Source of the DNA: a virus
Taxonomy: Duplodnaviria; Heunggongvirae; Uroviricota; Caudoviricetes
Length of the DNA: 31,480 bases
Strand: one strand, 5' to 3'
IMG/VR virus record: IMGVR_UViG_2531839484_000009
Part shown: positions 1 to 31,480 of the stretch, in pieces
Layout: the number at the start of each line of letters is the position of its first letter
Position numbering within the stretch: the stretch's first letter is position 1
Program-made: the position numbers and the translations under genes
The notes under the pieces: generated by a model
What the model was told of the DNA's origin: nothing
Seen by the model: the letters and a program-made list of their open reading frames with translations, nothing else
Database searches by the model: none

Positions 1-216
1 GGCGGCGGCACAGTTGGTGTGGCGGCCTCAGTCCGGAACAATTTGAAAACAAGAACCTCGCTTAGGCCTGTGTCCATATTACGTGGGTAGGATCACGCAG
101 GGGTCGGCCCATTTGAGCTTCAGATAGGAACGTTTGAATTCCTTTCACAAAATACATCACATACTGAACGTGAACATTCCCACTTTGATCTTAAGGCCAA
201 AAAGTATGCAGGACTA

Positions 217-1935
217 ATGATTTTTAGGGATAGCTTGAGAGTATTACCTTATGGTCGAGTAGATAATGATTTCTTCCAGATAGAAGAAAGACGTTCATGG
301 AATGCAGGGCGATATTATTGGTCTAATAGAAGGATTTTTGGTTATATTGGAATTACTCAATCCAGTAATAAAGAGCTGAAAGATAAGTCGGGGAGAGAGG
401 GATTCATAAGAAACCAGGCTGCAAGAGAACTGAAAACTATTATATCTAATTTGTTAACTGAACTTGCTGATAGATTTTTTGGTTCACGTTCTGATGACCG
501 TAAAGAGCTTTTAGAACAAGTTAAGCGTGAAAAAGAGTTAAGAAAATCTGCTCAACAACAAGCTCGAAAATCAACACAAAAAAGTTTTTCAGAAGCTTTG
601 AAGAATCAGACACCAGTTCTTGATGCTTCCTTGGAGGCTGTTAAAAGGCTGAAAACTAAGCTTGATAAAACTGATGGTTCGTTAGATTTAAACTATCTTA
701 AAATTATAGACAGTGATCTTACAAACTTAGATGCGTTGCGCAGTGAAATTAAAACGCCTATCAAACCTCCAAAACTTGGAATGTATGAAGAGAAATATAG
801 AGACTACAGAGATAAATTTAATGAGTTCTCTGCGTATATTCTACAAATGAAGTTAGCAATTAATAAACTTGATTCTGAATTAAATAAACTTGAGCCTTCA
901 TTGTCAGCGAAAAATCACCTTGAAAAAAATCAAGGTATTATTAATTCTAAACTAACTAAGTTTAATAACACGATAGAGGAGAAGATACATTCTCTTTTAA
1001 AAAAATGGGCCGATGAAATAAAGGTTGATCGAAGTGATTATTATGCTAAAACTATATCAGTTGTTGATTCAATAGATAATGATTCACAAATTGAAAATGT
1101 GTTTAATTTGCTCGATAGTTTATATGTTGAGTCAGTTGATACCCTAACTTTCAAATATCAATCAATAATAAAAGGTCTCGATAGATTATTTGAAGGTATA
1201 AACTTAGATTCAGCATTCTCATTATCTGAAGAAGAACGCTCATATTTTGAAGAAAAAGCTAAAAGTTTAAACGCGCTTGCACAGTTAGGTATTAGTGTTG
1301 AGATAATATCTCATGAACTTGAAGAAATGGATTCTATGGTAACCAGAGGACTAAACTCTCTTCCTACTTCTGTAAAAGAACACCCTGGTTTTTCATTGGC
1401 GTTAAATGCTCACAGATCGCTTACTCAACAAATACGTTTCTTATCACCTTTGAAAATATCAGGTTATCAATCCAGGCAGAGAATAACTGGAAAAAATATC
1501 ATGGATTATGTCCTGAAGTTCTTTGGGGAGCGTTTCGAACGGCAACGAATAACTATTGAATTTAGTGAAGAGTTTAAGCAAATCGCAATAACAGATATAC
1601 CATCAAGGATCTATCCTGTTTTTACTAATATTATCAACAATGCAATGTATTGGGTCAGTCTGTCAAATAATAGGCTCATAAAGATTGGTTTTGTGAATTC
1701 TTTGGTTATCATAGCAAATTCTGGTCCGGCAATTGATACCGATGATATCCCGCGACTATTTGAACTATTTTATAGCAAAAGAGCAAATGGACATGGGGTA
1801 GGTCTGTATCTATGTCGAGAAAACCTTGCTGTTGCACATCATAAAATATGGTATTCAGAACCTGATGAAGGCGATAACTATTTAATAAAAGATGGCGCTA
1901 ATTTTGTGATCCAGTTCAATGGAGTGGAGTTCTAA
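217..1935 (+). CDS. Histidine-kinase-like protein: coiled-coil N-terminal region, HisKA-like H-box, C-terminal GHKL ATPase (HATPase_c)
   Basis: H-box-like IISHELEE; N-box NIINNAMYW; G1-like IDTDD; G2-like GHGVGLYL. No hydrophobic TM segment seen. No in-frame start between the stop at 88-90 and ATG 217. Confidence 0.55.
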   Translation: MIFRDSLRVLPYGRVDNDFFQIEERRSWNAGRYYWSNRRIFGYIGITQSSNKELKDKSGREGFIRNQAARELKTIISNLLTELADRFFGSRSDDRKELLEQVKREKELRKSAQQQARKSTQKSFSEALKNQTPVLDASLEAVKRLKTKLDKTDGSLDLNYLKIIDSDLTNLDALRSEIKTPIKPPKLGMYEEKYRDYRDKFNEFSAYILQMKLAINKLDSELNKLEPSLSAKNHLEKNQGIINSKLTKFNNTIEEKIHSLLKKWADEIKVDRSDYYAKTISVVDSIDNDSQIENVFNLLDSLYVESVDTLTFKYQSIIKGLDRLFEGINLDSAFSLSEEERSYFEEKAKSLNALAQLGISVEIISHELEEMDSMVTRGLNSLPTSVKEHPGFSLALNAHRSLTQQIRFLSPLKISGYQSRQRITGKNIMDYVLKFFGERFERQRITIEFSEEFKQIAITDIPSRIYPVFTNIINNAMYWVSLSNNRLIKIGFVNSLVIIANSGPAIDTDDIPRLFELFYSKRANGHGVGLYLCRENLAVAHHKIWYSEPDEGDNYLIKDGANFVIQFNGVEF

Positions 1936-1936
1936 T

Positions 1937-3685
1937 ATGACAGTGGCAAATTATAATTCTCTTGTCCAGAAAACTTTCTGCGAAAATGCAATTCGTTCCG
2001 TTGTCATGATTGATGACGATTTTCTGACGTATTCTGAATCAATCAGGGCGTTGAATAACGAAGTTGATTTAGACTACAACAAAATTGACTCATCTAAACG
2101 AGCCGCTACTCTTGAGAGCTTTTTTCAATCTAAAAATATGATTTGTGATGTTGACAATGGTTCTGTTAATTTCGATGTGGATCGGATTAGAAAATCAGAT
2201 CTTATTATTGTAGATTATCATCTTGATAATAATGCACCTGATAAAACACTTAAACCATTACAAGATTTGAAAGACTCCGATCATTTAAATATGATTGTAA
2301 TATATACTAGAGAGAATTTAGAAACGGTTTGGATGCAGATATCATCGACTCTCAAAGGTGCTCTGGATATCAACAGCTTGATCATTGACTACGATAATGA
2401 AGATGTCCAAAGTTATTGGGAAGACGTTGTATTACCGAACTTAAATGATAATGGTAATAAAGCTCTCACAAGAGATGAAACAATAGCCTATATTAAAGAC
2501 AGTAAGCCTTGTAGAAGAATTAAAAGATTAATACATGATGATGCTGTGTTGGAGGATCAAAAGGATAAAAACTTCATTGCAAAAATGATTGCAGAATATG
2601 CTGTGTCTAGAAATGCAATTATTTCTAGCAACACATCTGGCAATGTCATTCGGGGTGATGAAAGCGGAGTAAAATGGATTCAATGTGGTAATATCTTTGT
2701 CTCCCTATTTCATAAGGTTCAAGATGATCATGAAAACGATGGAGATAGGATTTGGCAAACTCTCAATGATTCTCTCATTGAATGGAAACCATCTTATTAT
2801 CAGTTAATAAAATCTGAAATTCAGAATGCAATCGAAGCTGAGGCTTTATCTTTTGTAAATCATTTGGCTAACGATCATTACGGTCAAGCTGCGTGGTTAA
2901 ATGAGATATTAAAATCAGACTCGCCTGATATTAGATGTAGAAATATTGACTTTGTATTTGGTAATTTATCAGAAGAGCTTTATCAAAGACTTAAAAATAA
3001 TAATACGCTGGATGAATTTATCAAAAGTGTTTTTGATAGCTATTCAAATGAATACGCTAACAGCGGAGTTGCTGCATTGCTCCAATATTGCTCTTCAAAA
3101 ATGGATCTGCCATCAAATAATGATACTTATCACGAAATGTATCATGCTTTAAATATGAATTTGTCTTCAAAGAATTTTGAAGATGGTCATATTTCTACTG
3201 GCACTATTTTCTTTGATACAGAGTCGAACAAATGGTATTTATGTGTATCTGCGGCATGTGATTTGGTTCCTACTCAGGGTAACGACCCTCACCATGTAAG
3301 ATTAAGTCCGCACAGGCTCATTAAAGTTCTGGAGCTTTTTAACGCCAGTCAGAGTAAAGCATTGCCATTTGCTGAACATTCGAAATATATATATGTAATG
3401 CATAAAAATCAAAGAAAATATCTCTCTATTTTCGAAGGGGATAAAACGCTTCCTGTTGTTGATTATATGGTGGTGTTGAATCATGGAACAACAGTTGATG
3501 GCGAAGAAAAAAATATTATTTCTGCCGTGTTTTTAAGTAATATGGATGGCAACGTGCAAAATGTTCCTGTCCGACTCAAACTTAAATCTCAACTGAGAAC
3601 TGGTTATGCAGAAAGATATCAGGCTATAGCGTCTCAGTATAGCTCAAGGATTGGTGTGGATTATGTATCAATGATGCTACCATAA
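1937..3685 (+). CDS. Receiver (REC)-like domain protein with ~450-aa uncharacterised C-terminal domain
   Basis: N-terminal motifs VVMIDDD, DLIIVDYHL and MIVIYT fit the REC beta1/beta3/beta4 pattern. ATG 1937 is preferred over ATG 1919 because GGAGTGGAG sits 7 nt upstream; it lies 1 nt after the kinase stop. No HTH output domain recognised. Confidence 0.5.
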   Translation: MTVANYNSLVQKTFCENAIRSVVMIDDDFLTYSESIRALNNEVDLDYNKIDSSKRAATLESFFQSKNMICDVDNGSVNFDVDRIRKSDLIIVDYHLDNNAPDKTLKPLQDLKDSDHLNMIVIYTRENLETVWMQISSTLKGALDINSLIIDYDNEDVQSYWEDVVLPNLNDNGNKALTRDETIAYIKDSKPCRRIKRLIHDDAVLEDQKDKNFIAKMIAEYAVSRNAIISSNTSGNVIRGDESGVKWIQCGNIFVSLFHKVQDDHENDGDRIWQTLNDSLIEWKPSYYQLIKSEIQNAIEAEALSFVNHLANDHYGQAAWLNEILKSDSPDIRCRNIDFVFGNLSEELYQRLKNNNTLDEFIKSVFDSYSNEYANSGVAALLQYCSSKMDLPSNNDTYHEMYHALNMNLSSKNFEDGHISTGTIFFDTESNKWYLCVSAACDLVPTQGNDPHHVRLSPHRLIKVLELFNASQSKALPFAEHSKYIYVMHKNQRKYLSIFEGDKTLPVVDYMVVLNHGTTVDGEEKNIISAVFLSNMDGNVQNVPVRLKLKSQLRTGYAERYQAIASQYSSRIGVDYVSMMLP

Positions 3686-3756
3686 TTATTATATTTTAGG
3701 CGTGGTGATTTTTTTTCGCCATGCCTATTTTATATTTATCATCACAATGATGTTGT

Positions 3757-4173
3757 TTATTTTTGTTTAAGTCTTCTAAGCTTCATGCATTCTAATGAGA
3801 ATAATAATAGAGTTGTGCTGTATATAAAGCCAGAGTTAGTTAATAACTTTAAATTTAATGCTTCAGGATTTTCACTGAGAAAGTGAAAGGCATAAACTAA
3901 GTATACAGCTAAAGTAGCCGTTCCAATTGTTGGTCCAATATCGCCTTGATCATGAGGTTCAAGGTTTACATTGAACTTGAAGATTAGCCATTCAAATCCC
4001 CAAGTAAAAAAAACAACTAATATCATGGCTGCGAATAATTTCGCGATGTTATCTGCTGATGGATTCATCAGAACAGATTGTTTCTGAAAAAATTCACAAA
4101 GTGAGAGTCCGAAAAAAATAAAAAAAAGTGGTCTGGAACTAAATTTTTCAAAAACTTTGAATAGGGTTTCCAT
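3757..4173 (-). CDS. Small integral membrane protein (several hydrophobic helices), function unknown
   Basis: 138-aa ORF with hydrophobic stretches LFFIFFGLSL, AAMILVVFFTW, ATLAVYLVYAF, LLLFSL; AT-rich; convergent with the kinase/receiver pair. Confidence 0.4.
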   Translation of the reverse strand: METLFKVFEKFSSRPLFFIFFGLSLCEFFQKQSVLMNPSADNIAKLFAAMILVVFFTWGFEWLIFKFNVNLEPHDQGDIGPTIGTATLAVYLVYAFHFLSENPEALNLKLLTNSGFIYSTTLLLFSLECMKLRRLKQK

Positions 4174-4211
4174 TTTCTTTACCTTCAGGATTATATTAGC
4201 TATTCTGATAC

Positions 4212-5441
4212 TTAGGCTACCAGAGCATTTGATCTTTGAGCTTGAACGTAATCACTCCACCATTGCATCAAACTCTGTCGCTCTATCAGATATTCTGCAC
4301 GATTGTATGCTGCGATAATTTCATCTTTTTTCGAGTGGGCAAGCGCTGCCTCAAGAACTTCAGCTCTGAATTTACCAGACTCCTCTGCCGCTGTTCGTGC
4401 AATAGAACGCATACCGTGAGCTACAAGCTCGCCTCCGAACCCCATTCGGATGATAGCTGCGTTGGCTGTTTGTTCATGCATATGATTAAGAGGCGCTTTT
4501 ATGCTGGGGAAAACCCATTCTCTATGCCCACTTATTGATTTCATTAATTCAAGGATGCGCAAAGCTTCTTTACTCAAAGGAACTTTGTGAAGCTTTTTCA
4601 TTTTCATGAAATCAGCAGGAATGTTCCAAATGCTGTTGGTTGTATCAATATCAGACCACCTTGCGCGAACGGCTTCACCCGGACGAACCCATGTCAACAA
4701 TTGCCATTCAATTAGCATACGTGTTTCCAACCGGATTGACGCATTCGTCAAAGATTCCATAAACCTTGGCAATTCGCTTGGGGGAAGGGCAGGCATATTT
4801 TGCTTTTTTGGTTTACTGAATCTTTGACCAAGGTTGTCAGCCGGGTTGAACTCAATAAGTTCTTCAGTAGCTGCCCACCGGAAGATTTCATTCAGACGTG
4901 AAATGATACGGCGTAGAGTTTCCAATACGCCTCGTTGCTCAATAGGATCAAGGTGTTGTTTTAAGAGCTTAGGTCGGATCTCATTGATAGGGACATTACC
5001 CAGACCGGGAAAGACATTTCTCTCTAAGCTGCGCCAGATGTCTGCTGCATGGTCTTGTGAGATACCTGATGTCTTTACCTTCTCATCTAACCATTTCCGC
5101 GCTACGGCTTGGAGAGTGTGCTCAGTAGCACTCTTTAATGCCTTCGCCTTATCGTTGTTATGGATTTGGGGATCAACACCATTTGCCAGAAAGGAGAGAT
5201 ATTCATCACGTAAGGCTCTGGCTCTTGCAAGGGTAAGGTGAGGATATGTCCCAAGGCTCATTTTGGTTCTTTTCTTGCTCACTGGTACTGCATACCTGAA
5301 ATACCAATTTTTCTTGCCTCCTTTCGCCAAAGGAGCGATTCGTAGAATCAGACCATCACCGTCAAACAAGTTGATTTCTTTATCGGCTGGCTTGGTGCTT
5401 TTGATTTCAGTGTCAGTGAGCTTCTTAGCGATTTTTGCCAT
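4212..5441 (-). CDS. int: Tyrosine integrase, P4-like family with N-terminal arm-binding domain
   Basis: N-terminus KLTDTEIKSTKP...LFDGDGLILRIAPLAKGGKKNWYFRY is typical of P4-type integrases; C-terminal catalytic region HGMRSIARTAA. Start ATG 5441 has GAGGG upstream; ATG 5483 is an alternative in-frame start. Confidence 0.85.
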   Translation of the reverse strand: MAKIAKKLTDTEIKSTKPADKEINLFDGDGLILRIAPLAKGGKKNWYFRYAVPVSKKRTKMSLGTYPHLTLARARALRDEYLSFLANGVDPQIHNNDKAKALKSATEHTLQAVARKWLDEKVKTSGISQDHAADIWRSLERNVFPGLGNVPINEIRPKLLKQHLDPIEQRGVLETLRRIISRLNEIFRWAATEELIEFNPADNLGQRFSKPKKQNMPALPPSELPRFMESLTNASIRLETRMLIEWQLLTWVRPGEAVRARWSDIDTTNSIWNIPADFMKMKKLHKVPLSKEALRILELMKSISGHREWVFPSIKAPLNHMHEQTANAAIIRMGFGGELVAHGMRSIARTAAEESGKFRAEVLEAALAHSKKDEIIAAYNRAEYLIERQSLMQWWSDYVQAQRSNALVA

Positions 5442-5538
5442 TTTGGGACCCTCGGTTTTTGGACCCTTCTTAGTGGGTCCCATTCAGGGTGCCATAACTC
5501 GTAGTTCTCAGCAATTCTCACTGGACGACAATAGACGT

Positions 5539-5571
5539 AAAAAAGCCCGCAGAGCTTGTGCTGTGTGGGCT
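5539..5571 (-). terminator. Imperfect hairpin plus T6 run immediately downstream of the ssrA 3' fragment (minus strand)
   Basis: Minus strand reads GCCCACACAGC-acaa-GCTCTGCGGGC followed by TTTTTT; 9 of 11 stem pairs. Confidence 0.4.
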
Positions 5572-5606
5572 TAGTAGACTTCATTGAACTTCAAACAACT
5601 AAAAAG

Positions 5607-5651
5607 TGGTGGAGCTGGCGGGAGTTGAACCCGCGTCCGAAATTCCTACAT
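5607..5651 (-). repeat. ssrA: 45-bp copy of the 3' end of tmRNA gene ssrA including the CCA end; att core / integration-site remnant
   Basis: Minus strand matches the recalled E. coli ssrA 3' terminus ...ATGTAGGAATTTCGGACGCGGGTTCAACTCCCGCCAGCTCCACCA over 45 nt, then diverges into AT-rich sequence. Confidence 0.75.
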
Positions 5652-5767
5652 ACCATTTTCACTACAGAAAAAATAATGATTTATGTTTAAAAACAATATG
5701 TTAGTGTTATGTGGTGTTTGGCAGTTTTATCTGTTTTTAAAGCTCTGCCGCCAAAATGTCGCCATCA

Positions 5768-6799
5768 TCAATCGCGTCTCAGCTGGGGTAAGCGAGACAT
5801 CTTGGCGGGTTGATAAGCTATAGTGATCAAGAACTGAGAATACTTGAACCAATTCTCTAGAATCCCTTCACCATATATCAAAATTTTATCTTCTATAGGG
5901 AAGTACAAGTTTACCACTTCATTTCTGCAAGTATCCAAGAAGGCGTAGGTTATCTCTTCTAAGGATTGCAGTGATTCGTACAGAGTGCCAAAATCATAAA
6001 ATGGTGAATAAACTTGGTATTTATTATAACTATCATTTATTACAAATGACTTTTTATAATGAAATCCACCTAAACACAACAGTTTACAAGTTTTTTCATA
6101 AATAATCATAACTCCTACAAATATTCTCATCTTTGTTGTGCAAAGTTCCTCTGTAGGATGTATTTGATTTTCACTCTCGGATAATTGCTTGAGTCTTGCG
6201 TTGATTTCTACCCAACATTTGTGTAAATCAATAACAAATTGCTCATTAATATCTAATTGTTGAGAATCATCAGGCGTAGATTGTGGGTATGCTTTTCTAT
6301 ATAGTTCTTGTGGATGTTTTATAAAATGTTGGTAGATTGCTTCAGCTTGAGCTTCCTGAACCGGGTAGTAGCTGCCTATTCTTTTTCCTTCGATTTTTTT
6401 ATATAAATCAAGATGAAATTTCATGTGGTTGTAATATAAATCTACCCTGTTTTTCCTTTCTGCCTCTGAGATCTGTTTTTCTGTTTGTTTGGTTCTGTGT
6501 AGGTTGTTTACTATTGAAACTAAAGGTACTGCAGATGCAAGGATGAGTAATGGTAATTTCGAGATATCTAAAAATCTCTCATAACCGTGACTTGTAAGAC
6601 TAAAAGAGTGTATTTTATCTATCCAGACAAAAGAACCAAAGTAAAGGCTGGTGAATAAAGGTAGGCCTATTGCAGCCCAGAACAAGGGTTGTTGGAACAA
6701 GCTTCTATGATCGAGAACATAAAGTCGATATTTTATAAATAAGAATATACAACCTAATAAAACGGATAGGTACATAAATGTGCTAATGCTTTTTTCCAT
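5768..6799 (-). CDS. Membrane-anchored hypothetical protein (N-terminal TM helices plus ~250-aa soluble domain); prophage cargo between int and att
   Basis: ATG 6799 lies 2 nt after the int stop (6802-6804) on the same strand; N-terminal hydrophobic segments YLSVLLGCIFLFI, LFWAAIGLPLFTSLYFGSFVW, LPLLILASAVPLVSIV; AT-rich relative to int. Confidence 0.5.
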   Translation of the reverse strand: MEKSISTFMYLSVLLGCIFLFIKYRLYVLDHRSLFQQPLFWAAIGLPLFTSLYFGSFVWIDKIHSFSLTSHGYERFLDISKLPLLILASAVPLVSIVNNLHRTKQTEKQISEAERKNRVDLYYNHMKFHLDLYKKIEGKRIGSYYPVQEAQAEAIYQHFIKHPQELYRKAYPQSTPDDSQQLDINEQFVIDLHKCWVEINARLKQLSESENQIHPTEELCTTKMRIFVGVMIIYEKTCKLLCLGGFHYKKSFVINDSYNKYQVYSPFYDFGTLYESLQSLEEITYAFLDTCRNEVVNLYFPIEDKILIYGEGILENWFKYSQFLITIAYQPAKMSRLPQLRRD

Positions 6800-6801
6800 T
6801 A

Positions 6802-7821
6802 TCAGTATCCCAACATAGCCAGTGGATTTTTTGTTACAGCATCTTCTAAATGATCTGGCGAAAAATGAGCATAAACCATCGTCATTTTTATATCAGAGTG
6901 ACCAAGAATATCGCGTAGTACCAATATGTTTCCGCCATTCATCATGAAGTGACTGGCGAATGTATGGCGCAACACGTGTGTGCACTGGCCTTCAGGCAGG
7001 TCTATACCGGCTCGTTTTACTGCGCGCTCAAAAGCTTTTCTGCAGGGCGTGAATAGTTTCCCTCTGTTTTTGGGGAGTTCTTCATATAGCTCCTGAGATA
7101 TCGGTACGGTTCGGTTTTTCTTGCCTTTAGTTTTGGTGTAGGTGATCCGGTATTTTGATAATTGATGGCCCTGCAGGTTTTCGGCTTCACTCCATCTCGC
7201 GCCGGTGGCCAGACATATTTTTGCAACCGTCAGCAGACTAGAGCTTTGAGAATCGGCGCAGGCATCCAGCAGACGTTTAATTTCTTCCGGGGTCAGGAAC
7301 GCCAATTCACTCTCAGCAATTTTAAATGTTGGCAGCCCAGCAAGCGGGTTGGGGGCTGACCAGTGGCCCAGCTTTTTCAGTGTACCAAAAACAGATGATA
7401 GATTGCGCTGTTCAAGGTTTACCGTGCGGGGCTTAACGGGCGACATAAACGTGCCATCTTCATTTCGTACTTCACCTTTTAACCGTGCTTCGCGGTATTT
7501 CGTAAAGTCACCGGCTGTCAGTTCTGAAGCGATGGGATCGCCTAGACCATTACAGATAATACTAAGTTTCGCCATGAGGCGCTTGGGGTCTGTGAGTGTT
7601 TGACCATACAGGGAATACCACAGCTCAATTAATTCTGATAGATGTCGCCGATCTTCCTTTTCCCCCAGCCATGGTTTTTTGTTCACTTCTTCCATTGTGA
7701 AGCTTTCAAATGCAATAGCTTCGCCTTTGGTAGCAAATTGCTTACGCACGCGCTTACCATTGCGTCCATTGGGATAGCACTCACACAACCATTTTCCGTT
7801 CGGCTGTTTTCTGATGGTCAT
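6802..7821 (-). CDS. int: Tyrosine integrase, P2/186 type
   Basis: 339 aa; C-terminal catalytic region HVLRHTFASHFMMNGGNILVLRDILGHSDIKMTMVYAHF; located downstream of the repressor gene as in P2/186. Confidence 0.9.
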   Translation of the reverse strand: MTIRKQPNGKWLCECYPNGRNGKRVRKQFATKGEAIAFESFTMEEVNKKPWLGEKEDRRHLSELIELWYSLYGQTLTDPKRLMAKLSIICNGLGDPIASELTAGDFTKYREARLKGEVRNEDGTFMSPVKPRTVNLEQRNLSSVFGTLKKLGHWSAPNPLAGLPTFKIAESELAFLTPEEIKRLLDACADSQSSSLLTVAKICLATGARWSEAENLQGHQLSKYRITYTKTKGKKNRTVPISQELYEELPKNRGKLFTPCRKAFERAVKRAGIDLPEGQCTHVLRHTFASHFMMNGGNILVLRDILGHSDIKMTMVYAHFSPDHLEDAVTKNPLAMLGY

Positions 7822-7824
7822 AAG

Positions 7825-8475
7825 TTAGAGGTTCTTGATTACTTTGACTGCACGTCCTACGACTTCCACATCATCTACAGAACATTCAAATGAAGTGTCA
7901 TCTTGGTTAACTACTATTTTGTTTCCGGGTATGCGCGCAATTTTGACGATGTTTTTCATACCGTCGATGTCTATGAGCCAAATTCCGTTACTAAGCTGTT
8001 TTGCTGATGTATCAACAATGTAATTGCCGTCGTTAGCTTTGACGTACAAACAATATTCGGCTTTTCCGGGTATCAAAGTCTGATCAAGGAAAACATCCCC
8101 CATCTCTTCGAGCGTTCCGTTCTCAATGGTTGCCTGCCTTACTGATGGGATAACTATCTTTGAAAGGGGGCGAACTGTAGGTGAACTCTCATTTTTGAAC
8201 TTATTTTTTTCTTCTGTTTGAGGATACATTTCCCCTTGGCCCGTTGTCAGCCAAAGAAGAGAAATACCTGTTTCAAGGGCACATTGAATAACCCAGTCAG
8301 CAGGGAAGCTATCACGTAACATCCTGTTTGCCATGGTGCTTTTTGATGCTTCGAGGTGTTCAACCAACGCAATCTGAGTGTTGAAACCATAGGCAGTCAT
8401 CAGCCTTTTGATGGTCTCTCTTCCTCCCGTATTTGCACCTGTATTAATCTTCAAGATGAACTCTCCATTTGACAA
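7825..8475 (-). CDS. cI: CI-type immunity repressor (186 CI-like)
   Basis: N-terminal region TAYGFNTQIALVEHL...CALETGISLLWLTTGQG resembles the 186 CI HTH region as recalled; divergent from apl-like gene. Start could alternatively be the internal Met at 8400. Confidence 0.7.
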   Translation of the reverse strand: MSNGEFILKINTGANTGGRETIKRLMTAYGFNTQIALVEHLEASKSTMANRMLRDSFPADWVIQCALETGISLLWLTTGQGEMYPQTEEKNKFKNESSPTVRPLSKIVIPSVRQATIENGTLEEMGDVFLDQTLIPGKAEYCLYVKANDGNYIVDTSAKQLSNGIWLIDIDGMKNIVKIARIPGNKIVVNQDDTSFECSVDDVEVVGRAVKVIKNL

Positions 8476-8504
8476 TCCAATAACGAGATCGTATTTTTGT
8501 ATTT

Positions 8505-8531
8505 AACTTCTAATATGAGAGTTTAGAAGTT
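8505..8531. promoter_or_regulatory. Perfect 9-bp inverted repeat AACTTCTAA-N9-TTAGAAGTT in the cI/apl switch region; candidate operator
   Basis: Exact inverted repeat read in the intergenic region between the repressor and the apl-like gene. Confidence 0.35.
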
Positions 8532-8577
8532 GGGGTTAAACATCATAAAACGAGCTTAAACCAAGAGATACTGCACT

Positions 8578-8820
8578 ATGAGCACAGATATTTCAATTCG
8601 TGTACCAAAAGAGATGGCTACGCCTGCTGAATTCGCTGAATGGGAAGGGATTTCCCGTGGGTCTGTTTACCAAAAAATTCACCATGGCCAACTCGCTAAG
8701 TACATGGTCAAGAAAGAAAAAAACAAAGGCCGCGTAAGCCTGCGTTATCTGATGTACAAAACTGATCAGGTCCGTGAATCCCTCGGTCATTCCAACTTCC
8801 GCGTCATTGTTGGTAAGTAA
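8578..8820 (+). CDS. Apl/Cox-like small DNA-binding protein (excisionase / lytic-switch regulator)
   Basis: 80-aa ORF divergent from the repressor gene at the position of apl/cox; basic, HTH-like segment. Confidence 0.5.
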   Translation: MSTDISIRVPKEMATPAEFAEWEGISRGSVYQKIHHGQLAKYMVKKEKNKGRVSLRYLMYKTDQVRESLGHSNFRVIVGK

Positions 8821-8852
8821 CTTCAATTATGGGAACTTTCTAAGGGAGCACC

Positions 8853-9362
8853 ATGTTTGATTACAAGATTTCCAAACATCCGCATTTTGATGAAGCCTGT
8901 AGAGCTTTTGCACTTCGTCACAATATGGCGAAGCTGGCAGAACGTGCAGGAATGAATGTCCAGACTCTGCGAAACAAACTCAACCCCGATCAACCGCATC
9001 AGCTCAATGCGCCAGAAATCTGGCTGCTTACCGATCTGACTGAAGATTCAACGCTGATAGATGGTTTTCTGGCACAGATTCACTGTCTGCCATGTGTACC
9101 GATTAATGAGGTAGCAAAAGAGAAACTGCCGCATTACGTCATGAGTGCAACCGCAGAGATCGGGCGTGTTGCTGCAGGTGCGGTATCTGGCAATGTAAAA
9201 ACCAGTGCAGGTCGTCGTGATGCTATCAGCAGCATTAACTCTGTAACACGACTGATGGCGCTGGCTGCTGTTTCATTGCAGGCCCGTTTACAGGCTAACC
9301 CGGCGATGGCGAGTGCAGTTGATACCATGACTGGCCTTGGTGCTTCATTCGGTTTGCTGTGA
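8853..9362 (+). CDS. cII: CII-like lysogeny establishment regulator (186 CII family)
   Basis: 169 aa, position immediately after the apl-like gene; N-terminal HTH-like region; same length as 186 CII as recalled. Confidence 0.6.
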   Translation: MFDYKISKHPHFDEACRAFALRHNMAKLAERAGMNVQTLRNKLNPDQPHQLNAPEIWLLTDLTEDSTLIDGFLAQIHCLPCVPINEVAKEKLPHYVMSATAEIGRVAAGAVSGNVKTSAGRRDAISSINSVTRLMALAAVSLQARLQANPAMASAVDTMTGLGASFGLL

Positions 9363-9369
9363 GGTGCTT

Positions 9370-9570
9370 ATGCTTACGAAAGAACCATCATTTGCATCGC
9401 TGCTGGTTAAACAAAGCCCGGCAATGCACTACGGTCACGGCTGGATCATGGGTGAGGATGGTAAACGCTGGCATCCGTGCCGTTCACAAGATGAATTGCT
9501 GGCAGAACTATCTACGAAAAAACGGGGGAACAAATGGCTATTGAAGGCGCTGCGGCGACTGTTCCATTAA
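9370..9570 (+). CDS. Hypothetical early-region protein
   Basis: ORF with GAGGTG 4 nt upstream of ATG 9370; sits at the position of 186 fil. Confidence 0.35.
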   Translation: MLTKEPSFASLLVKQSPAMHYGHGWIMGEDGKRWHPCRSQDELLAELSTKKRGNKWLLKALRRLFH

Positions 9571-9875
9571 GCCCCGGTCAACGCCTGAATGGACTTAATC
9601 ACATTGCGGAGTTAAGGGCGAAAGTTTTTGGTCTGAATATTGAGTCAGAGCTTGAGCGGTTTATTAAAGATATGCGTGATCCACGCGATATTAATAGCGA
9701 ACAAAATAAACGGGCACTGGCTGCCATATTCTTTATGGCAAAAATTCCAGCTGAACGTCATAGCATCAGCATTAATGAGCTGACCACTGACGAAAAGCGG
9801 GAGTTGATTAAAGCAATGAATCATTTTCGTGCAGTAGTGAGCTTATTCCCCAGACGGCTAACCATGCCGAATTAA
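9534..9875 (+). CDS. Hypothetical early-region protein
   Basis: 113-aa ORF, GGGGGAA upstream of ATG 9534; overlaps the preceding ORF end. Confidence 0.4.
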   Translation: MAIEGAAATVPLSPGQRLNGLNHIAELRAKVFGLNIESELERFIKDMRDPRDINSEQNKRALAAIFFMAKIPAERHSISINELTTDEKRELIKAMNHFRAVVSLFPRRLTMPN

Positions 9876-9942
9876 CCAACTAATGAAATTCATGGCGTAA
9901 ACCCGCCGGGTATCCCTTTAGCTAAATTCAGGAGAATTGATT

Positions 9943-10176
9943 ATGCGTAATATTGAAACCCTCACGACTAAAACCGGACCGGATGATGCAGGGCTTAATA
10001 TTTTACTGACAGAGGCTCGTCTGGAAGAACGCCGGGCAAGAGCTGAAGCAATGGCAGCTCGCCTTGATAGCCTTGCGTGCCATATCACATCCCGCCAGCT
10101 AAACCACGTTGAAGCGGCTGAACTGCTGCGTGTGGCAGCTGAAGCAATCCAGAACGAAGCGCAGGAGATCCACTAA
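9943..10176 (+). CDS. Hypothetical early-region protein
   Basis: ATG 9943 preceded by AGGAGAA; 77 aa, Ala/Glu-rich helical. Confidence 0.4.
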   Translation: MRNIETLTTKTGPDDAGLNILLTEARLEERRARAEAMAARLDSLACHITSRQLNHVEAAELLRVAAEAIQNEAQEIH

Positions 10177-10403
10177 TGGCTGATGCAATGGATCTCGTAC
10201 AGCAGCGCGTTGAAGAAGAACGCCAGCGCCATATCCGTTCTGCCCGTGCCAAAACGCCGGGCGTGTCCCGCGTGCTTTGCATTGAGTGTGAAGCGCCAAT
10301 TCCGCCAGCACGCCGCCGCGCCATTCCGGGTGTGCAGCTTTGCATTACCTGTCAGGAAATCGCAGAGCTGAAAGGCAAACATTACAACGGAGGTGCTGTA
10401 TGA
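10176..10403 (+). CDS. TraR/DksA-family C4 zinc-finger protein
   Basis: CIECEAPIPPARRRAIPGVQLCITCQ, a four-cysteine C-x2-C...C-x2-C pattern; 75 aa. Confidence 0.7.
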   Translation: MADAMDLVQQRVEEERQRHIRSARAKTPGVSRVLCIECEAPIPPARRRAIPGVQLCITCQEIAELKGKHYNGGAV

Positions 10404-11257
10404 GCACCATCCTGAAATGGGCGGGAAATAAAACCGCCATTATGTCCGAACTGAAAAAGCATCTTCCTGCTGGCCCGCGACTGGTTGAACCTTTCGCGGG
10501 TTCCTGTGCAGTGATGATGGAGACGGAGTACCCCAGCTATCTTGTTGCGGATATTAATCCTGATTTAATCAACCTCTATAAAAAGGTTGCTGCTGATTGT
10601 GAATCGTTTATATCTCGCGCCAAAGCTTTATTTGAGGAAGCAAACAGGGAGGTGGCTTATTACAACATAAGGCAGGAGTTTAATTACTCAACTGAAATTA
10701 CTGATTTCATGAAAGCGGTATATTTCCTGTATCTCAATCGTCACGGTTACCGTGGTTTATGTCGCTATAACAAGAGCGGGCATTTCAACATTCCCTACGG
10801 TAATTATAAAAATCCGTATTTCCCTGAAAAAGAAATTCGCGCATTTGCAGAAAAAGCCCAGCGAGCAACGTTTATCTGCGCCAGCTTTGATGAAACGCTG
10901 GCGATGTTGAAGGCGGGGGATGTGGTGTATTGCGATCCGCCGTATGACGGTACGTTTTCCGGCTATCACACTGATGGTTTCACTGAAGATGACCAGTATC
11001 ACCTGGCATCCGTTCTTGAACATCGGTCATCAGAAGGACATCCGGTCATTGTTTCTAACAGTGACACATCCCTGATCCGTTCGTTGTATCGCAATTTCAC
11101 CCACCACTACATCAAAGCAAAACGCAGCATCGGTGTGGCAGCTGGCGAGGGTAAATCAGCAACAGAAATCATTGCTGTTTCCGGGCCGCGCTGCTGGGTG
11201 GGATTTGATTATTCGCGTGGCGTGGACAGTTCTGCCGTGTACGGAGTACGTGCATGA
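10400..11257 (+). CDS. dam: DNA adenine methyltransferase (Dam family, orphan)
   Basis: N-terminal ILKWAGNK and catalytic DPPY motif ([12 protein letters not shown]); start ATG 10400 overlaps the upstream stop. Confidence 0.9.
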
Positions 11258-13668
11258 GTCATGCCGATATGAACAACTGCTGCGGCTTTAACGAGGCTGC
11301 CGCAGCATTCTCATGGAACAGCCCGAAAAAGGCCATTAACCCTTATCTGGACCCGGCGGAAGTTGCGCCGGTTTCTGCGCTTTCAAACCTGATCACTCTG
11401 TACGCTGCCGATAACGAGCAGGAACAACTGCGCCGCGAGGCACTGAGTGATCAGGTCTGGGAGCGTTATTTCTTTAATGAATCCCGTGATCCTGTCCAGC
11501 GCGAAATGGAGCAGGATAAGCTAATTAGCCGGGCAAAGCTGGCGCATGAGCAGCAGCGTTTTAATCCGGACATGGTCATTCTGGCGGATGTCAACGCTCA
11601 GCCTTCCCATATCAGCAAGCCGCTCATGCAACGTATTAAATACTTCAGCAACCTGGGCAGGCCAAAGGCTTATTCCCGCTATTTGCGTGAGACGATTAAG
11701 CCATGCCTGGAACGACTGGAGCATGTACGCGACAGCCAGCTATCTGCATCTTTTCGTTTTATGGCAAGCCATGAAGGGCTGGACGGTCTGCTGATCCTGC
11801 CTGAAATGAGTCAGGATCAGGTGAAACGCCTGTCCACCCTTGTCGCTGCGCATATGAGCATGTGTCTTGATGCCGCTTGTGGTGATTTGTACGCCTCCGA
11901 TGATGTTAAGCCGGAAGAAATCCGCAAGACATGGGAAAAGGTGGCAGCAGAAACCCTGCGACTGGATGTCATACCGCCTGCGTTTGAGCAACTCCGCCGG
12001 AAAAGAAACCGCCGCAAACCTGTGCCCTATGAACTCATTCCGGGTTCGCTGGCGCGTATGCTGTGCGCCGACTGGTGGTATCGGAAATTATGGAAGATGC
12101 GTTGCGAATGGCGGGAAGAGCAGTTGCGTGCTGTCTGTCTGGTCAGCAAAAAAGCATCTCCCTATGTCAGCTATGAAGCCGTGATGCATAAACGTGAGCA
12201 GCGCCGTAAGTCGCTGGAGTTTTTCCGTTCTCATGAACTGGTGAACGAAGACGGCGACACGCTGGACATGGAGGATGTGGTAAACGCCAGCAGCAGCAAC
12301 CCGGCGCATCGCCGCAATGAGATGATGGCCTGCGTTAAAGGTCTGGAGCTTATCGCGGAAATGCGTGGTGACTGCGCCGTTTTCTACACCATCACCTGTC
12401 CGTCACGTTTCCATTCCACGCTAAATAACGGCAGGCCAAACCCGACCTGGACCAACGCGACAGTAAGACAAAGCAGCGATTATCTGGTCGGCATGTTTGC
12501 TGCATTTCGTAAGGCTATGCACAAAGCCGGATTGCGCTGGTATGGCGTGCGGGTGGCTGAGCCGCATCATGACGGTACAGTTCACTGGCACCTGTTGTGT
12601 TTTATGCGCAAAAAAGATCGCCGCGCCATTACTGCTTTGTTGCGTAAGTTTGCCATTCGTGAAGACCGCGAGGAGCTGGGGAATAACACGGGACCACGCT
12701 TTAAGTCTGAGTTGATTAACCCGCGCAAAGGAACGCCGACAAGCTACATCGCGAAATATATCAGCAAGAACATTGACGGGCGTGGTCTGGCTGGCGAGAT
12801 CAGCAAGGAAACGGGTAAATCTCTGCGTGATAACGCTGAATACGTGAATGCCTGGGCGTCTTTGCATCGTGTTCAGCAATTCCGCTTCTTTGGCATTCCG
12901 GGGCGTCAGGCTTACCGTGAACTGCGATTGCTGGCTGGTCAGGCGGCAAGGCAGCAGGGTGACAAAAAAGCAGGTGTGCCGGTACTGGATAACCCGCGCC
13001 TTGATGCCATTCTGGCTGCTGCTGATGCTGGTTGTTTTGCCACCTATATCATGAAGCAGGGAGGTGTACTGGTTCCCCGTAAATATCACCTCATCAGAAC
13101 TGCTTATGAAATTAACGAAGAGCCGACCGCCTATGGCGATCACGGTATTCGTATTTATGGCATCTGGTCACCCATTGCAGAGGGCAAGATCTGCACTCAT
13201 GCAGTGAAGTGGAAAATGGTTCGTAAGGCCGTTGACGTTCAGGAGGCGGCAGCCGACCAGGGCGCTTGCGCCCCTTGGACTCGTGGCAATAACTGTCCCC
13301 TTGCTGAAAATTTGAACCAACAGGAGAAAGATAAATCAGCTGATGGGGACCACAGAACGGACATTACCAGCATGGATGACAAGGAGTTGCACGATTACCT
13401 GCACAGTATGAACAAAAAAGAGCGCCGGGAACTGGCTGCAAGGGTACGCCTGGTGAAACCGAAACGGCGTAAAGACTACAAACAGCGAATTACAGACCAT
13501 CAGAGACTGCAGCTCGTCTATGAGCTGAAGTCCAGAGGATTTGATGGTAGCGAGAAAGAGGTCGATTTACTCCTTCGCGGCGGCAGTATTCCGTCAGGAG
13601 CAGGCTTGCGTATCTTCTATCGGAACCAGCGTTTGCGGGAAGATGATAAGTGGCGGAACCTGTATTAA
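11254..13668 (+). CDS. A: Replication initiation endonuclease (P2 gpA-like rolling-circle initiator)
   Basis: HUH-like VHWHLLCF and tyrosine motif [12 protein letters not shown]; 804 aa; position after dam. Confidence 0.85.
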
Positions 13669-13760
13669 TTACGCGGATTAACAATTCGTGCTCTTAATAA
13701 TACCAGGCATATCAGGCTGATGAACGTAAAAAAACGTTTTACATCAGTAAGATTATTATA

Positions 13761-13780
13761 TACTGTAAATATAAACAGTG
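13761..13780. promoter_or_regulatory. LexA (SOS) box TACTGTAAATATAAACAGTG
   Basis: CTGT-N8-ACAG with 17 of 20 matches to the recalled consensus TACTGTATATATATACAGTA; 42 bp upstream of ORF 13822. Confidence 0.6.
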
Positions 13781-13821
13781 GTTATACATACAGTATTTCT
13801 TGTGGTGTCATAGGAGGAAAG

Positions 13822-14010
13822 ATGCAGGACTATTTTTTGGAGTCTTTGAAGCTCCAGCGCATTGATTTTTTTCTTAAGCTTGTAGCGGCTAGTGAGTGTA
13901 GTGATGAAGAGAAGGGGCTGGCTCTGCAGTGGGTTTCTGAACTAACAGATGAACTCATGGCAAAAATCAGAACCCACGAATACAACCGCTCAATGGATGT
14001 CATCAGCTGA
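13822..14010 (+). CDS. Small hypothetical protein, possibly the N-terminal part of a Tum-like antirepressor
   Basis: ATG 13822 preceded by AGGAGGAAAG; immediately downstream of the LexA box. Confidence 0.35.
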   Translation: MQDYFLESLKLQRIDFFLKLVAASECSDEEKGLALQWVSELTDELMAKIRTHEYNRSMDVIS

Positions 14011-14020
14011 GGTGACTTTT

Positions 14021-14254
14021 ATGCGCATTGAAATAATGATCGATAAAGAGCAGAAGATTAGCCAGTCTACCCTGGACGCCCTTGAATCCGAGCTTTACCG
14101 CAATCTGCGCCCCCTGTATCCCAAAACGGTAATTCGCATTCGCAAAGGTAGCTCTAACAGTGTGGAACTAACCGGACTGCAACTGGACGAAGAAAGAAAA
14201 CAAGTGATGAAAATTATGCAGAAGGTGTGGGAAGACGACAGCTGGCTGCATTAA
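14021..14254 (+). CDS. DinI-like protein (DinI / 186 Tum C-terminal domain family)
   Basis: MRIEIMIDKEQ...LYRNL...VWEDDSWL resembles E. coli DinI (MRIEVTIAK...TWESADDW) as recalled; GAGGTGA upstream of ATG 14021. Confidence 0.7.
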   Translation: MRIEIMIDKEQKISQSTLDALESELYRNLRPLYPKTVIRIRKGSSNSVELTGLQLDEERKQVMKIMQKVWEDDSWLH

Positions 14255-14389
14255 GAAACGTTGCTGGCGTCTGAACTTGCTTCTGGCGTCAGCAAGGTTG
14301 AACAACCAGCCCTTGCGAGGCGTTAGCTCTGTAGTGCATGTCTATGCCGCATGAGATCGCATGATCGTTTGAGGATCGTTTTTGCTAAG

Positions 14390-14414
14390 GCCCGCCAGAA
14401 CTGGCGGGCTTTTG
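14390..14414 (+). terminator. Rho-independent terminator after the dinI-like gene
   Basis: Perfect stem GCCCGCCAG / CTGGCGGGC followed by TTTT. Confidence 0.5.
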
Positions 14415-14458
14415 CGTAGATCATGCAGGTGCATGAAAACCACTACATAAAGCGGGCA

Positions 14459-14471
14459 GGCGTGGCGGGGA
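14459..14471. other. Candidate cos (cohesive end) element, GGCGTGGCGGGGA
   Basis: 13-nt identity to the start of the 186 cohesive end as recalled (GGCGTGGCGGGGAAAGCAT); GC-rich element just before the AT-rich cargo. Confidence 0.35.
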
Positions 14472-14542
14472 TACGAGCGCGCGGAAAGCTATTAAGATTT
14501 GTCATTTCTATCTTTCTTATGTAATGTTAATAAAAGCATCTT

Positions 14543-14599
14543 AATATTGATGAAAGTAGCAATTGTTCTTAATAGTACGAAGGATTTTTCATCAATATG
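14543..14599. promoter_or_regulatory. 13-bp inverted repeat AATATTGATGAAA ... TTTCATCAATATG (12 of 13) upstream of the ATPase cassette
   Basis: Read directly; arms separated by 31 bp, ending 37 bp before ATG 14636. Confidence 0.35.
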
Positions 14600-14635
14600 A
14601 AAATTAATAAATCATGTGAAAGGAAATGAAAACGG

Positions 14636-16606
14636 ATGATAAGAAATATATATATAAAGAATTTTAAAACATTAAATATGACATCATATATCGAACTTAA
14701 AGAATGTTCATTTTTGTGTGGCGCTAACAGTAGTGGTAAAAGTTCACTTATACAAACACTTCTAATGTTAGCTCAAACTTTTTCTAATAGATATCAAGAT
14801 GATAGTATGGTTTTAAATGGGTCTTTAGCAAGACTGGGTTCATTTACAGATATCAAAAAGCACAACTCTACAGAGGAAGTTATTACTATTGGTTTCACTT
14901 TTGATGTTGATGAGGCGTATTATCTTCGTGATAATACAATAAATTCAATTAGATGTGAGTTTGTTATTGGTAGAAGAGACCGCTCTGTAGCAAAAATAGA
15001 CGAAGATTATCATCCTATAATAATTTCTGCGAAATATTTTATTAGTAAGGGGGGGAATAATAAACAACAGGATTATATACACTTCCAATGTTCAGGTGAT
15101 TATTTTTATTCTAAAGAAGTGGTATATGACGTAGTGTCATTCAACACCTCTGAATATAATGATTTGAAGAAGAGGTTTCCAAGTCTAAAGATTTTAAGTA
15201 TTGCTAAATCTGGGGATTTAATTCCTTCTTTAATAAATATTCAATATGATAAAACAAAAAAAGAAAGCTATGAAATAATTAATTTTTTAACTAGAAAGCA
15301 TAGCACACAGAGGGGGGGGTATTTTTTAGATGATGAGGATTTTGGTGATGATATTCTTATCCCTAGAGAATTCTCCGCAAGAGTTTTGGAGTTGATAAAG
15401 GAAGAACGTAATAAATTATTGGACGAGTTTGACTTGCCAAACGATCTTCTTGACATCATGACACATAGTCATATTGCTAAAGATGATTATATCTCCTATA
15501 GCTATGACAAAAATAAATTATCGCAGAGAGCTAAGGAATTATTAAACGAAATTAAAGGTAATTTCATTGAAATAAACTATTCTTTACAATCAAGTGATAT
15601 TCCTTTAATTTTTGTAAATAAAGCTGTTAGTATAGTTGATTGGAAATCTTGGTTAGATGCTTTGGATGAGAAGAAAAGGAAAAGTTTAATCGTATTGTTA
15701 GAAAAGCACAGGGACAGTCTACAAGCAATATGGTATAACAATATTGATGTTAAAATGACAAGCGACGTATATAGTTCGCACCTTTTACAAGATGTAGAAA
15801 ATGCAATGGTGTACTGTTTCTCGCGAAGCCTAAAGTACCTTGGGCCTCTACGACATGAACCTCAGGCTGTCTATTCATCGAGCCCTTATGATGCAAACAC
15901 CGTAGGTTTGAAAGGTGAATTTACCGCCTCTCTTCTTCATCGAAATCGCGCTAATTTTATATGTTACAGCTCCCCTTCTATAATTAATGGTAAAATAAAC
16001 GTTAGAGAAAAGTATGATACTCTAAACAACGCTTGTAAAGAGTGGTTGTCATTTTTAGGTGTTGTTGAGGAAGTAAGAACTACTGATAAAGGTAAATTAG
16101 GCTATGAGTTATACGTTAAAACTTCTAGCGGCGAAAAATGGCAAGATCTCACTCACGTAGGTGTTGGTGTCAGTCAAGTACTGCCTATTGTATTGATGTT
16201 CTTGAATTCAGATCCTTCAGATGTGTTAATTTTTGAACAACCGGAATTACATTTACATCCTAAAGTTCAATCTAAATTATGTGACCTTTTTCTTATAATG
16301 GCAAATACTGGTCGCCAGTGCATTATTGAAACTCACAGTGAGTATATGATCAATAGATTGAGGCTTAGAGTTGCGCAAGATTTAGACAATAATTACCTCA
16401 AAAAATCAGCGCTATATTTTATAAATAAAGTTAATGGGATATCAGAATTCCAAAATATAAATATTAACAAGTATGGTGCGATTCCTGAATGGCCTGAAGA
16501 TTTCTTTGATCAAACAGATAAGGAAGTTGAAAAGATTTTAATGGAGGCAAGCATAAAGAAAAATAAAGAAAAAGCTAAGAGGTTTACCAATGACAGCGGT
16601 TATTAA
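14636..16606 (+). CDS. ABC/OLD-type (AAA_15/AAA_21-like) ATPase with Walker A and Walker B separated by ~500 aa
   Basis: Walker A GANSSGKSS near the N-terminus; Walker-B-like VLIFEQPELHLHP and H-loop-like IIETHS near residue 530-560; strongly AT-rich. Confidence 0.7.
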   Translation: MIRNIYIKNFKTLNMTSYIELKECSFLCGANSSGKSSLIQTLLMLAQTFSNRYQDDSMVLNGSLARLGSFTDIKKHNSTEEVITIGFTFDVDEAYYLRDNTINSIRCEFVIGRRDRSVAKIDEDYHPIIISAKYFISKGGNNKQQDYIHFQCSGDYFYSKEVVYDVVSFNTSEYNDLKKRFPSLKILSIAKSGDLIPSLINIQYDKTKKESYEIINFLTRKHSTQRGGYFLDDEDFGDDILIPREFSARVLELIKEERNKLLDEFDLPNDLLDIMTHSHIAKDDYISYSYDKNKLSQRAKELLNEIKGNFIEINYSLQSSDIPLIFVNKAVSIVDWKSWLDALDEKKRKSLIVLLEKHRDSLQAIWYNNIDVKMTSDVYSSHLLQDVENAMVYCFSRSLKYLGPLRHEPQAVYSSSPYDANTVGLKGEFTASLLHRNRANFICYSSPSIINGKINVREKYDTLNNACKEWLSFLGVVEEVRTTDKGKLGYELYVKTSSGEKWQDLTHVGVGVSQVLPIVLMFLNSDPSDVLIFEQPELHLHPKVQSKLCDLFLIMANTGRQCIIETHSEYMINRLRLRVAQDLDNNYLKKSALYFINKVNGISEFQNININKYGAIPEWPEDFFDQTDKEVEKILMEASIKKNKEKAKRFTNDSGY

Positions 16607-17615
16607 ATTTGAATATTTAATATCTCCATTGATATGCACTGGTGGGCAGGTAGATGAGCATGTCAATGGTCTGCGATTATTAAAAGAATTAGTTAGTAGT
16701 TCTGACATAGACGTCAAATGCGAGGACTCCATACTCAGCAATATGCAAGAGGCTGGTTATTATCCATGTGCTAAAATATTGAGTAGGGCATTCCCTGGTG
16801 GTGAAGATTGCGTTCATAGCGCTCAAGATGTTTCAAAAATAATAAATAATATAATTAGCCATTTCGAAGAGTGCAATCCTGAAGTTACTTCTCATGAAAT
16901 CGAGTGGGACTCGTTTACGGTTGTGCCGCCTATAGAAACAATATCAGATGAGAGAAAAAATAATGTCGAAATTTTCTTGAGGAATATTCTTTCAAGAAAA
17001 TTTCTATTAAGTGAAGAGTTTTCTTTCTTTTATTCTCAAAGAAATAAGCCAATTCTTCAGTCCCAAAAGTTTTCATTAAGCGGTACAATTAGCGATATAT
17101 ACCCTGCGGATAGTGTAGCAATACCCATTGAATTAAGTAATGAAATAATTGCTCACGGTAATATTAATGATTTCATCAATAATATTGATGGGTACTCTTT
17201 ATATAAAATGGCTAGTAATATATCCGCTCTTAAATGTGCTCTCTTTTTTGGTTGTGTAAATTTTTTGAAAAATAATTATACAGGTGAAAAGTTCGAATGG
17301 GATGATTTCAAAATAGGAGCAGATTTTTTTGATTCGTTGCTAAGACATCAAGGTGCTTTTGAACAAGAGTTTTCCTCAGTAGTTTATGAAACTATAGTGC
17401 AAGTTTTATGTCGCCATCCTAAAAATGAAGTAAAACCATTTAGAGTATCTTCCAAGTCTACTGAACAAAGAACCCATGGTGATTTAAGGGCCTTTCGCAC
17501 CCATATCACTTCTAGACATCAAGCATTGAGACTAATGTTTTGGGTTGATTCCAATCAAATAATCACATTGGCAAATATTGGTCCGAAATTTGAAGAATCT
17601 ATTTCTTTGCCATGA
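16590..17615 (+). CDS. Uncharacterised partner protein of the ATPase (341 aa), putative effector
   Basis: ATG 16590 overlaps the ATPase gene by 17 nt, AGAGG 8 nt upstream; no recognisable HNH or clear TOPRIM motifs; C-terminal RAFRTH / RTHITSRH fit an Rx4-6H pattern. Confidence 0.5.
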   Translation: MTAVIKFEYLISPLICTGGQVDEHVNGLRLLKELVSSSDIDVKCEDSILSNMQEAGYYPCAKILSRAFPGGEDCVHSAQDVSKIINNIISHFEECNPEVTSHEIEWDSFTVVPPIETISDERKNNVEIFLRNILSRKFLLSEEFSFFYSQRNKPILQSQKFSLSGTISDIYPADSVAIPIELSNEIIAHGNINDFINNIDGYSLYKMASNISALKCALFFGCVNFLKNNYTGEKFEWDDFKIGADFFDSLLRHQGAFEQEFSSVVYETIVQVLCRHPKNEVKPFRVSSKSTEQRTHGDLRAFRTHITSRHQALRLMFWVDSNQIITLANIGPKFEESISLP

Positions 17616-17620
17616 GATAA

Positions 17621-17645
17621 GCCCCTCTCAAAAGAGAGGGGCTTT
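17621..17645. terminator. Bidirectional hairpin terminator between the cargo cassette and portal gene Q
   Basis: Perfect stem GCCCCTCTC-aaaa-GAGAGGGGC followed by TTT; overlaps the last codons and stop of Q. Confidence 0.55.
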
Positions 17646-18659
17646 ATTAAACTTAATAATATCTACACCAACCCATTCATTGATCTCAAAAAACCTGCAT
17701 TGAAGGCTTTTTATTTCATTGTTGAAAAATACTTTTGCTGCCTTCTCCACATCCCCAAACCCACCAACATTGTTAGGCATGATCCCCATCATCTGCGGCG
17801 GTACGCGGTGCGCTGCCAACATGTCATCCCGGCTCACGTTCTTGATATTCAAAAACTCATCTTTTGCCGCAACTTCTGACAATGGGATGATCTGAAGCCC
17901 GTCCTTTTTGCCGTTAGGTGAGTACATAAACAGGTTGCGGAAGTTGCCTGGCCCTTTGGCGCTTTTCATTGCGTTACGGAGGTTGTTCACGTCCTCCTGG
18001 TTCTGCGCGGCATCGGTCATGTACATGATGAAGCCTGCATGACTACCGTTAATGTAATACTTGCGGCGGAACAGCGTGGCGGACTCGTTGAGCAGGGCCG
18101 ACGGAATGGCAGAAAGATAACCGGGCAGGCCGTAGACCTCCTGGTTGATGTCCGGTTCCATCAGATGAAAAACGCTGCCTTTCGTGAACTGATACGGCTG
18201 GGTTGTCATACCATATTGCACAAACCAGTAGGTATCCAGGTCTAATCCGCGTCGGGTGTATTTTGCCAGAGCAGGCTCAAGGGCGATAACTTCACCGAAC
18301 CGGTTCGTGCGTTTCTCCAGGTAGGCGTTACCAAATACCAGATAGTCCTGCACAAAACGTGAAAAAGCCTGCTGGCTGAGCAGCGGGTGAGGGATGTAGG
18401 TGCTGGTCAGAATGTTGCATTTCACCGCAATGGGTGAGTTGTGATGTACGGCGGCGCGGAAGATGCGCGCTAGGGCGTCGAAACTCACAGGCGGCTCATA
18501 CCAGCGATCTGTCTGTACACATTCCACATAGTCCAGCAGTTCGCGGCGGTCCAGTACTGGAATGGGATCACCGAAGCTGAATGCCTCTGCTGAAGTCTGG
18601 CTTTTATGCTGGGTCTGGTTCTGCGACGCAGCGCGGTTCTTCTTACTCTTTCCCATCAA
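17628..18659 (-). CDS. Q: Portal protein (P2 gpQ-like)
   Basis: 343 aa, directly downstream of and overlapping (ATGA) the terminase large subunit gene; P2 late-operon synteny. Confidence 0.85.
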   Translation of the reverse strand: MMGKSKKNRAASQNQTQHKSQTSAEAFSFGDPIPVLDRRELLDYVECVQTDRWYEPPVSFDALARIFRAAVHHNSPIAVKCNILTSTYIPHPLLSQQAFSRFVQDYLVFGNAYLEKRTNRFGEVIALEPALAKYTRRGLDLDTYWFVQYGMTTQPYQFTKGSVFHLMEPDINQEVYGLPGYLSAIPSALLNESATLFRRKYYINGSHAGFIMYMTDAAQNQEDVNNLRNAMKSAKGPGNFRNLFMYSPNGKKDGLQIIPLSEVAAKDEFLNIKNVSRDDMLAAHRVPPQMMGIMPNNVGGFGDVEKAAKVFFNNEIKSLQCRFFEINEWVGVDIIKFNKAPLF

Positions 18660-20422
18660 AAAATCTCCACAATATTACTGGTATTGGCGGACTCGCCCTG
18701 CAGTGGTTCGTTAAACAGTGCGTGCATTGTTGCCCAGGCCAGATCGGCGTGGCTGGCTTCTTCGCTGCGGCTGGCTTCATAGGTCGGGCGGTTGCCGCTG
18801 GCGGTAGTGGCGCGACGGATTGCCATAAATGATTGCGCAATGTCGGTGTGTCCGGCGTCAAATTCCAGGCGGCGGTGACTGATAATGTCGTAGGCCTTGA
18901 GTACCAGGGCGTTTTTAACGTTGGGGTTGTAGACAAACTCCCGGACGGCAGGAAAGAACGCTTTCACGTTCTCGTAAACCCCGTGACCGACGCCGGTTGA
19001 GTCGATACCGATATAGGTCACGTTGTACTGTTCAGTCAGTTTTTTGATGGCGTCAGCCTGGGCGCGGAAGTCCATCCCGCGCCACTGGTGACGCTCAAGA
19101 ATGCGGAACTTACCGCCCGGCACCGCTGGCGGAGCCACCACCACGCATCCGGCACTGTCGCCGTTTTGCGTACCTTTCGCCGGGTCATATCCGATCCACA
19201 CTTCGCGCCAGCCAAACGGGCGCAGGGCCAGTGCATGAAAGTCGGTCCAGACTTCCCAACTGTCCACCATGCACGCTTGCAGCTCGCTGAGCGGGAACAC
19301 GGACGCGAGATCGTCCACGAACTCACACATCAGCAGGTTCTGGTATTCGTCCGGGCTGTACTCCATGCGCAACTGGTCGAGGTCGAACAGGTTACAGCCG
19401 CCGCGCACCGCATCTTCCACGGTGACTATCTGGCGGTACTGCCCGTCTGCGCACAGCAGGCCGGGGGCCAGATTGCTGTGGGACAGGTCGATGTCCACCT
19501 TATCGGCTTTGTTGCGCCCTCGGTTGAACAGCGCACCGGACCAGAACGGATAAGCACTGTGTGTCAGGCTGGATGGCGTGGAAAAATAGGTTTGTCGCCA
19601 TTTTTTGTGAATAGCCATACCGGAAGCCACTTTGCGCAGCTCCTGGAATTTCGGTATCCAGAAATATTCATCCAGATACAGGTTGCCGTGGTAACTCTGG
19701 GCCGTGCGGGCATTGGTGCCGAGGAAGTAAAGCGTGGCCCCGTTAGGAAGCACCATCGGATCGCCTTTCAGCTCTACCTCGACTTCTTTGGCGAAGTCGA
19801 TGATGTACTGCTTAAAGACGTGGGCCTGTGCCTTACTGGCGGAAAGGAAAATCTGGTTACGTCCGGTAAGCAGAGCGTCAATCAGGGCTTCACGGGCAAA
19901 GTAAAAGGTCGCGCCGATCTGGCGTGACTTCAGCAGGTTGCGGATGCGGTTGGTTTTTCCGGCTTCCCACCAGTGGCGCTGGTAGTTGAACATGGAGGAA
20001 TGGAAGATTTCTTCCAGCTTCTCAATCTGTTCATCGGTGAAAACGTTCTTTTCCGGCTGACGACGCGGGCCTTTGTTGCGGTTGGCGATGTTAGGGTTTA
20101 AGTCGGCTTCGTTGCCGCCATTGTTAAACTTGCCGATCCGCGCGTGGCGCTCCGACTGGCGCGCCAGCAGGTCAATCTCTTTGAAATCTTTCCCTTCTTT
20201 GTGCTCCTTCATGATGAGCTGGCAGTAGCGTGCGGCGGTGGTGAGCTGCATCTGATCCAGCGGCCCATAGTCACCCCACTTGTCGCGTTTTTTCCAGCTG
20301 TGAACGGTTGCAACTTTCTCGCCCAGCATTTCAGCAATGCGGGCTACGCGGTATCCCTGAAAGTACAGCAGCATGGCCTGCCGACGGGGATCGAGATCTG
20401 CGGGGGTCTGTGTGGTGTTCAT
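18656..20422 (-). CDS. P: Terminase large (ATPase) subunit (P2 gpP-like)
   Basis: 588 aa; divergent from the scaffold/capsid operon as in P2. Confidence 0.85.
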   Translation of the reverse strand: MNTTQTPADLDPRRQAMLLYFQGYRVARIAEMLGEKVATVHSWKKRDKWGDYGPLDQMQLTTAARYCQLIMKEHKEGKDFKEIDLLARQSERHARIGKFNNGGNEADLNPNIANRNKGPRRQPEKNVFTDEQIEKLEEIFHSSMFNYQRHWWEAGKTNRIRNLLKSRQIGATFYFAREALIDALLTGRNQIFLSASKAQAHVFKQYIIDFAKEVEVELKGDPMVLPNGATLYFLGTNARTAQSYHGNLYLDEYFWIPKFQELRKVASGMAIHKKWRQTYFSTPSSLTHSAYPFWSGALFNRGRNKADKVDIDLSHSNLAPGLLCADGQYRQIVTVEDAVRGGCNLFDLDQLRMEYSPDEYQNLLMCEFVDDLASVFPLSELQACMVDSWEVWTDFHALALRPFGWREVWIGYDPAKGTQNGDSAGCVVVAPPAVPGGKFRILERHQWRGMDFRAQADAIKKLTEQYNVTYIGIDSTGVGHGVYENVKAFFPAVREFVYNPNVKNALVLKAYDIISHRRLEFDAGHTDIAQSFMAIRRATTASGNRPTYEASRSEEASHADLAWATMHALFNEPLQGESANTSNIVEIF

Positions 20423-20468
20423 GGCACAAACCTACAACCTTGAATGAAGGCTTTCCCCGCCTGCGGTT

Positions 20469-20486
20469 TGTGTGGTTGTCGGTACA
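20469..20486. promoter_or_regulatory. Late-promoter activator box TGT-N12-ACA in the P/O divergent region
   Basis: TGTGTGGTTGTCGGTACA read directly; its centre lies ~85 bp upstream of the O start codon. Confidence 0.45.
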
Positions 20487-20564
20487 AATACCGCGCATTG
20501 TTTCACTGCCCCCATCACCGCAACCATAAGGCTCCAGTAAGTTTTTTCTAACGGAGCACGGCTC

Positions 20565-21398
20565 ATGACAGTGAAAGCAAAGCGTTTTCGCATCGGGGTG
20601 GAAGGTGCCACCACCGACGGACGCGAAATCCAGCGTGAATGGCTGGAACAGATGGCAGCCAGCTACAACCCGGCGGTGTACACCGCGCTGATTAACCTTG
20701 AGCACATCAAGTCTTATCTGCCGGACAGCACCTTTAACCGCTACGGCAAGGTGACGGCGCTGTTTGCTGAAGAAATCACTGAAGGTCCGCTGGCAGGCAA
20801 GATGGCGCTGTATGCCGATGTTGAGCCAACGGAGTCCCTGGTGGAGCTGGTGAAAAAAGGCCAGAAATTATTCACCTCTATGGAAGTCAGCCCGAAGTTC
20901 GCTGATACGGGCAAAGCCTACCTGGTCGGCCTGGCTGCCACTGATGACCCTGCCAGTCTGGGTACGGAAATGCTGACATTCAGCGCCAGTGCAGCCCATA
21001 ACCCGCTGGCAAACCGCAAGCAGAATCCCGCCAATCTTTTTACCGCTGCAGAGGAAACGGTGATCGAACTGGAAGAAGTCCAGGACGAAAAACCATCCCT
21101 GTTTGCCCGTGTCACGGCGCTGTTCACCAAAAAAGAGCAGTCCGATGACGCCCGGTTCTCTGATGTGCATAAGGCCGTGGAACTGGTCGCCACTGAGCAG
21201 CAGAACCTGAGTGCGCGCACCGAAAAATCCCTGTCTGAGCAGGAAGAACGCCTGTCTGAGCTGGAGACTGCCCTGCAGGCACAGCAAACCGCCTTTAACG
21301 AACTGGTGGACAAGCTGAGTCATGAAGACAGCCGCCAGGACTACCGCCAGCGTGCAACAGGCGGTAACGCCCCCGCTGAAACTCTGACCAATTGCTGA
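20565..21398 (+). CDS. O: Capsid scaffolding protein (P2 gpO-like)
   Basis: 277 aa, first gene of the rightward late operon, followed by the major capsid gene. Confidence 0.8.
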   Translation: MTVKAKRFRIGVEGATTDGREIQREWLEQMAASYNPAVYTALINLEHIKSYLPDSTFNRYGKVTALFAEEITEGPLAGKMALYADVEPTESLVELVKKGQKLFTSMEVSPKFADTGKAYLVGLAATDDPASLGTEMLTFSASAAHNPLANRKQNPANLFTAAEETVIELEEVQDEKPSLFARVTALFTKKEQSDDARFSDVHKAVELVATEQQNLSARTEKSLSEQEERLSELETALQAQQTAFNELVDKLSHEDSRQDYRQRATGGNAPAETLTNC

Positions 21399-21414
21399 TG
21401 GAGCACAAAACCCG

Positions 21415-22473
21415 ATGAAGAAGAATACCCGCTTTGCTTTTAACGCTTACCTGCAGCAGCTGGCGCGTCTGAACGGTGTGGCAGTTGAAGAACTGTCCAG
21501 CAAGTTCACCGTGGAGCCGTCTGTGCAGCAGACGCTGGAAGACCAGATCCAGCAATCCGCCGCATTCCTGACGCTGATTAACGTCACGCCAGTGACTGAG
21601 CAGTCTGGTCAGTTGCTGGGGCTGGGTGTTGGCAGCACCATTGCCGGAACCACTGATACCACTGCAAAAGAGCGTGAGCCTGTCGATCCGACGCTGATGG
21701 GCGATGTGGAATATAAATGCGAGCAGACCAACTTTGACACGGTACTGACCTACGCGAAGCTGGACCTGTGGGCGAAGTTTCAGGATTTCCAGGTGCGTAT
21801 CCGTAACGCCATCGTGAAACGTCAGGCACTGGACCGCATCATGATCGGCTTTAACGGCGTGAAGCGTGCGAAAACCTCCAACCGTAGCGAAAACCCGCTG
21901 CTGCAGGATGTGAACAAAGGCTGGCTGCAGAAAATCCGTGAGGATGCACCGGATCACGTCATGGGCAGCACCACCACGGGCGGTGAAACCACACCGGGTG
22001 CGGTGAAAGTCGGTAAAGGTGGCGAATATGCCAACCTGGACGCCGTGGTGATGGATGCCGTTAATGAGCTTATCGACGTGGTCTACCAGGACGATGACGA
22101 TCTGGTGGTGATTTGCGGTCGTGAACTGCTGTCTGACAAGTATTTCCCGCTGGTCAACAAAGAGCAGGAAAACAGTGAAAAACTGGCAGCCGATATGATT
22201 ATCAGTCAGAAACGCATGGGCGGTCTGCAGGCCGTGCGTGCGCCGTTCTTCCCGCCGAATGCGCTGCTGATCACCCGTCTGGATAACCTGTCCATCTACT
22301 GGCAGGAAGACACCCGCCGCCGTTCAGTTATCGACAACCCGAAACGTGACCGGATTGAAAACTTTGAATCTGTTAACGAAGCCTATGTGGTTGAGGACTA
22401 CCGCTGCGCCGCACTGGTGGAAAACATCCAGATTGGCGATTTCAGCGCCGCCGCAGCAGAAGCCGGAGTGTAA
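21415..22473 (+). CDS. N: Major capsid protein (P2 gpN-like)
   Basis: 352 aa, position and size match gpN. Confidence 0.85.
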   Translation: MKKNTRFAFNAYLQQLARLNGVAVEELSSKFTVEPSVQQTLEDQIQQSAAFLTLINVTPVTEQSGQLLGLGVGSTIAGTTDTTAKEREPVDPTLMGDVEYKCEQTNFDTVLTYAKLDLWAKFQDFQVRIRNAIVKRQALDRIMIGFNGVKRAKTSNRSENPLLQDVNKGWLQKIREDAPDHVMGSTTTGGETTPGAVKVGKGGEYANLDAVVMDAVNELIDVVYQDDDDLVVICGRELLSDKYFPLVNKEQENSEKLAADMIISQKRMGGLQAVRAPFFPPNALLITRLDNLSIYWQEDTRRRSVIDNPKRDRIENFESVNEAYVVEDYRCAALVENIQIGDFSAAAAEAGV

Positions 22474-22476
22474 CCT

Positions 22477-23127
22477 ATGAGCCTGAGTCCCGCACGGCAG
22501 CATCGCCTGCGCGTTCAGGCTGAACAGGCCGCCCGTGAAGGCGGCAGTGTTCGCCACGCGTCGGGCTATGACCTGATGCTGCTGCAACTGGCGGAAGACC
22601 GCCGCCGTCTCAAGGGCGTTCAGTCCACGGTGAAAAAAGCGGAAATAAAGGTGGAGCTGCTGCCGAAATATGCCGCCTGGGCGGAGGGCGTCCTGGCTGC
22701 CGGAGGCGCTCAACAGGATGACGTGCTGATGTACGTGATGCTGTGGCGCATTGATGCCGGAGATTATGCCGGGGCGCTGGAGATCGGGCGTCATGCCCTG
22801 CGTCATGGCTGGGTGATGCCGCTGGGTAACCGCAACGTGCAGACCGTGCTGGCAGAGGAAATGGCAGATGCAGCCCAGAGCGCAATGCTTGCCGCCACCG
22901 GCTTTGATGCCGATCTGTTGCTGCAGACGCTGGAACTGACAGACGGTCTGGATATGCCGGACCAGTCACGGGCGCGTCTGCATAAAGCGATTGGCGCTGT
23001 CCTGAGTGAAAGCAATCCGGCTTCCGCCCTTAATCATCTCAACCATGCGTTACAGCTCGATCCCCGCTGTGGCGTGAAAAAAGACAAACAGCAGCTGGAG
23101 CGCAGACTGCGCAATGACAGCCGCTGA
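22477..23127 (+). CDS. M: Terminase small (endonuclease) subunit (P2 gpM-like)
   Basis: 216 aa, follows the capsid gene. Confidence 0.75.
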   Translation: MSLSPARQHRLRVQAEQAAREGGSVRHASGYDLMLLQLAEDRRRLKGVQSTVKKAEIKVELLPKYAAWAEGVLAAGGAQQDDVLMYVMLWRIDAGDYAGALEIGRHALRHGWVMPLGNRNVQTVLAEEMADAAQSAMLAATGFDADLLLQTLELTDGLDMPDQSRARLHKAIGAVLSESNPASALNHLNHALQLDPRCGVKKDKQQLERRLRNDSR

Positions 23128-23222
23128 CAGAACGTGCCCCCGCGCACGGGCGGCACGGGGTGGCGAAAGGCACCGCCACATCAAAACCCCGTCCACCGCC
23201 CTCTATTTCAGGAGAAAGCAGC

Positions 23223-23687
23223 ATGAAGTTTGTTGCGCCAGAACAGGCACCGGAACAGGCGGAAATCATCAGAAATACGCCGTTCTGGCCTGATGTGGAC
23301 CTGTCGGAGTTTCGCAGCGTGATGCGCACTGACGGCACGGTGACGCAGCCGCGTTTAAAGCAGGTTGCGCTGTCGGCAATTTCGGAGGTCAACGCAGAGC
23401 TGTATGAGTTTCGCAGACGCCAGCAGATGCTGGGGTATGCCTCGCTGGCAGAGGTTCCGGCAGAACAGCTGGACGGGAAAAGTGAGCGCATTCAGCACTA
23501 TTTCAACGCGGTTTACTGCTGGGCACGCTCCATGCTCAACGAACGATACCAGGACTATGACGCCACGGCATCCGGTGTGAAGCGGGGCGAGGAACTGGCG
23601 GAAGCAAGCGGTGATTTGTGGCGTGACGCCCGCTGGGCCATCAGCCGGGTGCAGGATGCGCCGCACTGCACAGTGGAGCTTATCTGA
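23223..23687 (+). CDS. L: Head completion/stabilisation protein (P2 gpL-like)
   Basis: ATG 23223 preceded by AGGAGAAAG; the 23160 extension is rejected. Confidence 0.7.
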   Translation: MKFVAPEQAPEQAEIIRNTPFWPDVDLSEFRSVMRTDGTVTQPRLKQVALSAISEVNAELYEFRRRQQMLGYASLAEVPAEQLDGKSERIQHYFNAVYCWARSMLNERYQDYDATASGVKRGEELAEASGDLWRDARWAISRVQDAPHCTVELI

Positions 23688-23890
23688 TGAAAGTGCGTGC
23701 GTATCAGTATGACACAGTGGACGCGCTTTGCTGGCGTCATTACGGGCGCACGCAGGGTGTCACGGAGCAGGTACTGAAGGCAAATCCGGGGCTTGCCGAA
23801 TACGGCCCCTTTTTACCTCACGGGCTGCAGGTGGAGCTGCCGGACATACCGACAACCACCACCGTGCAGACCGTCCAGCTATGGGACTGA
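23687..23890 (+). CDS. X: Tail protein X (P2 gpX-like)
   Basis: 67 aa, start overlaps the L stop. Confidence 0.65.
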   Translation: MKVRAYQYDTVDALCWRHYGRTQGVTEQVLKANPGLAEYGPFLPHGLQVELPDIPTTTTVQTVQLWD

Positions 23891-23893
23891 ATT

Positions 23894-24109
23894 ATGACGC
23901 TTGAGCGAATCAGCGCCTTTATCACGTATTGCATCGCCGTCGTGCTGGCCTGGCTGGGCGATTTGTCCATCAAGGATGCCTCAACGCTGGGCGGCCTGAT
24001 GATTGGTGTGCTGATGCTGGCTATCAACTGGTACTACAAACACAAAGCCTACCAGCTTCTGCGCGACGGGCAGATCTCGCGGGAGGACTATGAATCCATC
24101 AATCGTTAA
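23894..24109 (+). CDS. Holin (small two-TM membrane protein)
   Basis: 71 aa with hydrophobic segments AFITYCIAVVLAWL and GGLMIGVLMLAINWYY; immediately precedes the endolysin. Confidence 0.55.
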   Translation: MTLERISAFITYCIAVVLAWLGDLSIKDASTLGGLMIGVLMLAINWYYKHKAYQLLRDGQISREDYESINR

Positions 24110-24602
24110 ACGCTGCCTTGTCGGGGCCGTGCTGGCTATTGCTGCCACGCTGCCGGGGTTTCAGCAGCTTCACACCTCCGTGGAGGGACTGAAACTGATC
24201 GCCGATTACGAAGGCTGTCGTCTGCAGCCGTATCAGTGCAGCGCGGGTGTCTGGACCGACGGCATTGGTAATACGTCGGGCGTCATTCCCGGCAAAATTA
24301 TTACGGAACGACAGGCAGCAGAAGGGCTGATCTCCAACGTGCTACGTGTGGAGCGGGCGCTGGAAAGGTGTGTGAAGCAACAGCCGCCGCAGAAGGTGTA
24401 TGACGCTACGGTGTCGTTTGCCTTCAACGTGGGAACGGGCAATGCCTGTAGTTCCACGCTGGTGAAATTGCTCAATCAGCGGCGCTGGGCGGATGCGTGC
24501 CGACAGTTGCCTCGCTGGGTTTATGTGAAAGGTGTTTTTAATCAGGGGCTGGATAACCGCCGTGCGCGGGAGATGGCCTGGTGCTTACAGGGAGCAAACT
24601 GA
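24090..24602 (+). CDS. Endolysin, lysozyme-like with N-terminal signal-arrest-release (SAR) segment
   Basis: Catalytic-region pattern EGLKLIADYEG...GVWTDGIGNT; N-terminal hydrophobic CLVGAVLAIAATLPG; GGGAGG upstream of ATG 24090. Confidence 0.8.
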   Translation: MNPSIVKRCLVGAVLAIAATLPGFQQLHTSVEGLKLIADYEGCRLQPYQCSAGVWTDGIGNTSGVIPGKIITERQAAEGLISNVLRVERALERCVKQQPPQKVYDATVSFAFNVGTGNACSSTLVKLLNQRRWADACRQLPRWVYVKGVFNQGLDNRRAREMAWCLQGAN

Positions 24603-24603
24603 A

Positions 24604-24981
24604 ATGAAAAAGAAAGTAATCAGCGGGCTGTTTCTGATGTTATGGATGGCGCTGTTAATCGAAGCAATGGTGTATCCGCAGGGGATTTTTCCGGTACTGG
24701 CAGCGTCCGGCGTTTGGGTAGCCTGTCTGCTGACATGGGCGGTAATTCCGGTAGCACTGGCTGCGTTAATTAAGAATGGCCCGCTCTGGCAGGAGTTGAG
24801 GGCATCTTTGCTGAAGACCATTACCCGAAAAGAAAACGTATTTATCAGCTGGGTGATGCGATTGCTGATTGTCGTAAGTCTCGTCTGGACGGGGTGGGCT
24901 ATTACCCTGGTCTTTTATCTACTGACCGTTATTGCCTTCTGGATCACCCGTAATCAGATGGCGCAACAGGTAGCAGCATGA
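24604..24981 (+). CDS. LysA-like membrane protein (lysis timing)
   Basis: 125 aa with multiple hydrophobic helices; position as P2 lysA. Confidence 0.5.
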   Translation: MKKKVISGLFLMLWMALLIEAMVYPQGIFPVLAASGVWVACLLTWAVIPVALAALIKNGPLWQELRASLLKTITRKENVFISWVMRLLIVVSLVWTGWAITLVFYLLTVIAFWITRNQMAQQVAA

Positions 24982-25406
24982 ACCGGTTGCTGCTGGTTAT
25001 GCTGGCGTTATTACTGGCGGCGCTGGGCTGGCAGACGTGGCGGCTGGCTGATGCCAGCCGGACCATCAGCACGCAGGCGGACGAGCTGCAGAGCAAAAGC
25101 CAGGCACTGGCAAAGAGCAACAGCCAGCTTATCAGCCTGTCCATTCTGACTGAAACCAATAACCGGGAGCAGGCGCGGCTCTATGCCGACGCAGAACAGA
25201 CCAGCGCGCTGCTGAGACAACGACAACGCCGGATTGAGGAACTGAAACGTGAGAAAGAGGATTTACGCCGCTGGGCTGATACTCCTTTGCCTGCTGACAT
25301 TATCCGGCTGCGGGAACGTCCGGCACTCACCGGAGGTGCAGCTTACCGTCAGTGGTTGTCCGCGAGTGACGCCGTGTCGGCTGGATCAGACAGCGCCGCG
25401 CACTAA
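24978..25406 (+). CDS. lysB: LysB, Rz-like inner-membrane spanin
   Basis: N-terminal TM anchor LLLVMLALLLAALGW followed by a coiled-coil, charged periplasmic domain. Confidence 0.65.
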   Translation: MNRLLLVMLALLLAALGWQTWRLADASRTISTQADELQSKSQALAKSNSQLISLSILTETNNREQARLYADAEQTSALLRQRQRRIEELKREKEDLRRWADTPLPADIIRLRERPALTGGAAYRQWLSASDAVSAGSDSAAH

Positions 25407-25539
25407 CGGTGAGCTGAACGCGTTGCTGGATGAAACGGAGGCCGCCTGGGCGGTCTGTGCAGACAAAGTGGACATGATTATTGCGTGTCAGGAGCGAAAC
25501 AGTGAACAAACCACAATCCCTGCGCCACGCCCTCAATAA
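25249..25539 (+). CDS. lysC: LysC, Rz1-like outer-membrane lipoprotein spanin
   Basis: Lipobox LLTLSGC after a signal peptide; starts in the +1 frame inside lysB and runs into R. Confidence 0.6.
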   Translation: MRKRIYAAGLILLCLLTLSGCGNVRHSPEVQLTVSGCPRVTPCRLDQTAPRTNGELNALLDETEAAWAVCADKVDMIIACQERNSEQTTIPAPRPQ

Positions 25540-25933
25540 AGCAGTGCCTTATGTCCGCAATAACCCGGACAAACTGCATCTGTTTGTGGATAACGGTTCG
25601 CTGGTTGCCACGGGGGCCAGCTCCATGTCATGGGAGTACCGTTATACCCTCAACGTGGTGATTGAGGATTTCAGCGGCGACCAGAATCTGCTGATGGCCC
25701 CGGTTTTGCTGTGGCTGCGTGATAACCAGCCCGATGCCATCAATAACCCGGCGTTACGGGAAAAACTATTCACCTTTGAGGTGGATATTTTGCGCAACGA
25801 TGTCTGTGATATCAGCCTTAACCTGCAACTGACGGAGCGTGTGCTGGTCAGTACTGACGGCAGTGTGTCGAGTGTTGAAGCTGTAGCGGAACCCGATGAA
25901 CCTGAAGAAATGTGGACGGTGAAACGTGGCTGA
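25502..25933 (+). CDS. R: Tail completion protein R (P2 gpR-like)
   Basis: GTG 25502 preceded by AGGAG; sequence from KPQSLRHAL resembles the recalled gpR N-terminus. Confidence 0.7.
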   Translation: MNKPQSLRHALNKAVPYVRNNPDKLHLFVDNGSLVATGASSMSWEYRYTLNVVIEDFSGDQNLLMAPVLLWLRDNQPDAINNPALREKLFTFEVDILRNDVCDISLNLQLTERVLVSTDGSVSSVEAVAEPDEPEEMWTVKRG

Positions 25934-26372
25934 ACTGCAGAAGGTGGACGACTGGCTGAGTGCTTTGCTGGCGAATCTGGAACCAGCCGCAAGAAGCCGC
26001 ATGATGCGGCAGCTGGCGCAGGAACTGCGCCGGACACAGCAGCAGAATATCAGAATGCAGCGCAATCCAGATGGCAGCAGTTATGAACCTCGACGGGTAA
26101 CAGCACGCAGTAAAAAGGGGCGCATCAAACGTCAGATGTTTGCAAAGCTGCGCACCACAAAATACCTGAAAACTGCCGCCAGCGCCGACTCTGCCAGCGT
26201 ACAGTTTGAAGGTAAGGTGCAGCGTATTGCCCGTGTTCACCATTACGGCCTGCGTGATCGCGTCAGTCGCAAAGGACCGGAGGTCCGTTACGCAGAGCGC
26301 CGCCTGCTGGGTGTAAATGATGATGTTGAGGCAATGACCCGCGACATGATTCTGCAATGGCTGGCGGGGTGA
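25926..26372 (+). CDS. S: Tail completion protein S (P2 gpS-like)
   Basis: 148 aa, position after R. Confidence 0.7.
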   Translation: MAELQKVDDWLSALLANLEPAARSRMMRQLAQELRRTQQQNIRMQRNPDGSSYEPRRVTARSKKGRIKRQMFAKLRTTKYLKTAASADSASVQFEGKVQRIARVHHYGLRDRVSRKGPEVRYAERRLLGVNDDVEAMTRDMILQWLAG

Positions 26373-26376
26373 TCTT

Positions 26377-26394
26377 TGTATCAGCACTGATACA
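26377..26394. promoter_or_regulatory. Late-promoter activator box TGT-N12-ACA upstream of V
   Basis: TGTATCAGCACTGATACA, part of the palindrome TTTGTATCAGCACTGATACAAG, 47 bp upstream of the V start. Confidence 0.5.
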
Positions 26395-26440
26395 AGTTGC
26401 AGCACTGCCGCCTTTCTTCCCCTGATGGCAACCTTTCCCT

Positions 26441-27019
26441 ATGAACGCACAATTAACCGAAATCATGCGCCTTATCACCAACCTGATTCGCACAGGGGTA
26501 GTCACCGAAGTGGACAGGGAAAACTGGCTTTGCCGGGTGAAAACGGGCGAGCTTGAAACCAACTGGATCAGCTGGCTGACGCTGCGTGCCGGGAATGCCC
26601 GCACATGGTGGCGACCATCGGAAGGTGAGCAGGTGGTGCTGCTGAGTCTGGGCGGCAATCTGGAAACCGCCTTTGCGTTACCCGCCATCTATTCGAATCA
26701 GTTCGCGCCACCGTCGACGTCGGCGGACGCCTGCGTGACAGAACATCCTGACGGTGGCTGGTTTGAATACGAACCCGCCACCGGGCGCTGGTATGTCAGG
26801 GGCATCAAATCAATGGTCATTGAGGCAGCTGACAACATCACCATGAAAACCAGTGAGTTTGTACTGGAGGCTGACCGCACGCGCATTAACAGCGAAGTAG
26901 TGATCAATGGTGGCGTTACCCAGGGCGGCGGAGCGATGAGTTCTAACGGGATCGTGGTTGATGCGCATCAGCATACTGGCGTCCTGAAAGGCGGCGATAC
27001 AACCGGAGGCCCGGTATGA
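26441..27019 (+). CDS. V: Baseplate spike/assembly protein V (P2 gpV-like)
   Basis: 192 aa, first gene after the late-promoter box. Confidence 0.8.
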   Translation: MNAQLTEIMRLITNLIRTGVVTEVDRENWLCRVKTGELETNWISWLTLRAGNARTWWRPSEGEQVVLLSLGGNLETAFALPAIYSNQFAPPSTSADACVTEHPDGGWFEYEPATGRWYVRGIKSMVIEAADNITMKTSEFVLEADRTRINSEVVINGGVTQGGGAMSSNGIVVDAHQHTGVLKGGDTTGGPV

Positions 27020-27375
27020 CGCTTTATAGCGGGATGAACAATACCAGCGGCAAAGTCATTACTGATATTGACCATCTGCGCCAGTCGGTGCGGGACATTC
27101 TGCTGACGCCGCAGGGTAGCCGCATTGCTCGTCGTGAATATGGTTCCCTGCTGTCGTCGCTAATAGACCAGCCACAAAATCCGGCATTACGCCTGCAGGT
27201 CATGTCGGCAGTGTATGTGGCGCTGAGTCGCTGGGAGCCACGGATGGCACTGGATTCCATCACCATCAACAGCAATTTTGACGGTTCAATGGTGGTGGCG
27301 CTGAGCGGGCGGCGTAATAACGGTGTGCCTGTTTCCCTTTCCGTATCAACAGGAGCAGAGAATGGCAGTGATTGA
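27016..27375 (+). CDS. W: Baseplate protein W (P2 gpW-like)
   Basis: 119 aa; start overlaps the V stop. Confidence 0.8.
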   Translation: MTLYSGMNNTSGKVITDIDHLRQSVRDILLTPQGSRIARREYGSLLSSLIDQPQNPALRLQVMSAVYVALSRWEPRMALDSITINSNFDGSMVVALSGRRNNGVPVSLSVSTGAENGSD

Positions 27376-28270
27376 CCTTTCGCAGTTGCCTGCGCCGCAG
27401 ATTGTGGATGTGCCGGACTTTGAGACGCTGCTTGCCGAACGCAAGGCCGAATTTGTGGCGCTTCATCCGAAAGATGAGCAGGAAGCCGTGATGCGTACGC
27501 TGGAACTGGAATCTGAACCCGTCACCAAATTGTTGCAGGAGAACGCTTACCGTGAGTTGCTTCTGCGCCAGCGCATTAACGAAGCCGCGCAGGCGGTGAT
27601 GGTGGCTTATGCCATGGGAGGCGATCTGGATCAGCTCGCCGCCAACTATAACGTGAAACGCCTGACAGTGACGCCAGCTGATAATGACGCTGTGCCGCCA
27701 GTGGCGGCTGTGATGGAAAGCGATGAAGCGTTACGCCTGCGTGTGCCTGCAGCCTTTGAAGGGCTTTCGGTTGCGGGGCCAACTGCAGCTTATGAATTTC
27801 ATGCCCGAAGCGCCGACGGTCGGGTGGCGGATGCCAGTGCAACCAGCCCGGCACCTGCAGAGGTGGTGCTGACTGTCCTTAGCCGCGAAGGCGATGGAAC
27901 TGCAGAAAAAGACCTGCTGGATGTGGTGGAGAAAGCCCTGAACAGTGAGAACGTCCGCCCGGTGGCTGACCGTCTGACGGTTCGCAGCGCAGAAATCATC
28001 CCGTACCGCGTGGAAGCCACTATTTTTCTCTATCCGGGACCGGAAGCAGAGCCGGTAATGGCAGCGGCAAAAGCCAGCCTGCAGAAGTACATCGCCAGTC
28101 AGACGCGTCTTGGTCGGGATATTCGCCGTAGCGCCATCTTTGCCGCCCTGCATGTTGAGGGTGTGCAGCGTGTGGAGCTGGCTTCTCCTCTGGCGGATGT
28201 GGTCCTGAACAAAACACAGGCGGCATCATGTACGCAGTGGAGCGTGACCAACGGAGGAACGGATGAATAG
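27362..28270 (+). CDS. J: Baseplate protein J (P2 gpJ-like)
   Basis: 302 aa from ATG 27362 (AGGAG upstream); the 27323 extension is rejected. Confidence 0.8.
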   Translation: MAVIDLSQLPAPQIVDVPDFETLLAERKAEFVALHPKDEQEAVMRTLELESEPVTKLLQENAYRELLLRQRINEAAQAVMVAYAMGGDLDQLAANYNVKRLTVTPADNDAVPPVAAVMESDEALRLRVPAAFEGLSVAGPTAAYEFHARSADGRVADASATSPAPAEVVLTVLSREGDGTAEKDLLDVVEKALNSENVRPVADRLTVRSAEIIPYRVEATIFLYPGPEAEPVMAAAKASLQKYIASQTRLGRDIRRSAIFAALHVEGVQRVELASPLADVVLNKTQAASCTQWSVTNGGTDE

Positions 28271-28868
28271 TCTGCTGCCACAGGGTTCAACACCACTGGA
28301 GCGCCGACTGGCGCAAACCTGCAGCGGGATTTCTGATCTGCAGGTGCCGCTTCGTGACTTGTGGAATCCGGCAACCTGTCCGGTCAGTTTCCTGCCTTAT
28401 CTCGCCTGGGCGTTCTCTGTGGATCGCTGGGACGAGGGCTGGACAGAAAGCGTCAAGCGCCAGGTGGTGAAGGATGCTTTTTATATTCATCAGCATAAAG
28501 GGACCACCAGTGCCGTGCGGCGGGTGGTGGAGCCGTTCGGCTTTCTGATCCGCATTATTGAGTGGTGGCAGACCGGAGAGGCACCGGGCACGTTTCGCCT
28601 GGATATCGGCGTGCAGGACCATGGCATCACTGAAGATACCTATCTGGAACTTGAGCGACTGATAAGCGATGCCAAACCATGTAGCCGCCACATGATCGGC
28701 ATGTCCATCAATCTGCAGACCAGCGGCCCGCATTGGGTGGGAGCCGCCAGCTATCTTGGCGAAGAAATCACGATCTATCCGTATATCAACGAAACGATTA
28801 TTTCCGGTGGCACCGCGCATGAAGGCGGGGCGGTCCATGTTATTGACACAATGAGAGTGAATCCATGA
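28263..28868 (+). CDS. I: Baseplate/tail protein I (P2 gpI-like)
   Basis: 201 aa, overlaps J stop and H start. Confidence 0.75.
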   Translation: MNSLLPQGSTPLERRLAQTCSGISDLQVPLRDLWNPATCPVSFLPYLAWAFSVDRWDEGWTESVKRQVVKDAFYIHQHKGTTSAVRRVVEPFGFLIRIIEWWQTGEAPGTFRLDIGVQDHGITEDTYLELERLISDAKPCSRHMIGMSINLQTSGPHWVGAASYLGEEITIYPYINETIISGGTAHEGGAVHVIDTMRVNP

Positions 28869-30256
28869 GCACAAAATTTTATACCCTGCTGACGGATATT
28901 GGCGCGGCGAAACTTGCCAGCGCCGCCGCGCTCGGTGTGCCGCTAAAAATTACCCATATGGCGGTGGGCGATGGCGGCGGAGTATTGCCAACGCCGGACG
29001 CAAAGCAGACGGCACTGGTAAATGAGAAACGCCGGGCTGCGCTGAATATGCTTTATATCGACCCGCAGAACAGCAGCCAGATTATTGCTGAACAGGTGAT
29101 CCCTGAAAACGAGGGCGGTTGGTGGATACGTGAAGTGGGCCTGTTTGATGAGTCCGGGGCATTGATTGCCGTGGGAAACTGCCCGGAAAGCTATAAGCCG
29201 CAACTGGCTGAAGGCAGCGGGCGTACCCAGACCGTGCGCATGGTGCTGATTACCAGCAGCACGGACAATATCACCCTGAAAATCGACCCTGCTGTAGTGC
29301 TGGCAACCCGTAAATACGTGGATGATAAAGTCCTGGAATTAAAGCTGTATGTGGATGACCAGATGAGAAACCACATTGCCGCACAAGATCCTCATACCCA
29401 GTATGCGCAGAAACATAATCCGACATTTACCGGAGAACCAAAAGCGCCGACGCCTGCAGCAGGAAATAACACCACGCGGATTGCGACCACTGAGTTTGTT
29501 CAGGCCGCTATTACTGCTCTGATTAACGGTGCGCCAGCCACGCTGGACACACTGAAAGAAATTGCCGCAGCCATTAACAATGACCCGAAATTCAGTACCA
29601 CCATTAACAATGCGCTGGCACTAAAAGCACCGCTGTCGAGTCCGGCACTCACCGGAACGCCAACAGCACCTACTGCGGCACAGTCGGTCAACAATACACA
29701 GATTGCCACTACAGCTTTTGTGAAATCAGCGATTGCAGCAATGGTGGGTTCTGCACCTGCGGCACTGGATACACTGAACGAACTGGCGGCGGCACTGGGG
29801 AATGATCCGAACTTTGCCACGACAATGCTTAATGCGCTGGCAGGTAAACAACCGCTGGACAGTACGCTTACCAATTTGAGTGGAAAGGATGTAGCTGGTC
29901 TTCTCGCATACCTTGGTTTGGGAGAAGCCAGATATGTCATTCAGCGAGGAGCTAATGCCAATGGTGCATGGATACGCTGGTCAGATGGTGCAATAGAAGT
30001 ATTTGGAACCAGTGGATCTAATGATAATGGACTGGCTAAAGTTGTTTACCCAATTGCACTGCCTAAACTTTCACGTTTTATCAGTATCGCGGAAAGAATA
30101 AGAACGGATTACGAGAGCACACCTAATAATGTTCACGTTTCAATGATCGTGGATGATCAGGTAACAAATACCGGCTTTTATGCCCGCTGCCAGATGTACG
30201 ACGGCAGACCATCATCAAATGCTTTTTCCTGGAGGGTTTATTGTGCGCCTGTTTAA
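28865..30256 (+). CDS. H: Tail fibre protein H: conserved N-terminal region joined at an invertase crossover site to an AT-rich variable C-terminal domain
   Basis: N-terminus MSTKFYTLLTDIGAAKLASAAALGVPLKITHMAVGDGGG as in P2-family tail fibres; composition shifts after the crossover site at 29901-29926. Confidence 0.85.
   Translation: MSTKFYTLLTDIGAAKLASAAALGVPLKITHMAVGDGGGVLPTPDAKQTALVNEKRRAALNMLYIDPQNSSQIIAEQVIPENEGGWWIREVGLFDESGALIAVGNCPESYKPQLAEGSGRTQTVRMVLITSSTDNITLKIDPAVVLATRKYVDDKVLELKLYVDDQMRNHIAAQDPHTQYAQKHNPTFTGEPKAPTPAAGNNTTRIATTEFVQAAITALINGAPATLDTLKEIAAAINNDPKFSTTINNALALKAPLSSPALTGTPTAPTAAQSVNNTQIATTAFVKSAIAAMVGSAPAALDTLNELAAALGNDPNFATTMLNALAGKQPLDSTLTNLSGKDVAGLLAYLGLGEARYVIQRGANANGAWIRWSDGAIEVFGTSGSNDNGLAKVVYPIALPKLSRFISIAERIRTDYESTPNNVHVSMIVDDQVTNTGFYARCQMYDGRPSSNAFSWRVYCAPV
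29901..29926. repeat. 26-bp near-palindromic crossover site of the Gin/Hin/Cin/Pin DNA-invertase type, inside gene H
   Basis: TTCTCGCATACCTTGGTTTGGGAGAA: 20 of 26 matches to the recalled hix site TTATCAAAAACCTTGGTTTTCAAGAA; an inverted copy begins at 31467. Confidence 0.6.
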
Positions 30257-30440
30257 TCCAGTTACTTTGACTGAAGTAATCCCCGGTCTTCATGACGTGA
30301 CCGGGGCTATTGAATTACCGGAGGACAACTGGTTTTTTACTATGACAGAAATTCCTCAGGGCATGGAGCTAACAATTAATGAGAAAGGCGAACCAATACT
30401 AATTGAGGTTAATCAGTCTCAGGGAGTACAGGCCAAATAA
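30243..30440 (+). CDS. Short ORF downstream of H, possible truncated or minimal tail-fibre assembly chaperone
   Basis: GTG 30243 preceded by GGAGGG; 65 aa; lacks the conserved tail-fibre-assembly C-terminal domain; overlaps the convergent tfa gene by 32 bp. Confidence 0.3.
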   Translation: MRLFNPVTLTEVIPGLHDVTGAIELPEDNWFFTMTEIPQGMELTINEKGEPILIEVNQSQGVQAK

Positions 30441-31014
30441 TATCAGGCGCGGTGCTGGTATCTGTTGCCGTCACCGCGTCAGTGTAATCCAGCACAGCGT
30501 TAAGCCGGGTTGTTTCTGCCTGCGTCAGTTTCCGCCCGGCCTGTAATTTCAGCTGAATCAGACTAATGGAAGCCATTGCTGCATCAATCAGTGACTGACG
30601 CTGTGCTTCTGCCGCTTCTACTGCGGCACCGTGTTGTGCCTCAGTATCCGTCACCCATTTCTCACCATCCCATTTATCGTATGGCGTTAATGGGGCGATA
30701 GTGGTTGTATTATCAGGGTAATTACCCGGAGCTGTGATTTCTTTTGATTCTCCTGTTGCGGTGCTAAAGACGATTTCACCGCGATGGTCTGGCACATATT
30801 CCCATGAGTTAAAATCTGCAGAACGGCAGATTGCATAACCAGCTTTGTATGCGCCTGGAGCATCTAAACAGGAACATGCCGGAATGCCGACACCAACGGC
30901 AAGATATTCAGTCGATATGGAAATATATTCCCGTGTTTCACCATCATAATTATAGACAGTAATATTCCCCGCCTTCGTGGCAATAAACTCGCTATTTAAT
31001 ACAGTGCTATCCAT
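30409..31014 (-). CDS. Tail fibre assembly protein (Tfa / Mu U / P2 gpG family), inverted orientation
   Basis: C-terminal region RLNAVLDYTDAVTATDTSTAPDIIWPVLPE matches the conserved Tfa C-terminal pattern as recalled. Confidence 0.8.
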   Translation of the reverse strand: MDSTVLNSEFIATKAGNITVYNYDGETREYISISTEYLAVGVGIPACSCLDAPGAYKAGYAICRSADFNSWEYVPDHRGEIVFSTATGESKEITAPGNYPDNTTTIAPLTPYDKWDGEKWVTDTEAQHGAAVEAAEAQRQSLIDAAMASISLIQLKLQAGRKLTQAETTRLNAVLDYTDAVTATDTSTAPDIIWPVLPETD

Positions 31015-31480
31015 TATGCAGCCCTCACAATGTAGTTAAATGCGATGTTGCGTGGACGGACACCGAAATAAGAAGTAACACCATTCATTGTCAAATTTCC
31101 AGAGCCAAAAGCGGTAAAACCAGAACCAGCATTAACTGCCGAATCCGCGTTTCTGACAAAGTTTTTGGGAGGTGAACCGGAGACACCAGCCGAAATATCA
31201 TCAGCATTACCGCCATTGCCGTGGTGGTTAGTTATCTTTGTTTCCGCCTGCGCCGTCAACAAACCTCGTCCAGAGTCAACCCCGCGCCCGTCATCCCAGC
31301 CGCGAATAAACTCACCACGTAAATCAGGCAATTTATTTGTCGGATAAGCCTTTGCCAGTTCCGGGTATTCTTCAGCAGAAAAAGCCGCGCCGTTGCATTT
31401 CAGCCAGCCTGTTGGCGGAGTGGCGGAAGGCCATGGAACAGGGACACCAACGGGTAATGCAGAGCCTTCTCCCAAACCAA
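31014..31480 (-). CDS. Alternative tail-fibre variable C-terminal domain (H'v), inverted orientation; 5' end beyond window
   Basis: PVGVPVPWPS...PPTGWLKCNGAAFSAEEYPELAKAYP resembles P2 H / Mu S C-terminal domains; reading frame continues through the inverted crossover site at the window end, encoding LGLGE as in H. Confidence 0.75.
   Translation of the reverse strand, partial: GLGEGSALPVGVPVPWPSATPPTGWLKCNGAAFSAEEYPELAKAYPTNKLPDLRGEFIRGWDDGRGVDSGRGLLTAQAETKITNHHGNGGNADDISAGVSGSPPKNFVRNADSAVNAGSGFTAFGSGNLTMNGVTSYFGVRPRNIAFNYIVRAA
31467..31480. repeat. Right-hand inverted copy of the invertase crossover site (first 14 nt only; truncated by window end)
   Basis: TTCTCCCAAACCAA equals the start of the reverse complement of the 29901-29926 site. 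Confidence 0.55.

Follow-up and report, generated by a model that had tools for sequence, protein, structure and literature searches.

A kinase and receiver gene pair beside an ssrA fragment

We analyzed a stretch of 31,480 nucleotides from a Caudoviricetes record (IMG/VR IMGVR_UViG_2531839484_000009; hereafter the window), in which two adjacent genes occupy positions 217-3685 of the forward strand. ORF1 is annotated as a coding sequence at 217-1935 (+) for a protein of 572 aa (WP_000577254.1), and ORF2 spans 1919/1937-3685 (+; 588/582 aa). As first described, the ORF2 ATG at 1937 comes 1 nt past the ORF1 stop at 1935. The right end of an IS3 element (1-97, +) lies to the left of the pair. On the other side, a hairpin resembling an intrinsic terminator, with a 12-bp stem and a T run (3697-3727, +), lies 12 nt past the ORF2 stop and marks the operon end. 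It is followed by a gene for a predicted membrane protein of 138 aa (3757-4173, -; Kyte-Doolittle 2.06), a P4-type tyrosine integrase with Arm-DNA-bind_3, Phage_int_M and Phage_integrase domains (4212-5483, -) and a 177-nt 3' fragment of ssrA (tmRNA) that forms the attachment-site end of the island (5607-5783, -). This fragment was seen by Rfam (50.2 bits), while an ARAGORN scan for tRNAs and tmRNAs found nothing. Directly past it lies an integrated P2-like prophage. The integrase and ssrA setting given in the initial annotation is therefore the one found here, and so is the AT-richness, with a GC content of 0.32-0.36 at the locus against 0.50-0.60 in the adjacent prophage. The 138-aa membrane protein travels with this ssrA island and not with the kinase-receiver pair of other elements; a Salmonella integrative and conjugative element (ICE) has a different gene at its position.

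All the motifs from which a kinase had been proposed could be located in ORF1: IISHELEE (1303-1326), whose H-box histidine is nt 1312-1314, the N-box NIINNAMYW (1627-1653), IDTDD (1732) and the G2 box GHGVGLYL (1789-1812). The N-box and G2 box belong to a C-terminal HATPase_c domain, and the HATPase_c model that had been suggested as a check (PF02518, Pfam) indeed matches ORF1 at 2e-11 (44.7 bits). The two other suggested models, HisKA (PF00512) and Response_reg (PF00072), match neither ORF1 nor ORF2. ORF1 carries a DHp-like HEF_HK domain (PF19191; 26.2 bits, cut-off 24.1), and the His-Glu H-box, with the H of SHELEE, is conserved among its homologues. Both proteins lack a transmembrane helix, as had been stated for ORF1, the highest Kyte-Doolittle 19-residue window being 1.38 in ORF1 and 0.96 in ORF2. 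In the enterobacterial subfamily the G1 box of the C-terminal ATPase reads N-S-G-P-A and not D-x-G-x-G. Judged against GHKL ATPases in general, this casts doubt on ATP binding by the C-terminal domain, in intact copies too.

ORF2 begins with a receiver domain (Response_reg_2, PF19192; 1937-2731, +) supported by a Pfam match at E 4e-30 (105.7 bits, cut-off 27), by an AF2 model with a REC fold (pLDDT 84), by Foldseek matches to receiver domains (probability 0.97-0.99) and by residue conservation. The Response_reg_2 model matches 35 of 35 aligned homologues, and PF00072 matches 5 of the 35 weakly. The receiver motifs noticed earlier are present (VVMIDDD at nt 2000, DLIIVDYHL at 2198, MIVIYT at 2291), and the catalytic residues D26/D27, T124 and K260 and the phospho-acceptor D93 are conserved at 92-100% across 194 homologues. 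A helical insertion of ~110 aa separates beta4 from beta5.

The rest of ORF2 consists of an all-helical middle domain (aa 268-410; 2738-3166, +), with no family or fold match, and a beta-rich C-terminal domain (aa 411-582 and the stop codon; 3167-3685, +), presumed to be the output or effector. The large output region had been called unrecognized, and we agree: nothing beyond the receiver domain was matched in Pfam, NCBIfam or PADLOC. For the C-terminal region there was no match in NCBIfam, in Pfam at E up to 10 (35 homologues) or in a PDB sequence-profile search, and a Foldseek search of the PDB with its model found nothing; with the full ORF2 model, Foldseek returned receiver and flavodoxin folds alone, none at E<1e-3. 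HTH profiles matched none of 35 family members at E up to 10. The C-terminal region holds near-invariant residues (N406, G422, C436, C441-D442, P445, R560, R571, G573 and D575). Because the output domain has no recognized fold, its label of effector is an assumption. Matches of 190-340 aa that looked like stand-alone C-terminal-domain proteins sit at the ends of ~1.5-kb contigs and are best explained as fragments.

Intact relatives form a methylase-kinase-receiver operon

The pair is the broken right-hand end of a described three-gene module composed of a DNA methylase, a MORC-like histidine kinase and a receiver protein. ORF1 had been read as a complete cytoplasmic kinase but corresponds to the 3' ~62% of a 988-aa gene, with which the remnant (98-1935, +) is collinear, and its frame remains open upstream as far as nt 91. 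Homologues of 988 aa occur in Salmonella, Klebsiella and Serratia, share 99% identity over the common region and match PF13589 and PF02518. In the intact protein, an N-terminal MORC-like GHKL ATPase (HATPase_c_3) is followed by a long linker, the DHp-like HEF_HK domain and the C-terminal HATPase_c domain. The ~375 residues missing from ORF1 carry the HATPase_c_3 domain, a second GHKL ATPase, whereas the linker, HEF_HK and HATPase_c are kept. The stretch that had been taken for a long N-terminal coiled coil is, in the full-length kinase, the middle linker.

The actual unit, which the initial annotation overlooked, is an operon of three genes in the order C5 DNA cytosine methylase, soluble kinase-like protein of ~990 aa and receiver protein of ~580 aa, the latter with an atypical REC domain (Response_reg_2) followed by a helical and a conserved beta-rich C-terminal domain. 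The genes overlap or abut in the three loci L002-L004; in the intact ssrA island (L002), the methylase gene precedes and overlaps the 988-aa kinase gene. The operon recurs in a Salmonella ICE, in an Acinetobacter Tn7-like element, where a C-protein-like (XRE) HTH gene stands beside it, and in a distant metagenomic locus. A methylase was found in every intact locus examined, and that of the intact relatives is of the C5 type (TIGR00675, 1.5e-47). On the ssrA island, in the Salmonella ICE and in Acinetobacter, the operon contains no nuclease gene. As the initial annotation had observed for the window, a separate buffer receiver is absent: none was found in the window, upstream in this genome or in the intact loci examined.

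An ancestral deletion produced the E. coli locus

Window positions 95-5650 align collinearly with 11127-16681 of the intact ssrA island (98.97% identity), and the breakpoint falls 1127 nt into the intact kinase gene. In an ancestor of the ~10% of E. coli that carry the island, a deletion removed everything to the left of kinase codon ~376, and the methylase and the native upstream region were lost in the same event. It left the kinase core, the receiver gene, the terminator, the small membrane protein, the integrase and the ssrA fragment intact. The breakpoint is identical in 555 of 555 island-bearing E. coli genomes, which share the same first matching base against the intact reference, and the methylase or the kinase N-terminus is found in 0 of the 555. 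In E. coli the pair is always on the ssrA island; a search of a plasmid collection gave no match.

In most genomes the junction is now marked by an IS3 element without target duplication. From RefSeq annotation and sequence reading, its terminal inverted repeat ends ...GGTAGGATCA at nt 97, and its transposase coding sequence ends at window position 65 in the RefSeq annotation of a 99.9% identical record. The left end reads TGATCTTACCCA... (L001, position 7839) and the right end, in reverse complement, TGATCCTACCCA...; the flanking triplets differ (TCT and CGC), so there is no target-site duplication. The repeats are imperfect, so an inverted-repeat search missed the IS3 ends, and these were instead read directly from the sequence. 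The element reads in the direction of ORF1 and ORF2, and read-through from it could express the pair. We found no promoter-like site in nt 97-217, and a Shine-Dalgarno-like AGGA lies just 3 nt upstream of the ORF1 ATG.

ORF1 and ORF2 are uninterrupted in ~98% of the complete genomes carrying them. Among 560 complete genomes, 12 have ORF2 split at codon ~454 by an IS3-family element, and a truncated form of 453 aa has 1605 member sequences; such insertions are tolerated in EHEC lineages. In one Klebsiella genome the kinase gene has been split independently, and the 572-aa annotation there still has the HATPase_c_3 part upstream. The ORF1 remnant shows 3 synonymous and 5 non-synonymous differences, a count too small for a dN/dS reading. 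ORF2 differs from the intact Serratia-type copy by 12 synonymous and 2 non-synonymous changes (dN/dS 0.04), which fits continued constraint, although the counts are small and part of the divergence accrued in intact lineages. With the sensor ATPase, the methylase and the promoter absent, the E. coli remnant most likely no longer works as the intact system does. It appears to be a relic in slow decay, and IS elements already interrupt it in some lineages.

Relation to described families and defense systems

The gene pair at 217-3685 is real; the family and the locus were both already known, and the copy in the window is degraded. The region is labelled 'remnant integrative element' in GenBank (AJ304858.2), and the proteins belong to the HEF_HK/Response_reg_2 "two-component-like" family described by Bellieny-Rabelo, Pretorius & Moleleki (Genome Biol Evol 2021; PMC8011034), whose figures used an E. 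coli member. The 2021 models PF19191 and PF19192 derive from precisely this family, so the pair cannot count as a newly recognized or distinct module. In that work the two genes are linked in 91.6% of cases, the pairs are associated with restriction-modification (R-M) genes, the architecture with N-terminal HATPase_c_3 (group 1) accounts for 174 of 222 sequences, and the C-terminal part of the receiver is given no function. In the window both Pfam models score above cut-off, two neighboring genes encode soluble proteins, and the His and Asp are conserved; the intact relatives have HATPase_c_3, HEF_HK and HATPase_c with an upstream C5 methylase as described. The window copy differs by the absence of HATPase_c_3 (truncation at nt 97) and of a neighboring methylase. 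The same paper counts 'group 2' architectures as natural variants, whereas the group-2-like form seen here is a deletion product.

A related, validated system is Ambrosia (AbrR-AbrA-AbrB-AbrC-AbrD), an anti-phage system of P. aeruginosa reported in a 2025 preprint, in which mutation of the GHKL Asn or of the REC Asp abolishes phage defense (bioRxiv 10.1101/2025.09.30.679545). Like the intact family, it combines in one cluster a methylase, a dual-GHKL kinase-like protein (HATPase_c_3 ... HATPase_c) and a receiver, with an XRE/C-protein-like gene that is also found in the Acinetobacter relatives. By BLASTP, the N-terminal 399 aa of AbrB align collinearly with the full-length relative P0006 in two segments (aa 8-125, 6e-11; aa 411-479, 4e-6). 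Only the second, the kinase 'RDxxRVxPYG' region, falls in the remnant of the window. Ambrosia has its own N6-adenine methylase AbrA, a canonical 209-aa REC protein AbrC and a separate HNH nuclease AbrD, whereas in the present family the methylase is of the C5 type, the receiver is a 580-aa Response_reg_2 protein that carries large C-terminal domains itself, and a nuclease gene is missing. AbrC could not be aligned with ORF2 (E 6.8).

The initial annotation had modelled the pair on Detocs (DtcA-DtcB-DtcC), whose detection requires all three genes (Rousset et al. 2023, 10.1101/2023.01.24.525353). The two share a soluble kinase and a receiver fused to a non-DNA-binding output in an immune context, but this blueprint does not hold: there is no buffer receiver, the kinase begins with a MORC-like ATPase in place of the TPRs of Detocs, a DNA methylase is coupled to the module, and ORF2 has neither a PNP ATP nucleosidase nor another recognized Detocs effector (Pfam, NCBIfam, PADLOC). 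ORF1, ORF2 and the full-length kinase were unmatched in PADLOC at E<=0.01, which argues against the catalogued systems, including MADS, in whose preprint a histidine kinase is only a flanking gene. The N-terminal GHKL of the intact protein (PF13589) is of the type found in paraMORC GHKL ATPases of R-M systems (Iyer, Abhiman & Aravind 2008; PMC2292703) and likewise stands beside a C5 methylase; this part is absent from the window. The intact kinase matches NCBIfam restrict_BbrUII (NF050001) at 1.5e-13 over aa 13-138. It is no full-length member of this BbrUII/HgiDII family of type II restriction enzymes: the match reaches 50.2 bits against a cut-off of 550 and covers the N-terminal GHKL only; the intact protein has no C-terminal RecB-like nuclease and continues into the histidine-kinase core.

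Proposed function and alternative explanations

The association with defense that the initial annotation proposed holds up, through the R-M linkage of the family (PMC8011034), the AbrB-homologous kinase and the scoring of the E. coli proteins: DefensePredictor lists both as "predicted novel defense genes" (log-odds 12.0 for ORF2, 6.6 for the ORF1 remnant). The literature that we searched contains no experiment on the family, for which we infer a defense role and phosphotransfer, the intact three-gene system being a putative R-M-coupled phosphorelay. In such a system, the methylase would mark self DNA, while the MORC-like ATPase end of the kinase would monitor DNA or the state of infection and control autophosphorylation at the H-box histidine. 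The phosphate would then move to D93 of the receiver, and the phosphorylated receiver would turn on its C-terminal domain as output. We consider it likely that the intact operon has this role and that window 98-3685, which preserves its 3' part, is now a relic.

A working, self-contained two-component module, in which the truncated kinase core phosphorylates ORF2 without need of the methylase and the ORF2 C-terminal domain acts as an abortive-infection effector, would account for both ORFs being intact in most of ~550 genomes, for the low dN/dS of ORF2 and for the DefensePredictor calls. IS3 transcription is directed towards ORF1, and 34 of 222 family sequences have HEF_HK and HATPase_c without HATPase_c_3 (PMC8011034). 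We nevertheless judge it unlikely. The 572-aa form is demonstrably a deletion product here, and its Klebsiella equivalent is a split gene with the HATPase_c_3 part upstream; nt 97-217 yielded no promoter-like site, the AGGA is just 3 nt from the ATG, and EHEC lineages tolerate IS insertions in ORF2. In the related Ambrosia, moreover, the N-terminal GHKL Asn is essential (N40A). It is similarly improbable that the C-terminal ~300 aa of ORF2 are an unrecognized effector fold of methylase-coupled phosphorelay immunity and that the E. coli remnant is still active alone, for example as a methylase-independent abortive-infection module driven by IS3 read-through.

The intact receiver could instead be a regulator, its helical and C-terminal domains binding DNA or partners and switching on neighboring R-M genes, much as transcriptional control by the REC-wHTH protein AbrC is proposed for Ambrosia; nuclease genes (HNH_2, Vsr and others) often adjoin the receiver gene in other family members (PMC8011034). 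This seems to us a rather doubtful reading. The ssrA-island, Salmonella ICE and Acinetobacter operons have no nuclease gene, so a pure regulator would leave nothing to carry out restriction. No HTH profile matches the 35 members at E up to 10, AbrC (209 aa) has no similarity to ORF2, and the near-invariant polar and Cys residues of the C-terminal domain are more suggestive of an active or ligand site than of a helix that reads DNA. An ordinary chromosomal signaling system with a standard output, to which only the generic HATPase_c and receiver-like signatures point, is highly improbable and is ruled out by distribution and genomic context: only ~10% of E. coli have the pair, in each case on the ssrA island, its GC is low, relatives sit on ICEs and Tn7-like elements, and it shows no HisKA or Response_reg match (ORF1/ORF2) and no DNA-binding output.

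Discussion

The locus is a known relic, neither a new nor a complete defense system. The initial view of a soluble kinase-like and receiver-like pair on an ssrA island stands, while that of a complete, distinct module does not; it overlooked that the deletion had left no methylase, native promoter region or kinase N-terminal ATPase. For the window itself this matters little. It does correct an annotation: WP_000577254.1, the 572-aa 'ATP-binding protein' of thousands of E. coli records, has been counted as a natural architecture but arose by deletion. The 'novel defense genes' predicted here by machine are what is left of a larger system. Ambrosia shows that such a kinase is needed for phage defense, and the three-gene operon of Serratia, Klebsiella and Salmonella (99% identity) is therefore a better test construct than the remnant found in E. 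coli. The intact family is of greater importance: in it, DNA methylation, a MORC-type ATPase and His-Asp phosphotransfer would be tied to an output domain whose fold is unrecognized.

The ORF1/ORF2 pair lies on a P4-type island at ssrA

The window is E. coli chromosome and, over nt 1-6000, 99.9% identical to NZ_AP022036.1. Comparison with that genome gives the order gabP-gabT-gabD-lhgO-glaH, a 5'-truncated amylase-like pseudogene, IS3, ORF1 ('ATP-binding protein', 217-1935), ORF2 ('response regulator receiver domain', 1937-3685), a gene for a 138-aa hypothetical protein, an integrase of the P4 type according to Pfam, an ssrA fragment and then the P2-like prophage. The reading frames and motifs described in the initial annotation were all present, and the pair is AT-rich as stated there, with a GC content of 0.32-0.36 vs 0.50-0.60 in the prophage. 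The ssrA fragment is a 177-nt 3' piece of the tmRNA gene (5607-5783, minus strand), with an IsrM-like terminator match beyond it at 5539-5616 (minus strand). As no more of ssrA than this piece is present, the P2-like prophage and the P4-integrase island are tandem integrations at ssrA, and the complete tmRNA gene has to lie to the right of the window.

The prophage brings cargo of its own. Between its replication gene (11254-13668) and its portal gene, a low-GC segment (0.30-0.35; 14636-17615) encodes a 656-aa OLD/AriA/NsnB-like ABC-type ATPase (PADLOC NsnB 4e-78, HEC-03B 3e-58; Pfam AAA_15, AAA_21, DUF3696) and, overlapping it, a 341-aa ORF with no match in Pfam, PADLOC or NCBIfam and a single match to a PHROG with no assigned function (phrog_25609). 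This looks like a two-gene defense cassette in the P2 'tin/old' hotspot. A DinI-like gene (13949-14254; Pfam DinI 2e-22) is found just upstream. A 343-aa ORF (5768-6799, minus strand), flanked by the ssrA fragment and the P2-type integrase, likewise matched only a PHROG with no assigned function (phrog_17460) and nothing in Pfam, PADLOC or NCBIfam. At exactly this position, other E. coli strains (L014-L016) have other hypothetical genes, 930-1206 nt long, which suggests a variable cargo slot next to the P2 integrase.

ORF1 is the truncated end of a longer gene

The ORF1 reading frame stays open 5' of its first ATG, back to nt 91, and the right end of IS3 occupies nt 1-97. A protein search recovered homologues of 988-994 aa in Salmonella, Klebsiella and Serratia, 99% identical over the common part and carrying an additional N-terminal HATPase_c_3 domain (PF13589). 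A contig with one of these homologues, L002, holds the intact form of the same ssrA island, and its 11127-16681 aligns with window 95-5650 at 98.97% identity; the start of this alignment places the breakpoint 1127 nt into the 988-aa gene. In L002, a C5 DNA methylase gene (TIGR00675 1.5e-47; PADLOC MTase_II 7e-80) overlaps the 5' end of the 988-aa gene, with relaxase and integrase genes farther left; the three-gene operon spans L002 8812-14717.

Among the E. coli complete genomes that match this intact reference, the match starts at the identical base in 555 out of 555, and the methylase and the first ~375 codons are absent from all 555. IS3 truncates genes on both flanks, the amylase-like pseudogene and the kinase-like gene (window 1-97; comparison locus L001 7839-9097), and its flanking triplets differ (TCT and CGC). 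Because there is no 3-bp target duplication and the amylase-like gene is also truncated, the junction bears the marks of a deletion rather than a simple insertion. The EHEC-type strains 1639/77 and O103 WL1467 share the identical breakpoint, with a junction devoid of IS3. The initial observation is real but incomplete, and the copy in the window is a deletion remnant.

The operon recurs in other settings

The intact operon encodes, in abutting or overlapping genes, a methylase, a HATPase_c_3/HEF_HK/HATPase_c protein and a Response_reg_2 protein. Besides the ssrA island, it recurs in four settings: a Salmonella ICE; an Acinetobacter Tn7-like element, whose convergent methylase is partnered by a small HTH gene resembling a restriction-modification controller protein; a distant metagenomic locus with the kinase split into two; and Klebsiella pneumoniae CP141543.1 (L017 4734-7719). 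In this last genome, the kinase-like gene is broken into a 314-aa HATPase_c_3 ORF and a 572-aa ORF that begins at the same internal methionine as E. coli ORF1. The gene was broken there independently, and the numerous 572-aa 'ATP-binding proteins' in the annotations of other genera therefore probably reflect disrupted genes too.

The pair belongs to the family on which the Pfam models PF19191 and PF19192 are based. Its two genes are linked in 91.6% of cases across 644 regions, restriction-modification genes, C5 methylases above all, are enriched nearby, and the family is akin to paraMORC ATPases (Bellieny-Rabelo et al., 2021; PMC8011034).

Conserved features of the kinase-like and receiver proteins

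HATPase_c, a profile expected from the initial annotation, matched ORF1 (2e-11); the other domain matches of the pair were to HEF_HK (PF19191) in ORF1, at 26.2 bits vs a cut-off of 24.1, and Response_reg_2 (PF19192) at residues 19-175 of ORF2 (4e-30). The H-box (SHELEE; H782 in the intact protein), N-box (NNAMYW) and G2 box (GHGVGLYL) of the kinase-like protein are all conserved. The G1 ATP-binding box of its C-terminal HATPase_c domain (window 1720-1740, ORF1 aa ~501-507) reads N-S-G-P-A in the enterobacterial subfamily, intact copies included, and canonical D-T-G-R-G in a distant family member (L011 5383-6366); ATP binding by this domain may be altered or lost in the subfamily. The N-terminal part missing from ORF1 carries a complete GHKL signature in the intact protein (E..N..DA, DNGCGM, GEKGIGRLS), which includes N36.

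In an alignment of 194 ORF2 homologues, with identity down to ~23%, D26 (98%), D27 (92%), D93 (99%), T124 (99%) and K260 (100%) form what is, by residue conservation, a full receiver constellation. The AlphaFold model of ORF2 (pLDDT 84, pTM 0.77) has three parts: a REC fold with a ~110-aa helical insertion ahead of beta5, a helical domain (aa 268-410) and a beta-rich domain (aa 411-565). Foldseek retrieved receiver domains with probabilities of 0.97-0.99 but E-values of just 0.02-0.2. The ~400 residues outside Response_reg_2 have no Pfam match, and the C-terminal domain matched nothing in Pfam, NCBIfam, PADLOC, PDB sequences or Foldseek-PDB. This domain has near-invariant residues (N406, G422, C436, C441-D442, P445, R560, R571, G573 and D575), and the model has low confidence only in the C441-P445 loop. 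At 50% identity, 219 clusters contain the domain, nearly always at the end of receiver proteins of ~580-640 aa; short matches were rejected as a stand-alone architecture, being best read as fragments at contig ends.

The family shares kinase and logic with Ambrosia but is not Detocs

Detocs requires DtcA, the stand-alone receiver DtcB and DtcC. No stand-alone receiver is found at the window locus, as initially noted, or in the intact loci, and both kinase architecture and effector differ from those of Detocs, so membership was rejected. Ambrosia, a validated P. aeruginosa defense system (2025 preprint), comprises five proteins, an XRE regulator, an N6 methylase, the dual-GHKL AbrB, the short REC protein AbrC and the HNH protein AbrD, and loses defense upon mutation of any single predicted functional domain. 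Two collinear segments of the published N-terminal sequence of AbrB (6e-11 and 4e-6) show homology to a full-length ORF1 relative, and AbrC has no similarity to ORF2. The family therefore shares the kinase and the methylase-plus-phosphorelay logic of Ambrosia but not its receiver, and it further differs by its methylase class and the lack of a separate nuclease. Both genes also figure among the 'predicted novel defense genes' of an ECOR strain in DefensePredictor (PMC13092281, supplementary table 4), with log-odds of 12.0 for an ORF2 allele (WP_000214990.1) and 6.6 for the ORF1 remnant (WP_000577254.1).

Loss of its original function is the more likely fate of the remnant

The remnant has lost the methylase, the N-terminal ATPase and the upstream region, and no promoter-like site was found between IS3 and the ORF1 ATG. 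In some genomes of EHEC lineage, 12 of 560 complete genomes, an IS3-family element splits ORF2 at codon ~454 (window ~3298; L019 3532-4843). A 453-aa form of ORF2 is abundant among database sequences, and this interruption accounts for that 'partial' cluster and for a separate 129-aa PHROG (phrog_30547). Together, these features make it more likely that the original function has been lost. Residual activity, the less likely reading, would fit the fact that ORF1 and ORF2 are both uninterrupted in most carriers, and that ORF2 and the intact copy are separated by 12 synonymous and 2 non-synonymous changes (dN/dS 0.04); the 3 synonymous and 5 non-synonymous changes in ORF1 are too few to interpret. 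The orientation of IS3 could also allow read-through into the pair.

The description of a defense-associated, two-component-like pair with an output of no recognized family was right in spirit. Neither its completeness nor its novelty held; the family was already in the literature and databases and so was the locus: GenBank AJ304858.2 (strain 1639/77) labels nt 2738-7547 a 'remnant integrative element' encoding a 'histidin kinase-like protein'. The interest remains in what the receiver C-terminal domain does and in how the intact three-gene system works.

Follow-up and report, generated by a model that had tools for sequence, protein, structure and literature searches.

A displaced ssrA 3' end very probably marks the junction of a Fels-2/186-type P2-like prophage with a CP4-57-family island in Escherichia coli

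The 45 nucleotides at positions 5607-5651 are very probably the displaced 3' end of ssrA, at the integrase-proximal junction of a Fels-2/186-type, P2-like prophage. They lie near the left end of the window, by which we mean the whole stretch of 31,480 nucleotides that was analysed, and they are flanked by two integrase genes, one of the P4/IntA type on the left and one of the P2 family on the right, as a first-pass annotation had noticed. That annotation had also proposed that two elements stand in series at ssrA. Four configurations of the attachment site, found in free phages, in the window, in its close relatives and in a prophage-free strain, support the proposal. The features are collected in table 1.

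How would such a junction arise? We propose that the attP of the phage carries a copy of the 45-bp ssrA 3' end, with arm-type integrase sites on its flanks and a terminator of its own, and that the phage tyrosine integrase would recombine this site with the 3' end of the chromosomal ssrA. The gene would be rebuilt at the ogr end of the prophage from its chromosomal body and a phage-donated 3' end and downstream terminator. The original 3' end, still joined to an island, would be pushed about 34 kb away, to 5607-5651. The island, older and of the CP4-57/IntA family, would have entered ssrA earlier through the last ~15 nt of the gene, bringing with it the hairpin at 5539-5572, and would later have lost its far end to IS3. 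The one fragment would then serve at once as the prophage junction and as the island's ssrA-proximal junction. Recombination activity, a crossover point inside the 45 bp, the order of these events and the competence of the prophage for excision today are what we infer from the comparisons that follow.

Table 1. Positions in the window of the features discussed, followed by the four configurations of the attachment site and the places where each is found.
Feature	Position or source	Strand	Basis or remark
Right end of an IS3 copy	1-95 (right limit approximate)		truncates the distal side of the island
Histidine-kinase-like ATPase, island cargo	217-1935	+	Pfam HATPase_c and HEF_HK
Receiver-domain protein, island cargo	1919-3685	+	Pfam Response_reg_2
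Small ORF, 138 aa	3757-4173	-	matches phrog_6556 (function unknown)
P4/CP4-57 (IntA)-family tyrosine integrase	4212-5441	-	Pfam Arm-DNA-bind_3 (DUF4102), Phage_int_M and Phage_integrase
Predicted island-borne intrinsic terminator	5539-5572	-	fold and terminator scan; homologous to the CP4-57 hairpin in K-12
34-nt spacer from CCA to hairpin, leftmost island DNA	5573-5606	-	sequence comparison
Displaced ssrA 3'-terminal 45 nt	5607-5651	-	45/45 identity; unique in the window; same 45 bp in attP of Cartapus and RE-2010
Integrase-proximal attachment arm	5652-5767	-	conserved with Fels-2, Cartapus and RE-2010 to about 5767 (116 bp)
P2-like (Peduoviridae) prophage body	5652-31480		ORF order and matches; runs off the right end of the window
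343-aa cargo gene between att arm and int	5768-6799	-	matches phrog_17460 (function unknown)
Prophage tyrosine integrase, Fels-2/186 type	6802-7821	-	Pfam Int_N and Phage_integrase
CI repressor	7825-8475	-	immunity switch, 186-type; Pfam Phage_CI_repr and Phage_CI_C
80-aa gene in the Apl/Cox position	8578-8820	+	counterparts: Cox-like excisionase (Cartapus), Apl (Fels-2)
attP: integrase-side arm / 45-bp core / other arm, with hairpin GGGGTTACGTGAAAGCGTAGCCCC and T-run	free phages Cartapus and RE-2010		
Integrase-side arm / core / island DNA	the window		
ssrA body / core / phage arm with hairpin GGGGTTACGTGAAAGCGTAGCCCC and T-run, smpB adjoining	E6 and contig L015		
Empty site: ssrA body / core / island left end	strain 503025		100% over 310 nt

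The minus strand of 5607-5651 reads ATGTAGGAATTTCGGACGCGGGTTCAACTCCCGCCAGCTCCACCA, CCA included. It agrees at 45 of 45 positions with the last bases of ssrA in E. coli E6, where the gene is intact and 363 nt long (L002 43632-43994), and with those of the K-12 gene, so that the terminal 45 nt of the gene reported at first pass are indeed present. The divergence reported beyond them is equally clear: identity to ssrA ends exactly at base 45, and what lies further upstream is prophage DNA with no ssrA body. The 45-mer occurs once in the window with up to three mismatches allowed (0 expected by chance). ARAGORN calls no tmRNA in the window, and the same 45 bp are found in phage attP, in agreement with the view that this is an att core and not an intact gene. 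We read 5607-5651 as the common core of the prophage's att sites. The last ~15 nt appear to double as the ssrA-proximal junction of the island; in the annotation of K-12, CP4-57 begins 15 nt before the end of ssrA.

On the prophage side of the core, the conserved arm contains repeats of the 186 type, TGGCGAC-ATTT-TGGCGGC, at 5747-5764; TGGCGACATTTTGGCGGC has a single match in the window, where 0.02 would be expected. The other arm contains TGGCGGC-AAAA-TGGCGAC (L015 1051-1068). The repeats are direct, lie on both sides of the core and fit the 186-type arm consensus, tgccGCCActt (PMC3448106). Fels-2 has this 45-bp core in its attP as well, and the two ends of the Fels-2 record are themselves annotated as a split attP. 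All the marks by which Islander recognizes a displaced fragment were found: a direct identical repeat (in E6), an adjacent integrase, a core shared with attP and an empty site.

If the 3' end of ssrA has been displaced, where is the intact gene? The first-pass annotation had expected it beyond the far, tail-fibre end of the prophage or beyond the left island, and had advised a search of the flanking genome. In E6, where the junction matches window 4000-7500 at 99.6%, the core occurs as exactly two direct copies, at L002 8636 and 43632; the second lies inside an intact ssrA adjoining smpB. The draft contig L015 agrees with the last 1000 nt of the window at 999 positions and carries the tail-fibre segment in the same orientation; its intact ssrA lies about 8.5 kb beyond the window, again next to smpB. 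Past the ogr end of the prophage, the 363-nt gene is found in two complete genomes that have the junction, and also in a draft contig to which the right end of the window matches. ARAGORN confirms the intact gene in L002, L013, L015 and L020, and it encodes the tag ANDENYALAA. The expectation was right as to the far end of the prophage (E6, L015); that end is marked by ogr rather than by the tail-fibre genes, and the gene does not lie beyond the left island. The second core and the intact ssrA are known from these close relatives, the window itself holding one core copy. A third copy, which had also been envisaged, was found neither in the window nor in E6, whether with the 45-mer (up to three mismatches) or with the terminal 15-mer (up to two). 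The extra matches to the 15-mer with two mismatches all fall inside phage genes and were rejected as chance.

To which element does the hairpin next to the fragment belong? The imperfect hairpin and T-run described at first pass are present: the minus strand carries GCCCACACAGCACAAGCTCTGCGGGC at 5545-5570, which folds as an interrupted stem (RNA fold), followed by six T at 5539-5544, and a terminator scan finds 5539-5570 to be the sole terminator-like site in 5300-6000. This hairpin is homologous to one that lies 3' of ssrA in K-12, inside CP4-57 as annotated. The spacer at 5573-5606 departs both from CP4-57 of K-12 and from the chromosomal flank right after the CCA, and it is common to the island type of L028. 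In L023 and L027, which have the prophage and no island, the prophage directly abuts the chromosome and the island hairpin is missing; the core is followed by ATCATGATTGG... and by a large gene on the minus strand, placed as ypjA is in K-12. This flank matches the K-12 sequence downstream of the psaA remnant, at the far end of CP4-57, and it appears only where the island is absent. Since the hairpin is homologous to that of CP4-57 and the flank is a different one in L023 and L027, the window's hairpin is island DNA, and the sequence after the CCA is, with it, the left end of the island and not chromosome. The claim that the hairpin was the fragment's own downstream hairpin is given up.

The host DNA is that of E. 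coli: window 4000-7500 is found over at least 80% of its length in six complete genomes, in five of them at 99.6-99.7% identity. The island integrase reads away from the ssrA fragment. It scores 440.4 bits against NCBIfam PRK09692 (cut-off 434) and has 48% amino-acid identity to K-12 IntA. Because the alignment with IntA begins at Met15, its start is likely at 5441 rather than at 5483; RefSeq gives the protein 409 aa. The two cargo genes adjoin the same integrase in L024, L025 and L033. No significant PADLOC match was obtained for this pair (217-3685), which may be a two-component-like conflict system. The C-terminal ~400 aa of the Response_reg_2 protein are uncharacterised, and the kinase gene of strain E6 has an internal stop. 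The 138-aa ORF has no Pfam, PADLOC or NCBIfam match.

What remains of the other end of this island? Window 1-260 is identical to a stretch of strain WP3 that begins inside the 3' end of an IS3 transposase gene, and we take the boundary of IS3 to be at about 95, from the IS3 terminal repeat. In relatives this IS3 adjoins a truncated ygaQ pseudogene and glaH. A distal ssrA fragment of the island, sought with the terminal 15-mer at up to two mismatches, was found neither in the window nor in E6. The island is probably immobile, lacking a detectable distal repeat; because its far end has been lost to IS3, its excision should no longer be possible. Its own integration at ssrA we infer from its homology to CP4-57 and its position.

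Which of the two elements came first? We conclude that it was most likely the island. The empty-site junction, for which PCR had been suggested at first pass, was looked for by sequence, with a synthetic query of 310 nt counted as present when at least 80% was covered, in 5426 complete E. coli genomes. It is found in 978 of them; strain 503025, which has no prophage, provides the example, in the order smpB-ssrA-integrase-ORF-receiver-kinase-IS3-ygaQ'-glaH. The junction of prophage and island occurs in 69 complete genomes. The precedence of the island is argued both by the occurrence of the identical IS3-truncated island in 503025, where there is no prophage, and by the prophage-free junction being about 14 times commoner than the other.

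The reverse order would have the phage enter an island-free ssrA first and the P4-type island later insert into the displaced fragment. The fragment does retain its full 45 nt, and hence the ~15-nt target of IntA-type integrases; moreover, sites with the prophage and without the island exist (L023, L027). On the other hand, the truncated island of 503025 stands directly against an intact ssrA, with an integrase of the same protein accession as in WP3 and with the same cargo, IS3 and ygaQ remnant, and the difference in frequency between the two junctions, 978 against 69, points the same way. The island, without its distal end, looks old, and the prophage seems whole up to the end of the window. 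We consider the reverse order very unlikely and retain the island as the earlier arrival.

The prophage ORFs follow the order of its relatives: replication gene A, packaging, head, lysis, baseplate and tail fibre, with replication protein A (Phage_GPA) confirmed in the window by Pfam. Between 80 and 84% of 6481-31480 matches ssrA-sited prophages of other E. coli at about 96% identity, 84% being the best cover by any record of the E. coli collection. In L015 and E6 the remaining tail genes, ogr and the intact ssrA come next. The integrase, whose gene lies 1.15 kb from the core, has 92% amino-acid identity to the Int of Fels-2 (339 aa) and 94% to that of RE-2010, and we assign it to the 186/Fels-2 type within the P2-like phages. 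For the 80-aa gene, its position suggests a role as excisionase.

Several stretches of this prophage vary among its relatives. The slot between the arm and int holds the 343-aa gene here, a different, 401-aa gene (annotated RES/NAD+-binding) in Cartapus and RE-2010, and nothing in Fels-2. The 343-aa protein has no match in Pfam, PADLOC or NCBIfam; an index of a public assembly collection lists this very protein in 2686 blocks. Between replication gene A/DinI and the portal gene, 14636-17615 (plus strand) encodes a 656-aa ATPase (AAA_15/AAA_21/DUF3696) and a 341-aa partner. The ATPase matches NsnB of PADLOC (4e-78) and HEC-03B and is AriA-like, the partner has no family match, and the pair looks like an anti-phage system. 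In relatives this slot holds the retron Ec67 reverse transcriptase, a DUF4145 protein, a TIR/SEFIR protein or a KAP NTPase. The tail-fibre region, 28865-31480, contains an invertible segment, as seen by comparing the window with L013 and L015. Behind the 463-aa fibre gene of the window and of L015 come, in inverted orientation, a 201-aa assembly gene and an alternative fibre end; in L013 the opposite orientation yields a 504-aa fibre. In relatives, a gene for a resolvase-family invertase lies just past the end of the window. The stretch from ogr to the ssrA-proximal arm varies as well (L002 42608-43523; L015 1126-1608), with a gene for a reverse-transcriptase domain in E6 and a 160-aa gene in L015 and Cartapus, in the latter annotated as a putative exonuclease.

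Does the adjacency of prophage and island serve a function? The prophage might mobilise or regulate the island, or the island hairpin might end transcripts of the int operon and so affect expression of the island integrase. We regard this as highly improbable. Against mobilisation, the ORFs called in the island are the integrase, two cargo genes and one small ORF, and its distal att is lost; a pairing of P4 satellite and P2 helper was rejected, there being no P4 satellite genes among these called ORFs. The same prophage is also found beside several unrelated islands or none. Its left end has at least four different types of island as its neighbour, or else adjoins the chromosomal flank and the gene in the ypjA position directly; given such varied neighbours, the two elements are independent.

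PGAP, and with it RefSeq, labels a 177-nt 'ssrA' tmRNA at the same junction in WP3 and E6 (L001 21608-21784; L002 8636-8812), and the genomes with this call show two ssrA features each. Could the locus be a real tmRNA gene, short or in two pieces? The Rfam tmRNA model RF00023 does match 5607-5783 with 50.2 bits, over its gathering score of 47. In the alignment, however, the 3' end alone is convincing: 82 unaligned bases replace 267 positions of the model, the 5' acceptor and helix pairs are flagged as non-standard, and the 5' part falls within the coding sequence of the 343-aa protein. ARAGORN finds neither a tmRNA nor a tag reading frame in the window, and with the Rfam body absent, the complete tRNA-like domain, resume codon and tag frame of a functional tmRNA were not found at 5607-5783. 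A complete ssrA, encoding ANDENYALAA, is present elsewhere in the same genomes, and prophages with other cargo beside the core (13 matches, H8-H20) have the junction with no ssrA annotation. A genuine tmRNA gene at this position is close to inconceivable, and we reject it. The 177-nt 'ssrA' is a false gene call. It arises because a match to RF00023, made up of the 45-nt 3' end and a spurious 5' part, just exceeds the threshold.

Could the fragment instead have come from an ssrA that was once intact, through a deletion or an artefact of assembly, with no integration junction at all? The one core copy in the window accords with this, and we find it hardly credible: the break coincides exactly with the edge of the core that phage attP also carries, a conserved attachment arm occupies the 116 bp next to it, and the sequencing or assembly error for which the first-pass annotation had left room is rejected by the recurrence of the same junction in 69 complete genomes and many independent draft assemblies.

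What would excision of the prophage leave behind? Because the displaced copy is identical to the gene at 45 of 45 positions, excision should restore a wild-type ssrA with the island attached; a functional gene after excision is likewise tabulated for Fels-2 and SopEPhi. CP4-57 of K-12 differs, since its excision deletes T357 and inactivates the tmRNA (PMC10107115). In the island-free genome L023, the displaced fragment (~11150-11200) carries one T-to-C change (CCAGCCCCACCA), and excision there could in principle leave ssrA with a mutant 3' end, according to the position of the crossover. The prophage is bounded on its left at 5651/5652, and the island's boundary on the ssrA side is fixed also; because the island's own fragment is gone, the prophage alone is precisely delimited. 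The practical value lies in these exact element boundaries and in the flagging of the RefSeq mis-annotation, and extends little beyond annotation.

How does the window compare with what is known of ssrA as an integration site? Fels-2 and SopEPhi integrate in ssrA (PMC3448106). Table 1 of PMC10107115, citing Williams 2003, lists elements with P4-type and with P2-type integrases at ssrA, and both kinds in Salmonella LT2. The displaced fragments of Fels-2 and SopEPhi keep the wild-type CGCCAGCTCCACCA end (PMC10107115), as does the fragment here. The prophage resembles Fels-2 and RE-2010 in its integrase, and Cartapus and RE-2010 in the 45-bp ssrA core of attP, the 186-type arm repeats and the phage-borne terminator on the other arm. 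It differs from Fels-2, SopEPhi and RE-2010, which are of Salmonella, in having E. coli as its host, and from its relatives in the cargo of the arm-int and replication-portal slots.

The island resembles CP4-57 in that its P4-type integrase comes right after the 3' end of ssrA and in the same orientation, separated from it by a homologous, element-borne terminator; the layout is the same in the prophage-free strain 503025. Its integrase has the domain architecture of CP4-57 IntA and falls under the same NCBIfam model (PRK09692). Unlike CP4-57, it carries other cargo, its integrase is only 48% identical to IntA, and no AlpA-family gene is found among the island ORFs scanned against Pfam. The distal repeat and the ypjA-ileY region of CP4-57 in K-12 (psaA repeat, L003 23473-23486) are here replaced by IS3 and the truncated ygaQ.

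Islander builds on target genes that are regenerated, on displaced tDNA fragments and on tandem arrays, and each member of its strict arrays brings an integrase and a tDNA fragment of its own (PMC4383910). Both elements here have an integrase, and the island is without a tDNA fragment of its own, so that the pair falls outside the strict definition. In all else it is like the tandem arrays of Islander and TIGER, with the target regenerated at one end, a displaced fragment at the other and more than one integrase-bearing element at the same tDNA. The window is thus an E. coli instance of the already known stacking of phages and islands at ssrA.

What the first reader, a model, noticed from the sequence alone, without database searches (positions are those of the whole stretch)
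5768..6799. AT-rich membrane-anchored cargo gene translationally coupled to the prophage integrase
Seen: the int stop (minus strand, 6802-6804) is followed after 2 nt by the ATG of a 343-aa ORF with two or three N-terminal hydrophobic helices and a ~250-aa soluble domain; the gene is clearly more AT-rich than int and fills the space between int and the att core. Inference: a moron expressed from the lysogenic repressor/int transcript, hence present in lysogens; such membrane-tethered proteins at this position are often superinfection-exclusion or abortive-infection factors.
Basis: partly seen in the sequence, partly recalled or inferred. Interest (0 to 1): 0.55.

Follow-up and report, generated by a model that had tools for sequence, protein, structure and literature searches.

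The report
Prophage membrane protein behind integrase
A real but uncharacterised three-pass inner-membrane protein gene sits at the very end of a P2/186-like prophage, directly behind the integrase; it belongs to a large, highly variable family that looks like an undescribed anti-phage defence gene, although no function has been shown.

Summary
ORF 5768-6799 (-) starts 2 nt after the integrase stop, encodes 343 aa with three N-terminal TM helices, and has 34% GC against 47% for int. The window is an E. coli Fels-2/186-like prophage integrated in ssrA. The ORF is its last gene and ends 3 nt before the Int arm-type sites, 116 nt before the 45-nt att core. It is a real gene: dN/dS is 0.05-0.15 and the AlphaFold model reaches pLDDT 92. 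It belongs to PHROG 17460 ("unknown function"), with 629 clusters at 50% identity. It has no Pfam, NCBIfam or PADLOC match and no informative structural relative. In 82 of 86 related loci a family member directly follows this type of integrase, mostly within a few nt. Int stays about 90% identical in most while the cargo falls to 24-40%. Fels-2 has nothing in the slot, and RE-2010/Cartapus and Klebsiella phages carry unrelated genes. Pseudomonas and Dickeya homologues lie in defence islands (AbiTii, Lamassu-like, Gabija-like, Mrr). The most likely function is a lysogen-expressed, membrane-anchored anti-phage protein made from the cI-int operon. That function is inferred, not shown. A HEPN lead was rejected. 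The int-att defence hotspot is already published; this family is not.

The parts
5768..6799 (-). ORF343, the cargo gene (PGAP: hypothetical protein WP_001676483.1; PHROG 17460)
   Evidence: ORF call and sequence; PGAP annotation in NZ_AP022036.1; phrog_17460 E 5e-203 over 343/343; dN/dS 0.05-0.15
6506..6799 (-). aa 1-98: membrane module with three TM helices. TM1 is poorly conserved. TM2, the periplasmic loop and TM3 are conserved (L34, Q37, F40, P47, W59, G72, F76, P83, L87).
   Evidence: Hydropathy and charge distribution; AF2 helices 2-23, 38-61, 70-88 and 90 onward; conservation in 140 diverse members
6395..6505 (-). aa 99-135: juxtamembrane 'stalk' helix continuous with TM3. It carries the family's invariant motif NNxHRTxQTEKQI...KNxxDxYYxHxK, a polar stripe on one face (H101, Q105, Q109, K116, D120, K127).
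   Evidence: Alignments A1, A2 and A4; per-column conservation; AF2 helix 90-135, pLDDT >90
5771..6394 (-). aa 136-343: fast-diverging cytoplasmic alpha/beta domain (beta-hairpin 137-160, helices 186-208, 217-240 and 270-290, strands 250-265 and 321-336)
   Evidence: AF2 model; C-domain identity to other alleles is 17-37% where N-terminal identity is 36-66%; 178 of 196 C-domains are still linked at BLASTP E<=1e-3
6802..7821 (-). P2/186-type tyrosine integrase; its stop lies 2 nt before the ORF343 start
   Evidence: Pfam Int_N and Phage_integrase
7825..8475 (-). 186-type CI repressor, first gene of the lysogenic operon (the PGAP start gives 209 aa)
   Evidence: Pfam Phage_CI_repr and Phage_CI_C
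8568..8596 (-). pL-like promoter candidate (TTGAAA-17-CAGTAT, 8/12) in the same position relative to apl as 186 pL; it faces the pR-like promoter at 8469..8497 (+)
   Evidence: Custom scan; pR-like site 10/12; 186 curated features. Consensus match and synteny only.
5746..5764 (-). Two Int arm-type binding sites (TGGCGACA, TGGCGGCA on the - strand), the conserved right border of the cargo slot
   Evidence: Invariant across Fels-2, RE-2010, Cartapus, two Klebsiella phages and the window; matches the 186 arm-site consensus YAYCGCCAYTY; positions
5607..5651 (-). att core: 45 nt identical to the 3' end of ssrA (the displaced copy; the intact ssrA lies at the other prophage end)
   Evidence: intact 363-nt ssrA next to smpB in NZ_AP022036.1; the Rfam hit 5607..5783 is an over-extended fragment
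5543..5557 (-). Terminator-like hairpin plus T-run after the ssrA fragment; the likely end of the cI-int-ORF343 transcript in the prophage
   Evidence: pattern match only

Best explanation
ORF343 is a genuine accessory gene of an ssrA-integrating Fels-2/186-like prophage. It is inserted as an exchangeable cassette in the few nucleotides between the int stop codon and the Int arm-type sites of attP. The protein is an inner-membrane protein with three TM helices (N-out, C-in). TM3 continues into a long cytoplasmic stalk helix that carries the family's invariant polar motif (HRTxQTEKQI...KN..D....H.K). A divergent alpha/beta domain of about 210 aa follows. The gene has no detectable promoter of its own and starts 2 nt after int. 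It is therefore most likely made from the lysogenic cI-int transcript (pL in lysogens, pE during establishment). Its most likely role is single-gene anti-phage defence for the lysogen, of the abortive-infection or exclusion type. In this model the variable cytoplasmic domain recognises something produced by an infecting phage. The conserved TM/stalk module then acts at the membrane, probably as an oligomer that perturbs membrane integrity. What is shown: gene reality, topology signals, architecture, slot, cassette behaviour, family size, and lack of known relatives. What is inferred: transcription and coupling, the defence function, and the sensor/effector split and oligomeric pore.
For: The gene is real and under constraint. 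dN/dS is 0.05-0.15 in both halves, and the AF2 model has pLDDT 92.3 and pTM 0.77. It behaves as a hotspot cassette. Fels-2 has an empty slot, while RE-2010/Cartapus carry a 401-aa gene, Klebsiella phages a 516-aa gene, and Kp4865-2 a 27%-identical homologue. In 82 of 86 IMG/VR and GTDB loci a family member directly follows a CI-Int pair, with the start mostly at -4, -1, +1 or +2 nt. Int is about 90-94% identical in most, but the cargo N-terminus is 36-66% and the C-terminus 17-37% identical. In L037 and L038 the cargo dS (about 0.1) is far below the int dS (about 0.5), which indicates cassette transfer between backbones. GC is 0.34, as for the OLD-like defence cargo in the same prophage. For the lysogenic operon, the 186 curated record and matching promoter geometry apply. 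The int-att interval of P2-like phages has been reported as a minor defence hotspot holding 3% of P2 defence systems (PMC13586616). Defence-island context comes from homologues outside prophages: AbiTii, a Lamassu-like cluster (LmuB_C/MC3/CTD7) and Mrr_cat around P0247; a Gabija-like OLD-TOPRIM ATPase and UvrD around P0243; UvrD, an SMC-like ATPase, an RT and LmuB_C around P0191. Other members sit at prophage ends. The architecture fits a sensor/effector protein. The membrane module and one-sided polar stripe are conserved and the cytoplasmic domain is variable. Published anti-phage TM proteins are generally taken to be suicide effectors (PMC9122126). The membrane-anchored prophage Abi protein PdpSau is a precedent (PMC10127798).
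Against: There is no functional or expression data. ORF343 has no hit in PADLOC. Only scattered weak TM-effector hits appear among 140 relatives. The other cargos of the slot are also unannotated, so the slot is not shown here to be a defence slot. Close alleles show purifying selection and no positive selection. Neighbourhood evidence comes from a handful of loci whose proteins are 37-40% identical to ORF343. The invariant His/Gln/Asp/Lys stripe could instead be a catalytic or ligand site of a membrane enzyme. No structural relative was found to support a pore.
Confidence: 0.5

Rival explanations
1. It is a superinfection-exclusion protein that blocks genome entry at the inner membrane (like P22 SieA, T4 Imm or HK97 gp15) and does not sense infection or kill the cell. 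In this reading the conserved TM/periplasmic-loop module contacts a conserved host or phage ejection component.
For: The protein is in the inner membrane and placed for expression in lysogens. The most conserved parts are TM2, the periplasmic loop (G72, F76, S80, K81) and TM3.
Against: The large and most variable part is cytoplasmic by the positive-inside rule, whereas entry blockers usually expose their specificity to the periplasm. Homologues also occur as stand-alone genes in chromosomal defence islands with Abi-type neighbours.
Confidence: 0.15
2. It is a lysogenic-conversion or host-fitness membrane protein unrelated to phage defence, for example a membrane enzyme or transporter-like protein that uses the invariant His/Gln/Glu/Asp/Lys residues at the membrane-cytoplasm interface.
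For: Polar residues are invariant at the interface (H101, R102, Q105, Q109, K116, N117, D120, H125). Prophage int-att junctions also carry conversion genes (general knowledge). There is no match to any known defence family.
Against: There is no Pfam or NCBIfam enzyme or transporter match in 140 members. Extreme allelic diversity in a fixed slot and defence-island neighbours are more typical of conflict genes.
Confidence: 0.2
3. It serves the phage's own lysogeny module, for example by modulating Int/Apl activity, prophage stability (addiction) or induction in response to membrane signals. This would explain its tight linkage to this particular integrase family.
For: In 82 of 86 sampled loci it follows the same integrase type with coupled stop/start. 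It lies in the cI-int operon.
Against: Fels-2 and many relatives with about 90% identical Int lack it or carry unrelated genes. Homologues occur without any integrase in lambdoid prophage ends and chromosomal islands. The sampling was biased towards enterobacterial prophages by the search pattern.
Confidence: 0.07
4. It is a membrane-tethered HEPN ribonuclease toxin.
For: One clade gives sub-threshold Pfam HEPN_RiboL-PSP hits (best E 2e-5, 25.1 bits against a cut-off of 28.4) with a canonical RNxxxH at a fixed position.
Confidence: 0.03

Closest known systems
PHROG 17460 (phage protein family, 'unknown function')
   Same: ORF343 matches the profile end to end (343/343, E 5e-203). All 140 diverse relatives tested also match it.
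   Different: The PHROG carries no function, domain description or literature. Nothing beyond membership is learned from it.
Orf69 of coliphage 186 (gene between int and attP in the lysogenic operon)
   Same: Same slot and strand: cI -> int -> small gap -> ORF -> Int arm-type sites -> attP core, with the lysogenic-operon terminator beyond attP.
   Different: Orf69 is 83 aa and was not recovered as a homologue in any search here. 186 integrates in a tRNA-Ile gene and not in ssrA. The function of Orf69 is also unknown.
Defence hotspots of P2-like phages (gpA-gpQ old/tin locus, Z/fun locus, and the minor int-att hotspot described in PMC13586616)
   Same: Variable, AT-rich cargo sits between conserved landmarks and is swapped between otherwise similar phages. 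The int-att interval is explicitly listed as holding 3% of P2 defence systems. The same prophage carries an OLD/AriA/NsnB-like ATPase at the gpA-gpQ hotspot.
   Different: ORF343 is not detected by PADLOC models. Neither Rousset et al. 2022 (PMC9122126) nor the candidate-testing sections of PMC13586616 show a gene from this slot being tested.
Membrane-anchored single-protein abortive-infection factors (Lactococcus AbiP; S. aureus prophage PdpSau, PMC10127798)
   Same: Both are prophage- or MGE-encoded with an N-terminal membrane anchor and a cytoplasmic domain. PdpSau alters membrane potential and permeability on infection.
   Different: Those proteins have one TM helix and an OB-fold nucleic-acid-binding domain. 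ORF343 has three TMs, a conserved polar stalk and an unrelated alpha/beta domain. No sequence or structural similarity was detected.
Lambda RexAB / mycobacteriophage Sbash gp30-gp31 (lysogen-expressed sensor plus membrane channel)
   Same: They are co-transcribed with the repressor in lysogens. The logic of a cytoplasmic sensor coupled to a membrane effector is the one proposed here.
   Different: They are two-protein systems. Similarity to RexB or gp31 was not tested directly. The resemblance is functional analogy from general knowledge and the abstract of PMC6426596.
CBASS/Pycsar transmembrane effectors (PADLOC 2TM_IV, PycTM, 2TM/4TM 'Effector')
   Same: They are short multi-TM effectors of defence systems. 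Four of 140 relatives give weak hits (best E 4.3e-5).
   Different: ORF343 gives no hit. The hits are few and scattered over several models, as expected for hydrophobic-segment similarity. There is no cyclase partner gene in the slot.

Membership tests
PHROG 17460 | Significant full-length match to the family profile | tested here: met
   E 5.1e-203, residues 1-343 on profile 1-343; 140 of 140 relatives also match at E<=1e-5
HEPN superfamily (Pfam HEPN_RiboL-PSP) | Rx4-6H catalytic motif at the conserved position | tested here: not met
   ORF343 has SENQIH where clade P0016/P0017/P0027 has RNAIAH/RNLIAH. About a dozen of 196 C-domains carry RNxxxH at that fixed position; 24 match a looser pattern.
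HEPN superfamily (Pfam HEPN_RiboL-PSP) | Profile match above Pfam's gathering score | tested here: not met
   ORF343 has no hit at E<=1. The best relative scores 25.1 bits against a 28.4 cut-off. None of 140 diverse members hits at E<=0.05.
HEPN superfamily (Pfam HEPN_RiboL-PSP) | Structural match to a solved HEPN domain | tested here: inconclusive
Known anti-phage defence families (PADLOC-DB v2.0.0) | HMM match to a model of a known or candidate system | tested here: not met
   No families for ORF343 at E<=0.01; only sparse weak TM-effector hits among 140 relatives
Hotspot cargo of P2-like prophages (int-att hotspot) | Lies between conserved landmarks (int stop and Int arm-type sites/att core) | tested here: met
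   same borders in most of 86 loci
Hotspot cargo of P2-like prophages (int-att hotspot) | Presence/absence and replacement polymorphism among closely related phages | tested here: met
   Fels-2 is empty; RE-2010/Cartapus and Klebsiella phages carry unrelated genes; 21 of 5426 E. coli genomes carry this gene
Hotspot cargo of P2-like prophages (int-att hotspot) | Anti-phage activity of the cargo | not testable with these tools
   Needs plaque or efficiency-of-plating assays; only contextual support is available
Moron in the strict sense (Hendrix: autonomous transcription unit) | Own promoter and terminator flanking the inserted gene | tested here: not met
   No sigma-70-like site of 9/12 or better on the - strand between cI and the ORF. 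The gene starts 2 nt after int. The only terminator-like site downstream is the one after the ssrA fragment.
Translationally coupled gene pair (int-ORF343) | Stop and start codons overlapping or within a few nt on the same strand | tested here: met
   TGAtaATG; family-wide spacings are mostly -4, -1, +1 or +2 nt
Translationally coupled gene pair (int-ORF343) | Downstream translation depends on upstream translation | not testable with these tools
   Requires reporter fusions with premature stops in int
tmRNA (Rfam RF00023; PGAP 'ssrA' feature overlapping the ORF's 3' end) | Complete tmRNA with tRNA-like domain, tag reading frame and pseudoknots | tested here: not met
   ARAGORN finds none. The Rfam hit spans 177 nt for a 374-position model at 50.2 bits. 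Only 45 nt (5607..5651) match the intact ssrA.

The most novel reading that the evidence does not exclude
PHROG 17460 is a previously unrecognised, widespread family of single-gene anti-phage proteins. A conserved 3-TM module plus polar stalk would oligomerise into a membrane-permeabilising effector, gated by a rapidly diversifying cytoplasmic sensor domain. In ssrA-integrating Peduoviridae its expression would be hard-wired to the cI-int lysogenic operon by translational coupling to integrase. The lysogen would then be armed from the moment of establishment, and alleles would be swapped as cassettes between the int stop and the Int arm sites.
Probability: 0.35. Interest if true: 0.65.

Novelty: new member of a known kind. 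Interest (0 to 1): 0.5.

Why it matters
If the defence reading is right, this adds a large family to the catalogue of prophage-borne immunity genes: 629 clusters at 50% identity, with the exact E. coli protein seen on at least 1000 contigs. Current detection tools miss it. It would also give substance to the recently noted int-att hotspot of P2-like phages. The architecture makes a simple test system for how single-protein membrane Abi factors are triggered: an invariant polar stalk at the membrane face, a hypervariable cytoplasmic domain, and no structural relative. The exact cassette borders (int stop on one side, Int arm-type sites on the other) also show how cargo can be exchanged without disturbing integration. 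If the gene turns out to be a conversion or fitness factor instead, it remains a common unannotated membrane protein of Enterobacteriaceae lysogens.

Tried and rejected
1. HEPN RNase. This was raised by a precomputed PF18735 tag on P0016 and sub-threshold Pfam hits. It was rejected for ORF343 because the motif is absent, is restricted to one clade, and no HEPN hit appears in 140 diverse members.

2. The Rfam/PGAP 'tmRNA' overlapping the ORF's 3' end. It is an over-extended hit; only 45 nt are ssrA.

3. The conserved 'GDTLAAE' C-terminal tail of many homologues. I first read it as a vestige of an int 3' end, because P0023 continues with 'HLEDVVTKNPL'. The better explanation is ORFs reading into the two Int arm-type sites. 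The P0023 case remains unexplained.

4. Single-sequence AF2 was useless (pLDDT 36). The 69-sequence alignment was needed.

6. Pfam, NCBIfam and PADLOC on ORF343 found nothing. The alternative cargos of the slot also gave nothing.

7. The search for related loci with the most diverse alignment (A4) failed for lack of a conserved stretch. The GTDB scan with A2 gave only 6 loci.

8. Literature searches for the accession, the PHROG id and descriptive terms found no study of this family.

9. A chance ORF or pseudogene was rejected by dN/dS and conservation.

10. A lipoprotein reading (LLGC at aa 14-17) was rejected because the Cys is not conserved.

Full report
**Observation.** On the minus strand the integrase ORF (6802..7821) ends with TGA at 6804..6802. 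Two bases later an ATG at 6799 opens a 343-codon ORF that ends at 5768. A 19-residue hydropathy scan finds three hydrophobic segments, at about aa 5-24, 40-60 and 81-98. The loop after TM1 and the stretch after TM3 are basic; aa 99-140 contain 11 K/R. The positive-inside rule therefore gives N-out/C-in, with about 245 residues in the cytoplasm. GC is 0.341 for the ORF, 0.470 for int and 0.51-0.57 for gpA, portal and terminase. The ORF does not abut the att core. It stops 3 nt before two Int arm-type sites (5746..5764), and the core lies 116 nt downstream.

**Setting.** The window is E. coli chromosome. The phage is a 186/Fels-2-like member of the P2 family. It has 186-type CI (7825..8475), int, an Apl/Cox-like gene, CII, gpA, portal and terminase. 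It is integrated in ssrA. Only the last 45 nt of ssrA (5607..5651) are present next to ORF343. In a near-identical genome the intact 363-nt ssrA lies at the far end of the prophage beside smpB. The Rfam and PGAP 'tmRNA' feature 5607..5783, which overlaps the ORF's end, is an over-extended fragment. Beyond the fragment comes a second, P4/CP4-57-type integrase and another AT-rich island.

**Is it a gene?** Yes. Against alleles 75-99% identical, dN/dS is 0.05-0.15 in both the N- and C-terminal parts. The exact protein is on record from at least 1000 contigs, always named 'hypothetical protein'. A full HMMER scan of 1.84 billion cluster representatives finds 629 relatives at E<=1e-3. With a 69-sequence alignment AlphaFold2 gives pLDDT 92.3 and pTM 0.77; without the alignment it gives 36.

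**Anatomy.** The model has helices 2-23 and 38-61, two short helices at 70-88, and one continuous helix at 90-135. That long helix is TM3 running on into the cytoplasm. A long beta-hairpin (137-160) follows, then a helical and beta domain to residue 336. In 140 diverse relatives conservation is concentrated in aa 28-135. L34, Q37, P83, H101 and Q105 are invariant. F40, P47, W59, G72, F76, L87, R102, T106, Q109, I110, K116, N117 and D120 are at least 90% conserved. TM1 and everything after residue 136 average about 20%. On the stalk helix the conserved polar residues H101, Q105, Q109, K116, D120 and K127 recur every 3-4 residues, so they lie on one face. A strictly conserved polar face next to a hypervariable domain suggests a homo-oligomer interface or conduit, or an invariant ligand or partner. 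It does not suggest packing against the variable domain. This point is inference. The C-domains, though only 17-37% identical between alleles, still form essentially one BLAST-linked set (178 of 196 at E<=1e-3). They are therefore one fast-diverging domain and not swapped unrelated domains.

**The slot.** Alignment of the int-to-att interval of Fels-2, RE-2010, Cartapus, two Klebsiella phages and the window shows an invariant block. It begins ATGGCGRCAnnnTGGCGRCAG and runs into the ssrA core. The two TGGCGRCA repeats match the Int arm-type consensus annotated in phage 186 (YAYCGCCAYTY on the other strand). In Fels-2 this block starts 3 nt after the int stop, so the slot is empty. RE-2010 and Cartapus carry a 401-aa gene there, annotated in one record as RES-like. 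Klebsiella phage ST437-OXA245phi4.1 carries a 516-aa gene that overlaps the int stop. Kp4865-2 carries a 27%-identical relative of ORF343. Phage 186 itself has an 83-aa Orf69 in the same place. Only 21 of 5426 complete E. coli genomes hold the window's gene; one of these is a copy at 78% nucleotide identity, split into two ORFs, with an IS between it and int.

**Comparative survey.** I examined 86 loci recovered from IMG/VR and GTDB with the family motif. In 82 a family member lies directly downstream of a CI-Int pair of this type. The start codon is mostly at -4, -1, +1 or +2 nt from the int stop. The arm sites lie either just after the stop or inside the last codons. The second arrangement explains a conserved C-terminal 'GDTLAAE' tail seen in 19 of 199 family proteins: those ORFs read into the arm sites. 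Int is about 90-94% identical in most of these loci, while the cargo is 24-46% identical overall. In L037 and L038 the reverse holds at synonymous sites, with cargo dS about 0.1 and int dS about 0.5. The same allele has therefore moved between diverged backbones. The gene behaves as an exchangeable cassette with fixed borders. The sample is biased towards enterobacterial prophages by the search pattern, and 13 loci are copies of the window's allele.

**Expression (inferred).** The curated 186 record describes a lysogenic operon, pL/pE -> cI -> int -> orf69, that terminates beyond attP. The window has a strong pR-like site at 8469..8497 (+). It also has a pL-like site at 8596..8568 (-), positioned at the start of the apl-like gene exactly as in 186, although only 8 of 12 positions match. 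No site of 9/12 or better lies between cI and ORF343 on the coding strand. The first terminator-like hairpin downstream is the one after the ssrA fragment, at 5557..5543. ORF343 is therefore most likely the third cistron of the lysogenic transcript. Its start is placed for coupling to int, and a weak GGGA lies 8 nt upstream. None of this is measured.

**Evidence on function.** Three lines point to phage defence.
- The int-att interval of P2-like prophages has been reported as a minor defence hotspot, holding 3% of P2 defence systems (PMC13586616). The same prophage also carries an OLD/AriA/NsnB-like ATPase pair of the same low GC at the classical gpA-gpQ hotspot.
- Family members outside this slot sit at other prophage termini. 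In Pseudomonas and Dickeya they are stand-alone genes in defence islands. P0247 lies between AbiTii and a Lamassu-like LmuB_C/MC3/CTD7 cluster plus Mrr_cat. P0243 lies near a Gabija-like OLD-TOPRIM ATPase and UvrD helicase. P0191 lies near a UvrD helicase, an SMC-like ATPase, a reverse transcriptase and LmuB_C.
- A conserved membrane module joined to a hypervariable cytoplasmic domain is the layout expected of a single-protein sensor/effector. Membrane-anchored prophage Abi proteins such as PdpSau and AbiP are precedents (PMC10127798). TM proteins in known systems are generally regarded as suicide effectors (PMC9122126).

Several points count against this reading. There is no experiment. No known-defence HMM matches. 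The other cargos of the slot are just as anonymous. Close alleles show purifying selection and no positive selection. The neighbourhood evidence is a handful of loci.

**Verdict.** My best estimate is about 0.5 for an anti-phage role through the membrane. The main rivals are an entry-blocking exclusion protein (0.15), a non-defence conversion or fitness membrane protein (0.2), and a lysogeny-module function (0.07). The hotspot is already in the literature. The protein family, its invariant stalk motif and its exact cassette borders are not described in anything I could find. I rate it a new member of a known kind (prophage hotspot cargo and candidate defence gene) with moderate interest.

Noticed in passing
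window 217..3685 (+), 3757..4173 (-), 4212..5483 (-): A second integrative element sits in tandem at ssrA. A P4/CP4-57-type integrase (Arm-DNA-bind_3, Phage_int_M, Phage_integrase) directly follows the displaced ssrA 3' end. An AT-rich pair follows: a HATPase_c + HEF_HK protein (572 aa) overlapping a Response_reg_2 (PF19192) protein (588 aa). There are no PADLOC hits. It looks like an uncharacterised two-gene conflict-type module.
   Followed up: partly
window 14636..16606 (+) and 16590..17615 (+): The classical P2 gpA-gpQ hotspot holds a 656-aa OLD/AriA-like ABC ATPase (PADLOC NsnB E 4e-78, HEC-03B, AriA, Old, GajA). It overlaps a 341-aa partner with no Pfam, PADLOC or NCBIfam match. GC is 0.32-0.34 against about 0.5 for the flanking core genes.
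   Followed up: partly
window 5607..5783 (-): Rfam (50.2 bits, just above the gathering score of 47) and PGAP in related genomes call a 177-nt 'tmRNA/ssrA' here that overlaps the last 16 nt of ORF343. Only 45 nt (5607..5651) are ssrA sequence. The rest is the attP arm and the ORF's end, so this is an annotation artefact.
   Followed up: yes
window 5746..5764; homologues P0010-P0030, P0056, P0068, P0108 etc.: In many alleles the cargo ORF reads into the two Int arm-type sites. This gives otherwise unrelated C-termini a shared 'GD(T/I)LAAE' tail (19 of 199 family proteins) and serves as a built-in marker that those genes occupy the same slot. P0023 continues past it with 'HLEDVVTKNPLFNL', which resembles an integrase C-terminus. 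That case is unexplained.
   Followed up: partly
L037, L038 (IMG/VR) versus window 5768..7821: Synonymous divergence is about 0.1 in the cargo gene but about 0.5 in the adjacent int. The same cargo allele has been transferred between diverged phage backbones, with a recombination joint near the int 3' end.
   Followed up: partly
L004 (E. coli EC96, NZ_CP060748.1) 4162..6290: A copy of the cargo gene at 78% nucleotide identity is split into two ORFs (591 and 441 nt). It is separated from int by an ISKpn26 insertion, an example of decay of the locus.
   Followed up: no
L013 6191..7381, L023 7093..8286, L104 7082..8686: In some Enterobacter and Citrobacter prophages the family gene is followed, still before the arm sites, by a second unannotated gene (396-397 aa or 534 aa; no Pfam or PADLOC match). 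This may be a two-gene variant of the cargo.
   Followed up: partly
L008/L009 3230..5854 and L111 283..1287: In Pseudomonas cichorii and a related metagenomic contig the family member is preceded on the same strand by a UvrD-like helicase gene (gap about 140 nt). This may be a helicase plus membrane-protein pairing, and it is not seen in the enterobacterial prophage slot.
   Followed up: no
L010-L012 (Proteus mirabilis) 3985..6858: A minimal remnant is fixed between host genes in many P. mirabilis assemblies (index lists 242 blocks). It comprises a 302-aa protein, a P2-type integrase and a 285-aa family member. The int-cargo pair seems to persist after loss of the rest of the prophage.
   Followed up: no

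Follow-up and report, generated by a model that had tools for sequence, protein, structure and literature searches.

The question raised by this locus is whether a short piece of DNA behind the replicase gene of a prophage, consisting of a LexA box and two small open reading frames, makes the prophage inducible by DNA damage, and whether it does so with one gene or with two. The window, i.e. the whole 31,480-nt stretch of DNA that was analysed, had been read in an earlier note as possibly containing an equivalent of Tum, the antirepressor of phage 186, either as two cistrons or as one gene interrupted by a frameshift. According to the present analysis the locus very likely represents the split tumA-tumB version of the SOS operon of Fels-2/186-like prophages, in which the first gene (ORF1) would encode an antirepressor of the immunity repressor CI and the second (ORF2) a separate DinI-like protein.

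The window is a P2/186-like (Peduoviridae) prophage, of the Fels-2/186-like kind. Its gene A replicase, an 804-aa ORF ending at position 13668, is clearly recognised (Pfam Phage_GPA, E 6.6e-128), and ORF1 starts at 13822, directly after gene A and on the same strand. The order of gene A followed by the SOS locus is common to 186, PSP3, Fels-2 and the prophage of E. coli HS. On the 5' side of the locus lie an integrase, a 186-type CI, a 186-type CII (8853-9362) and a Dam methylase, and on the 3' side two cargo genes, one of them at 14636, and beyond these the genes for portal and terminase, which are encoded on the other strand. The CI immunity repressor, which is the presumed target of ORF1, is encoded on the minus strand at 7825-8475 and contains the Pfam domains Phage_CI_repr (helix-turn-helix, HTH) and Phage_CI_C; it belongs to the 186 type and not to the cleavable lambda type. 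Close relatives of the locus are common. A 752-bp region is 94-98% identical to many Peduoviridae of Escherichia, Klebsiella and Salmonella, and of 5426 complete E. coli genomes 1125 (~21%) carry the locus.

The predicted LexA operator (SOS box), TACTGTAAATATAAACAGTG, lies on the plus strand at 13761-13780 and shares 17 of its 20 positions with the LexA consensus TACTGTATATATATACAGTA. The near-consensus box before a 62-aa ORF that had been reported earlier is confirmed, with 41 nt between it and the ATG of ORF1. When the 20-nt consensus was searched for with at most three mismatches, TACTGTAAATATAAACAGTG was the sole match in the 31.5-kb window, and 100 shuffles gave none. The bare core CTGT-N8-ACAG was present in at least one copy in 28 of 100 shuffles and is weak evidence alone, and the case for the LexA box therefore rests on the full 20-mer together with its conservation. 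An TATACAGT element is also present downstream of the LexA box.

The conservation of the box extends well beyond the closest relatives. The whole LexA box is identical in Fels-2, E. coli HS, 813R9, 4LV2017 and RE2010, and TACTGT-N8-ACAGT is kept in SEN8, MLG42, SopEPhi, ST437phi4.1, ESSI-2, ESSI2_ev040, PSP3 and 186 despite differing flanks. On the plus strand at 13738-13743, 17 nt 5' of TACTGT, there is a -35-like hexamer, TTTACA. The pattern TT(T/C)ACA, 17-18 nt, TACTGT-N8-ACAGT(G/A/T) recurs upstream in the relatives, even where the flanks cannot be aligned. In a set of 17 loci (the window and 16 relatives) the footprint of a LexA box and a -35 hexamer 17-18 nt apart was found in 16, and the record of ST15-OXA48phi14.1 has ACAT where the others have ACAG. 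We read this footprint as a promoter whose -10 hexamer, TACTGT, is the left arm of the predicted LexA box, the counterpart of the promoter p95 for which the same is annotated in 186. A generic promoter scan gave no sigma-70 site at this position, because the -10 hexamer is weak and agrees with the consensus at only three of six positions. The promoter was instead positioned by comparison with the annotated p95 of 186 and by conservation.

Both genes have their own Shine-Dalgarno sequence on the plus strand. For ORF1 this is AGGAGG at 13812-13817, read from the sequence and kept in relatives, and for ORF2 it is GAGGTGA at 14009-14015, which overlaps the stop codon of ORF1. A predicted intrinsic terminator at 14387-14415, also on the plus strand, would close the SOS operon before the cargo genes. 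Its 11-bp stem is rich in G+C and leads into UUUUG. The folding energy is -23.4 kcal/mol and the z-score -4.3; none of 200 shuffles folded as well, and the element is common to phage 813R9. The terminator scan also proposed a hairpin at 13999-14016, at the junction of ORF1 and ORF2. It was rejected as a regulatory element, as shuffles fold equally well (z-score -1.15) and the junction sequence is not conserved among relatives. A search of 13600-14700 against Rfam gave no match.

ORF1 (13822-14010, plus strand; ATG at 13822, TGA at 14008-14010) encodes a 62-aa protein that is identical at 61 of 62 positions to STM2728 of Fels-2 and likewise to ECHS_RS04495 of E. coli HS. Its gene is under strong purifying selection (dN/dS 0.07-0.08 at dS ~1). 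Among 5.8 billion proteins 484 matches were obtained, and the best 120 of the 484 were without exception closely related proteins with a length of about 62 aa. When 1.84 billion cluster representatives were searched with a profile, 88 families were reached, nearly all of them stand-alone proteins of 50-90 aa, with the family pattern M-D-x-F-x-E-x3-LQRI-x-L-x2-RLVA-x3-C-x3-DKELA-x-W-x-AEL. In the AlphaFold model (pLDDT 91) ORF1 is predicted to be a two-helix hairpin, with helices at residues 2-23 and 28-61 and the conserved Cys26 at the turn.

The relationship of ORF1 to Tum depends on how it is looked for. Pairwise BLASTP gave no alignment between ORF1 and 186 Tum, between ORF1 and PSP3 TumA, or between PSP3 TumA and 186 Tum. 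A hidden Markov model built from 40 members of the ORF1 family, however, matched residues 5-43 of 186 Tum with an E-value of 6.5e-9 (33 bits), the best decoy reaching E 0.6 in a database that included 3011 six-frame decoy ORFs; PSP3 TumA was not significantly matched by this model. The PHROG families supply the remaining connections. 186 Tum matches phrog_698, the family of ORF1 (2.4e-5), phrog_8554 (1.4e-11) and phrog_1993, the family of PSP3 TumA (1e-22), and ORF1 in turn matches phrog_8554 (2.4e-8) and phrog_1993 (2.2e-3). Because of these profile and PHROG links, we assign the N-terminal modules of ORF1, PSP3 TumA and 186 Tum to one divergent superfamily, at the level of sequence. The earlier note had called for alignment of both ORFs to 186 Tum and would have counted a lack of similarity between ORF1 and the N-terminal half of Tum, together with a lack of LexA-dependent regulation, against its proposal. 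The alignment succeeded directly for ORF2 and, for ORF1, at the profile level but not pairwise; similarity to the N-terminal half was thus found, and pairwise BLASTP alone would wrongly have spoken against the proposal. What the note had stated of 186, a Tum protein with a LexA-controlled promoter and a DinI-like C-terminal half, agrees with p95 and its LexA site in the 186 record and with the resemblance of that half to ORF2.

Genetic evidence for the function of ORF1 comes from the prophage of E. coli HS. In that strain an in-frame tum deletion and a lexA(Ind-) allele each abolish mitomycin-C-induced lysis and the formation of virion foci (Phollow; PMC11195241, PMC12055606), and the SOS reporter remains intact in the tum deletion (PMC11195241, PMC12055606). 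The primers used for the deletion, NHR24 and NHR28 (GTGGTGTCATAGGAGGAAAGATG and TGAGGTGACTTTTATGCGCATTG), have exact matches in the window at 13802-13824 and 14008-14030. Because they match the ATG and the stop of ORF1, the 'tum' deletion must have removed exactly the 62-aa ORF1 and left the DinI-like gene in place.

The mechanism that we propose follows from these comparisons. In a lysogen, LexA of the host would bind at 13761-13780, over the -10 hexamer of a weak sigma-70 promoter, and hold the operon off. After DNA damage RecA would become active, LexA would cleave itself, and a short bicistronic transcript ending at about 14387-14415 would be formed. The 62-aa helical hairpin of ORF1 would then bind the 186-type CI (7825-8475) non-covalently, which would derepress the early lytic promoter and lead to lytic growth, and ORF2, translated separately, would probably tune the SOS signal through RecA filaments. 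LexA control, SOS transcription and the requirement for ORF1 were shown genetically at the near-identical locus of E. coli HS and may be carried over to the window by analogy. Binding of CI by the ORF1 family would be expected from 186 Tum, which attaches to CI and so keeps it off its operators (Shearwin et al. 1998, as described in papers that cite it), and the particular CI allele of the window presumably responds to ORF1.

It is on the side of CI that the most serious alternative arises. An antirepressor that is specific for its repressor might be expected to vary together with it, but among phages with 98-100% identity in ORF1 the CI proteins are only 37-83% identical overall to that of the window, and an identical ORF1 occurs with CI proteins that are only 37-51% identical overall. 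As a test of antirepressor specificity, strict co-variation of ORF1 and CI fails for the whole of CI and for its C-terminal domain and holds loosely for the N-terminal domain. Across the phages of the ORF1 family the N-terminal HTH domain of CI is 51-94% identical to that of the window, compared to 39-43% in 186 and PSP3, whereas identity in the C-terminal domain falls to 25-45%. When 13 CI proteins of the ORF1 family were compared, the truncated one of ESSI2_ev040 included, 18 residues (RD.FPA.W.IQC..ETG.S..WL..G.G) were invariant within a C-terminal segment of the N-terminal domain that spans about 33 columns. The full-length CI proteins of the family also share SKST(M/L)A.R just N-terminal to this segment, and the CI proteins of 186 and PSP3 differ across it. 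As the conservation is concentrated there, the TumA family may target the N-terminal domain of CI.

It is possible that the operon is controlled by SOS but that ORF1 is mismatched to the resident CI, in which case the prophage would be non-inducible and ORF1 would act in trans on other P2-like prophages, or not at all. The window CI is only 60-62% identical to that of Fels-2 and 42% identical to that of HS, the two backgrounds in which induction is documented, with ORF1 98% identical to both; the immunity and tum regions are clearly reassorted by recombination, and the antirepressors of Gifsy and Fels-1 do act in trans (PMC3121763). We nevertheless consider a mismatch improbable, as the window CI carries the segment with the 18 invariant residues and lies within a family in which the N-terminal domain is kept as described above. 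In addition, the CI proteins of HS and Fels-2 share little beyond the N-terminal domain, as judged by inspection of the alignment, yet according to the literature both phages are LexA-dependent, and HS is also tum-dependent. The reading that we prefer is still that ORF1 acts on the CI of its own prophage. A bolder form of it, which we put forward tentatively and would not yet rely on, is that one near-invariant TumA allele (at least 98% identical in Fels-2, HS, many Klebsiella phages and the window) might serve as a 'master key' for the N-terminal HTH domain of CI, with the motif SKST(M/L)A.R..RD.FPA(D/E)W(V/I)IQC..ETG, and not for the divergent C-terminal oligomerisation domain. If this were true, heteroimmune P2-like prophages, with CI proteins 37-83% identical, would be induced, and in polylysogens cross-induced, by the same small protein.

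A second alternative is that ORF1 is an SOS-induced small protein with some other function, e.g. a toxin or another regulator, and that induction proceeds through another factor. The annotation of the family leaves room for such a view. ORF1 had no match in Pfam, NCBIfam or the sequences of the PDB, it is listed in PHROGs as 'unknown function', and its gene is labelled 'hypothetical protein' in all the sampled E. coli records and 'levan regulatory domain protein' in some phage records; nor does ORF1 co-vary tightly with CI. However, deletion of exactly ORF1 in E. coli HS abolishes induction while the SOS response is intact, and ORF1 has its homology to 186 Tum outside the DinI-like half and shares its position and promoter with tum and tumA, which makes a different function quite unlikely.

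ORF2 (14021-14254, plus strand; ATG at 14021) encodes 77 aa in the +1 frame relative to ORF1 and is a convincing member of the DinI family. It covers the Pfam DinI model PF06183 from position 1 to 63 of 63 with an E-value of 1.1e-22 (80.6 bits, cut-off 24.2) and matches phrog_189, 'RecA filament binding protein DinI', with 5.5e-29. It is identical at 76 of 77 positions to the E. coli HS gene, and its identity is 77% to PSP3 TumB, 41% to the C-terminal half of 186 Tum and 30% to E. coli DinI. It can be aligned to the DinI structure PDB 1GHH over residues 1-75, with I65, Q67, W70 and W75 invariant, and it keeps the C-terminal helix Q..W(E/Q)...W, the helix that in E. coli DinI has conserved acidic and aromatic residues and contacts RecA. 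The score against NCBIfam NF007893, the equivalog model for chromosomal DinI, is 43.3 bits. As this is under the equivalog cut-off of 111, ORF2 is classified as a phage DinI-like paralogue and not as host DinI. The gene is likewise under strong purifying selection (dN/dS 0.07-0.10 at dS ~1). Modulation of RecA filaments by ORF2 is probable, considering its homology to DinI and the 186 annotation 'modulates SOS induction'. For induction itself ORF2 is probably dispensable. In the Gifsy phages deletion of the dinI homologues had no effect on induction (Lemire 2011, PMC3121763).

The layout of the two genes decides whether they should be regarded as one gene or two. The antirepressor and DinI parts lie in separate frames, as ORF1 stops at 14008-14010 and ORF2 begins after a spacer of 10 nt in the +1 frame. 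This is the stop, frame change and 77-aa DinI-like ORF with its own RBS that had been described earlier, and the DinI frame does continue upstream, as also stated then; it forms an ORF at 13949-14254 with 24 extra codons from an ATG, but this extension is not conserved in relatives. Counted in open codons, it measures 25 in the window, 14 in SEN8, SopEPhi and ST437phi4.1, four in MLG42 and one in PSP3. An upstream open run of about 24 codons is unremarkable by chance. The spacer between the stop of ORF1 and the ATG of the DinI gene is 10 nt in the window, Fels-2 and HS, 11 nt in SEN8, SopEPhi and ST437phi4.1 and 12 nt in MLG42, and the frame of the second gene relative to the first therefore varies between +1, +2 and 0 and is not conserved. 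The RBS and ATG of ORF2, on the other hand, are always kept in relatives that have the DinI gene, the purine-rich character of the RBS being retained despite the differing spacer. ESSI-2 and ESSI2_ev040 have a homologue of ORF1 (41-49% identity) behind the LexA box and lack the DinI gene. Among 30 E. coli records drawn across the whole ranking of matches, all 30 annotate two genes, a hypothetical protein and a DinI-like protein, and no fused ORF1-DinI protein of about 140 aa was found in the profile search of 1.84 billion representative proteins.

Judged by its sequence, the locus is therefore assigned to the split two-cistron tumA-tumB form and not to the fused 186-type Tum. Of the two forms of a Tum equivalent considered in the earlier note, the two-cistron one is supported by position, promoter, alignment of ORF2, profile homology of ORF1 and the genetics of HS, while the frameshifted one fell on the variable spacer and the lack of any fused form. 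A single Tum-like gene, read by programmed +1 frameshifting or seemingly split near 14008-14021 through a fault in sequencing or assembly, could be argued from the joining of both parts in 186 Tum and from the DinI frame that runs open into ORF1, but it is hardly conceivable and was rejected, given the spacers of 10, 11 and 12 nt with the shrinking upstream extension, the own RBS and ATG of ORF2, the occurrence of the split structure both in independent phage isolates and in 1125 of the 5426 complete E. coli genomes, the ESSI-2-type phages with ORF1 alone, the absence of fused homologues, and the fact that even 186 yields a free DinI-like product through an internal start.

With the locus read as a two-gene SOS operon, the prophage is very probably inducible by SOS through an antirepressor and not through RecA-mediated cleavage of its repressor. 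This route bears on the prediction of prophage mobilisation under DNA-damaging antibiotics. The practical gain is one of annotation, as a common 'hypothetical' 62-aa gene is identified as the induction switch by the genetics of HS and by homology to 186 Tum.

The arrangement of the operon has close parallels. The locus of Fels-2 (STM2728 and STM2726.1) is ~97-98% identical in DNA from the stop of gene A to the stop of the DinI gene, and it agrees fully with the window in the LexA box, in the spacer of 10 nt and in the ribosome-binding sites of both genes. STM2726.1 is the counterpart of ORF2 and is annotated as similar to PSP3 TumB. The two phages diverge directly after the DinI stop, where Fels-2 has different cargo, and they differ in CI to the extent given above. 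In the E. coli HS prophage, DuoHS (ECHS_RS04495 and the DinI-like ECHS_RS04500), the DNA does not differ from that of the window anywhere between the -35 hexamer and the ATG, and again it is CI and the downstream cargo that differ. According to Lemire 2011 (PMC3121763), tum is split by a stop codon in Fels-2 and PSP3 and the antirepressor activity in PSP3 resides in the upstream gene, this being credited in part to G. Christie. For the split tum of Fels-2 and the associated lexA-null lethality, the primary source is Bunny, Liu and Roth 2002, as cited in Lemire 2011 (PMC3121763). The text of Nilsson and Haggard-Ljungquist 2011 (PMC3448106) does not mention tum.

PSP3 shows the same two-gene layout, tumA and tumB, after gene A, with the LexA box 20 nt upstream. 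Its tumA encodes 60 aa and is annotated 'similar to 5' end 186 tum; UV induction of prophage', and tumB is DinI-like. In contrast to the window, tumA and tumB are in the same frame and separated by a stop and one codon. TumA of PSP3 and ORF1 share only the motif C-x3-D-x2-LAL-x2-IA-x-L, and both reach 186 Tum through the PHROG families. In 186, tum also follows gene A and is transcribed from p95, with a LexA site that starts with the six bases of the -10 hexamer; like the products of the window, Tum combines profile-level homology at its N-terminus with a DinI-like C-terminal half. Unlike the window, 186 has both parts in one polypeptide of 146 aa, where a linker of some 25 aa is present, and orf97 follows in the same operon. 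A free DinI-like 'truncated Tum' is nevertheless made in 186 from an annotated internal GTG (29292), at residue 71 of Tum, with which residue 1 of ORF2 aligns.

More distant parallels are found in Gifsy-1, Gifsy-2, Gifsy-3 and Fels-1 (GfoA, GftA, FsoA), which have a LexA-repressed operon with a small antirepressor and a DinI homologue, and repressors that are not cleaved. Trans-acting cross-talk of antirepressors has been described among the Gifsy phages and Fels-1 (PMC3121763). These are, however, lambdoid phages with the reverse gene order, dinI being first, and their antirepressor and repressor families would seem to be different. The locus of the window can thus be explained without new biology: the tumA-dinI arrangement is already known, having been described in PSP3 and Fels-2 and validated genetically in E. 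coli HS.

The 62-aa TumA-like gene of the tum operon (13822-14010, + strand), the presumed antirepressor gene, is annotated under several labels: it is named 'hypothetical protein' in the sampled RefSeq E. coli genomes, certain Klebsiella phage records call it 'levan regulatory domain protein', and the PHROGs label for its family (phrog_698) is 'unknown function'. Some gene callers place its start upstream at the ATG at 13720, giving a 96-aa product whose reading frame spans the LexA box.

Immediately 3' of the LexA box lies a second conserved element, CAGTGGTTATACATACAGTA (13776-13795), which matches the LexA consensus at 15 of 20 positions; its right arm (ACAGTA) is perfect, whereas the left arm matches poorly. 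In the locus comparison its TATACAG core was kept in the diverged Fels-2-like relatives SEN8, MLG42, SopEPhi and ST437phi4.1, the leaders of which diverge shortly 3' of this core. A LexA half-site or some 5'-UTR feature could account for this element. Among the 17 loci compared, the LexA box itself was broken only in that of the Klebsiella phage ST15-OXA48phi14.1 (L009, about 6940-6960), where the right arm reads ACAT and not ACAG; this may be an operator-down mutation with leaky induction, or a sequencing error.

The DinI-like gene, the second gene of the operon, is not found in every relative. In both ESSI2_ev040 (L016, 6953-7213) and Cronobacter ESSI-2 (L017, about 7001-7222), the replication gene A is followed by a LexA box with a TumA homologue behind it, which shows 49 and 41 % identity, respectively, and has a longer Gly-rich tail. 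In the locus comparison no DinI-like gene followed the TumA homologue in these two phages, and a convergent transcriptional regulator was present in its place. In Escherichia phage 500465-1 (L015, 4696-5013) the DinI-like gene has lost one nucleotide directly after the start (GAAATAATG to GAATAATG). Gene A of the same phage is interrupted by IS100-type sequences, and the record has the look of a prophage in decay.

A variable slot separates the tum operon from the portal gene and in the window holds two cargo ORFs (14636-17615, + strand) overlapping by 17 nt. The first encodes a 656-aa ABC/OLD-like ATPase with Pfam matches to AAA_15, AAA_21 and DUF3696 and PADLOC matches to NsnB (4e-78), HEC-03B and AriA, while the second, of 341 aa, had no match in Pfam or PADLOC. 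Defence-type genes in this slot differ from relative to relative, being a retron St85 effector and polymerase in 4LV2017, SEFIR in ST15phi14.1, AIPR in RE2010, TIR in 500465-1 and Hypoth_Ymh in 813R9, and the slot looks like a defence hotspot.

The pairing of TumA alleles with CI, the immunity repressor and presumed TumA target, was compared between the window (CI at 7825-8475, - strand; TumA at 13822-14010, + strand) and loci L004, L006-L014 and L019. Near-identical TumA alleles were paired with CI repressors having only 37-83 % overall identity to the window CI. The N-terminal HTH domain is duplicated in the CIs of 4LV2017 (L006, 498-1439) and PSP3 (L005, 3219-4079), and the end of one duplicated HTH is visible in that of ST11-OXA245phi3.1 (L007, 1-774). 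The annotated lengths of these three CIs, the last of which is cut by the start of its record, are 257-313 aa, compared to about 190-216 aa elsewhere. As near-identical TumA proteins occur with divergent CIs that nevertheless share one motif in the N-terminal HTH domain, the sequences hint that TumA may target this domain, and also that the same TumA could cross-induce heteroimmune prophages. The motif is invariant across all phages carrying this TumA family, but differs in 186 and PSP3.

Follow-up and report, generated by a model that had tools for sequence, protein, structure and literature searches.

A two-gene cassette, probably an anti-phage module of NsnB-NsnC type, in the cos-to-portal slot of a P2-like Escherichia coli prophage

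What is the role of two overlapping, AT-rich genes that make up the content of the cos-to-portal slot in a P2-like prophage of E. coli? The genes, which encode proteins of 656 and 341 amino acids, lie within the stretch of DNA analysed here (31,480 nucleotides, hereafter the window), and an original prediction had proposed them as a candidate novel anti-phage system in which a split-Walker ABC/OLD-type ATPase is paired with an unfamiliar partner. We conclude that the cassette is very probably a defence module, a phenotype that we infer, but that it is not categorically new. More specifically, it is probably a self-contained, prophage-carried two-gene module of the abortive-infection type, a member of the “ABC ATPase plus nuclease” class that corresponds to the NsnB-NsnC core of the Menshen system without NsnA.

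The cassette and its slot

The slot and the cassette comprise the following features:

14390..14413, + strand: terminator-like hairpin (GCCCGCC-N6-GGCGGGC, then TTTT) 3′ of a DinI-like gene, read from the sequence
14440..14489, no strand: cos-like region, core GGCGTGGCGGGGA at 14459-14471; left boundary of the variable slot
14499..14527, + strand: conserved leader block TTGTCA-N17-TAATGT, a putative cassette promoter, from an alignment of the window with loci L098 and L095
14636..16606, + strand: ABC ATPase gene (WP_001676491), 656 aa, NsnB/HEC-03 type with a DUF3696 tail
16577..16582, + strand: Shine-Dalgarno sequence AAGAGG of the partner, within the 3′ end of the ATPase gene, 7 nt before the partner ATG
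16590..17615, + strand: partner gene (WP_001676492), 341 aa, putative effector with an NsnC-like two-domain architecture
17621..17642, no strand: 9-bp G+C hairpin GCCCCTCTC-AAAA-GAGAGGGGC spanning the stop of the portal gene (Q); right edge of the slot

The sequence-level statements of the original prediction (the open reading frames, the ribosome-binding site of the partner, the Walker A and B motifs, IIETHS, the AT-richness, the cos-like region and the hairpin at the Q stop) were all confirmed, as was the 17-nt overlap of the two reading frames, which suggests translational coupling. The GC content of the cassette (14490-17620) is 32.4%, as against 48.0% in the early and 55.0% in the late region of the prophage. 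The ATPase gene is preceded by the DinI-like gene, cos and a 146-nt AT-rich leader. The conserved early region ends at the hairpin at 14390..14413, which falls in the flank kept by about 1,280 E. coli genomes, and the cos-like core, in a region that we take to resemble the cohesive ends of P2 and 186, immediately precedes the drop in GC. This cos-like stretch is conserved in L098, and in the lambdoid locus L095 a degenerate copy of it precedes the cassette; the leader block is common to the window and both of these loci despite their differing backbones. The block was seen by alignment only: a consensus promoter scan of the leader flagged nothing, since the -10 hexamer fits the consensus at only three of six positions. 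At the right end, the partner stop lies 12 nt from the portal stop at 17628, where the G+C hairpin is a putative bidirectional terminator. No conserved small ORF was seen in the cassette, either among the ORFs of the window or in the comparison of loci. The window and NZ_LR882493 are identical across the cassette only; a Septu-like pair belongs to the NZ_LR882493 strain, not to the window.

The cassette occurs in 2 of 5,426 complete E. coli genomes, as against the approximately 1,280 that have the flanks, and sister prophages hold different, unrelated cargo in the same cos-to-portal slot. Its position between gpA and gpQ, adjoining cos, in a stretch whose content varies among related prophages, is that of the cos-adjacent P2 gpA-gpQ hotspot (Rousset et al., 2022), as had been proposed. 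The exact ATPase-partner pair is listed in that work, without a test there (Rousset et al., 2022), and our search of the literature found no experiment on this family of pairs.

The ATPase and its partner

A Pfam scan assigns the larger protein to the split-Walker ABC ATPases of the AAA_15/AAA_21/DUF3696 kind, in agreement with the class originally proposed. The “OLD-type” label holds for the class of ATPase but not for the domain layout, as the protein has no TOPRIM domain and its C-terminus is DUF3696. Among PADLOC models, NsnB (4.4e-78), HEC-03B (2.8e-58, over residues 397-642) and PDC-M55A fit far better than AriA, GajA, PtuA or Old: AriA HMMs match at 9e-27, Old and GajA at 1e-10 to 1e-14 and confined to the ATPase motifs, and the likeness to PtuA is weak (23 bits against an NCBIfam cut-off of 500; E about 1e-3 against the PDB). 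The top structural match is an SMC head. Invariance of the motifs was judged on an alignment of 44 sequences reaching down to 37% identity:

14720..14746, + strand: Walker A (P-loop) GANSSGKSS, residues 29-37; G29, G34, K35, S36 and S37 invariant
14780..15829, + strand: expanded Insert-1, about residues 49-398, with a beta-rich and a helical part; most variable region, proposed sensor or scaffold
15836..15853, + strand: YLGPLR, residues 401-406; R406 replaces the Q-loop Gln, invariant in 44 sequences
16154..16177, + strand: signature equivalent HVGVGVSQ, residues 507-514; GxG rather than SGG, invariant in 44 sequences
16223..16261, + strand: Walker B VLIFEQPELHLHP, residues 530-542; E534-Q535 rather than D-E, with E534, Q535, P536 and E537 invariant
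16406..16534, + strand: C-terminal DUF3696 region, residues 591-633 (Pfam, 1.5e-9); proposed partner-docking element

The motif IIETHS follows at residues 563-568. With a natural E-Q pair in Walker B, the enzyme may hydrolyse little or no ATP. Only about 285 of its residues superpose on solved ABC heads, and the NsnB HMM (345 positions) aligns to its two ends only; it is about 300 aa longer than NsnB because Insert-1 is expanded. Mean identity falls to 27.5% over residues 81-372, compared with 52-77% in the core, and we propose that this hypervariable insert of about 300 aa serves as a sensor or scaffold.

The partner appears to have two domains:

16590..17039, + strand: PIN-like domain at the N-terminus (about residues 1-150), probably without catalytic activity
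17319..17612, + strand: RelE/YafQ-like domain of the BECR fold at the C-terminus (about residues 244-341); R303, H305, R314 and K333 conserved

Structure comparison gives the C-terminal domain the fold of type II toxin-antitoxin (TA) toxins; a Foldseek search of the partner against the PDB was not significant. This domain is the best-conserved part of the partner, with the lowest dN/dS, and holds all of the residues conserved across the family (R303, H305, R314 and K333), which are basic or histidine residues on the sheet of the domain. In a sister subtype the domain has a His-rich pattern resembling the H-R-H triad reported for NsnC. None of the acidic residues of the PIN-like half is conserved across the whole family, and this domain is probably inactive as an enzyme; E8, E45 and D80 are invariant inside a closer clade, so that there the domain may not be inert. 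The putative RNase activity of the partner is not assured, since ParE gyrase poisons have the same fold as the RelE-like domain. The C-terminal RAFRTHITSRH that had suggested a HEPN-like protein is present in the partner; the suggestion was not borne out, as no all-alpha HEPN fold housing an Rx4-6H motif was found.

At the level of sequence the partner is isolated. Scans against Pfam, PADLOC and NCBIfam gave zero matches, with no PADLOC model at E ≤ 1, so that it is not PtuB, AriB/DUF4435 or RloB, the first two in agreement with the original view, and Pfam and PADLOC scans of 143 members of its family, which has 414 representatives at 50% identity, gave no recurring family. Sequence-profile searches for RelE or PIN relatives found none, PDB profiles returning spurious uL29 matches only, and HHalign comparisons with RelE, YafQ and YoeB (approximate sequences) gave probabilities below 2%. 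A weak, local alignment joins the strand ALRLMFW of the partner to GYRLVYQ of RelE and EHRLVYA of YoeB. As the partner family has neither a Pfam nor a PADLOC model, current defence finders probably miss the system, and the alignments produced in this work could be turned into a model that would annotate loci across hundreds of species.

Relation to known defence systems

Menshen, which protects against phages, is composed of NsnA, NsnB and NsnC (Millman et al., 2022; dissected by Li et al., 2025, PMC12065111). NsnB has an Arg for the Q-loop Gln, a GxG signature and an E-N Walker B, and NsnC consists of an inactive PIN-like domain followed by a nuclease or toxin domain that is most often of the BECR fold; in AlphaFold 3 models the DUF3696 tails of NsnB clamp the PIN-like domain of NsnC (Li et al., 2025, PMC12065111). 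The cassette resembles this core in the DUF3696 tail, the three motif departures and the SMC-head match of its ATPase, in the apparent layout of its partner, in which a PIN-like domain without conserved catalytic acids precedes a BECR/RelE-like domain, and in the order of overlapping genes, ATPase then effector; both systems associate with BREX and restriction-modification loci. It differs in the length of the ATPase, in a partner C-terminal domain with R-x-H...R...K instead of the H-R-H triad, in the failure of the PADLOC NsnC model to detect the partner (the model matches 1 of 143 family members, at E 0.0034), and in having no gene for NsnA. No NsnA (ParB-DUF262 plus ParBDB) was found beside the pair, here or at the related loci tested: a Pfam scan found DUF262 in 0 of 20 upstream neighbours of related ATPases, and none appeared in nine loci with precomputed Pfam calls. 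The survey of Li et al. was seeded on NsnA and so could not have found a form that lacks it.

Several apparent relatives were set aside. At distant loci with a large upstream ORF, which looked like three-gene Menshen, that ORF is PglXI of BREX type 3 rather than NsnA, and the upstream neighbours of 410-570 aa at standalone loci are unrelated ATPases, an oxidoreductase and a transposase. Searches of plasmid and phage proteins for a genuine NsnC returned other two-gene loci with short-form ATPases instead; the partners of these ATPases (on Bacillus and Aeromonas plasmids) and ORF333 of P2-EC5 do not match the partner HMM and thus belong to different families.

HEC-03 is a two-gene pair of an ABC ATPase and a PIN protein that was found inside another defence system and validated experimentally: it protects against phages, requires both genes and is toxic on induction (Payne et al., 2024, bioRxiv 10.1101/2024.01.29.577857). 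The cassette shares the two-gene operon and the match to the HEC-03 ATPase HMM, which is limited to the C-terminal half of the ATPase. Its partner differs from that of HEC-03, whose published description is of a VapC-like PIN protein and mentions no RelE-like domain; no PADLOC model, that of the HEC-03 partner included, matches the partner or recurs in the 143 relatives, and the PIN acids are not conserved. The available part of a survey of BREX loci describes embedded dyads of an OLD-ABC ATPase and a PIN endoRNase as proposed back-up suicidal effectors (NAR 2026, PMC12839542), a description and role that fit the BREX type 3-embedded relatives of our pair; in that part the class is given at the domain level, and neither a RelE-like domain nor a kinship with DUF3696/NsnB nor a standalone prophage form is described. 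Calling the system novel was therefore an overstatement, given the strong NsnB and HEC-03 matches of the ATPase, the apparent agreement of the partner with the published NsnC architecture, the validation of HEC-03 and the report of BREX-embedded dyads in 2026.

Other systems are further removed. PARIS (AriA-AriB), also a cargo of cos-adjacent P2/P4 hotspots, offers a proposed parallel in which the ATPase, as scaffold and sensor, restrains a nuclease until a phage cue frees it, RNA (tRNA) is cut and infection is aborted; its effector, however, is a DUF4435/TOPRIM nuclease, a type not found here, and AriA lacks the DUF3696 tail. Unlike in Septu, the partner gives no PtuB HNH match, and unlike in OLD and Gabija there is neither a TOPRIM fused to the ATPase nor a GajB-type helicase gene. 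Type II TA systems (RelE, YafQ, YoeB, ParE) share the fold of the partner C-terminal domain but not the arrangement, as the cassette has no small antitoxin gene and its RelE-like domain, without significant sequence similarity to theirs, is fused behind a PIN-like domain and linker and paired with a 656-aa ATPase.

Distribution, proposed mechanism and alternatives

The pair is more than a product of chance, as judged from its many homologues for both ORFs, its distribution in E. coli and purifying selection on both genes (dN/dS 0.09 and 0.12 against a copy 85-87% identical). At least 572 species genomes contain the dyad, and in 61 of 72 usable loci, all from different species, the partner is the ORF directly downstream of the ATPase. 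Embedding in BREX type 3, in the order BrxC-PglXI-pair-BrxH-PglZ, was seen in 23 of 80 loci. Close relatives are carried by four kinds of temperate phage, lambdoid, integrase-adjacent and Pf filamentous prophages among them, and the cassette is AT-rich relative to its host in every case.

In the mechanism that we favour, the ATPase would form an oligomer of SMC-like ABC heads with a non-canonical site (E-Q Walker B, Arg for the Q-loop Gln, GxG signature), and its DUF3696 region would contact the inactive PIN-like domain of the partner, the RelE/YafQ-like domain being kept silent; this docking is proposed from the NsnB-NsnC models of Li et al. A cue from an infecting phage would be read by the ATPase, most likely through Insert-1, with a shift in its nucleotide or conformational state, whereupon the effector would be freed or activated and RNA cut (mRNA on the ribosome, or tRNA or rRNA), so that translation would stop and the infection abort. 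In the P2-like prophage the module would exclude competing phages; where the dyad is embedded in BREX type 3 operons, its role would be that of a back-up effector. Protection by the dyad would mean that the core of Menshen, NsnB-NsnC, is able to function in the absence of NsnA, the supposed DNA sensor, and the question of sensing would move to the ATPase, specifically to its variable insert. Since the dyad recurs as an insert in BREX type 3 and also travels as prophage cargo, a construct of 3 kb would be enough to put the “back-up effector” idea to the test in E. coli.

A broader reading, which we advance tentatively and hold to be possible rather than probable, treats the dyad as an autonomous sensor-effector unit of which NsnA-containing Menshen is one elaboration: Insert-1 would recognise phage proteins directly and the RelE-like RNase would be unleashed, guarding BREX type 3 and letting prophages of four families exclude rivals. 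The targets of Insert-1 would then plausibly be anti-restriction or anti-BREX factors; AriA recognises Ocr.

The toxin fold of the partner would also suit an addiction module that stabilises the prophage, with the RelE-like partner as toxin and the ATPase as a large protein antitoxin; Pfam calls AAA_21 a “putative AbiEii toxin, Type IV TA system”, the module is cargo of integrative elements and HEC-03 is toxic on induction. We consider this unlikely, as BREX type 3 embedding on the chromosomes of many phyla is hard to square with prophage stabilisation and the analogous PARIS pair is non-toxic after removal of either gene, and TA and abortive-infection roles can in any case coexist. In another reading, the pair would be an accessory of BREX type 3 and depend on BREX components (the methylation state set by PglXI), and its prophage copy would be an orphan, non-functional or functioning differently. 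Of the BREX-embedded loci, the 19 whose downstream sequence is long enough all have the partner, in each case with pglXI on one side and the helicase gene on the other, and the BREX survey reports such dyads as integrated back-up effectors (PMC12839542). This reading is improbable given that the pair is intact in 42 of the 53 loci that have no BREX genes next to them, that the prophage copies in E. coli and Klebsiella are under strong purifying selection (dN/dS about 0.1), that the pair shifts among four phage backbones together with its own leader and that the validated relative HEC-03 works with two genes.

If the partner were not an RNase, its RelE/ParE-fold domain would be a ParE-like gyrase poison or a binding module only, and any toxicity would be due to the PIN-like domain or to an action of the ATPase on DNA; to this we give a small chance, in view of the basic and histidine residues conserved family-wide on the RelE-like sheet, the NsnC-like His-rich pattern of the sister subtype and a PIN-like half with no family-wide acidic residue. 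Least credible, to the point of being very improbable, is that the ATPase serves phage DNA metabolism (SMC/RecF-like, in replication, recombination or packaging near cos) and that the pair is unrelated to conflict. The cassette does adjoin cos and the packaging genes, and SMC_N and RecF weakly match the N-terminal lobe of the ATPase; these matches lie well under the family cut-offs and are taken as generic P-loop-lobe similarity. Only 2 of the roughly 1,280 related E. coli prophages have the cassette, so that it is dispensable for the phage, its composition is foreign, and sister prophages fill the slot with cargo of other kinds.

The cassette in its P2 hotspot

The two ORFs of the cassette fill the space between cos and the portal gene of the P2-like prophage, with the following features:

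14459-14471: cos-like sequence GGCGTGGCGGGGA, left bound of the space occupied by the cassette
14636..16606, + strand: ATPase ORF, 656 aa
16590..17615, + strand: partner ORF, 341 aa, overlapping the ATPase ORF by 17 nt
17621-17642: 9-bp G+C hairpin spanning the portal stop codon, that stop being the right bound of the space

The translated ATPase ORF contains GANSSGKSS (residues 29-37), VLIFEQPELHLHP and IIETHS, and a good ribosome-binding site (AAGAGG) lies 7 nt 5' of the partner ATG. The GC content of the cassette is 32.4%, as against 48.0% in the early region of the prophage and 55.0% in the late region. The original prediction is thus borne out in its anatomy: the overlapping ORFs, the ATPase motifs, a partner with its own ribosome-binding site, AT-richness relative to the flanks, and a cos-to-portal position with a hairpin at the portal stop. 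It had also placed the pair in a hotspot for defence cargo, and the cassette is indeed cargo of the cos-adjacent gpA-gpQ hotspot (Rousset et al., 2022), a paper that lists this exact pair and in which no sign of curation, name or test for it was found. Sister P2-like prophages share the order DinI-like gene, cos, cargo and portal with variable cargo in the slot: a HIRAN or a STAS-like protein, each alongside a hypothetical protein, or else a RelA/SpoT-type pyrophosphokinase.

Only 2 of 5,426 complete E. coli genomes match a 3.4-kb query over its entire length, while its flanks match in ~1,280. The other E. coli strain with an identical cassette (L001, NZ_LR882493) additionally carries, at 26892-28774 between the virion-morphogenesis and baseplate V genes, an AAA ATPase (409 aa) and an HNH endonuclease (217 aa) that are Septu-like by annotation; this pair is absent from the window's prophage, hence the identical cassette occupies different P2-like backbones. 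Another ATPase with a ~333-aa partner comes from a P2-like hotspot in ECOR5 (L094; AM157364, P2-EC5 ORF555 and ORF333); ORF333 does not match the partner family and the ATPase has only C-terminal motifs in common.

The E. coli pair has close relatives in another P2-like hotspot (L098), in a lambdoid prophage of Klebsiella (L095), at the integrase edge of a prophage in Morganella (L097) and in a P. aeruginosa Pf filamentous prophage (L003); in L095, L097 and L098 the cassette has 31-35% GC vs 49-56% in the flanks. Upstream of the L095 cassette (~4850-4900) the TTGTCA-N17-TAATGT block is conserved, and a P2-type cos-like stretch persists in degenerate form. Their retention in a non-P2 prophage indicates that the module moved with its leader, and these sequences suggest transfer out of a P2-like hotspot into the L095 backbone.

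The ATPase and its long insert

Profile searches place the ATPase in the families that the original prediction had pointed to: Pfam finds AAA_15 (4.7e-24), AAA_21 (6.6e-22) and a C-terminal DUF3696 (1.5e-9). PADLOC ranks NsnB, the Menshen ATPase, first (4.4e-78), followed by HEC-03B (2.8e-58) and PDC-M55A (1.7e-43), with AriA (9e-27), Old, GajA and PD-T4-4 trailing far behind. Across 44 homologues, down to 37% identity, the Walker A and H-loop are invariant, as are YLGPLR, in which Arg replaces the Q-loop Gln, HVGVGVSQ, in which GxG replaces SGG, and a Walker B reading E534-Q535-P-E537 rather than D-E. The E-Q pair in Walker B recalls the classic ABC mutant deficient in hydrolysis and, by this analogy, the natural version may favour ATP-dependent switching over turnover. 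Three departures of the same kind, in the Q-loop, signature and Walker B, are given for NsnB (Li et al., 2025, PMC12065111).

Alignment to solved ABC heads covers only ~285 residues, and the NsnB HMM (345 positions) matches the ATPase at its two ends only. Since the Q-loop equivalent lies at residues 401-406, residues ~49 to 398 constitute Insert-1, ~300 aa longer than in the NsnB model. No other part of the protein varies as much as Insert-1 (mean pairwise identity 27.5% over residues 81-372, vs 52-77% in the core).

The partner family

The partner has no match in Pfam, PADLOC or NCBIfam, and its sole match among family libraries is a PHROG of unknown function. A word-indexed search returned 23 clusters, all named ones from Enterobacterales; an exhaustive profile search returned 414 representatives at 50% identity (313 at E<=1e-10), nearly all 330-375 aa long. 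The N-terminal ~120-130 residues have fold matches to PIN domains (Nmd4 5.9, HARP 5.7, SMG5 5.2, EST1A 5.0, VapC 4.9). A Foldseek search of the PDB returned no significant match (best E 0.35), its weak HARP matches pointing in the same direction as PIN, and profile searches of PDB sequences gave spurious matches only.

Among 143 representatives (17-36% identity), R303 and R314 are invariant and H305, K333, N329, G331 and W318 are >=90% conserved, all within the C-terminal domain; the PIN-like half has no conserved acidic residue. Because the conserved residues all fall in this RelE-like domain, the Rx4-6H motif once proposed as HEPN-like is instead part of the RelE-like sheet and not of a HEPN helix. 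Aligning the last 100 residues of the partners at 46 loci separates two active-site subtypes, R-x-H / LRLMFW / G-x-K (the window) and H.LR / RRDID / HLHYW / HND, with R303 and W318 invariant in both. The His-rich subtype, common in BREX-embedded loci, fits the H-R-H triad reported for the PB-BECR1 domain of NsnC, and the two subtypes echo the Lys/Arg-based and His-based catalytic sets of RelE-family RNases. HHalign against approximate sequences of RelE, YafQ and YoeB gave probabilities <2%, its local pairings setting ALRLMFW against GYRLVYQ (RelE) and EHRLVYA (YoeB). The PADLOC NsnC model matched 1 of the 143 members (E 0.0034).

Measured against a Klebsiella copy of 85-87% identity, the ATPase has a dN/dS of 0.09 and the partner one of 0.12, with the lowest values (0.04-0.08) in the RelE-like domain. 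The two-gene module is real, intact and under selection.

A two-gene module without NsnA

Distant homologues of the ATPase from Pseudomonas, Burkholderia and Klebsiella all have an overlapping ORF of 340-343 aa directly 3' of them, which aligns full-length to the partner (27-36% identity). With one genome scanned per species, at least 572 genomes contain a long-form ATPase relative. Among the best 80 loci of these, a 143-member HMM identifies the partner immediately 3' of the ATPase in 61 of the 72 with enough sequence; the other 11 are mostly weaker ATPase matches, several of them actinobacterial. No DUF262/ParB protein (NsnA) was found by Pfam among 20 upstream neighbours of related ATPases. 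Two-gene modules are also formed by short-form DUF3696 ATPases of 377-469 aa (L007 205-2422, L092 3362-5823, L093 3368-5996), in L007 with a clear homologue of the partner; unrelated companions are seen in plasmid copies from Bacillus, beside AbiG, and from Aeromonas, with a 177-aa protein and an RNA ligase-family gene.

In 23 of the 80 loci (L014, L025, L032-L039, L041-L050, L064, L076 and others) a ~950-aa methyltransferase, full-length PglXI by PADLOC (>1,260 bits), abuts the ATPase start. The layout, BrxC - PglXI - [ATPase - partner] - BrxH helicase - PglZ, is that of BREX type 3, with the dyad always between pglXI and the helicase gene and the partner present in 19/19 loci with enough downstream sequence; no PADLOC v2 model recognises these partners. 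Hosts include Acidobacteriota, Verrucomicrobiota, Bacillota, Nitrospirota, Chloroflexota, Myxococcota and Proteobacteria. HEC-03 was itself discovered via "guilt by embedding", and BREX also frequently carries embedded genes (Payne et al., 2024, bioRxiv 10.1101/2024.01.29.577857); a 2026 BREX survey (NAR, PMC12839542) describes pairs of an OLD-type ABC ATPase and a PIN endoRNase inside BREX loci, proposed as back-up suicidal effectors.

Because NsnA is absent the pair is not Menshen as defined, and its partner family sets it apart from HEC-03; by analogy, Menshen, HEC-03 and PARIS are the systems it would work most like. We rate it as a Menshen-like dyad lacking NsnA, in which the ATPase has a long insert and the partner belongs to a family without a model in any library. 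In the NsnB4-NsnC2 models (Li et al., 2025, PMC12065111) the PIN-like domain is clamped by DUF3696 tails. By analogy with these models and with the PARIS and Septu structures discussed in the same paper, an ATPase oligomer would keep the effector silent until a phage cue, sensed through the variable insert and the ATPase's nucleotide state, freed or activated the RelE-like domain, which would then cut RNA and stop translation.

The competing readings are that the pair is an addiction module, that it is an accessory dependent on BREX, that its effector is ParE-like or not an RNase, or that it serves phage DNA metabolism. We consider the module very probably a defence system. The claim of a novel anti-phage system goes too far: the ATPase is NsnB/HEC-03-like by PADLOC, and the pair is no categorical surprise.

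Elsewhere in the window, a second AT-rich overlapping gene pair (217-3685, +; GC 0.31-0.36), flanked by an IS3 end and an integrase-domain gene, is annotated in RefSeq as an "ATP-binding protein" (572 aa) and a "response regulator receiver domain" protein (~582-588 aa); neither matches any PADLOC model, and the pair may be unclassified island cargo or a defence candidate. In a closely related genome a 177-nt ssrA (tmRNA) is annotated at the place equivalent to ~5607-5783 (-), so the P2-like prophage appears to be integrated at ssrA; ARAGORN finds no tRNA or tmRNA in the whole window. Between the attachment site and the P2-like integrase (6802-7821) lies an AT-rich 343-aa hypothetical gene (WP_001676483; 5768-6799, -; local GC ~0.32), a second cargo position of the prophage.

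What the first reader, a model, noticed from the sequence alone, without database searches (positions are those of the whole stretch)
16226..16246. Walker B of the cargo ATPase reads EQ instead of the usual DE (LIFEQPE)
Seen: the segment aligning by eye to the canonical hhhhDEPE-x2-LHP motif of AAA_15/AAA_21 ATPases reads LIFEQPELHLHP, i.e. Asp to Glu and catalytic Glu to Gln. Established: Glu to Gln at the Walker B catalytic position is the classic hydrolysis-dead, ATP-trapping substitution in ABC ATPases. Inference: the protein may bind ATP but hydrolyse slowly, acting as a nucleotide-dependent switch or clamp, or the second Glu in QPE may substitute.
Basis: partly seen in the sequence, partly recalled or inferred. 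Interest (0 to 1): 0.45.

Follow-up and report, generated by a model that had tools for sequence, protein, structure and literature searches.

The report
Family-wide Glu-Gln Walker B, defence ATPase
The odd "EQ" in place of the usual "DE" catalytic pair is real, but it is the conserved hallmark of a very large family of phage-defence ATPases (DUF3696 type, relatives of Menshen NsnB and HEC-03), here paired with a predicted RNase toxin in a P2 prophage defence hotspot.

Summary
Window 16226-16246 encodes L531-I-F-E534-Q535-P-E537 of a 656-aa ABC-type ATPase (14636-16606, +). Alignments to solved OLD, PtuA and FtsE structures and an AlphaFold model put E534 on the Walker B Asp and Q535 on the catalytic Glu.

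It is not a private defect of this gene. Of 377 homologues sampled, down to about 25-30% identity, 374 read EQ, 2 EE and 1 EH, and the codons vary synonymously. The family is large (5,997 50%-identity clusters at E<=1e-30). It carries Pfam DUF3696 and two more deviations: Arg at the Q-loop position and GxGxSQ as signature. It includes the ATPase family of the validated HEC-03 system (EQ), the PDC-M55 candidates (EQ) and Menshen NsnB, whose EN dyad is already published.

The overlapping downstream gene (16590-17615) has a PIN-like N-domain and a YafQ/RelE-like C-domain, like Menshen NsnC. The pair travels together in many bacteria and viral contigs. No DUF262 NsnA gene accompanies it.

Most likely the ATPase is a slow-turnover, ATP-latched switch that holds and releases the RNase, but no ATPase data exist. 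It is a new variant of a known kind, of moderate interest.

The parts
14636..16606 (+). 656-aa ABC-type ATPase of the DUF3696 / NsnB-like clade (N-lobe, about 300-aa insertion, C-lobe, DUF3696 tail)
   Evidence: ORF. Pfam AAA_15 4.7e-24, AAA_21 6.6e-22, DUF3696 1.5e-9. PADLOC NsnB 4.4e-78, HEC-03 ATPase model 2.8e-58, PDC-M55A 1.7e-43. AF2 model pLDDT 82. Foldseek best matches are SMC/Rad50 heads and retron PtuA.
14720..14746 (+). Walker A / P-loop G29-ANSSGKSS-37 (K35, S36 invariant)
   Evidence: Invariant columns G29 N31 S32 G34 K35 S36 S37 in A1; aligned with P-loops of divergent relatives.
15836..15853 (+). Y401-LGPLR-406: the Q-loop position is occupied by invariant Arg406 instead of Gln
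   Evidence: Invariant in A1. GP[LF]R found in 114 of 117 further homologues. The same Gln-to-Arg replacement is described for NsnB (PMC12065111). The AF2 confidence here is low (pLDDT 39-58).
16160..16177 (+). G509-VGVSQ-514: variant signature motif (GxGxSQ instead of LSGGQ) at the start of helix 510-524
   Evidence: Invariant in A1. G.G.SQ in 114/117 further homologues. 'SGG replaced by GxG' is reported for NsnB.
16223..16261 (+). Walker B strand plus D-loop region V530-LIFEQPELHLHP-542. E534 stands for the Walker B Asp and Q535 for the catalytic Glu. The flagged interval 16226-16246 lies inside.
16328..16339 (+). H-loop E565-THS-568 (H567 invariant)
   Evidence: Invariant in A1. ETHS/ESHS in 116/117 further homologues. 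Follows strand 561-565 in the model.
16406..16534 (+). DUF3696 region (residues 591-633, W619-P-x-x-F-F-D motif), followed by the long C-terminal helix 628-652
   Evidence: Pfam PF12476 match 591-633. The WPxxFF motif is shared with HEC-03-type, PDC-M55-type and NsnB relatives. In Menshen, AlphaFold 3 models have this tail clamping the NsnC N-domain (PMC12065111).
16590..17615 (+). 341-aa partner gene overlapping the ATPase gene by 17 nt: PIN-like N-domain (about residues 1-230) plus YafQ/RelE-like (BECR fold) C-domain (about 244-341), the predicted RNase effector
17496..17603 (+). Conserved C-terminal motif of the partner: R303-T-H305-I-T ... A312-LRLMFW-318 ... N329-x-G-x-K333-x-E335
   Evidence: Invariant columns in A2 and A3. 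The same motif is present in 16 viral partners. It lies in the strands aligned to RelE/YafQ-type toxins.
17624..17641 (+). Terminator-like hairpin just after the partner stop codon, at the convergent junction with the portal gene
   Evidence: consensus scan only.
14484..17627 (.). AT-rich cargo segment (GC 30-37%) in the P2-type gpA-gpQ defence hotspot. The left flank is conserved in 1,281 E. coli genomes up to about 14483; the whole cargo is present in 2 of 5,426.
   Evidence: The hotspot is defined in PMC9122126.

Best explanation
The flagged segment is the true Walker B of a DUF3696-type (NsnB/HEC-03-like) ABC ATPase. In this family the canonical Asp-Glu pair is constitutively Glu-Gln.

The ATPase and the overlapping downstream gene form a two-gene anti-phage module carried as cargo in the gpA-gpQ hotspot of a P2-like prophage. 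The downstream gene encodes a PIN-like domain followed by a YafQ/RelE-like RNase domain.

Proposed mechanism (inferred, not shown):
- The intact P-loop, the signature-like GxGxSQ and the H-loop His let the ATPase bind ATP and form head-to-head dimers or tetramers.
- With Gln in place of the general base, hydrolysis is slow. The ATP-engaged state is therefore long-lived, and the protein behaves as a latch or switch rather than a motor.
- In this state the C-terminal DUF3696 tails hold the PIN-like domain of the partner and keep its RNase domain in check.
- A phage cue, probably read by the roughly 300-residue insertion that replaces the separate NsnA sensor of Menshen, changes the nucleotide or oligomer state and frees or activates the RNase.

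Shown here: register, family-wide conservation, co-inheritance of the two genes, the folds and the hotspot context. Inferred: slow hydrolysis, clamping of the partner, the sensing role of the insertion and the RNase activity.
For: - Register.
- Family-wide EQ under purifying selection: 374 of 377 homologues, with synonymous codon variation. Library hits: 5,997 clusters at E<=1e-30.
- Nucleotide-site residues are all invariant (K35, S36, R406, G509/G511/S513/Q514, H567). This argues for a working nucleotide pocket, not a decayed one.
- Engineered E-to-Q forms of ABC ATPases are used to trap ATP-engaged states, and such forms are the best sequence and fold matches in the PDB.
- The related validated system HEC-03 needs both genes. 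Its ATPase family is EQ.
- Menshen NsnB (EN) is predicted to clamp the NsnC inPIN domain with DUF3696.
- The partner has PIN-like and YafQ/RelE-like folds.
- The two genes overlap and co-occur across Enterobacterales, Pseudomonas, Cupriavidus and viral contigs.
- The hotspot carries other defence cargo in sister prophages.
Against: - No ATPase, nucleotide-binding or defence assay exists for this protein or, as far as I could search, for any DUF3696 ATPase. PDB sequence searches also found no solved structure closer than OLD or PtuA.
- Strict retention of Gln (not Ala, Ser or Gly), of the H-loop His and of an Arg at the Q-loop position could equally mean an alternative but competent catalytic constellation.
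- E at the Asp position also occurs together with a normal catalytic Glu (EE in BpOLD and a Prevotella relative). The first substitution alone therefore says nothing about activity.
- The clamp model is borrowed from AlphaFold 3 predictions for Menshen and from Septu and retron structures. It was not computed for this pair.
Confidence: 0.55

Rival explanations
1. The site is a fully competent but rewired hydrolase. Catalysis would use Q535 to position the attacking water, R406 (at the Q-loop position) as a cis arginine finger and H567 as linchpin, much like the Gln + Arg arrangement of small GTPases, or E534 would serve as the base. Turnover would be triggered by the partner or a phage cue. 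On this view EQ is not a dead or slow state but a different chemistry.
For: - Q535 is almost never replaced by small or apolar residues. Only Q, N, H or E are seen (EN in NsnB).
- R406 and H567 are invariant.
- The Gln-to-Arg change at the Q-loop position co-occurs with EQ or EN in every DUF3696-type sequence examined.
Against: - No coordinates or nucleotide-bound model could be inspected, and the Q-loop segment is low-confidence in the model (pLDDT 39-58).
- An Arg at the aligned Q-loop position also appears in a canonical DE relative (E. albertii, 'SERTG'; the alignment there is uncertain), so the Arg is not specific to EQ.
- In ABC ATPases studied so far, E-to-Q lowers turnover by orders of magnitude (established knowledge).
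Confidence: 0.3
2. The ATPase domain is a degenerate pseudo-enzyme that no longer needs nucleotide and serves only as an antitoxin-like scaffold for the RNase partner.
For: Three canonical catalytic motifs deviate at once (Walker B, Q-loop, signature).
Against: The Walker A Lys/Ser, the SQ of the signature, the H-loop His and the EQPELHLHP block are invariant over more than 370 sequences with synonymous codon turnover. This is not expected for a relaxed site. In related systems the Walker A is needed for defence (HEC-04; AriA K39A).
Confidence: 0.08
3. The register is wrong: the real Walker B lies elsewhere and LIFEQPE is an unrelated stretch.
For: None found.
Against: Three independent explicit alignments to solved ABC ATPases, Pfam and PADLOC matches spanning the segment and the predicted strand-loop-helix-strand-His topology all agree. 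No other hhhh[DE][EQ] candidate precedes an H-loop.
Confidence: 0.02

Closest known systems
Menshen NsnB / NsnC (Millman 2022; domain analysis in PMC12065111)
   Same: - ATPase C-lobe plus DUF3696 matches the PADLOC NsnB model best (4.4e-78).
- Same set of deviations: first Walker B residue Glu, second an amide (N in NsnB, Q here), Q-loop Arg, GxG signature, H-loop His.
- The partner has the NsnC layout: PIN-like N-domain plus BECR/YafQ-like RNase C-domain.
   Different: - No DUF262/ParB-like NsnA gene here or next to orthologues.
- The ATPase is 656 aa against about 345, with a large extra insertion. Only NsnB profile positions 82-343 are matched.
- The dyad is EQ, not EN.
- The partner matches no NsnC model.
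HEC-03 (Payne et al., bioRxiv 10.1101/2024.01.29.577857): ABC ATPase + PIN protein, experimentally protective, both genes required
   Same: - Two-gene layout: a DUF3696 ATPase followed by a PIN-type protein.
- The ATPase family (about 460 aa, e.g. Aeromonas L006, P0294, P0327) is EQ in 115 of 115 members sampled.
- The C-lobe of the window protein matches the HEC-03 ATPase model at 2.8e-58.
   Different: - The match covers only profile positions 214-452 of 458.
- The window ATPase is about 200 aa longer.
- The partner (341 aa, PIN-like + RelE-like) does not hit the HEC-03 PIN model, and the HEC-03 partners are about 160-180 aa.
- I did not see the sequence of the tested HEC-03 protein itself.
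PDC-M55 (PADLOC candidate system)
   Same: DUF3696 ATPase with EQ plus an overlapping downstream gene (Bacillus L007, Leclercia L008).
   Different: Different ATPase size (408-470 aa) and unrelated partner family. Untested candidate.
PARIS AriA, Septu / retron I-A PtuA, Gabija GajA, OLD nucleases (OLD-ABC / SMC-like defence ATPases)
   Same: - Same fold and the same 'xxPExxLHP' Walker B / D-loop block.
- The ATPase regulates a bound or fused nuclease.
- A C-terminal claw holds the effector in Septu and retron I-A.
   Different: - They keep the canonical dyad: PtuA shows DE in the printed alignments. AriA E393 is described as its Walker B catalytic residue, and E393A is ATPase-defective.
- Their partners are TOPRIM or HNH nucleases, not PIN/RelE-like proteins.
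- They have no DUF3696.
B. pseudomallei class 2 OLD (PDB 6p74)
   Same: Best PDB sequence match (3e-7). It naturally has Glu at the Walker B Asp position ('VIIEEPEMYLHP').
   Different: It keeps the catalytic Glu (EE) and has a fused TOPRIM nuclease. Its paper reports no ATPase data.
Engineered Walker B E-to-Q trap mutants (cohesin SMC3/SMC1A-HD(EQ), FtsE, PtuA entries)
   Same: Same residue at the same position. These entries score as well as or better than their wild types against the family profile.
   Different: They are laboratory mutations in D-E enzymes and retain Asp and the Q-loop Gln. Here the state is natural, ancient and accompanied by E534 and R406.

Membership tests
ABC-type (SMC/Rad50/OLD-ABC; Pfam AAA_15/AAA_21) ATPase fold | P-loop GxxxxGK[ST] | tested here: met
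   G29-ANSSGKSS-37, invariant.
ABC-type (SMC/Rad50/OLD-ABC; Pfam AAA_15/AAA_21) ATPase fold | Walker B hhhhD followed by the catalytic E | tested here: not met
   The aligned residues are E534-Q535. The position and the strand are conserved, but the chemistry is not canonical.
ABC-type (SMC/Rad50/OLD-ABC; Pfam AAA_15/AAA_21) ATPase fold | Q-loop Gln | tested here: not met
   Invariant R406 at the aligned position. The same is reported for NsnB. My own alignment of this loop to canonical proteins is not residue-certain.
ABC-type (SMC/Rad50/OLD-ABC; Pfam AAA_15/AAA_21) ATPase fold | Signature (LSGGQ-like) motif and H-loop His | tested here: inconclusive
   The H-loop H567 is present and invariant. 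The signature is the variant GVGVSQ. Whether it contacts ATP in trans was not testable.
ABC-type (SMC/Rad50/OLD-ABC; Pfam AAA_15/AAA_21) ATPase fold | Overall fold of an ABC/SMC head | tested here: met
   Pfam AAA_15 and AAA_21 above the curated cut-offs. Foldseek probability 1.00 to SMC3, Rad50, Smc and retron PtuA heads.
DUF3696-type (NsnB-like) ATPase clade | C-terminal DUF3696 (PF12476) with the WPxxFF motif | tested here: met
   PF12476 38.4 bits against cut-off 22, residues 591-633. The motif aligns with HEC-03-, PDC-M55- and NsnB-type proteins.
DUF3696-type (NsnB-like) ATPase clade | Walker B E-[Q/N], Q-loop Arg, GxG signature | tested here: met
   Described for NsnB in PMC12065111.
Menshen (NsnABC) | Adjacent NsnA (DUF262/ParB-like + DNA-binding domain) | tested here: not met
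   No such ORF in 13000-19000, nor beside orthologues in Morganella, Pseudomonas and Cupriavidus.
Menshen (NsnABC) | NsnB ATPase | tested here: inconclusive
   Strong but partial HMM match (residues 353-635 to profile 82-343 of 345). The protein is about 300 aa longer and has EQ rather than EN.
Menshen (NsnABC) | NsnC: N-terminal (in)PIN domain + C-terminal effector domain | tested here: inconclusive
HEC-03 | Full-length match to the HEC-03 ATPase and to the HEC-03 PIN protein models | tested here: not met
   The ATPase matches only profile positions 214-452 of 458, and the partner has no hit. True members give about 445 bits end to end, and their partners hit the HEC-03A model.
HEC-03 | Both genes required for phage defence | not testable with these tools
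   Needs plaque assays. Shown for HEC-03 itself.
PARIS (AriAB) | DUF4435/TOPRIM AriB partner, or an AriA-AriB fusion | tested here: not met
   The partner has no Pfam or PADLOC hit and has PIN/RelE-like folds. The AriA model match is weaker (9e-27) than the NsnB match.
Septu / retron PtuAB, OLD / Gabija | HNH partner (PtuB) or fused TOPRIM nuclease | tested here: not met
   Neither is present.

The most novel reading that the evidence does not exclude
The DUF3696 clade (thousands of sequence clusters, including Menshen, HEC-03 and this P2 cargo) would be a natural class of ABC ATPases that gave up the general-base mechanism. Either they work as obligate ATP-latched switches whose reset depends on a partner or a phage cue, or they hydrolyse ATP through a GTPase-like Gln (Walker B+1) plus cis-Arg (Q-loop position) constellation. 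In this P2 subtype the large insertion in the ATPase would take over the sensor role that Menshen assigns to a separate NsnA protein.
Probability: 0.2. Interest if true: 0.6.

Novelty: new variant of a known kind. Interest (0 to 1): 0.35.

Why it matters
Many anti-phage systems pair an ABC/SMC-like ATPase with a toxic nuclease. A recurring open question is whether ATP binding or ATP hydrolysis carries the signal (stated explicitly for the HEC systems).

A whole family that naturally carries the textbook hydrolysis-impairing substitution is a ready-made test case. Comparing the wild type with a restored D-E or E-E site (Q535E, E534D/Q535E) would show whether long-lived ATP engagement is the design principle.

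For annotation, the practical point is that EQ in these proteins must not be read as a pseudogene-like defect. This two-gene cassette (long DUF3696 ATPase + PIN/RelE-like protein) is a probable defence system that PADLOC v2 models detect only partially.

Tried and rejected
I used A5 as a profile for the protein search instead.
- The viral-contig scan used the peptide patterns THVGVGVS and EQPELHLH, so its 100% EQ is circular. I used it only for gene neighbourhoods.
- Krishnan et al. 2020, the ABC ATPase classification most likely to discuss this clade, is not held.
- The class 2 OLD paper has no ATPase or Walker B discussion.
- The retron I-A paper I could read does not describe the Q-containing PtuA entries. 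That 9nnb and 9nnk are engineered E-to-Q mutants is therefore my inference from sequence differences between deposited chains.
- AriA was never printed residue by residue. From coordinates alone E534/Q535 fall on AriA 391/392 or 392/393, because of a one-residue gap somewhere. The AriA register is therefore consistent but not proven. GajA was matched only through PADLOC models, without alignments.
- A search for the P2 cos sequence as I remembered it found nothing.
- Rejected ideas: that the motif is a recent inactivating mutation (family-wide conservation, synonymous codons), that the second Glu is a compensating novelty (it is conserved in canonical relatives too), and that the cassette is PARIS, Septu or OLD (wrong partner).
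Full report
**1. The observation.** Window 16226-16246 (+) is TTA ATT TTT GAA CAA CCG GAA. It encodes L531-I-F-E534-Q535-P-E537 of a 656-aa ORF at 14636..16606. The ORF has a plausible AAGGA ribosome-binding site about 10 nt upstream of its ATG. The full conserved block is V530-LIFEQPELHLHP-542.

**2. Register.** The protein passes the Pfam cut-offs for AAA_15, AAA_21 and DUF3696.
- A phmmer search of the PDB aligns 529-586 to retron I-A / Ec78 PtuA residues 390-446. This places E534/Q535 on PtuA D395/E396 ('LIDEIELHLHP'; some deposited chains read 'LIDQIELHLHP').
- A profile of the C-lobe (A4) aligns the same block to class 2 OLD from B. pseudomallei (6p74, 'VIIEEPEMYLHP') and to FtsE chains reading 'LLADQPTGNLDP'.
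- AriA (8v46) is also hit. Coordinates put E534/Q535 on AriA 391/392 or 392/393. AriA E393 is its Walker B catalytic residue (PMC11464382). That alignment was not printed, so this comparator is consistent rather than proven.
- The AlphaFold2 model (mean pLDDT 82, 88 in this block) has strand 530-534 ending at E534, a loop, helix 542-557, and strand 561-565 followed by H567. This is the standard Walker B / D-loop / H-loop arrangement.
- Foldseek finds SMC3, Rad50, Smc and retron PtuA heads.

The register stands.

**3. It is a family trait, not a lesion.**

| Sample | Result |
|---|---|
| 120 best homologues at 90% clustering (37-100% identity) | all EQ |
| Top 150 representatives of 50%-identity clusters | EQ except one EH |
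| Second, broader profile search (117 new proteins, mostly a ~460-aa subfamily, 31-37% identical in the C-lobe) | 115 EQ, 2 EE |
| Total | 374 EQ, 2 EE, 1 EH of 377 |

- The representative library holds 5,997 clusters at E<=1e-30 and 17,699 at E<=1e-10 for the family profile.
- At the DNA level E534 is GAA or GAG and Q535 is CAA or CAG in different loci, so the amino acids are kept by selection.
- Plasmid-borne relatives found by tblastn give a graded picture:
  - Aeromonas, Bacillus, Leclercia and Deinococcus DUF3696 proteins are EQ.
  - Two NsnB proteins sitting next to DUF262 genes (Klebsiella, Campylobacter) are EN.
  - A Prevotella relative is EE.
  - More distant AAA_15 proteins (E. albertii, a small Klebsiella plasmid, a B. 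thuringiensis PtuA-like protein) are canonical DE.
- EQ travels with an invariant Arg at the Q-loop position (Y-L-G-P-L-R406), a GxGxSQ signature (G509-VGVSQ), an invariant H-loop His (H567) and the DUF3696 WPxxFF tail.

**4. [quoted passage not shown] It also reports AlphaFold 3 models in which pairs of DUF3696 tails clamp the N-terminal inactive-PIN domain of NsnC. It draws no conclusion about hydrolysis.

PADLOC places the window ATPase closest to NsnB (4.4e-78), the HEC-03 ATPase model (2.8e-58) and PDC-M55A (1.7e-43). In each case the match covers only the C-lobe and tail. The ~460-aa EQ subfamily matches the HEC-03 ATPase model end to end (about 445 bits), and its small downstream gene matches the HEC-03 PIN model. 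HEC-03 protects E. coli against phages and needs both genes. Its authors state that whether ATP binding or hydrolysis matters is unknown.

I found no solved structure of a DUF3696 ATPase and no ATPase measurement in the searchable literature.

**5. The surroundings.** The gene sits between a P2-type replication endonuclease gpA (11254-13668) with a DinI-like gene, and the convergent portal (17628-18659, -) and terminase (18656-20422, -) genes. This is the gpA-gpQ defence hotspot of P2-like phages (PMC9122126).
- The left flank occurs in 1,281 of 5,426 complete E. coli genomes. The cargo itself occurs in only 2.
- Sister prophages carry a nuclease-domain gene plus a hypothetical, a hypothetical plus a HIRAN protein, or a GTP pyrophosphokinase at the same place.
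- The cargo is AT-rich (GC 30-37%) against 52-60% for the phage backbone.

**6. The partner.** A 341-aa ORF (16590-17615) overlaps the ATPase stop by 17 nt and is followed by a terminator-like hairpin.
- It has no Pfam or PADLOC hit but belongs to phrog_25609. The ATPase belongs to phrog_21420.
- Orthologous pairs (ATPase 612-667 aa followed by a 332-348-aa overlapping or abutting gene) occur in several settings. These are a Morganella lambdoid prophage, next to a filamentous-phage region in Pseudomonas, in Cupriavidus, and in 16 of 17 close viral contigs.
- The partner evolves faster than the ATPase (28-48% against 41-58% identity). It keeps a C-terminal motif R303-x-H305-[IV]-T ... LRLM-x-W ... 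N-[IV]-G-x-K333-x-E335.
- This is the NsnC layout (PIN-like N-domain plus BECR RNase; YafQ was also the closest match for NsnC-C).
- More distant EQ ATPases have unrelated partners of 170-480 aa. The ATPase thus acts as a conserved hub with polymorphic effectors.
- No DUF262 NsnA gene is present here or beside the orthologues.

**7. Mechanism.**
- What is shown: a nucleotide pocket under strong selection, in which the general-base Glu is constitutively Gln.
- What follows from established knowledge: E-to-Q in ABC/SMC ATPases strongly slows hydrolysis and stabilises the ATP-engaged dimer. The PDB entries that this family matches best include exactly such engineered EQ forms.
- My best reading (confidence about 0.55): the ATPase is an ATP-latched switch that holds the RNase partner through its DUF3696 tails. 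It releases or activates the partner when a phage cue, probably sensed by the ~300-residue insertion (roughly residues 55-395), alters the oligomer or nucleotide state.
- Main rival (about 0.3): the site is rewired rather than disabled. The position tolerates only Q, N, H or E, and it co-occurs with an invariant Arg at the Q-loop position and a retained H-loop His. A Gln + Arg arrangement is how small GTPases catalyse hydrolysis without a general base.
- E at the Asp position is compatible with a normal catalytic Glu (EE in BpOLD and a Prevotella protein), so the D-to-E change by itself is uninformative.
- A decayed pseudo-ATPase (about 0.08) and a wrong register (about 0.02) are poorly supported.

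**8. Classification and novelty.**
- The ATPase is a member of the DUF3696 / NsnB-like clade; all clade features I tested were met.
- The cassette is not Menshen (no NsnA).
- It is not HEC-03 by sequence (partial ATPase match, no partner match).
- It is not PARIS, Septu or OLD (wrong effector).

It is best described as a new variant of the known 'DUF3696 ATPase + PIN-type effector' kind. It has a long-insertion ATPase and a PIN/RelE-like partner, and it rides in prophage hotspots.

The Walker B deviation is essentially already described for the sister NsnB (as EN). What this work adds is that EQ is the dominant, near-invariant state across the clade, including the family of a validated defence system.

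**9. Verdict.** Interest is moderate (0.35). This is not a surprise at the level of this gene. It is a clean, testable handle on the question of ATP binding versus hydrolysis in ATPase-nuclease defence systems.

Noticed in passing
window 14457-14496: A G-rich stretch 'GGGCAGGCGTGGCGGGGATACGAGCGCGCGGAAAGC' lies exactly where the flank conserved in other E. coli prophages ends (about 14483) and the AT-rich cargo begins. It resembles P2/186-type cos ends as I remember them, but the P2 cos 19-mer from memory gave no match within 3 mismatches.
   Followed up: partly
L016 6966-9693; L017 7031-8682; L018 6996-8000 (E. coli prophages sharing the left flank): The same position between the DinI-like gene and the portal gene carries unrelated cargo in sister prophages. 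L016 has a dsDNA-nuclease-domain protein plus a 552-aa hypothetical. L017 has a hypothetical plus a HIRAN-domain protein. L018 has a lone GTP pyrophosphokinase (RelA/SpoT-like).
   Followed up: partly
window 13720-14254: the ORF listing gives two overlapping ORFs (96 aa and 101 aa). RefSeq annotation of identical flanks calls shorter genes (62-aa hypothetical, 77-aa DinI-like), which fits the Pfam/PHROG matches covering only residues 35-96 and 38-100. The long ORFs overshoot the real starts.
   Followed up: partly
window 16590-17279 (partner residues 1-230): The PIN-like N-domain keeps several invariant acidic residues (E8, E45, D80, E94). I did not establish whether it is a catalytically inactive 'inPIN' as in Menshen NsnC or an active PIN as suggested for the HEC-03 partner.
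   Followed up: no
PDB chains 9nnb_C, 9nnk_C, 8jia_A, 8i6r_B: Deposited chains with Gln at the catalytic position (PtuA 'LIDQIE', FtsE 'ADQP'), presumably engineered trap mutants, score slightly better against this family's profile than their Glu-containing counterparts (e.g. 21.8 against 18.9 bits for PtuA).
   Followed up: partly
protein P0249 (632 aa); P0291/P0297 and L015 1576-3342: These are the rare exceptions to EQ inside the sampled family: one 'FEHPEIHLHP' (His) and a small Prevotella-type group 'IIEEPEQNLHP' (Glu). The latter lacks the GPLR Q-loop motif.
   Followed up: partly
L003 4211-4909 (Pseudomonas mendocina, upstream of the orthologous cassette): A PLDc_2 (phospholipase D-like nuclease) gene lies directly upstream of the ATPase-partner pair, next to a filamentous-phage-like region (Phage_Coat_B). 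It may be another defence gene in the same islet.
   Followed up: no
L008 5896-7461 (Leclercia plasmid): A DUF262 gene lies about 1.1 kb downstream of a PDC-M55-type EQ ATPase pair, separated from it by an IS1 element and a small ORF. It could be a disrupted or rearranged Menshen-like arrangement.
   Followed up: no
window 17615-17641: Only 12 nt separate the partner stop codon (17615) from the end of the convergent portal ORF (17628). A terminator-like hairpin (17624-17641) straddles the junction and could serve both transcription units.
   Followed up: no

Follow-up and report, generated by a model that had tools for sequence, protein, structure and literature searches.

An open reading frame that begins inside one phage gene and ends inside the next raises the question of whether it is a gene at all and, if it is, what its product does and which of the known gene arrangements it follows. 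The frame considered here occupies positions 25249-25539 on the plus strand of a 31,480-nt stretch of viral DNA (class Caudoviricetes), which is referred to below as the window. The original prediction described a lipoprotein ORF in the +1 frame of lysB, with a signal peptide and a lipobox, that runs on into gene R, and all of these elements were found in place (Table 1). By comparing the locus with profile libraries and with related phages and prophages, we conclude that 25249-25539 is almost certainly lysC, which encodes the o-spanin, or outer-membrane lipoprotein subunit, in a two-component spanin of the P2 type. Nothing was found that contradicts this assignment.

In the ORF listing of the window the frame has 96 codons, starts with GTG, and has a product that begins with MRKRIYAAGLILLCLLTLSGCGNVRH. 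The distance between the two starts (25249-24978 = 271 = 3x90+1) places lysC in the +1 frame of lysB, and its first nucleotide falls within lysB codon 91. The start of the downstream gene R is best placed at GTG 25502, 7 nt after an AGGAG at 25490-25494, and the equivalent start is annotated in phage KP12. With these boundaries the DNA stretch is used in three ways, for lysB, for lysC and for R, and can be divided into a lysB/lysC dual-coding segment, a segment that is read as lysC only, and a short lysC/R overlap.

Table 1. Coordinates of lysC, its parts and the neighbouring lysis and tail genes in the window
Feature	Coordinates	Strand	Details and basis
Holin, 71 aa, two TMDs	23894..24109	+	PF16080, 36.7 bits vs 28.8; phrog_20; hydropathy
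Endolysin (Phage_lysozyme)	24090..24602	+	PF00959, 135.7 bits; hydrophobic segment at residues 3-25
4-TMD membrane protein, in the place of P2 lysA	24604..24981	+	NF038378, 122.6 bits; phrog_162; four hydrophobic segments
lysB CDS, i-spanin, 142 aa	24978..25406	+	TIGR03495; phrog_89
Shine-Dalgarno GAGGA of lysC	25236..25240	+	8 nt 5' of the GTG; read from sequence
lysC CDS, predicted o-spanin precursor, 96 aa	25249..25539	+	GTG start; TAA stop at 25537-25539
lysB/lysC dual-coding segment, 158 nt	25249..25406	+	lysB codons 91-142, lysC codons 1-53
Predicted lipoprotein signal peptide, residues 1-20 (MRKR / IYAAGLILLCLLTL / SG)	25249..25308	+	signal peptidase II substrate by prediction
Lipobox L18-S19-G20-C21	25300..25311	+	codons TTA TCC GGC TGC; read from sequence
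Mature LysC, 76 aa, 9% Pro	25309..25536	+	Cys37, Cys43, Cys70 and Cys80 periplasmic by prediction
lysC-only segment, 95 nt	25407..25501	+	between lysB stop and R start
Gene R, tail completion protein	25502..25933	+	PF06891 P2_Phage_GpR, 163.4 bits
lysC/R overlap, 38 nt	25502..25539	+	last 12 lysC codons and stop; first 12 R codons and 2 nt of the 13th

The family of the product was established by profile matches. LysC scores 122.9 bits against a cut-off of 27 with the NCBIfam equivalog model NF038368 (P2_Rz1, "Rz1-like lysis system protein LysC"), its residues 5-88 aligning with model positions 2-85 of 85, and 55.7 bits (cut-off 27) with the Pfam family PF23793 LysC. It also matches the PHROG families phrog_952 and phrog_456 ('Rz-like spanin'). 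The partner LysB matches TIGR03495 phage_LysB with 168.1 bits (cut-off 92.75) and phrog_89 'Rz-like spanin' with E = 7e-45. A tblastn search recovered the lysC reading frame from 274 phage records, whose hosts range from Klebsiella, Escherichia, Salmonella and Yersinia to Pseudomonas and Burkholderia. The Pfam scan of LysC (E <= 0.01) returned PF23793 and no other model, and the same scan of LysB returned no Rz family and one weak coiled-coil match only, to the domain TMF_TATA_bd (16.8 bits, under its cut-off of 29.1). Because Pfam places LysC in the LysC family only and LysB in no Rz family, the likeness of LysC to lambda Rz1 is, at the level of these profiles, functional rather than a family relationship or a detectable sequence similarity. 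A match of LysC residues 1-23 to LptM (NCBIfam, 19.2 bits, below 27.7) was set aside as generic lipoprotein signal-peptide likeness and not homology. A PDB profile search with LysC gave a chance match to deoxyribose-phosphate aldolase as its best result (E 0.15); by this search, the family is without a solved structure.

By its sequence, the window is a P2-like prophage with a complete predicted P2-type lysis cassette. The lysis-cassette annotation in the original prediction was borne out, as profiles and hydropathy together identify a holin, an endolysin, a 4-TMD protein, lysB and lysC in succession. The endolysin is probably of the SAR type, judging from its hydrophobic N-terminus, and this upstream part of the cassette, with its 71-aa two-TMD holin, differs from the Y and K genes of P2. 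The stop codon of the 4-TMD gene overlaps the lysB ATG as ATGA. The tail genes R and S come after lysC. Elsewhere, ARAGORN found no tRNA or tmRNA gene, and PADLOC gave no match for seven of eight other cargo proteins.

Several of the traits by which a two-component spanin is recognised (Kongari et al. 2018) are present in this cassette. Hydropathy assigns to LysB one N-terminal TMD (residues 1-21), the remainder being hydrophilic, so that LysB has the single N-terminal TMD and predicted periplasmic domain of an i-spanin. For a coiled-coil or helical structure in that domain, the one indication in LysB is the sub-threshold TMF_TATA_bd match. The pair has at least one predicted periplasmic cysteine, LysC contributing four and LysB, which contains no Cys, none. 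The two genes lie in a lysis cassette with a holin and an endolysin, and the cognate i-spanin, identified by TIGR03495, is encoded by a gene that overlaps lysC.

The N-terminus of LysC reads MRKRIYAAGLILLCLLTLSG|C, with cleavage predicted before Cys21. Its n-region has three K/R, all within the first seven residues, and is followed by the hydrophobic core IYAAGLILLCLLTL; in the hydropathy profile, the hydrophobic window covers residues 3-25. The codon TGC at 25309-25311 encodes Cys21, which is predicted to carry the lipid and to begin the mature protein, and the residue at position +2 after it is Gly. The N-terminus fits a PROSITE-style lipoprotein rule, coded here by hand; one relative (L012) has an LPGC lipobox, which is outside the strict form of this rule.

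An AlphaFold2 model of LysC is of moderate overall confidence (mean pLDDT 74, pTM 0.41). In this model a single long helix takes up residues about 53-88, the pLDDT being 93-98 over residues 51-80, and a small hairpin at residues 29-41 carries Cys37 and Cys43. The helical region coincides with the best-conserved part of the two proteins, since the mean pairwise amino acid identity of LysC residues 53-84 is 0.805, the highest of any part of LysC or LysB.

Conservation was assessed in a set of 14 collinear loci in which lysB-lysC-R align without gaps, comprising the window, KP12, SEN8, ST13-OXA48phi12.1 and ten genome loci. The latter are 10 of the 12 genome loci, two of which (L010 and L011) were left out as being cut at a contig end; the genome-loci hosts belong to Escherichia, Tatumella, Lelliottia, Dryocola, Pantoea, Raoultella, Klebsiella and Rosenbergiella. 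All 14 loci keep the GTG start, the K/R-rich n-region, the hydrophobic core and an L[SP][GA]C lipobox with its Cys at residue 21. A GAGG(A/N) Shine-Dalgarno sequence is found at the same 8-nt spacing in 13 of the 14 loci, and L012 has the weaker aagggagctg in place of it. The residue after the lipobox Cys is G, A or S in the collinear loci, and G, A, S, T, N or K in a wider set that includes distant relatives; it is never Asp in either set.

Loss of the lipobox in homologues, which the original prediction had named as the outcome that would speak against it, was looked for, and the Cys proved invariant both in the collinear loci and in the P2-group phages. Cys21 is present in all nine diverse P2-group sequences, including those of Wphi, 186, phiCTX, ST79 and ENT90, and Cys14, Cys37, Cys43 and Cys70 are likewise invariant in the alignment with these five phages. 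Read in the lysB frame, the lipobox nucleotides specify a conserved LysB motif, [IV]xRL[RHQ], and for this reason lipobox conservation alone cannot separate the two frames. The LysB residue that lies over the third base of the Cys codon varies (R, H or Q), and the Cys is constant.

The comparison with P2 lysB/lysC that had been suggested with the original prediction gave the same layout for lysC here as in the P2 group, with a +1-frame start in lysB and a stop in R. At nine loci, from the close clade out to ENT90, lysC is in the +1 frame in all, starts at lysB codon 90-96 and extends 94-184 nt past the lysB stop; an ATG or GTG stands at the lysC start position in Wphi, 186, phiCTX, ST79 and ENT90. 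In the record of the P2 sibling Wphi, lysB occupies 1721..2146, lysC 2001..2291 (96 aa), and R starts at 2254. The lysC/R overlap of 38 nt in Wphi and 186 is identical to that in the window, and 186, phiCTX, ST79 and SEN8 have lysB-lysC-R laid out as in the window. P2, Wphi and 186 share with the window the +1 frame, a start at lysB codon 90-96, a 96-aa product with its stop inside R, the lipobox Cys at residue 21, and the conserved Cys14, Cys37, Cys43 and Cys70. In contrast, their lysC starts with ATG instead of GTG, their lipobox is CAGC or CVGC instead of LSGC, and the LysC of the window is 34-40% identical to the proteins of Wphi, P2 and 186.

Much closer relatives are the Felsduovirus and Klebsiella-Escherichia P2-like prophages (SEN8, 500465-1, 4LV2017, KP12 and vB_EcoM-813R9). 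Their LysC is 73-97% identical to that of the window, from which it differs by a few substitutions (K3 for T3 and E55 for D55 are examples), and their lysB-lysC-R genes are collinear and ungapped. At the DNA level, the window is about 95-97% identical to these Klebsiella and E. coli prophages. The lysC described here is an already known gene of a known kind, and the locus shows nothing out of the ordinary for its family.

Selection in the lysC frame was measured as mean pairwise nucleotide diversity by codon phase across the collinear loci. In the lysC-only segment, diversity is 0.370 at lysC position 3 as compared with 0.194 and 0.123 in the other two phases (Mann-Whitney p = 7.6e-6). This phase signal is wholly independent of lysB, and neither of the alternative phases of the segment shows the third-position signature. 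The neighbouring segments have their diversity peaks where expected for single genes, at lysB position 3 in the lysB-only segment (0.445) and at R position 3 in the R-only segment (0.449). In the lysB/lysC overlap, diversity is 0.199 versus 0.319 in the lysB-only segment (p = 2e-7), and the diversity of lysB third positions drops to 0.207 from the value that they have in lysB alone (p = 1e-7). This pattern is the signature expected of two translated frames, and it makes the locus a worked example of measurable dual-coding constraint. Two minus-strand ORFs were also considered as genes, with their third-position phase worked out by arithmetic on the ORF coordinates. The third positions of the ORF at 25327..25536 fall in the 0.194 phase, which is not the most variable one, and the ORF at 25181..25330 was dropped, since diversity in the lysC-only segment is highest at lysC position 3.

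These data bear directly on the reading of lysC as a chance, untranslated open frame lying over lysB and the lysB-R junction. ORF length is no proof to the contrary, as the window has 61 ORFs of at least 90 aa, many of which are off-frame shadows of real genes and not genes themselves, and constraint on lysB and R could account for part of the conservation of lysC. The chance-ORF reading is nevertheless effectively refuted by two observations, namely that the LysC HMM scores are far over the curated cut-offs and that the lysC-only segment has the codon periodicity of the lysC frame. In addition, LysC residues 53-84 are more conserved at the protein level than LysB, and the frame is open with the same start in phages of hosts from Escherichia to Burkholderia and Pseudomonas. 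The profile matches, the conservation and the selection in the lysC frame thus establish lysC as a real gene. It is extremely unlikely that LysC and LysB act as a lysis-timing regulator instead of an outer-membrane-breaking effector, even though lysB and lysC are still named "lysis regulatory protein" or "lysis control protein" in several records. The regulator label is older than the spanin concept. LysB and LysC have the predicted topology of a spanin pair, one protein being anchored in the inner membrane and the other a lipoprotein of the outer-membrane type; moreover, P2 LysB/LysC is on the list of experimentally tested overlapped two-component spanins (PMC6139136), and LysB/LysC have been summarised as working like Rz/Rz1 (Lynch et al. 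2010, PMC3091744).

Accepting a translated spanin gene, it could still be argued that the actual product is a shorter protein made from an internal start and lacking a functional signal peptide, in line with the way in which lysC is commonly annotated. In the protein search, most entries to which PGAP has given the name "Rz1-like lysis system protein LysC" have a length of 81-87 aa, and the annotated short forms have 87 aa (MILLCLLTLSGC...), 82 aa (MLTLSGC...) or 67 aa. Only the 3' part of lysC is annotated in KP12 (a 58-aa "o-spanin") and in ST13-OXA48phi12.1 (a 38-aa gene), several records of the Felsduovirus and Klebsiella-Escherichia prophages have lysC truncated or unannotated, and the phrog_952 match spans LysC residues 36-95 only. 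However, lipobox processing requires an n-region and an h-region in front, and the K/R-rich n-region of LysC is conserved. The upstream GTG is kept in all the collinear loci and its Shine-Dalgarno sequence in all but one of them, with ATG or GTG there in distant relatives. The window itself has no ATG, GTG or TTG between GTG 25249 and the lipobox; codons 10 and 15 are CTG, and internal CTG starts were rejected given the conserved upstream GTG and n-region. The curated records of Wphi, 186 and SEN8 give the 96-aa form, and misplaced or overlooked o-spanin starts are frequent in annotations, with 64 wrong and 196 unidentified among 528 systems (PMC6139136). Taken together, this evidence makes a shorter product very unlikely. 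Automated annotations that omit lysC or truncate it to the forms above lose, in the latter case, the signal peptide that defines its function; the form to annotate here is the 96-aa, GTG-initiated lysC.

With lysC accepted as an o-spanin gene, its arrangement relative to lysB can be classified. Two-component spanin genes fall into three classes (Kongari et al. 2018, PMC6139136). In the embedded class, exemplified by lambda Rz/Rz1, the i-spanin gene contains the whole of the o-spanin gene; in the overlapped class, exemplified by P2 lysB/lysC, the o-spanin gene continues past the end of the i-spanin frame; and in the separated class, exemplified by T4, the two genes have no overlap. P2 lysC has a +1-frame start in lysB and an out-of-frame stop in R, whereas lambda Rz1 lies entirely in Rz (Lynch et al. 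2010, PMC3091744). In the window, the lysB stop TAA is at 25404-25406 and lysC ends 133 nt beyond it; because of this run past the lysB stop, the lysB/lysC arrangement is overlapped (P2 type) and not embedded (lambda Rz/Rz1 type). Of the original prediction of an "Rz/Rz1-type embedded spanin", the role of lysC as the o-spanin partner of lysB therefore stands, and the embedded label is to be replaced.

The products differ from those of lambda as well as the gene arrangement. According to the spanin literature, mature lambda Rz1 has 40 aa, 10 of them Pro, with a single Cys29 and no predicted or detected helix, whereas mature LysC is almost twice as long, with 9% Pro, four Cys and a confidently predicted helix. 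Other known systems share with the proposed function of LysC an outer-membrane lipoprotein signal and the disruption of the outer membrane, namely T4 PseT.3/PseT.2 and the unimolecular spanin gp11 of T1. In T4, as in LysC/LysB, all periplasmic Cys are in the o-spanin and none in the i-spanin. Unlike lysB/lysC, however, the T4 spanin genes do not overlap, and T1 gp11 combines both anchors in one protein (PMC6139136).

From homology and from published work on lambda, T4 and P2, we infer how LysC would be lipidated, sorted to the outer membrane, assembled with LysB, stabilised by disulfides and engaged in membrane fusion. The 96-aa precursor would be exported, receive diacylglycerol at Cys21, and then be cut by signal peptidase II between Gly20 and Cys21. 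After N-acylation, the Lol system would carry LysC to the inner leaflet of the outer membrane, a sorting suggested by the Gly, not Asp, at position +2. The spanin literature and general lipoprotein biology point to Lgt, LspA and Lnt as the likely processing enzymes. The helical C-terminal part of LysC (about residues 53-88) may then bind the periplasmic C-terminal part of LysB, which would be held in the inner membrane by its one N-terminal TMD, so that the complex would reach across the periplasm, passing through the meshes of the peptidoglycan. LysC, with its four periplasmic cysteines, probably forms stabilising (homotypic) disulfides, LysB being without Cys. Once the peptidoglycan has been destroyed through the action of holin and endolysin, the spanin complexes would be free to change conformation and to disrupt the outer membrane, with fusion to the inner membrane as the probable means, and the virions would be released. 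The mechanism of P2-type spanins has been studied in less detail than that of lambda.

It is possible, though unlikely, that the spanin of the LysC clade differs mechanistically from lambda Rz1 and/or that translation of R is coupled to that of the lysis genes. The former is suggested by the long conserved C-terminal helix, the four invariant or near-invariant cysteines and the Cys-free LysB, as compared with the proline-rich, unstructured Rz1. The latter is suggested by the fact that lysC is read through the Shine-Dalgarno sequence and the start codon of R. A differing mechanism, if true, would only refine the knowledge of a known family. Within the lysC/R overlap, the LysC tail (last 12 residues) has an identity of 0.562 and R has 0.859; since the tail is variable where R is conserved, the C-terminal tail of LysC encoded inside R looks like a run-on that is tolerated, rather than a functional element.

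The lysis cassette of this P2-like prophage is a mosaic, since a holin and endolysin pair resembling a pinholin and SAR endolysin, and unlike the Y/K pair of P2, stands beside a P2-type spanin; the front end of the cassette is phage-21-like. The 71-aa holin has two transmembrane domains and scores above threshold for the HP1-holin Pfam model, its match to the phage 21 S protein being below threshold only, and its homologue in the related phage SEN8 is annotated as "pin holin". The N-terminal segment of the endolysin (residues about 8-23) is weakly hydrophobic and rich in Ala and Gly. The next gene encodes a small membrane protein at the position occupied in P2 by lysA, a putative antiholin, its stop codon and the start codon of lysB overlapping in the sequence ATGA. 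One of the two families that it matches, NF038378, is the DNZ54_00345 family; the other, phrog_162, is labelled "endolysin", which seems mistaken, as the protein is small and polytopic.

The AGGAG Shine-Dalgarno sequence and GTG start of the tail gene R (25490-25504) are located inside the coding sequence of the o-spanin gene lysC, so that a ribosome engaged on lysC crosses the place where R translation begins. The lysC codons over this initiation site read C-Q-E-R-N-S-E, and the presence of the R Shine-Dalgarno sequence and start may be one reason why CQER is so strongly conserved in LysC.

Annotations of lysC shortened at the 5' end are frequent in public records. The PGAP proteins have 81-87 aa and begin with MLTLSGC or MILLCLLTLSGC, some database entries have 67 aa, and the products annotated in the related phages KP12 ("putative o-spanin") and ST13-OXA48phi12.1 ("Rz-like spanin") have 58 and 38 aa, respectively; all of these shortened forms lack the signal peptide partly or wholly. 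Many Klebsiella prophage records are wholly unannotated. The reverse error is found in the more distant Erwinia phage ENT90 (locus L006, 1396-1821), where the annotated start lies 105 nt too far upstream, resulting in a 141-aa product in which 35 non-homologous N-terminal residues precede the conserved signal peptide MQTRHYAAGL...

Features of the window and of related loci
Feature	Coordinates	Strand	Remarks
Two overlapping genes	217-3685		left of the P4-type integrase
P4-type integrase of second island	4212-5483	minus	
343-aa ORF	5768-6799	minus	at that end of the prophage which borders the ssrA-like fragment; directly adjoins the P2-type integrase
P2-like prophage integrase	6802-7821	minus	
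Two overlapping genes	14636-17615		between replication region and portal gene
Holin and endolysin genes	23894-24602		front end of the lysis cassette
Membrane protein, 125 aa	24604-24981		four hydrophobic segments; matches NF038378 and phrog_162
lysC with 5'-shortened annotations	25249-25539 (window); 2867-3040 (relative's locus L001); 1675-1791 (relative's locus L008)		database proteins P0006-P0016 and others

The overlapping genes preceding the portal gene are probably anti-phage defence cargo in a P2-type variable hotspot. The first encodes a 656-aa ABC/AAA_15-AAA_21 ATPase with DUF3696, for which the top PADLOC match is NsnB (261 bits), with matches also to HEC-03B, PDC-M55A, AriA and Old/GajA-like models; the second encodes a 341-aa protein without a match in Pfam, NCBIfam or PADLOC.

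An Rfam tmRNA match on the minus strand (5607-5783; 50.2 bits, the gathering score being 47) aligns well only over the 3' ~60 nt, about 5607-5665, comprising the T-arm, the acceptor 3' strand and CCA, and ARAGORN found no tmRNA gene. The match looks like a 3'-end fragment of ssrA, a remnant of an att site. With the P2-like prophage on one side of it and, on the other, a second island carrying an integrase of P4 type, the arrangement points to tandem integration at ssrA. The adjoining 343-aa ORF, with no match in Pfam, NCBIfam or PADLOC, may be a cargo or moron gene. The two overlapping genes farther left, for which PADLOC gave no match, lie on a genomic island and form an unusual pair that is histidine-kinase-like: HEF_HK and HATPase_c domains occur in the 572-aa product of one, and a Response_reg_2 receiver domain (PF19192) in the 588-aa product of the other.

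Follow-up and report, generated by a model that had tools for sequence, protein, structure and literature searches.

Does the tail-fibre gene near the right edge of this prophage end in a switch that exchanges one fibre tip for another, and if so, can the switch still turn? The window, by which we mean the whole stretch of 31,480 nt analysed here, carries a near-palindromic sequence inside gene H and stops within what looks like an inverted copy of it. The original prediction, made from the letters alone, took these two sites for the ends of an invertible segment of the Mu G type, driven by a serine invertase whose gene should lie just past the edge. We are highly confident that the region is an invertible tail-fibre segment of a P2-like (Peduoviridae) prophage, working like the G segment of Mu and the C segment of P1. 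The P2-type late tail cluster order V-W-J-I-H-(G)-FI-FII-E-T is found in the annotations of EC43, N44 and Cartapus and by Pfam on the relatives SRR32900406 (L009) and GCA_020168635.1 (L011); the window also has P2-type integrase, CI repressor, portal, terminase and capsid genes.

Two crossover sites flank the end of gene H

The features of the region, in window coordinates, are as follows.

28865..29912, + strand: Sc, the constant part of tail-fibre gene H (Pfam Phage_tail_fib, residues 1-150, 4e-65)
29901-29926, inside H: left crossover site, cix/gix-like, TTCTCGCATACC-TT-GGTTTGGGAGAA, with core TT at 29913-29914
29927..30256, + strand: Sv, the tip in the window's orientation (PHROG phrog_2557, 7e-15)
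30243..30440, + strand: 65-aa ORF downstream of Sv (phrog_5400, 2e-25; RefSeq WP_001440573.1)
30409..31014, - strand: Tfa, tail-fibre assembly protein, 201 aa (Pfam Caudo_TAP 6e-32; phrog_105 1.5e-96)
31014..31466, - strand: Sv', alternative H C-terminus with a collar domain (Pfam Collar 8e-15; phrog_523 1e-67)
31467-31480: right crossover site, inner half and AA core, the window's last base being the last core base

The left site is the 26-mer TTCTCGCATACCTTGGTTTGGGAGAA, read on the + strand; its two 12-nt halves are symmetric about the TT core at 10 of 12 positions, and in the H frame it codes for LLAYLGLGE. The window ends with TTCTCCCAAACCAA, the exact reverse complement of the left site's inner half-site and core. 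The complete right site, TTCTCCCAAACC-AA-CGTTTAAGAAAA, which had been expected to the right of the window, is indeed present in full just beyond the edge in SRR32900406, GCA_020168635.1 and contig L014. The description of the edge sequence as an inverted copy of the left site holds exactly for the inner half and the core but not for the outer half, CGTTTAAGAAAA, which lies past the window edge and is unlike the left outer half, yet within the family consensus.

We scanned for sites with the invertase-family consensus TTCTCNNAAACCNNGGTTTNNGAGAA, allowing at most three mismatches. There was one match in the window and two in the extended relative L001, with one mismatch for the left site and two for the right; shuffled sequence gave none (0/100 window shuffles and 0/200 L001 shuffles). 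When up to five mismatches were allowed, the same consensus recovered exactly the annotated cixL/cixR of P1 and gixL/gixR of Mu, and in the prophage loci scanned it found two sites each and no others. The two-site observation, including the near-palindrome noticed inside H, is correct and far beyond chance. Because the inner halves and the TT/AA cores are identical, inversion regenerates both sites and preserves the H frame through LGLGE; the left site keeps its sequence unaltered on inversion.

Two cassettes encode alternative fibre tips

Between the cores lie 1,568 bp with two cassettes that converge on each other: the first is the H tip Sv followed by the 65-aa ORF, and the second, on the opposite strand, comprises the Tfa gene and the collar-type tip Sv'. 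All four elements that had been read between the sites are found there: an AT-rich variable domain of H, a short ORF, an opposite-strand Tfa-family gene and an alternative fibre C-terminus whose frame reads L-G-L-G-E on through the right site. Sc lies outside the invertible segment and is joined to whichever tip faces it. In the window the H ORF spans 28865-30256 and encodes 463 aa (Sc plus Sv); in GCA_020168635.1 Sc is identical at 1048/1048 positions (100%) and is fused to the other tip, giving an H of 504 aa, so that H is a long open frame in both orientations.

Sv has a GC fraction of 0.436, against 0.533 in the constant part, and is without a match in a Pfam search. Its AlphaFold2 model (pLDDT 81) finds by Foldseek the R2/R1 pyocin fibres 6ct8, 6cxb and 6cl6 (E 1e-4 to 6e-4, TM 0.59) and also AP22 gp53 (4mtm); Sv is thus modelled as a beta-sandwich of about 110 aa resembling the foot domain of R-type pyocin fibres. 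The 65-aa ORF overlaps the stop of H as well as the convergent Tfa gene, the latter at its 3' end. Its match to phrog_5400 covers the first 66 of 145 profile positions, Pfam and NCBIfam searches with it returned no match, and a homologue occupies the same position in the invertible segment of phage S164; the ORF may encode an assembly partner of the Sv tip.

Tfa pairs with Sv' and is silent in the window's orientation; in flipped genomes it comes directly after the 504-aa H. Fusions of Sv' to Sc are found in N44, HBUT-L and GCA_020168635.1, and the flipped H matches T4 gp37 (2xgf, 1.6e-15). Whichever tip is silent picks up a start codon from the right flank, and many annotations list such tips as proteins in their own right, of 126-127 aa and 167-168 aa. 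NCBIfam holds no specific model for either the invertase or the cassettes.

Both orientations occur in public genomes

The flipped orientation, which the prediction had held out as a possibility, exists in nature. In-silico inversion of the window at both cores yields a sequence that GCA_020168635.1 contains exactly, over 2,923 nt, and Escherichia coli EC43 treated in the same way becomes N44 with 0 mismatches over 3,401 nt, inversion being the sole difference between these two genomes over 3.4 kb. The natural breakpoint falls at the left site. E. coli W and HBUT-L share an IS3 insertion and have opposite orientations; the IS3 lies inside the segment in E. coli W derivatives, and that copy still flipped. 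Contig L014, oriented like the window, differs from it at 2 of 2,923 nt. Public genomes show precise natural inversion at the core dinucleotides.

A junction census of complete E. coli genomes found the window-type junction at 99% identity or more in 6 records and the flipped junction at 100% in 7. The flipped-junction query matched 535 genomes, and only matches of at least 99% identity were counted, because fixed collar-type H genes also match this query. Among complete E. coli genomes, the best match to the last 10.5 kb of the window reaches 97.4% identity. In one metagenome contig the segment has the right flank on either side. We considered the window's end exactly at the core as proof of mixed orientations in the culture, and rejected it: the left junction is unbroken.

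In matching contigs, a serine invertase and a candidate enhancer lie past the edge

The window stops at the right core, and the invertase was read in contigs identical or nearly identical to it. There the anticipated gene starts, with its ATG, 68 nt after the right core, and encodes a serine invertase of 188 aa of the Gin/Cin type; it is intact in GCA_020168635.1 and L014, and is also present in EC43. The protein is hit by the Pfams Resolvase (2e-53) and HTH_7 (1e-15) and by phrog_125 'DNA invertase' (9e-101), matches the Gin structure 3uj3 at 8e-93, and keeps Ser9 (VRVSTNDQ). Its identity is 100% with the invertase that Cartapus phage encodes, 86% with that of Fels-2 and 79% with P1 Cin.

Two Fis-type sites occur in the invertase gene, at nt 23-37 and 71-85, 48 bp apart; the consensus used, KNNYRNNWNNYRNNM, is loose, matching at 1 in 128 per position. 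The sites stand at equal gene positions in this invertase, Cartapus, Mu gin and P1 cin, and fall inside the enhancer annotated in the P1 record (cin nt 19-90). The spacing of the Fis sites in the hin enhancer, and its distance of about 97 bp to the nearest crossover site, agree with those here (PMC3798978). Since the coding sequence is strongly conserved and the Fis consensus is loose, the two-site enhancer at the 5' end of the invertase gene is a candidate that rests on homology.

A model for switching

Invertases of this family suggest how the segment would work. Invertase dimers would bind both sites and be activated by Fis, itself bound to the candidate two-site enhancer within the opening 90 nt of their gene, and the invertase would cut at the 2-bp cores and rotate, leaving the 1,568 bp flipped. 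With the segment as in the window, the product of the late operon would be the 463-aa H, tipped by the pyocin-foot-like domain, and after it the 65-aa ORF; once the segment is flipped, the operon would give the 504-aa H, whose collar tip resembles T4 gp37, and then the Tfa assembly protein. Since the folds of the two tips, pyocin-foot-like in one and gp37/collar-like in the other, are unrelated, different receptors are likely. The virions of one lysogen would carry one of two receptor specificities, a form of host-range bet-hedging. We infer from the family both this change of host range on inversion and, likewise, Fis dependence and inversion rates.

Comparison with known systems

The element is of a well-known kind, like the G segment of phage Mu. 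As predicted, the architecture is that of Mu: layout and spacing match the series S-U / U'-S' / gin, with the order Sc / site / Sv-U, U'-Sv' / site / invertase and an invertase gene that reads outward from the segment. From core to ATG there are 67 nt in Mu and 68 nt here, gixR and the right site align base by base, and the likeness extends to the Gin structure match and the gene positions of the Fis-type sites given above. Mu differs in its longer segment (about 3.06 kb, against 1.57 kb here) and its core (TC/GA rather than TT/AA), whereas here the backbone is P2-like and one cassette consists of a pyocin-foot-like tip and the 65-aa ORF instead of a full S/U pair.

P1 shares with our element the half-site consensus, the core dinucleotide (cixL ...AAACC-TT-GGTTT..., cixR ...AAACC-AA-GG...), an invertase 79% identical, and the two conserved Fis-type sites covered by its annotated enhancer. 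In contrast to the invertase here, which points away, cin is transcribed towards its segment, with cixL overlapping the cin 3' end, and the C segment is 4.2 kb. The e14 P segment with Pin (PinQ/PinR) and Salmonella Hin belong to the same invertase group and use 26-bp sites. Like the present segment, that of e14 switches Stf/collar-type fibre ends; e14 itself is lambdoid and defective. What Hin inverts is a promoter, not a coding end, and hin lies inside its own segment; its two-site Fis enhancer has the same spacing as the candidate here.

Closest in backbone, and in position between H and the sheath gene FI, are the invertible segments of P2-like phages and prophages: Fels-2 (fin), two in EPEC E2348/69, Cartapus, pro483, 500465-1 and S164. 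Cartapus has both sites the same as well as the identical invertase, but carries two Tfa genes of about 135 aa and other tips. Inversion has been reported for Fels-2, whose fin is 86% identical to our invertase (PMC7953296), and has been shown by sequencing and PCR for the EPEC prophages (PMC4272514). One of the EPEC prophages has three repeats and four variants, in contrast to the two sites and two states here.

Alternative explanations

The segment is flanked by inverted repeats, as it would be if RecA-dependent homologous recombination between them made the inversion and the recombinase gene were incidental. We consider this extremely unlikely: the perfectly identical stretch, 14 bp, is much shorter than RecA needs to recombine efficiently; the repeats fit the 26-bp invertase-site consensus, which recovers the mapped cix and gix sites; and the recombinase, whose gene occupies the gin position of Mu, shares 75-86% identity with proven invertases. 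Still less credible is that the near-palindrome and its partial inverted copy arose by chance, or that assembly errors created the two orientations. The locus clearly confuses short-read assemblers, as the hairpin-like contig L019 attests, and both the window and contig L020 stop exactly at the core; against this, consensus matches are absent from shuffled sequence, both orientations are present in RefSeq assemblies of 'complete genome' level whose sequence is otherwise identical, and both yield the long H frames of 463 and 504 aa. A different objection concerns purpose, namely that the switch in lysogens works mainly for the host's benefit, one orientation's fibre-derived protein blocking the receptors of other phages. 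Such blocking has been reported where invertase and Stf/collar segment are both related to those here, in that e14 StfE2, after PinQ-driven inversion, blocks the receptors of other phages (PMC12529663), and the start codons gained by the silent tips, with their annotation as separate proteins, would fit. However, the prophage appears complete, with H in its late morphogenetic operon, and a scan around the right site and the invertase found no promoter for the silent fragments and none distinguishable from chance for the invertase, sigma-70-like sites being no more numerous there than in shuffled sequence. We regard this host-serving role as improbable. Equally improbable, in our view, is that the segment goes beyond a host-range toggle, whether through receptor-blocking defence in lysogens or, more mildly, through Sv and the 65-aa ORF forming a Tfa-independent receptor-binding module. 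If lysogens did express one orientation or a silent tip, this would be a phase-variable defence like that of e14 StfE2/PinQ.

The alternative that deserves most attention leaves the invertible segment in place and holds that the window's own copy is a frozen switch, its invertase and cis enhancer destroyed (for instance by IS26) and its fibre fixed as Sv. SRR32900406 matches the final 2,800 nt of the window at 100% identity and is the only retrieved contig that encodes the window's exact H protein; in it, the terminal repeat of IS26 follows nt 55-56 of the invertase gene, whereupon the contig ends. The IS26 separates Fis site I from site II. Because it cuts the invertase gene and splits the candidate enhancer, the copy in SRR32900406 is probably locked, and in two further backbones with the same segment (L012 and L016) the invertase has been lost or shortened. 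However, the exact flipped form in GCA_020168635.1 and the near-identical L014 both have the intact 188-aa invertase, and the window ends before the IS26 insertion point. Moreover, invertases of the Gin/Cin/Pin/Hin group from other prophages can act in trans (PMC12529663), although a split enhancer would still cripple the reaction. We take a frozen copy in the window to be a real but somewhat doubtful prospect, and retain an invertible segment as the reading of the region.

Implications for annotation and assembly

The main practical value of the locus is for annotation and assembly; it opens no new biological question. The 'hypothetical proteins' of about 126 aa and the 'phage tail proteins' of 167 aa annotated beside these invertases are silent halves of one fibre gene, and host-range prediction for P2-like prophages must consider both tips. 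Short-read contigs can stop exactly at a crossover core. The natural variants (intact copies, the IS26-cut copy, invertase-deleted copies, and the copy that carries IS3 yet is flipped) may offer ready controls.

Crossover sites and invertase

The evidence supports a Gin/Cin/Pin/Hin-class invertible tail-fibre segment at the right end of the window, in an arrangement known from P2-like prophages; crossover sites, an invertase and both orientations bear out the original prediction of a Mu/P1/e14-type element. Both the type of element and the way it works are textbook knowledge; we found no paper on this exact cassette pair, and the E. coli W genome paper is silent on it (PMC3032704).

The left crossover site, TTCTCGCATACCTTGGTTTGGGAGAA, lies at 29901-29926 on the + strand, within the 463-aa ORF of the tail-fibre gene H (28865-30256), whose residues 1-150 are a P2 gpH-type Phage_tail_fib domain (4e-65). 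Its 12-nt halves are symmetric at 10 of 12 positions about a TT core. Read as its reverse complement, the final 14-base stretch of the window (31467-31480, TTCTCCCAAACCAA) equals the left inner half-site plus core exactly. The complete right site, TTCTCCCAAACC-AA-CGTTTAAGAAAA, was read in three contigs (L009, L011 and L014) that reach past the window edge, found by look-up of the exact H and exact Tfa proteins. Within it, the inverted copy of the left site is confined to the inner half and core. Since the two inner halves form perfect inverted repeats, both sites come out of an inversion intact. Scanning with the invertase-family consensus TTCTCNNAAACCNNGGTTTNNGAGAA at up to three mismatches gave one match in the window and two in its extended relative L001, with none in 100 shuffles of the window or 200 of L001. 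At up to five mismatches, the positive control recovered exactly the annotated P1 cixL and cixR and the Mu G-segment boundaries, and only two sites were found per P2-like locus among the loci scanned. Position, consensus scan and shuffles thus confirm the near-palindrome in H and its inverted part-copy at the edge.

Contig L009 (contig 128 of SRR32900406) is identical to window 28681-31480 (2800/2800) and continues 152 nt beyond; L011 (GCA_020168635.1) and L014 (GCA_017163035.1) share its segment and right flank. A 188-aa ORF begins 68 nt past the right core, followed by the tail sheath gene FI. It matches Pfam Resolvase (2e-53) and HTH_7 (1e-15), phrog_125 'DNA invertase' (9e-101) and the Gin crystal structure 3uj3 (8e-93), and keeps Ser9; identity is 100% to the invertase of Escherichia phage Cartapus, 99.5% to that of Klebsiella phage KP12, 86% to that of Fels-2 and 79% to P1 Cin. 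Extension to the right, the check originally proposed, thus both completed the right site and reached a serine invertase, in contigs identical or near-identical to the window.

Segment content and the two fibre products

The segment features had been described accurately throughout, as judged by ORFs and Pfam matches:

29927-30256, Sv, the H variable tip; GC 0.436, against 0.533 in the constant part
30243-30440, 65-aa ORF; phrog_5400 (2e-25)
30409-31014, - strand, Tfa, 201 aa; Caudo_TAP (6e-32)
31014-31466, - strand, Sv', a collar-domain fibre end; Collar (8e-15)

The Sv' frame runs through the right site, encoding LGLGE, up to the window edge. In the window orientation the product is an H of 463 aa. 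Its Sv tip had no sequence match in Pfam or PDB, and an AlphaFold2 model (18 homologues, pLDDT 81, pTM 0.72) resembles the R1/R2 pyocin fibre foot domain (6ct8, 6cxb and 6cl6; E 1e-4 to 6e-4, TM 0.59) and also matches AP22 gp53. In the opposite orientation the product is an H of 504 aa, followed by Tfa, with a collar tip matching T4 gp37 (2xgf, 1.6e-15). Since the tip structures are unrelated, the switch alternates two structurally unrelated receptor-binding tips, and by analogy a difference in host range would be expected. Database homologues of Sv are mostly 'hypothetical proteins' of 111-143 aa that start in the right flank (MMPVSR..NVGLGEA); these are silent Sv copies in flipped genomes.

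The 65-aa ORF, which had no match in the Pfam scan, aligns with only the first 66 of 145 phrog_5400 positions and has 32 nt in common with the convergent Tfa gene. Phage S164 has a homologue at the same place. The ORF could encode a small assembly factor, or it could be what is left of a truncated gene.

Evidence of flipping

The segment flips, in near-identical and in identical copies, as had been predicted. The E. coli genome EC43, which has the window orientation, becomes identical to N44 over 3,401 nt (0 mismatches) when inverted in silico between the cores. Inverting the window itself, with 123 nt of L009 flank and cuts at TT (29913-14) and AA (31479-80), gave an exact 2,923-nt substring of L011, which has an intact invertase; L014, also with an intact invertase, has the window orientation with 2 mismatches. 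E. coli W and HBUT-L share the same IS3 insertion within the segment, with identical breakpoints, yet, relative to I/J and invertase/FI, their segments point in opposite directions; IS3 was thus already in place, adding ~1.26 kb to the segment, when it inverted. In a junction census of complete E. coli genomes, the window-type junction was found at at least 99% in 6 records and the flipped junction at 100% in 7. In metagenome contig L019 the segment is bordered by right flank on either side (1-104 is the reverse complement of 1673-1776), which needs both junction types in one sample. Sequencing and PCR have demonstrated inversion in P2-like E. coli prophages (PMC4272514), and it has been inferred for Fels-2 fin (PMC7953296).

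The IS3-family element lies just past the H stop (3077-4254 of the E. coli W locus, 2864-4041 of the HBUT-L locus) and changes how the 65-aa ORF begins; strains derived from W include both orientations of this enlarged segment. The segment is also near-identical and in opposite orientations in NZ_CP122451.1 (82.0312) and NZ_CP122454.1 (82.0311), two urine isolates whose strain names and accession numbers lie close together.

Likeness to Mu, P1 and hin

Gene order in Mu is likewise S(Sc+Sv)-U, U'-Sv', boundary and then gin, with a core-to-gin distance of 67 nt against 68 nt here, and Mu gixR aligns exactly onto the right site. Two matches to the Fis consensus KNNYRNNWNNYRNNM, 48 bp apart, occur at nt 23-37 and 71-85 of the invertase gene; Mu gin, P1 cin and the Cartapus invertase gene have them at identical positions. 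Both fall within the interval, cin nt 19-90, marked as the Cin enhancer in the P1 record. The interval doubles as conserved coding sequence, and the Fis consensus is a loose one. By homology, the 5' end of the invertase gene would carry a two-Fis-site enhancer. The right site is ~97 bp from the first Fis-type site; this distance and the 48-bp spacing agree with the hin enhancer, where Fis-site centres are 47 bp apart and the DNA loop is ~100 bp (PMC3798978).

Disrupted copies

In L009 the invertase ends after nt 55-56 and continues into GGCACTGTTGCAAATAGTCGGTGGTGATAA (L009 8684-8768, which would be window 31548-31632). Among the matches listed, that 30-mer has 19,250 occurrences spread over at least 5,000 plasmids, and it sits 34 nt upstream of the IS26 transposase gene; IS26 therefore truncates the L009 invertase and splits the two Fis-type sites. 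The window stops before this insertion point. Invertase can be supplied in trans by another prophage (PMC12529663), but even so the L009 copy is probably locked. Another P2-like backbone, seen in contigs L012 and L016 (5097-5510), also carries this 1.57-kb segment at 99.9-100% identity. Its H is 357 aa long and its outer half-sites differ; the invertase is missing or cut down to 80 aa, and the collar tip is locked into the expressed position.

Contig ends at the core

The window breaks off, at 31480, precisely where the right crossover core ends, and an independent assembly contig, L020 (GCA_036585925.1), starts at the exact mirror position (TTGGTTTGGGAGAAGG...). L019, flanked on both sides by right-flank sequence, is a MEGAHIT contig. 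Together these contigs suggest that assembly graphs branch at the core, possibly due to both orientations among the reads, although the left junction in the window is unbroken.

Other features of the window

5768-6799, - strand, 343-aa ORF at the end of the prophage, immediately downstream of the P2-type integrase (6802-7821)
10340-11257, D12-class N6-adenine DNA methyltransferase (Pfam 9e-78), in the prophage early region
14636-17615, 656-aa ATPase (AAA_15/AAA_21/DUF3696; PADLOC NsnB 4e-78, HEC-03B 3e-58) and overlapping 341-aa partner

The ATPase and its partner, the latter having no match, are a candidate two-gene anti-phage system. They lie between the replication gene (11254-13668) and a candidate portal gene (17628-18659, - strand), so called for where it falls in the P2 gene order. 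In P2-like phages this place is a known defence-cargo hotspot. The 343-aa ORF, with no match in Pfam or PADLOC, may be cargo. To the left of the prophage, 217-5483 looks like a separate integrated island adjoining it: overlapping genes encode a HEF_HK/HATPase_c protein of 572 aa and a Response_reg_2 protein of 588 aa, and after this pair comes a tyrosine integrase with an Arm-DNA-bind_3 domain (4212-5483, - strand). Cargo also varies at a second site in this family of prophages, the interval between S and V; EC43, N44 and relatives have a 924-bp reverse-strand ORF (WP_001350048.1) there (L001 1645-2741), where the window has only ~117 bp (26323-26440).
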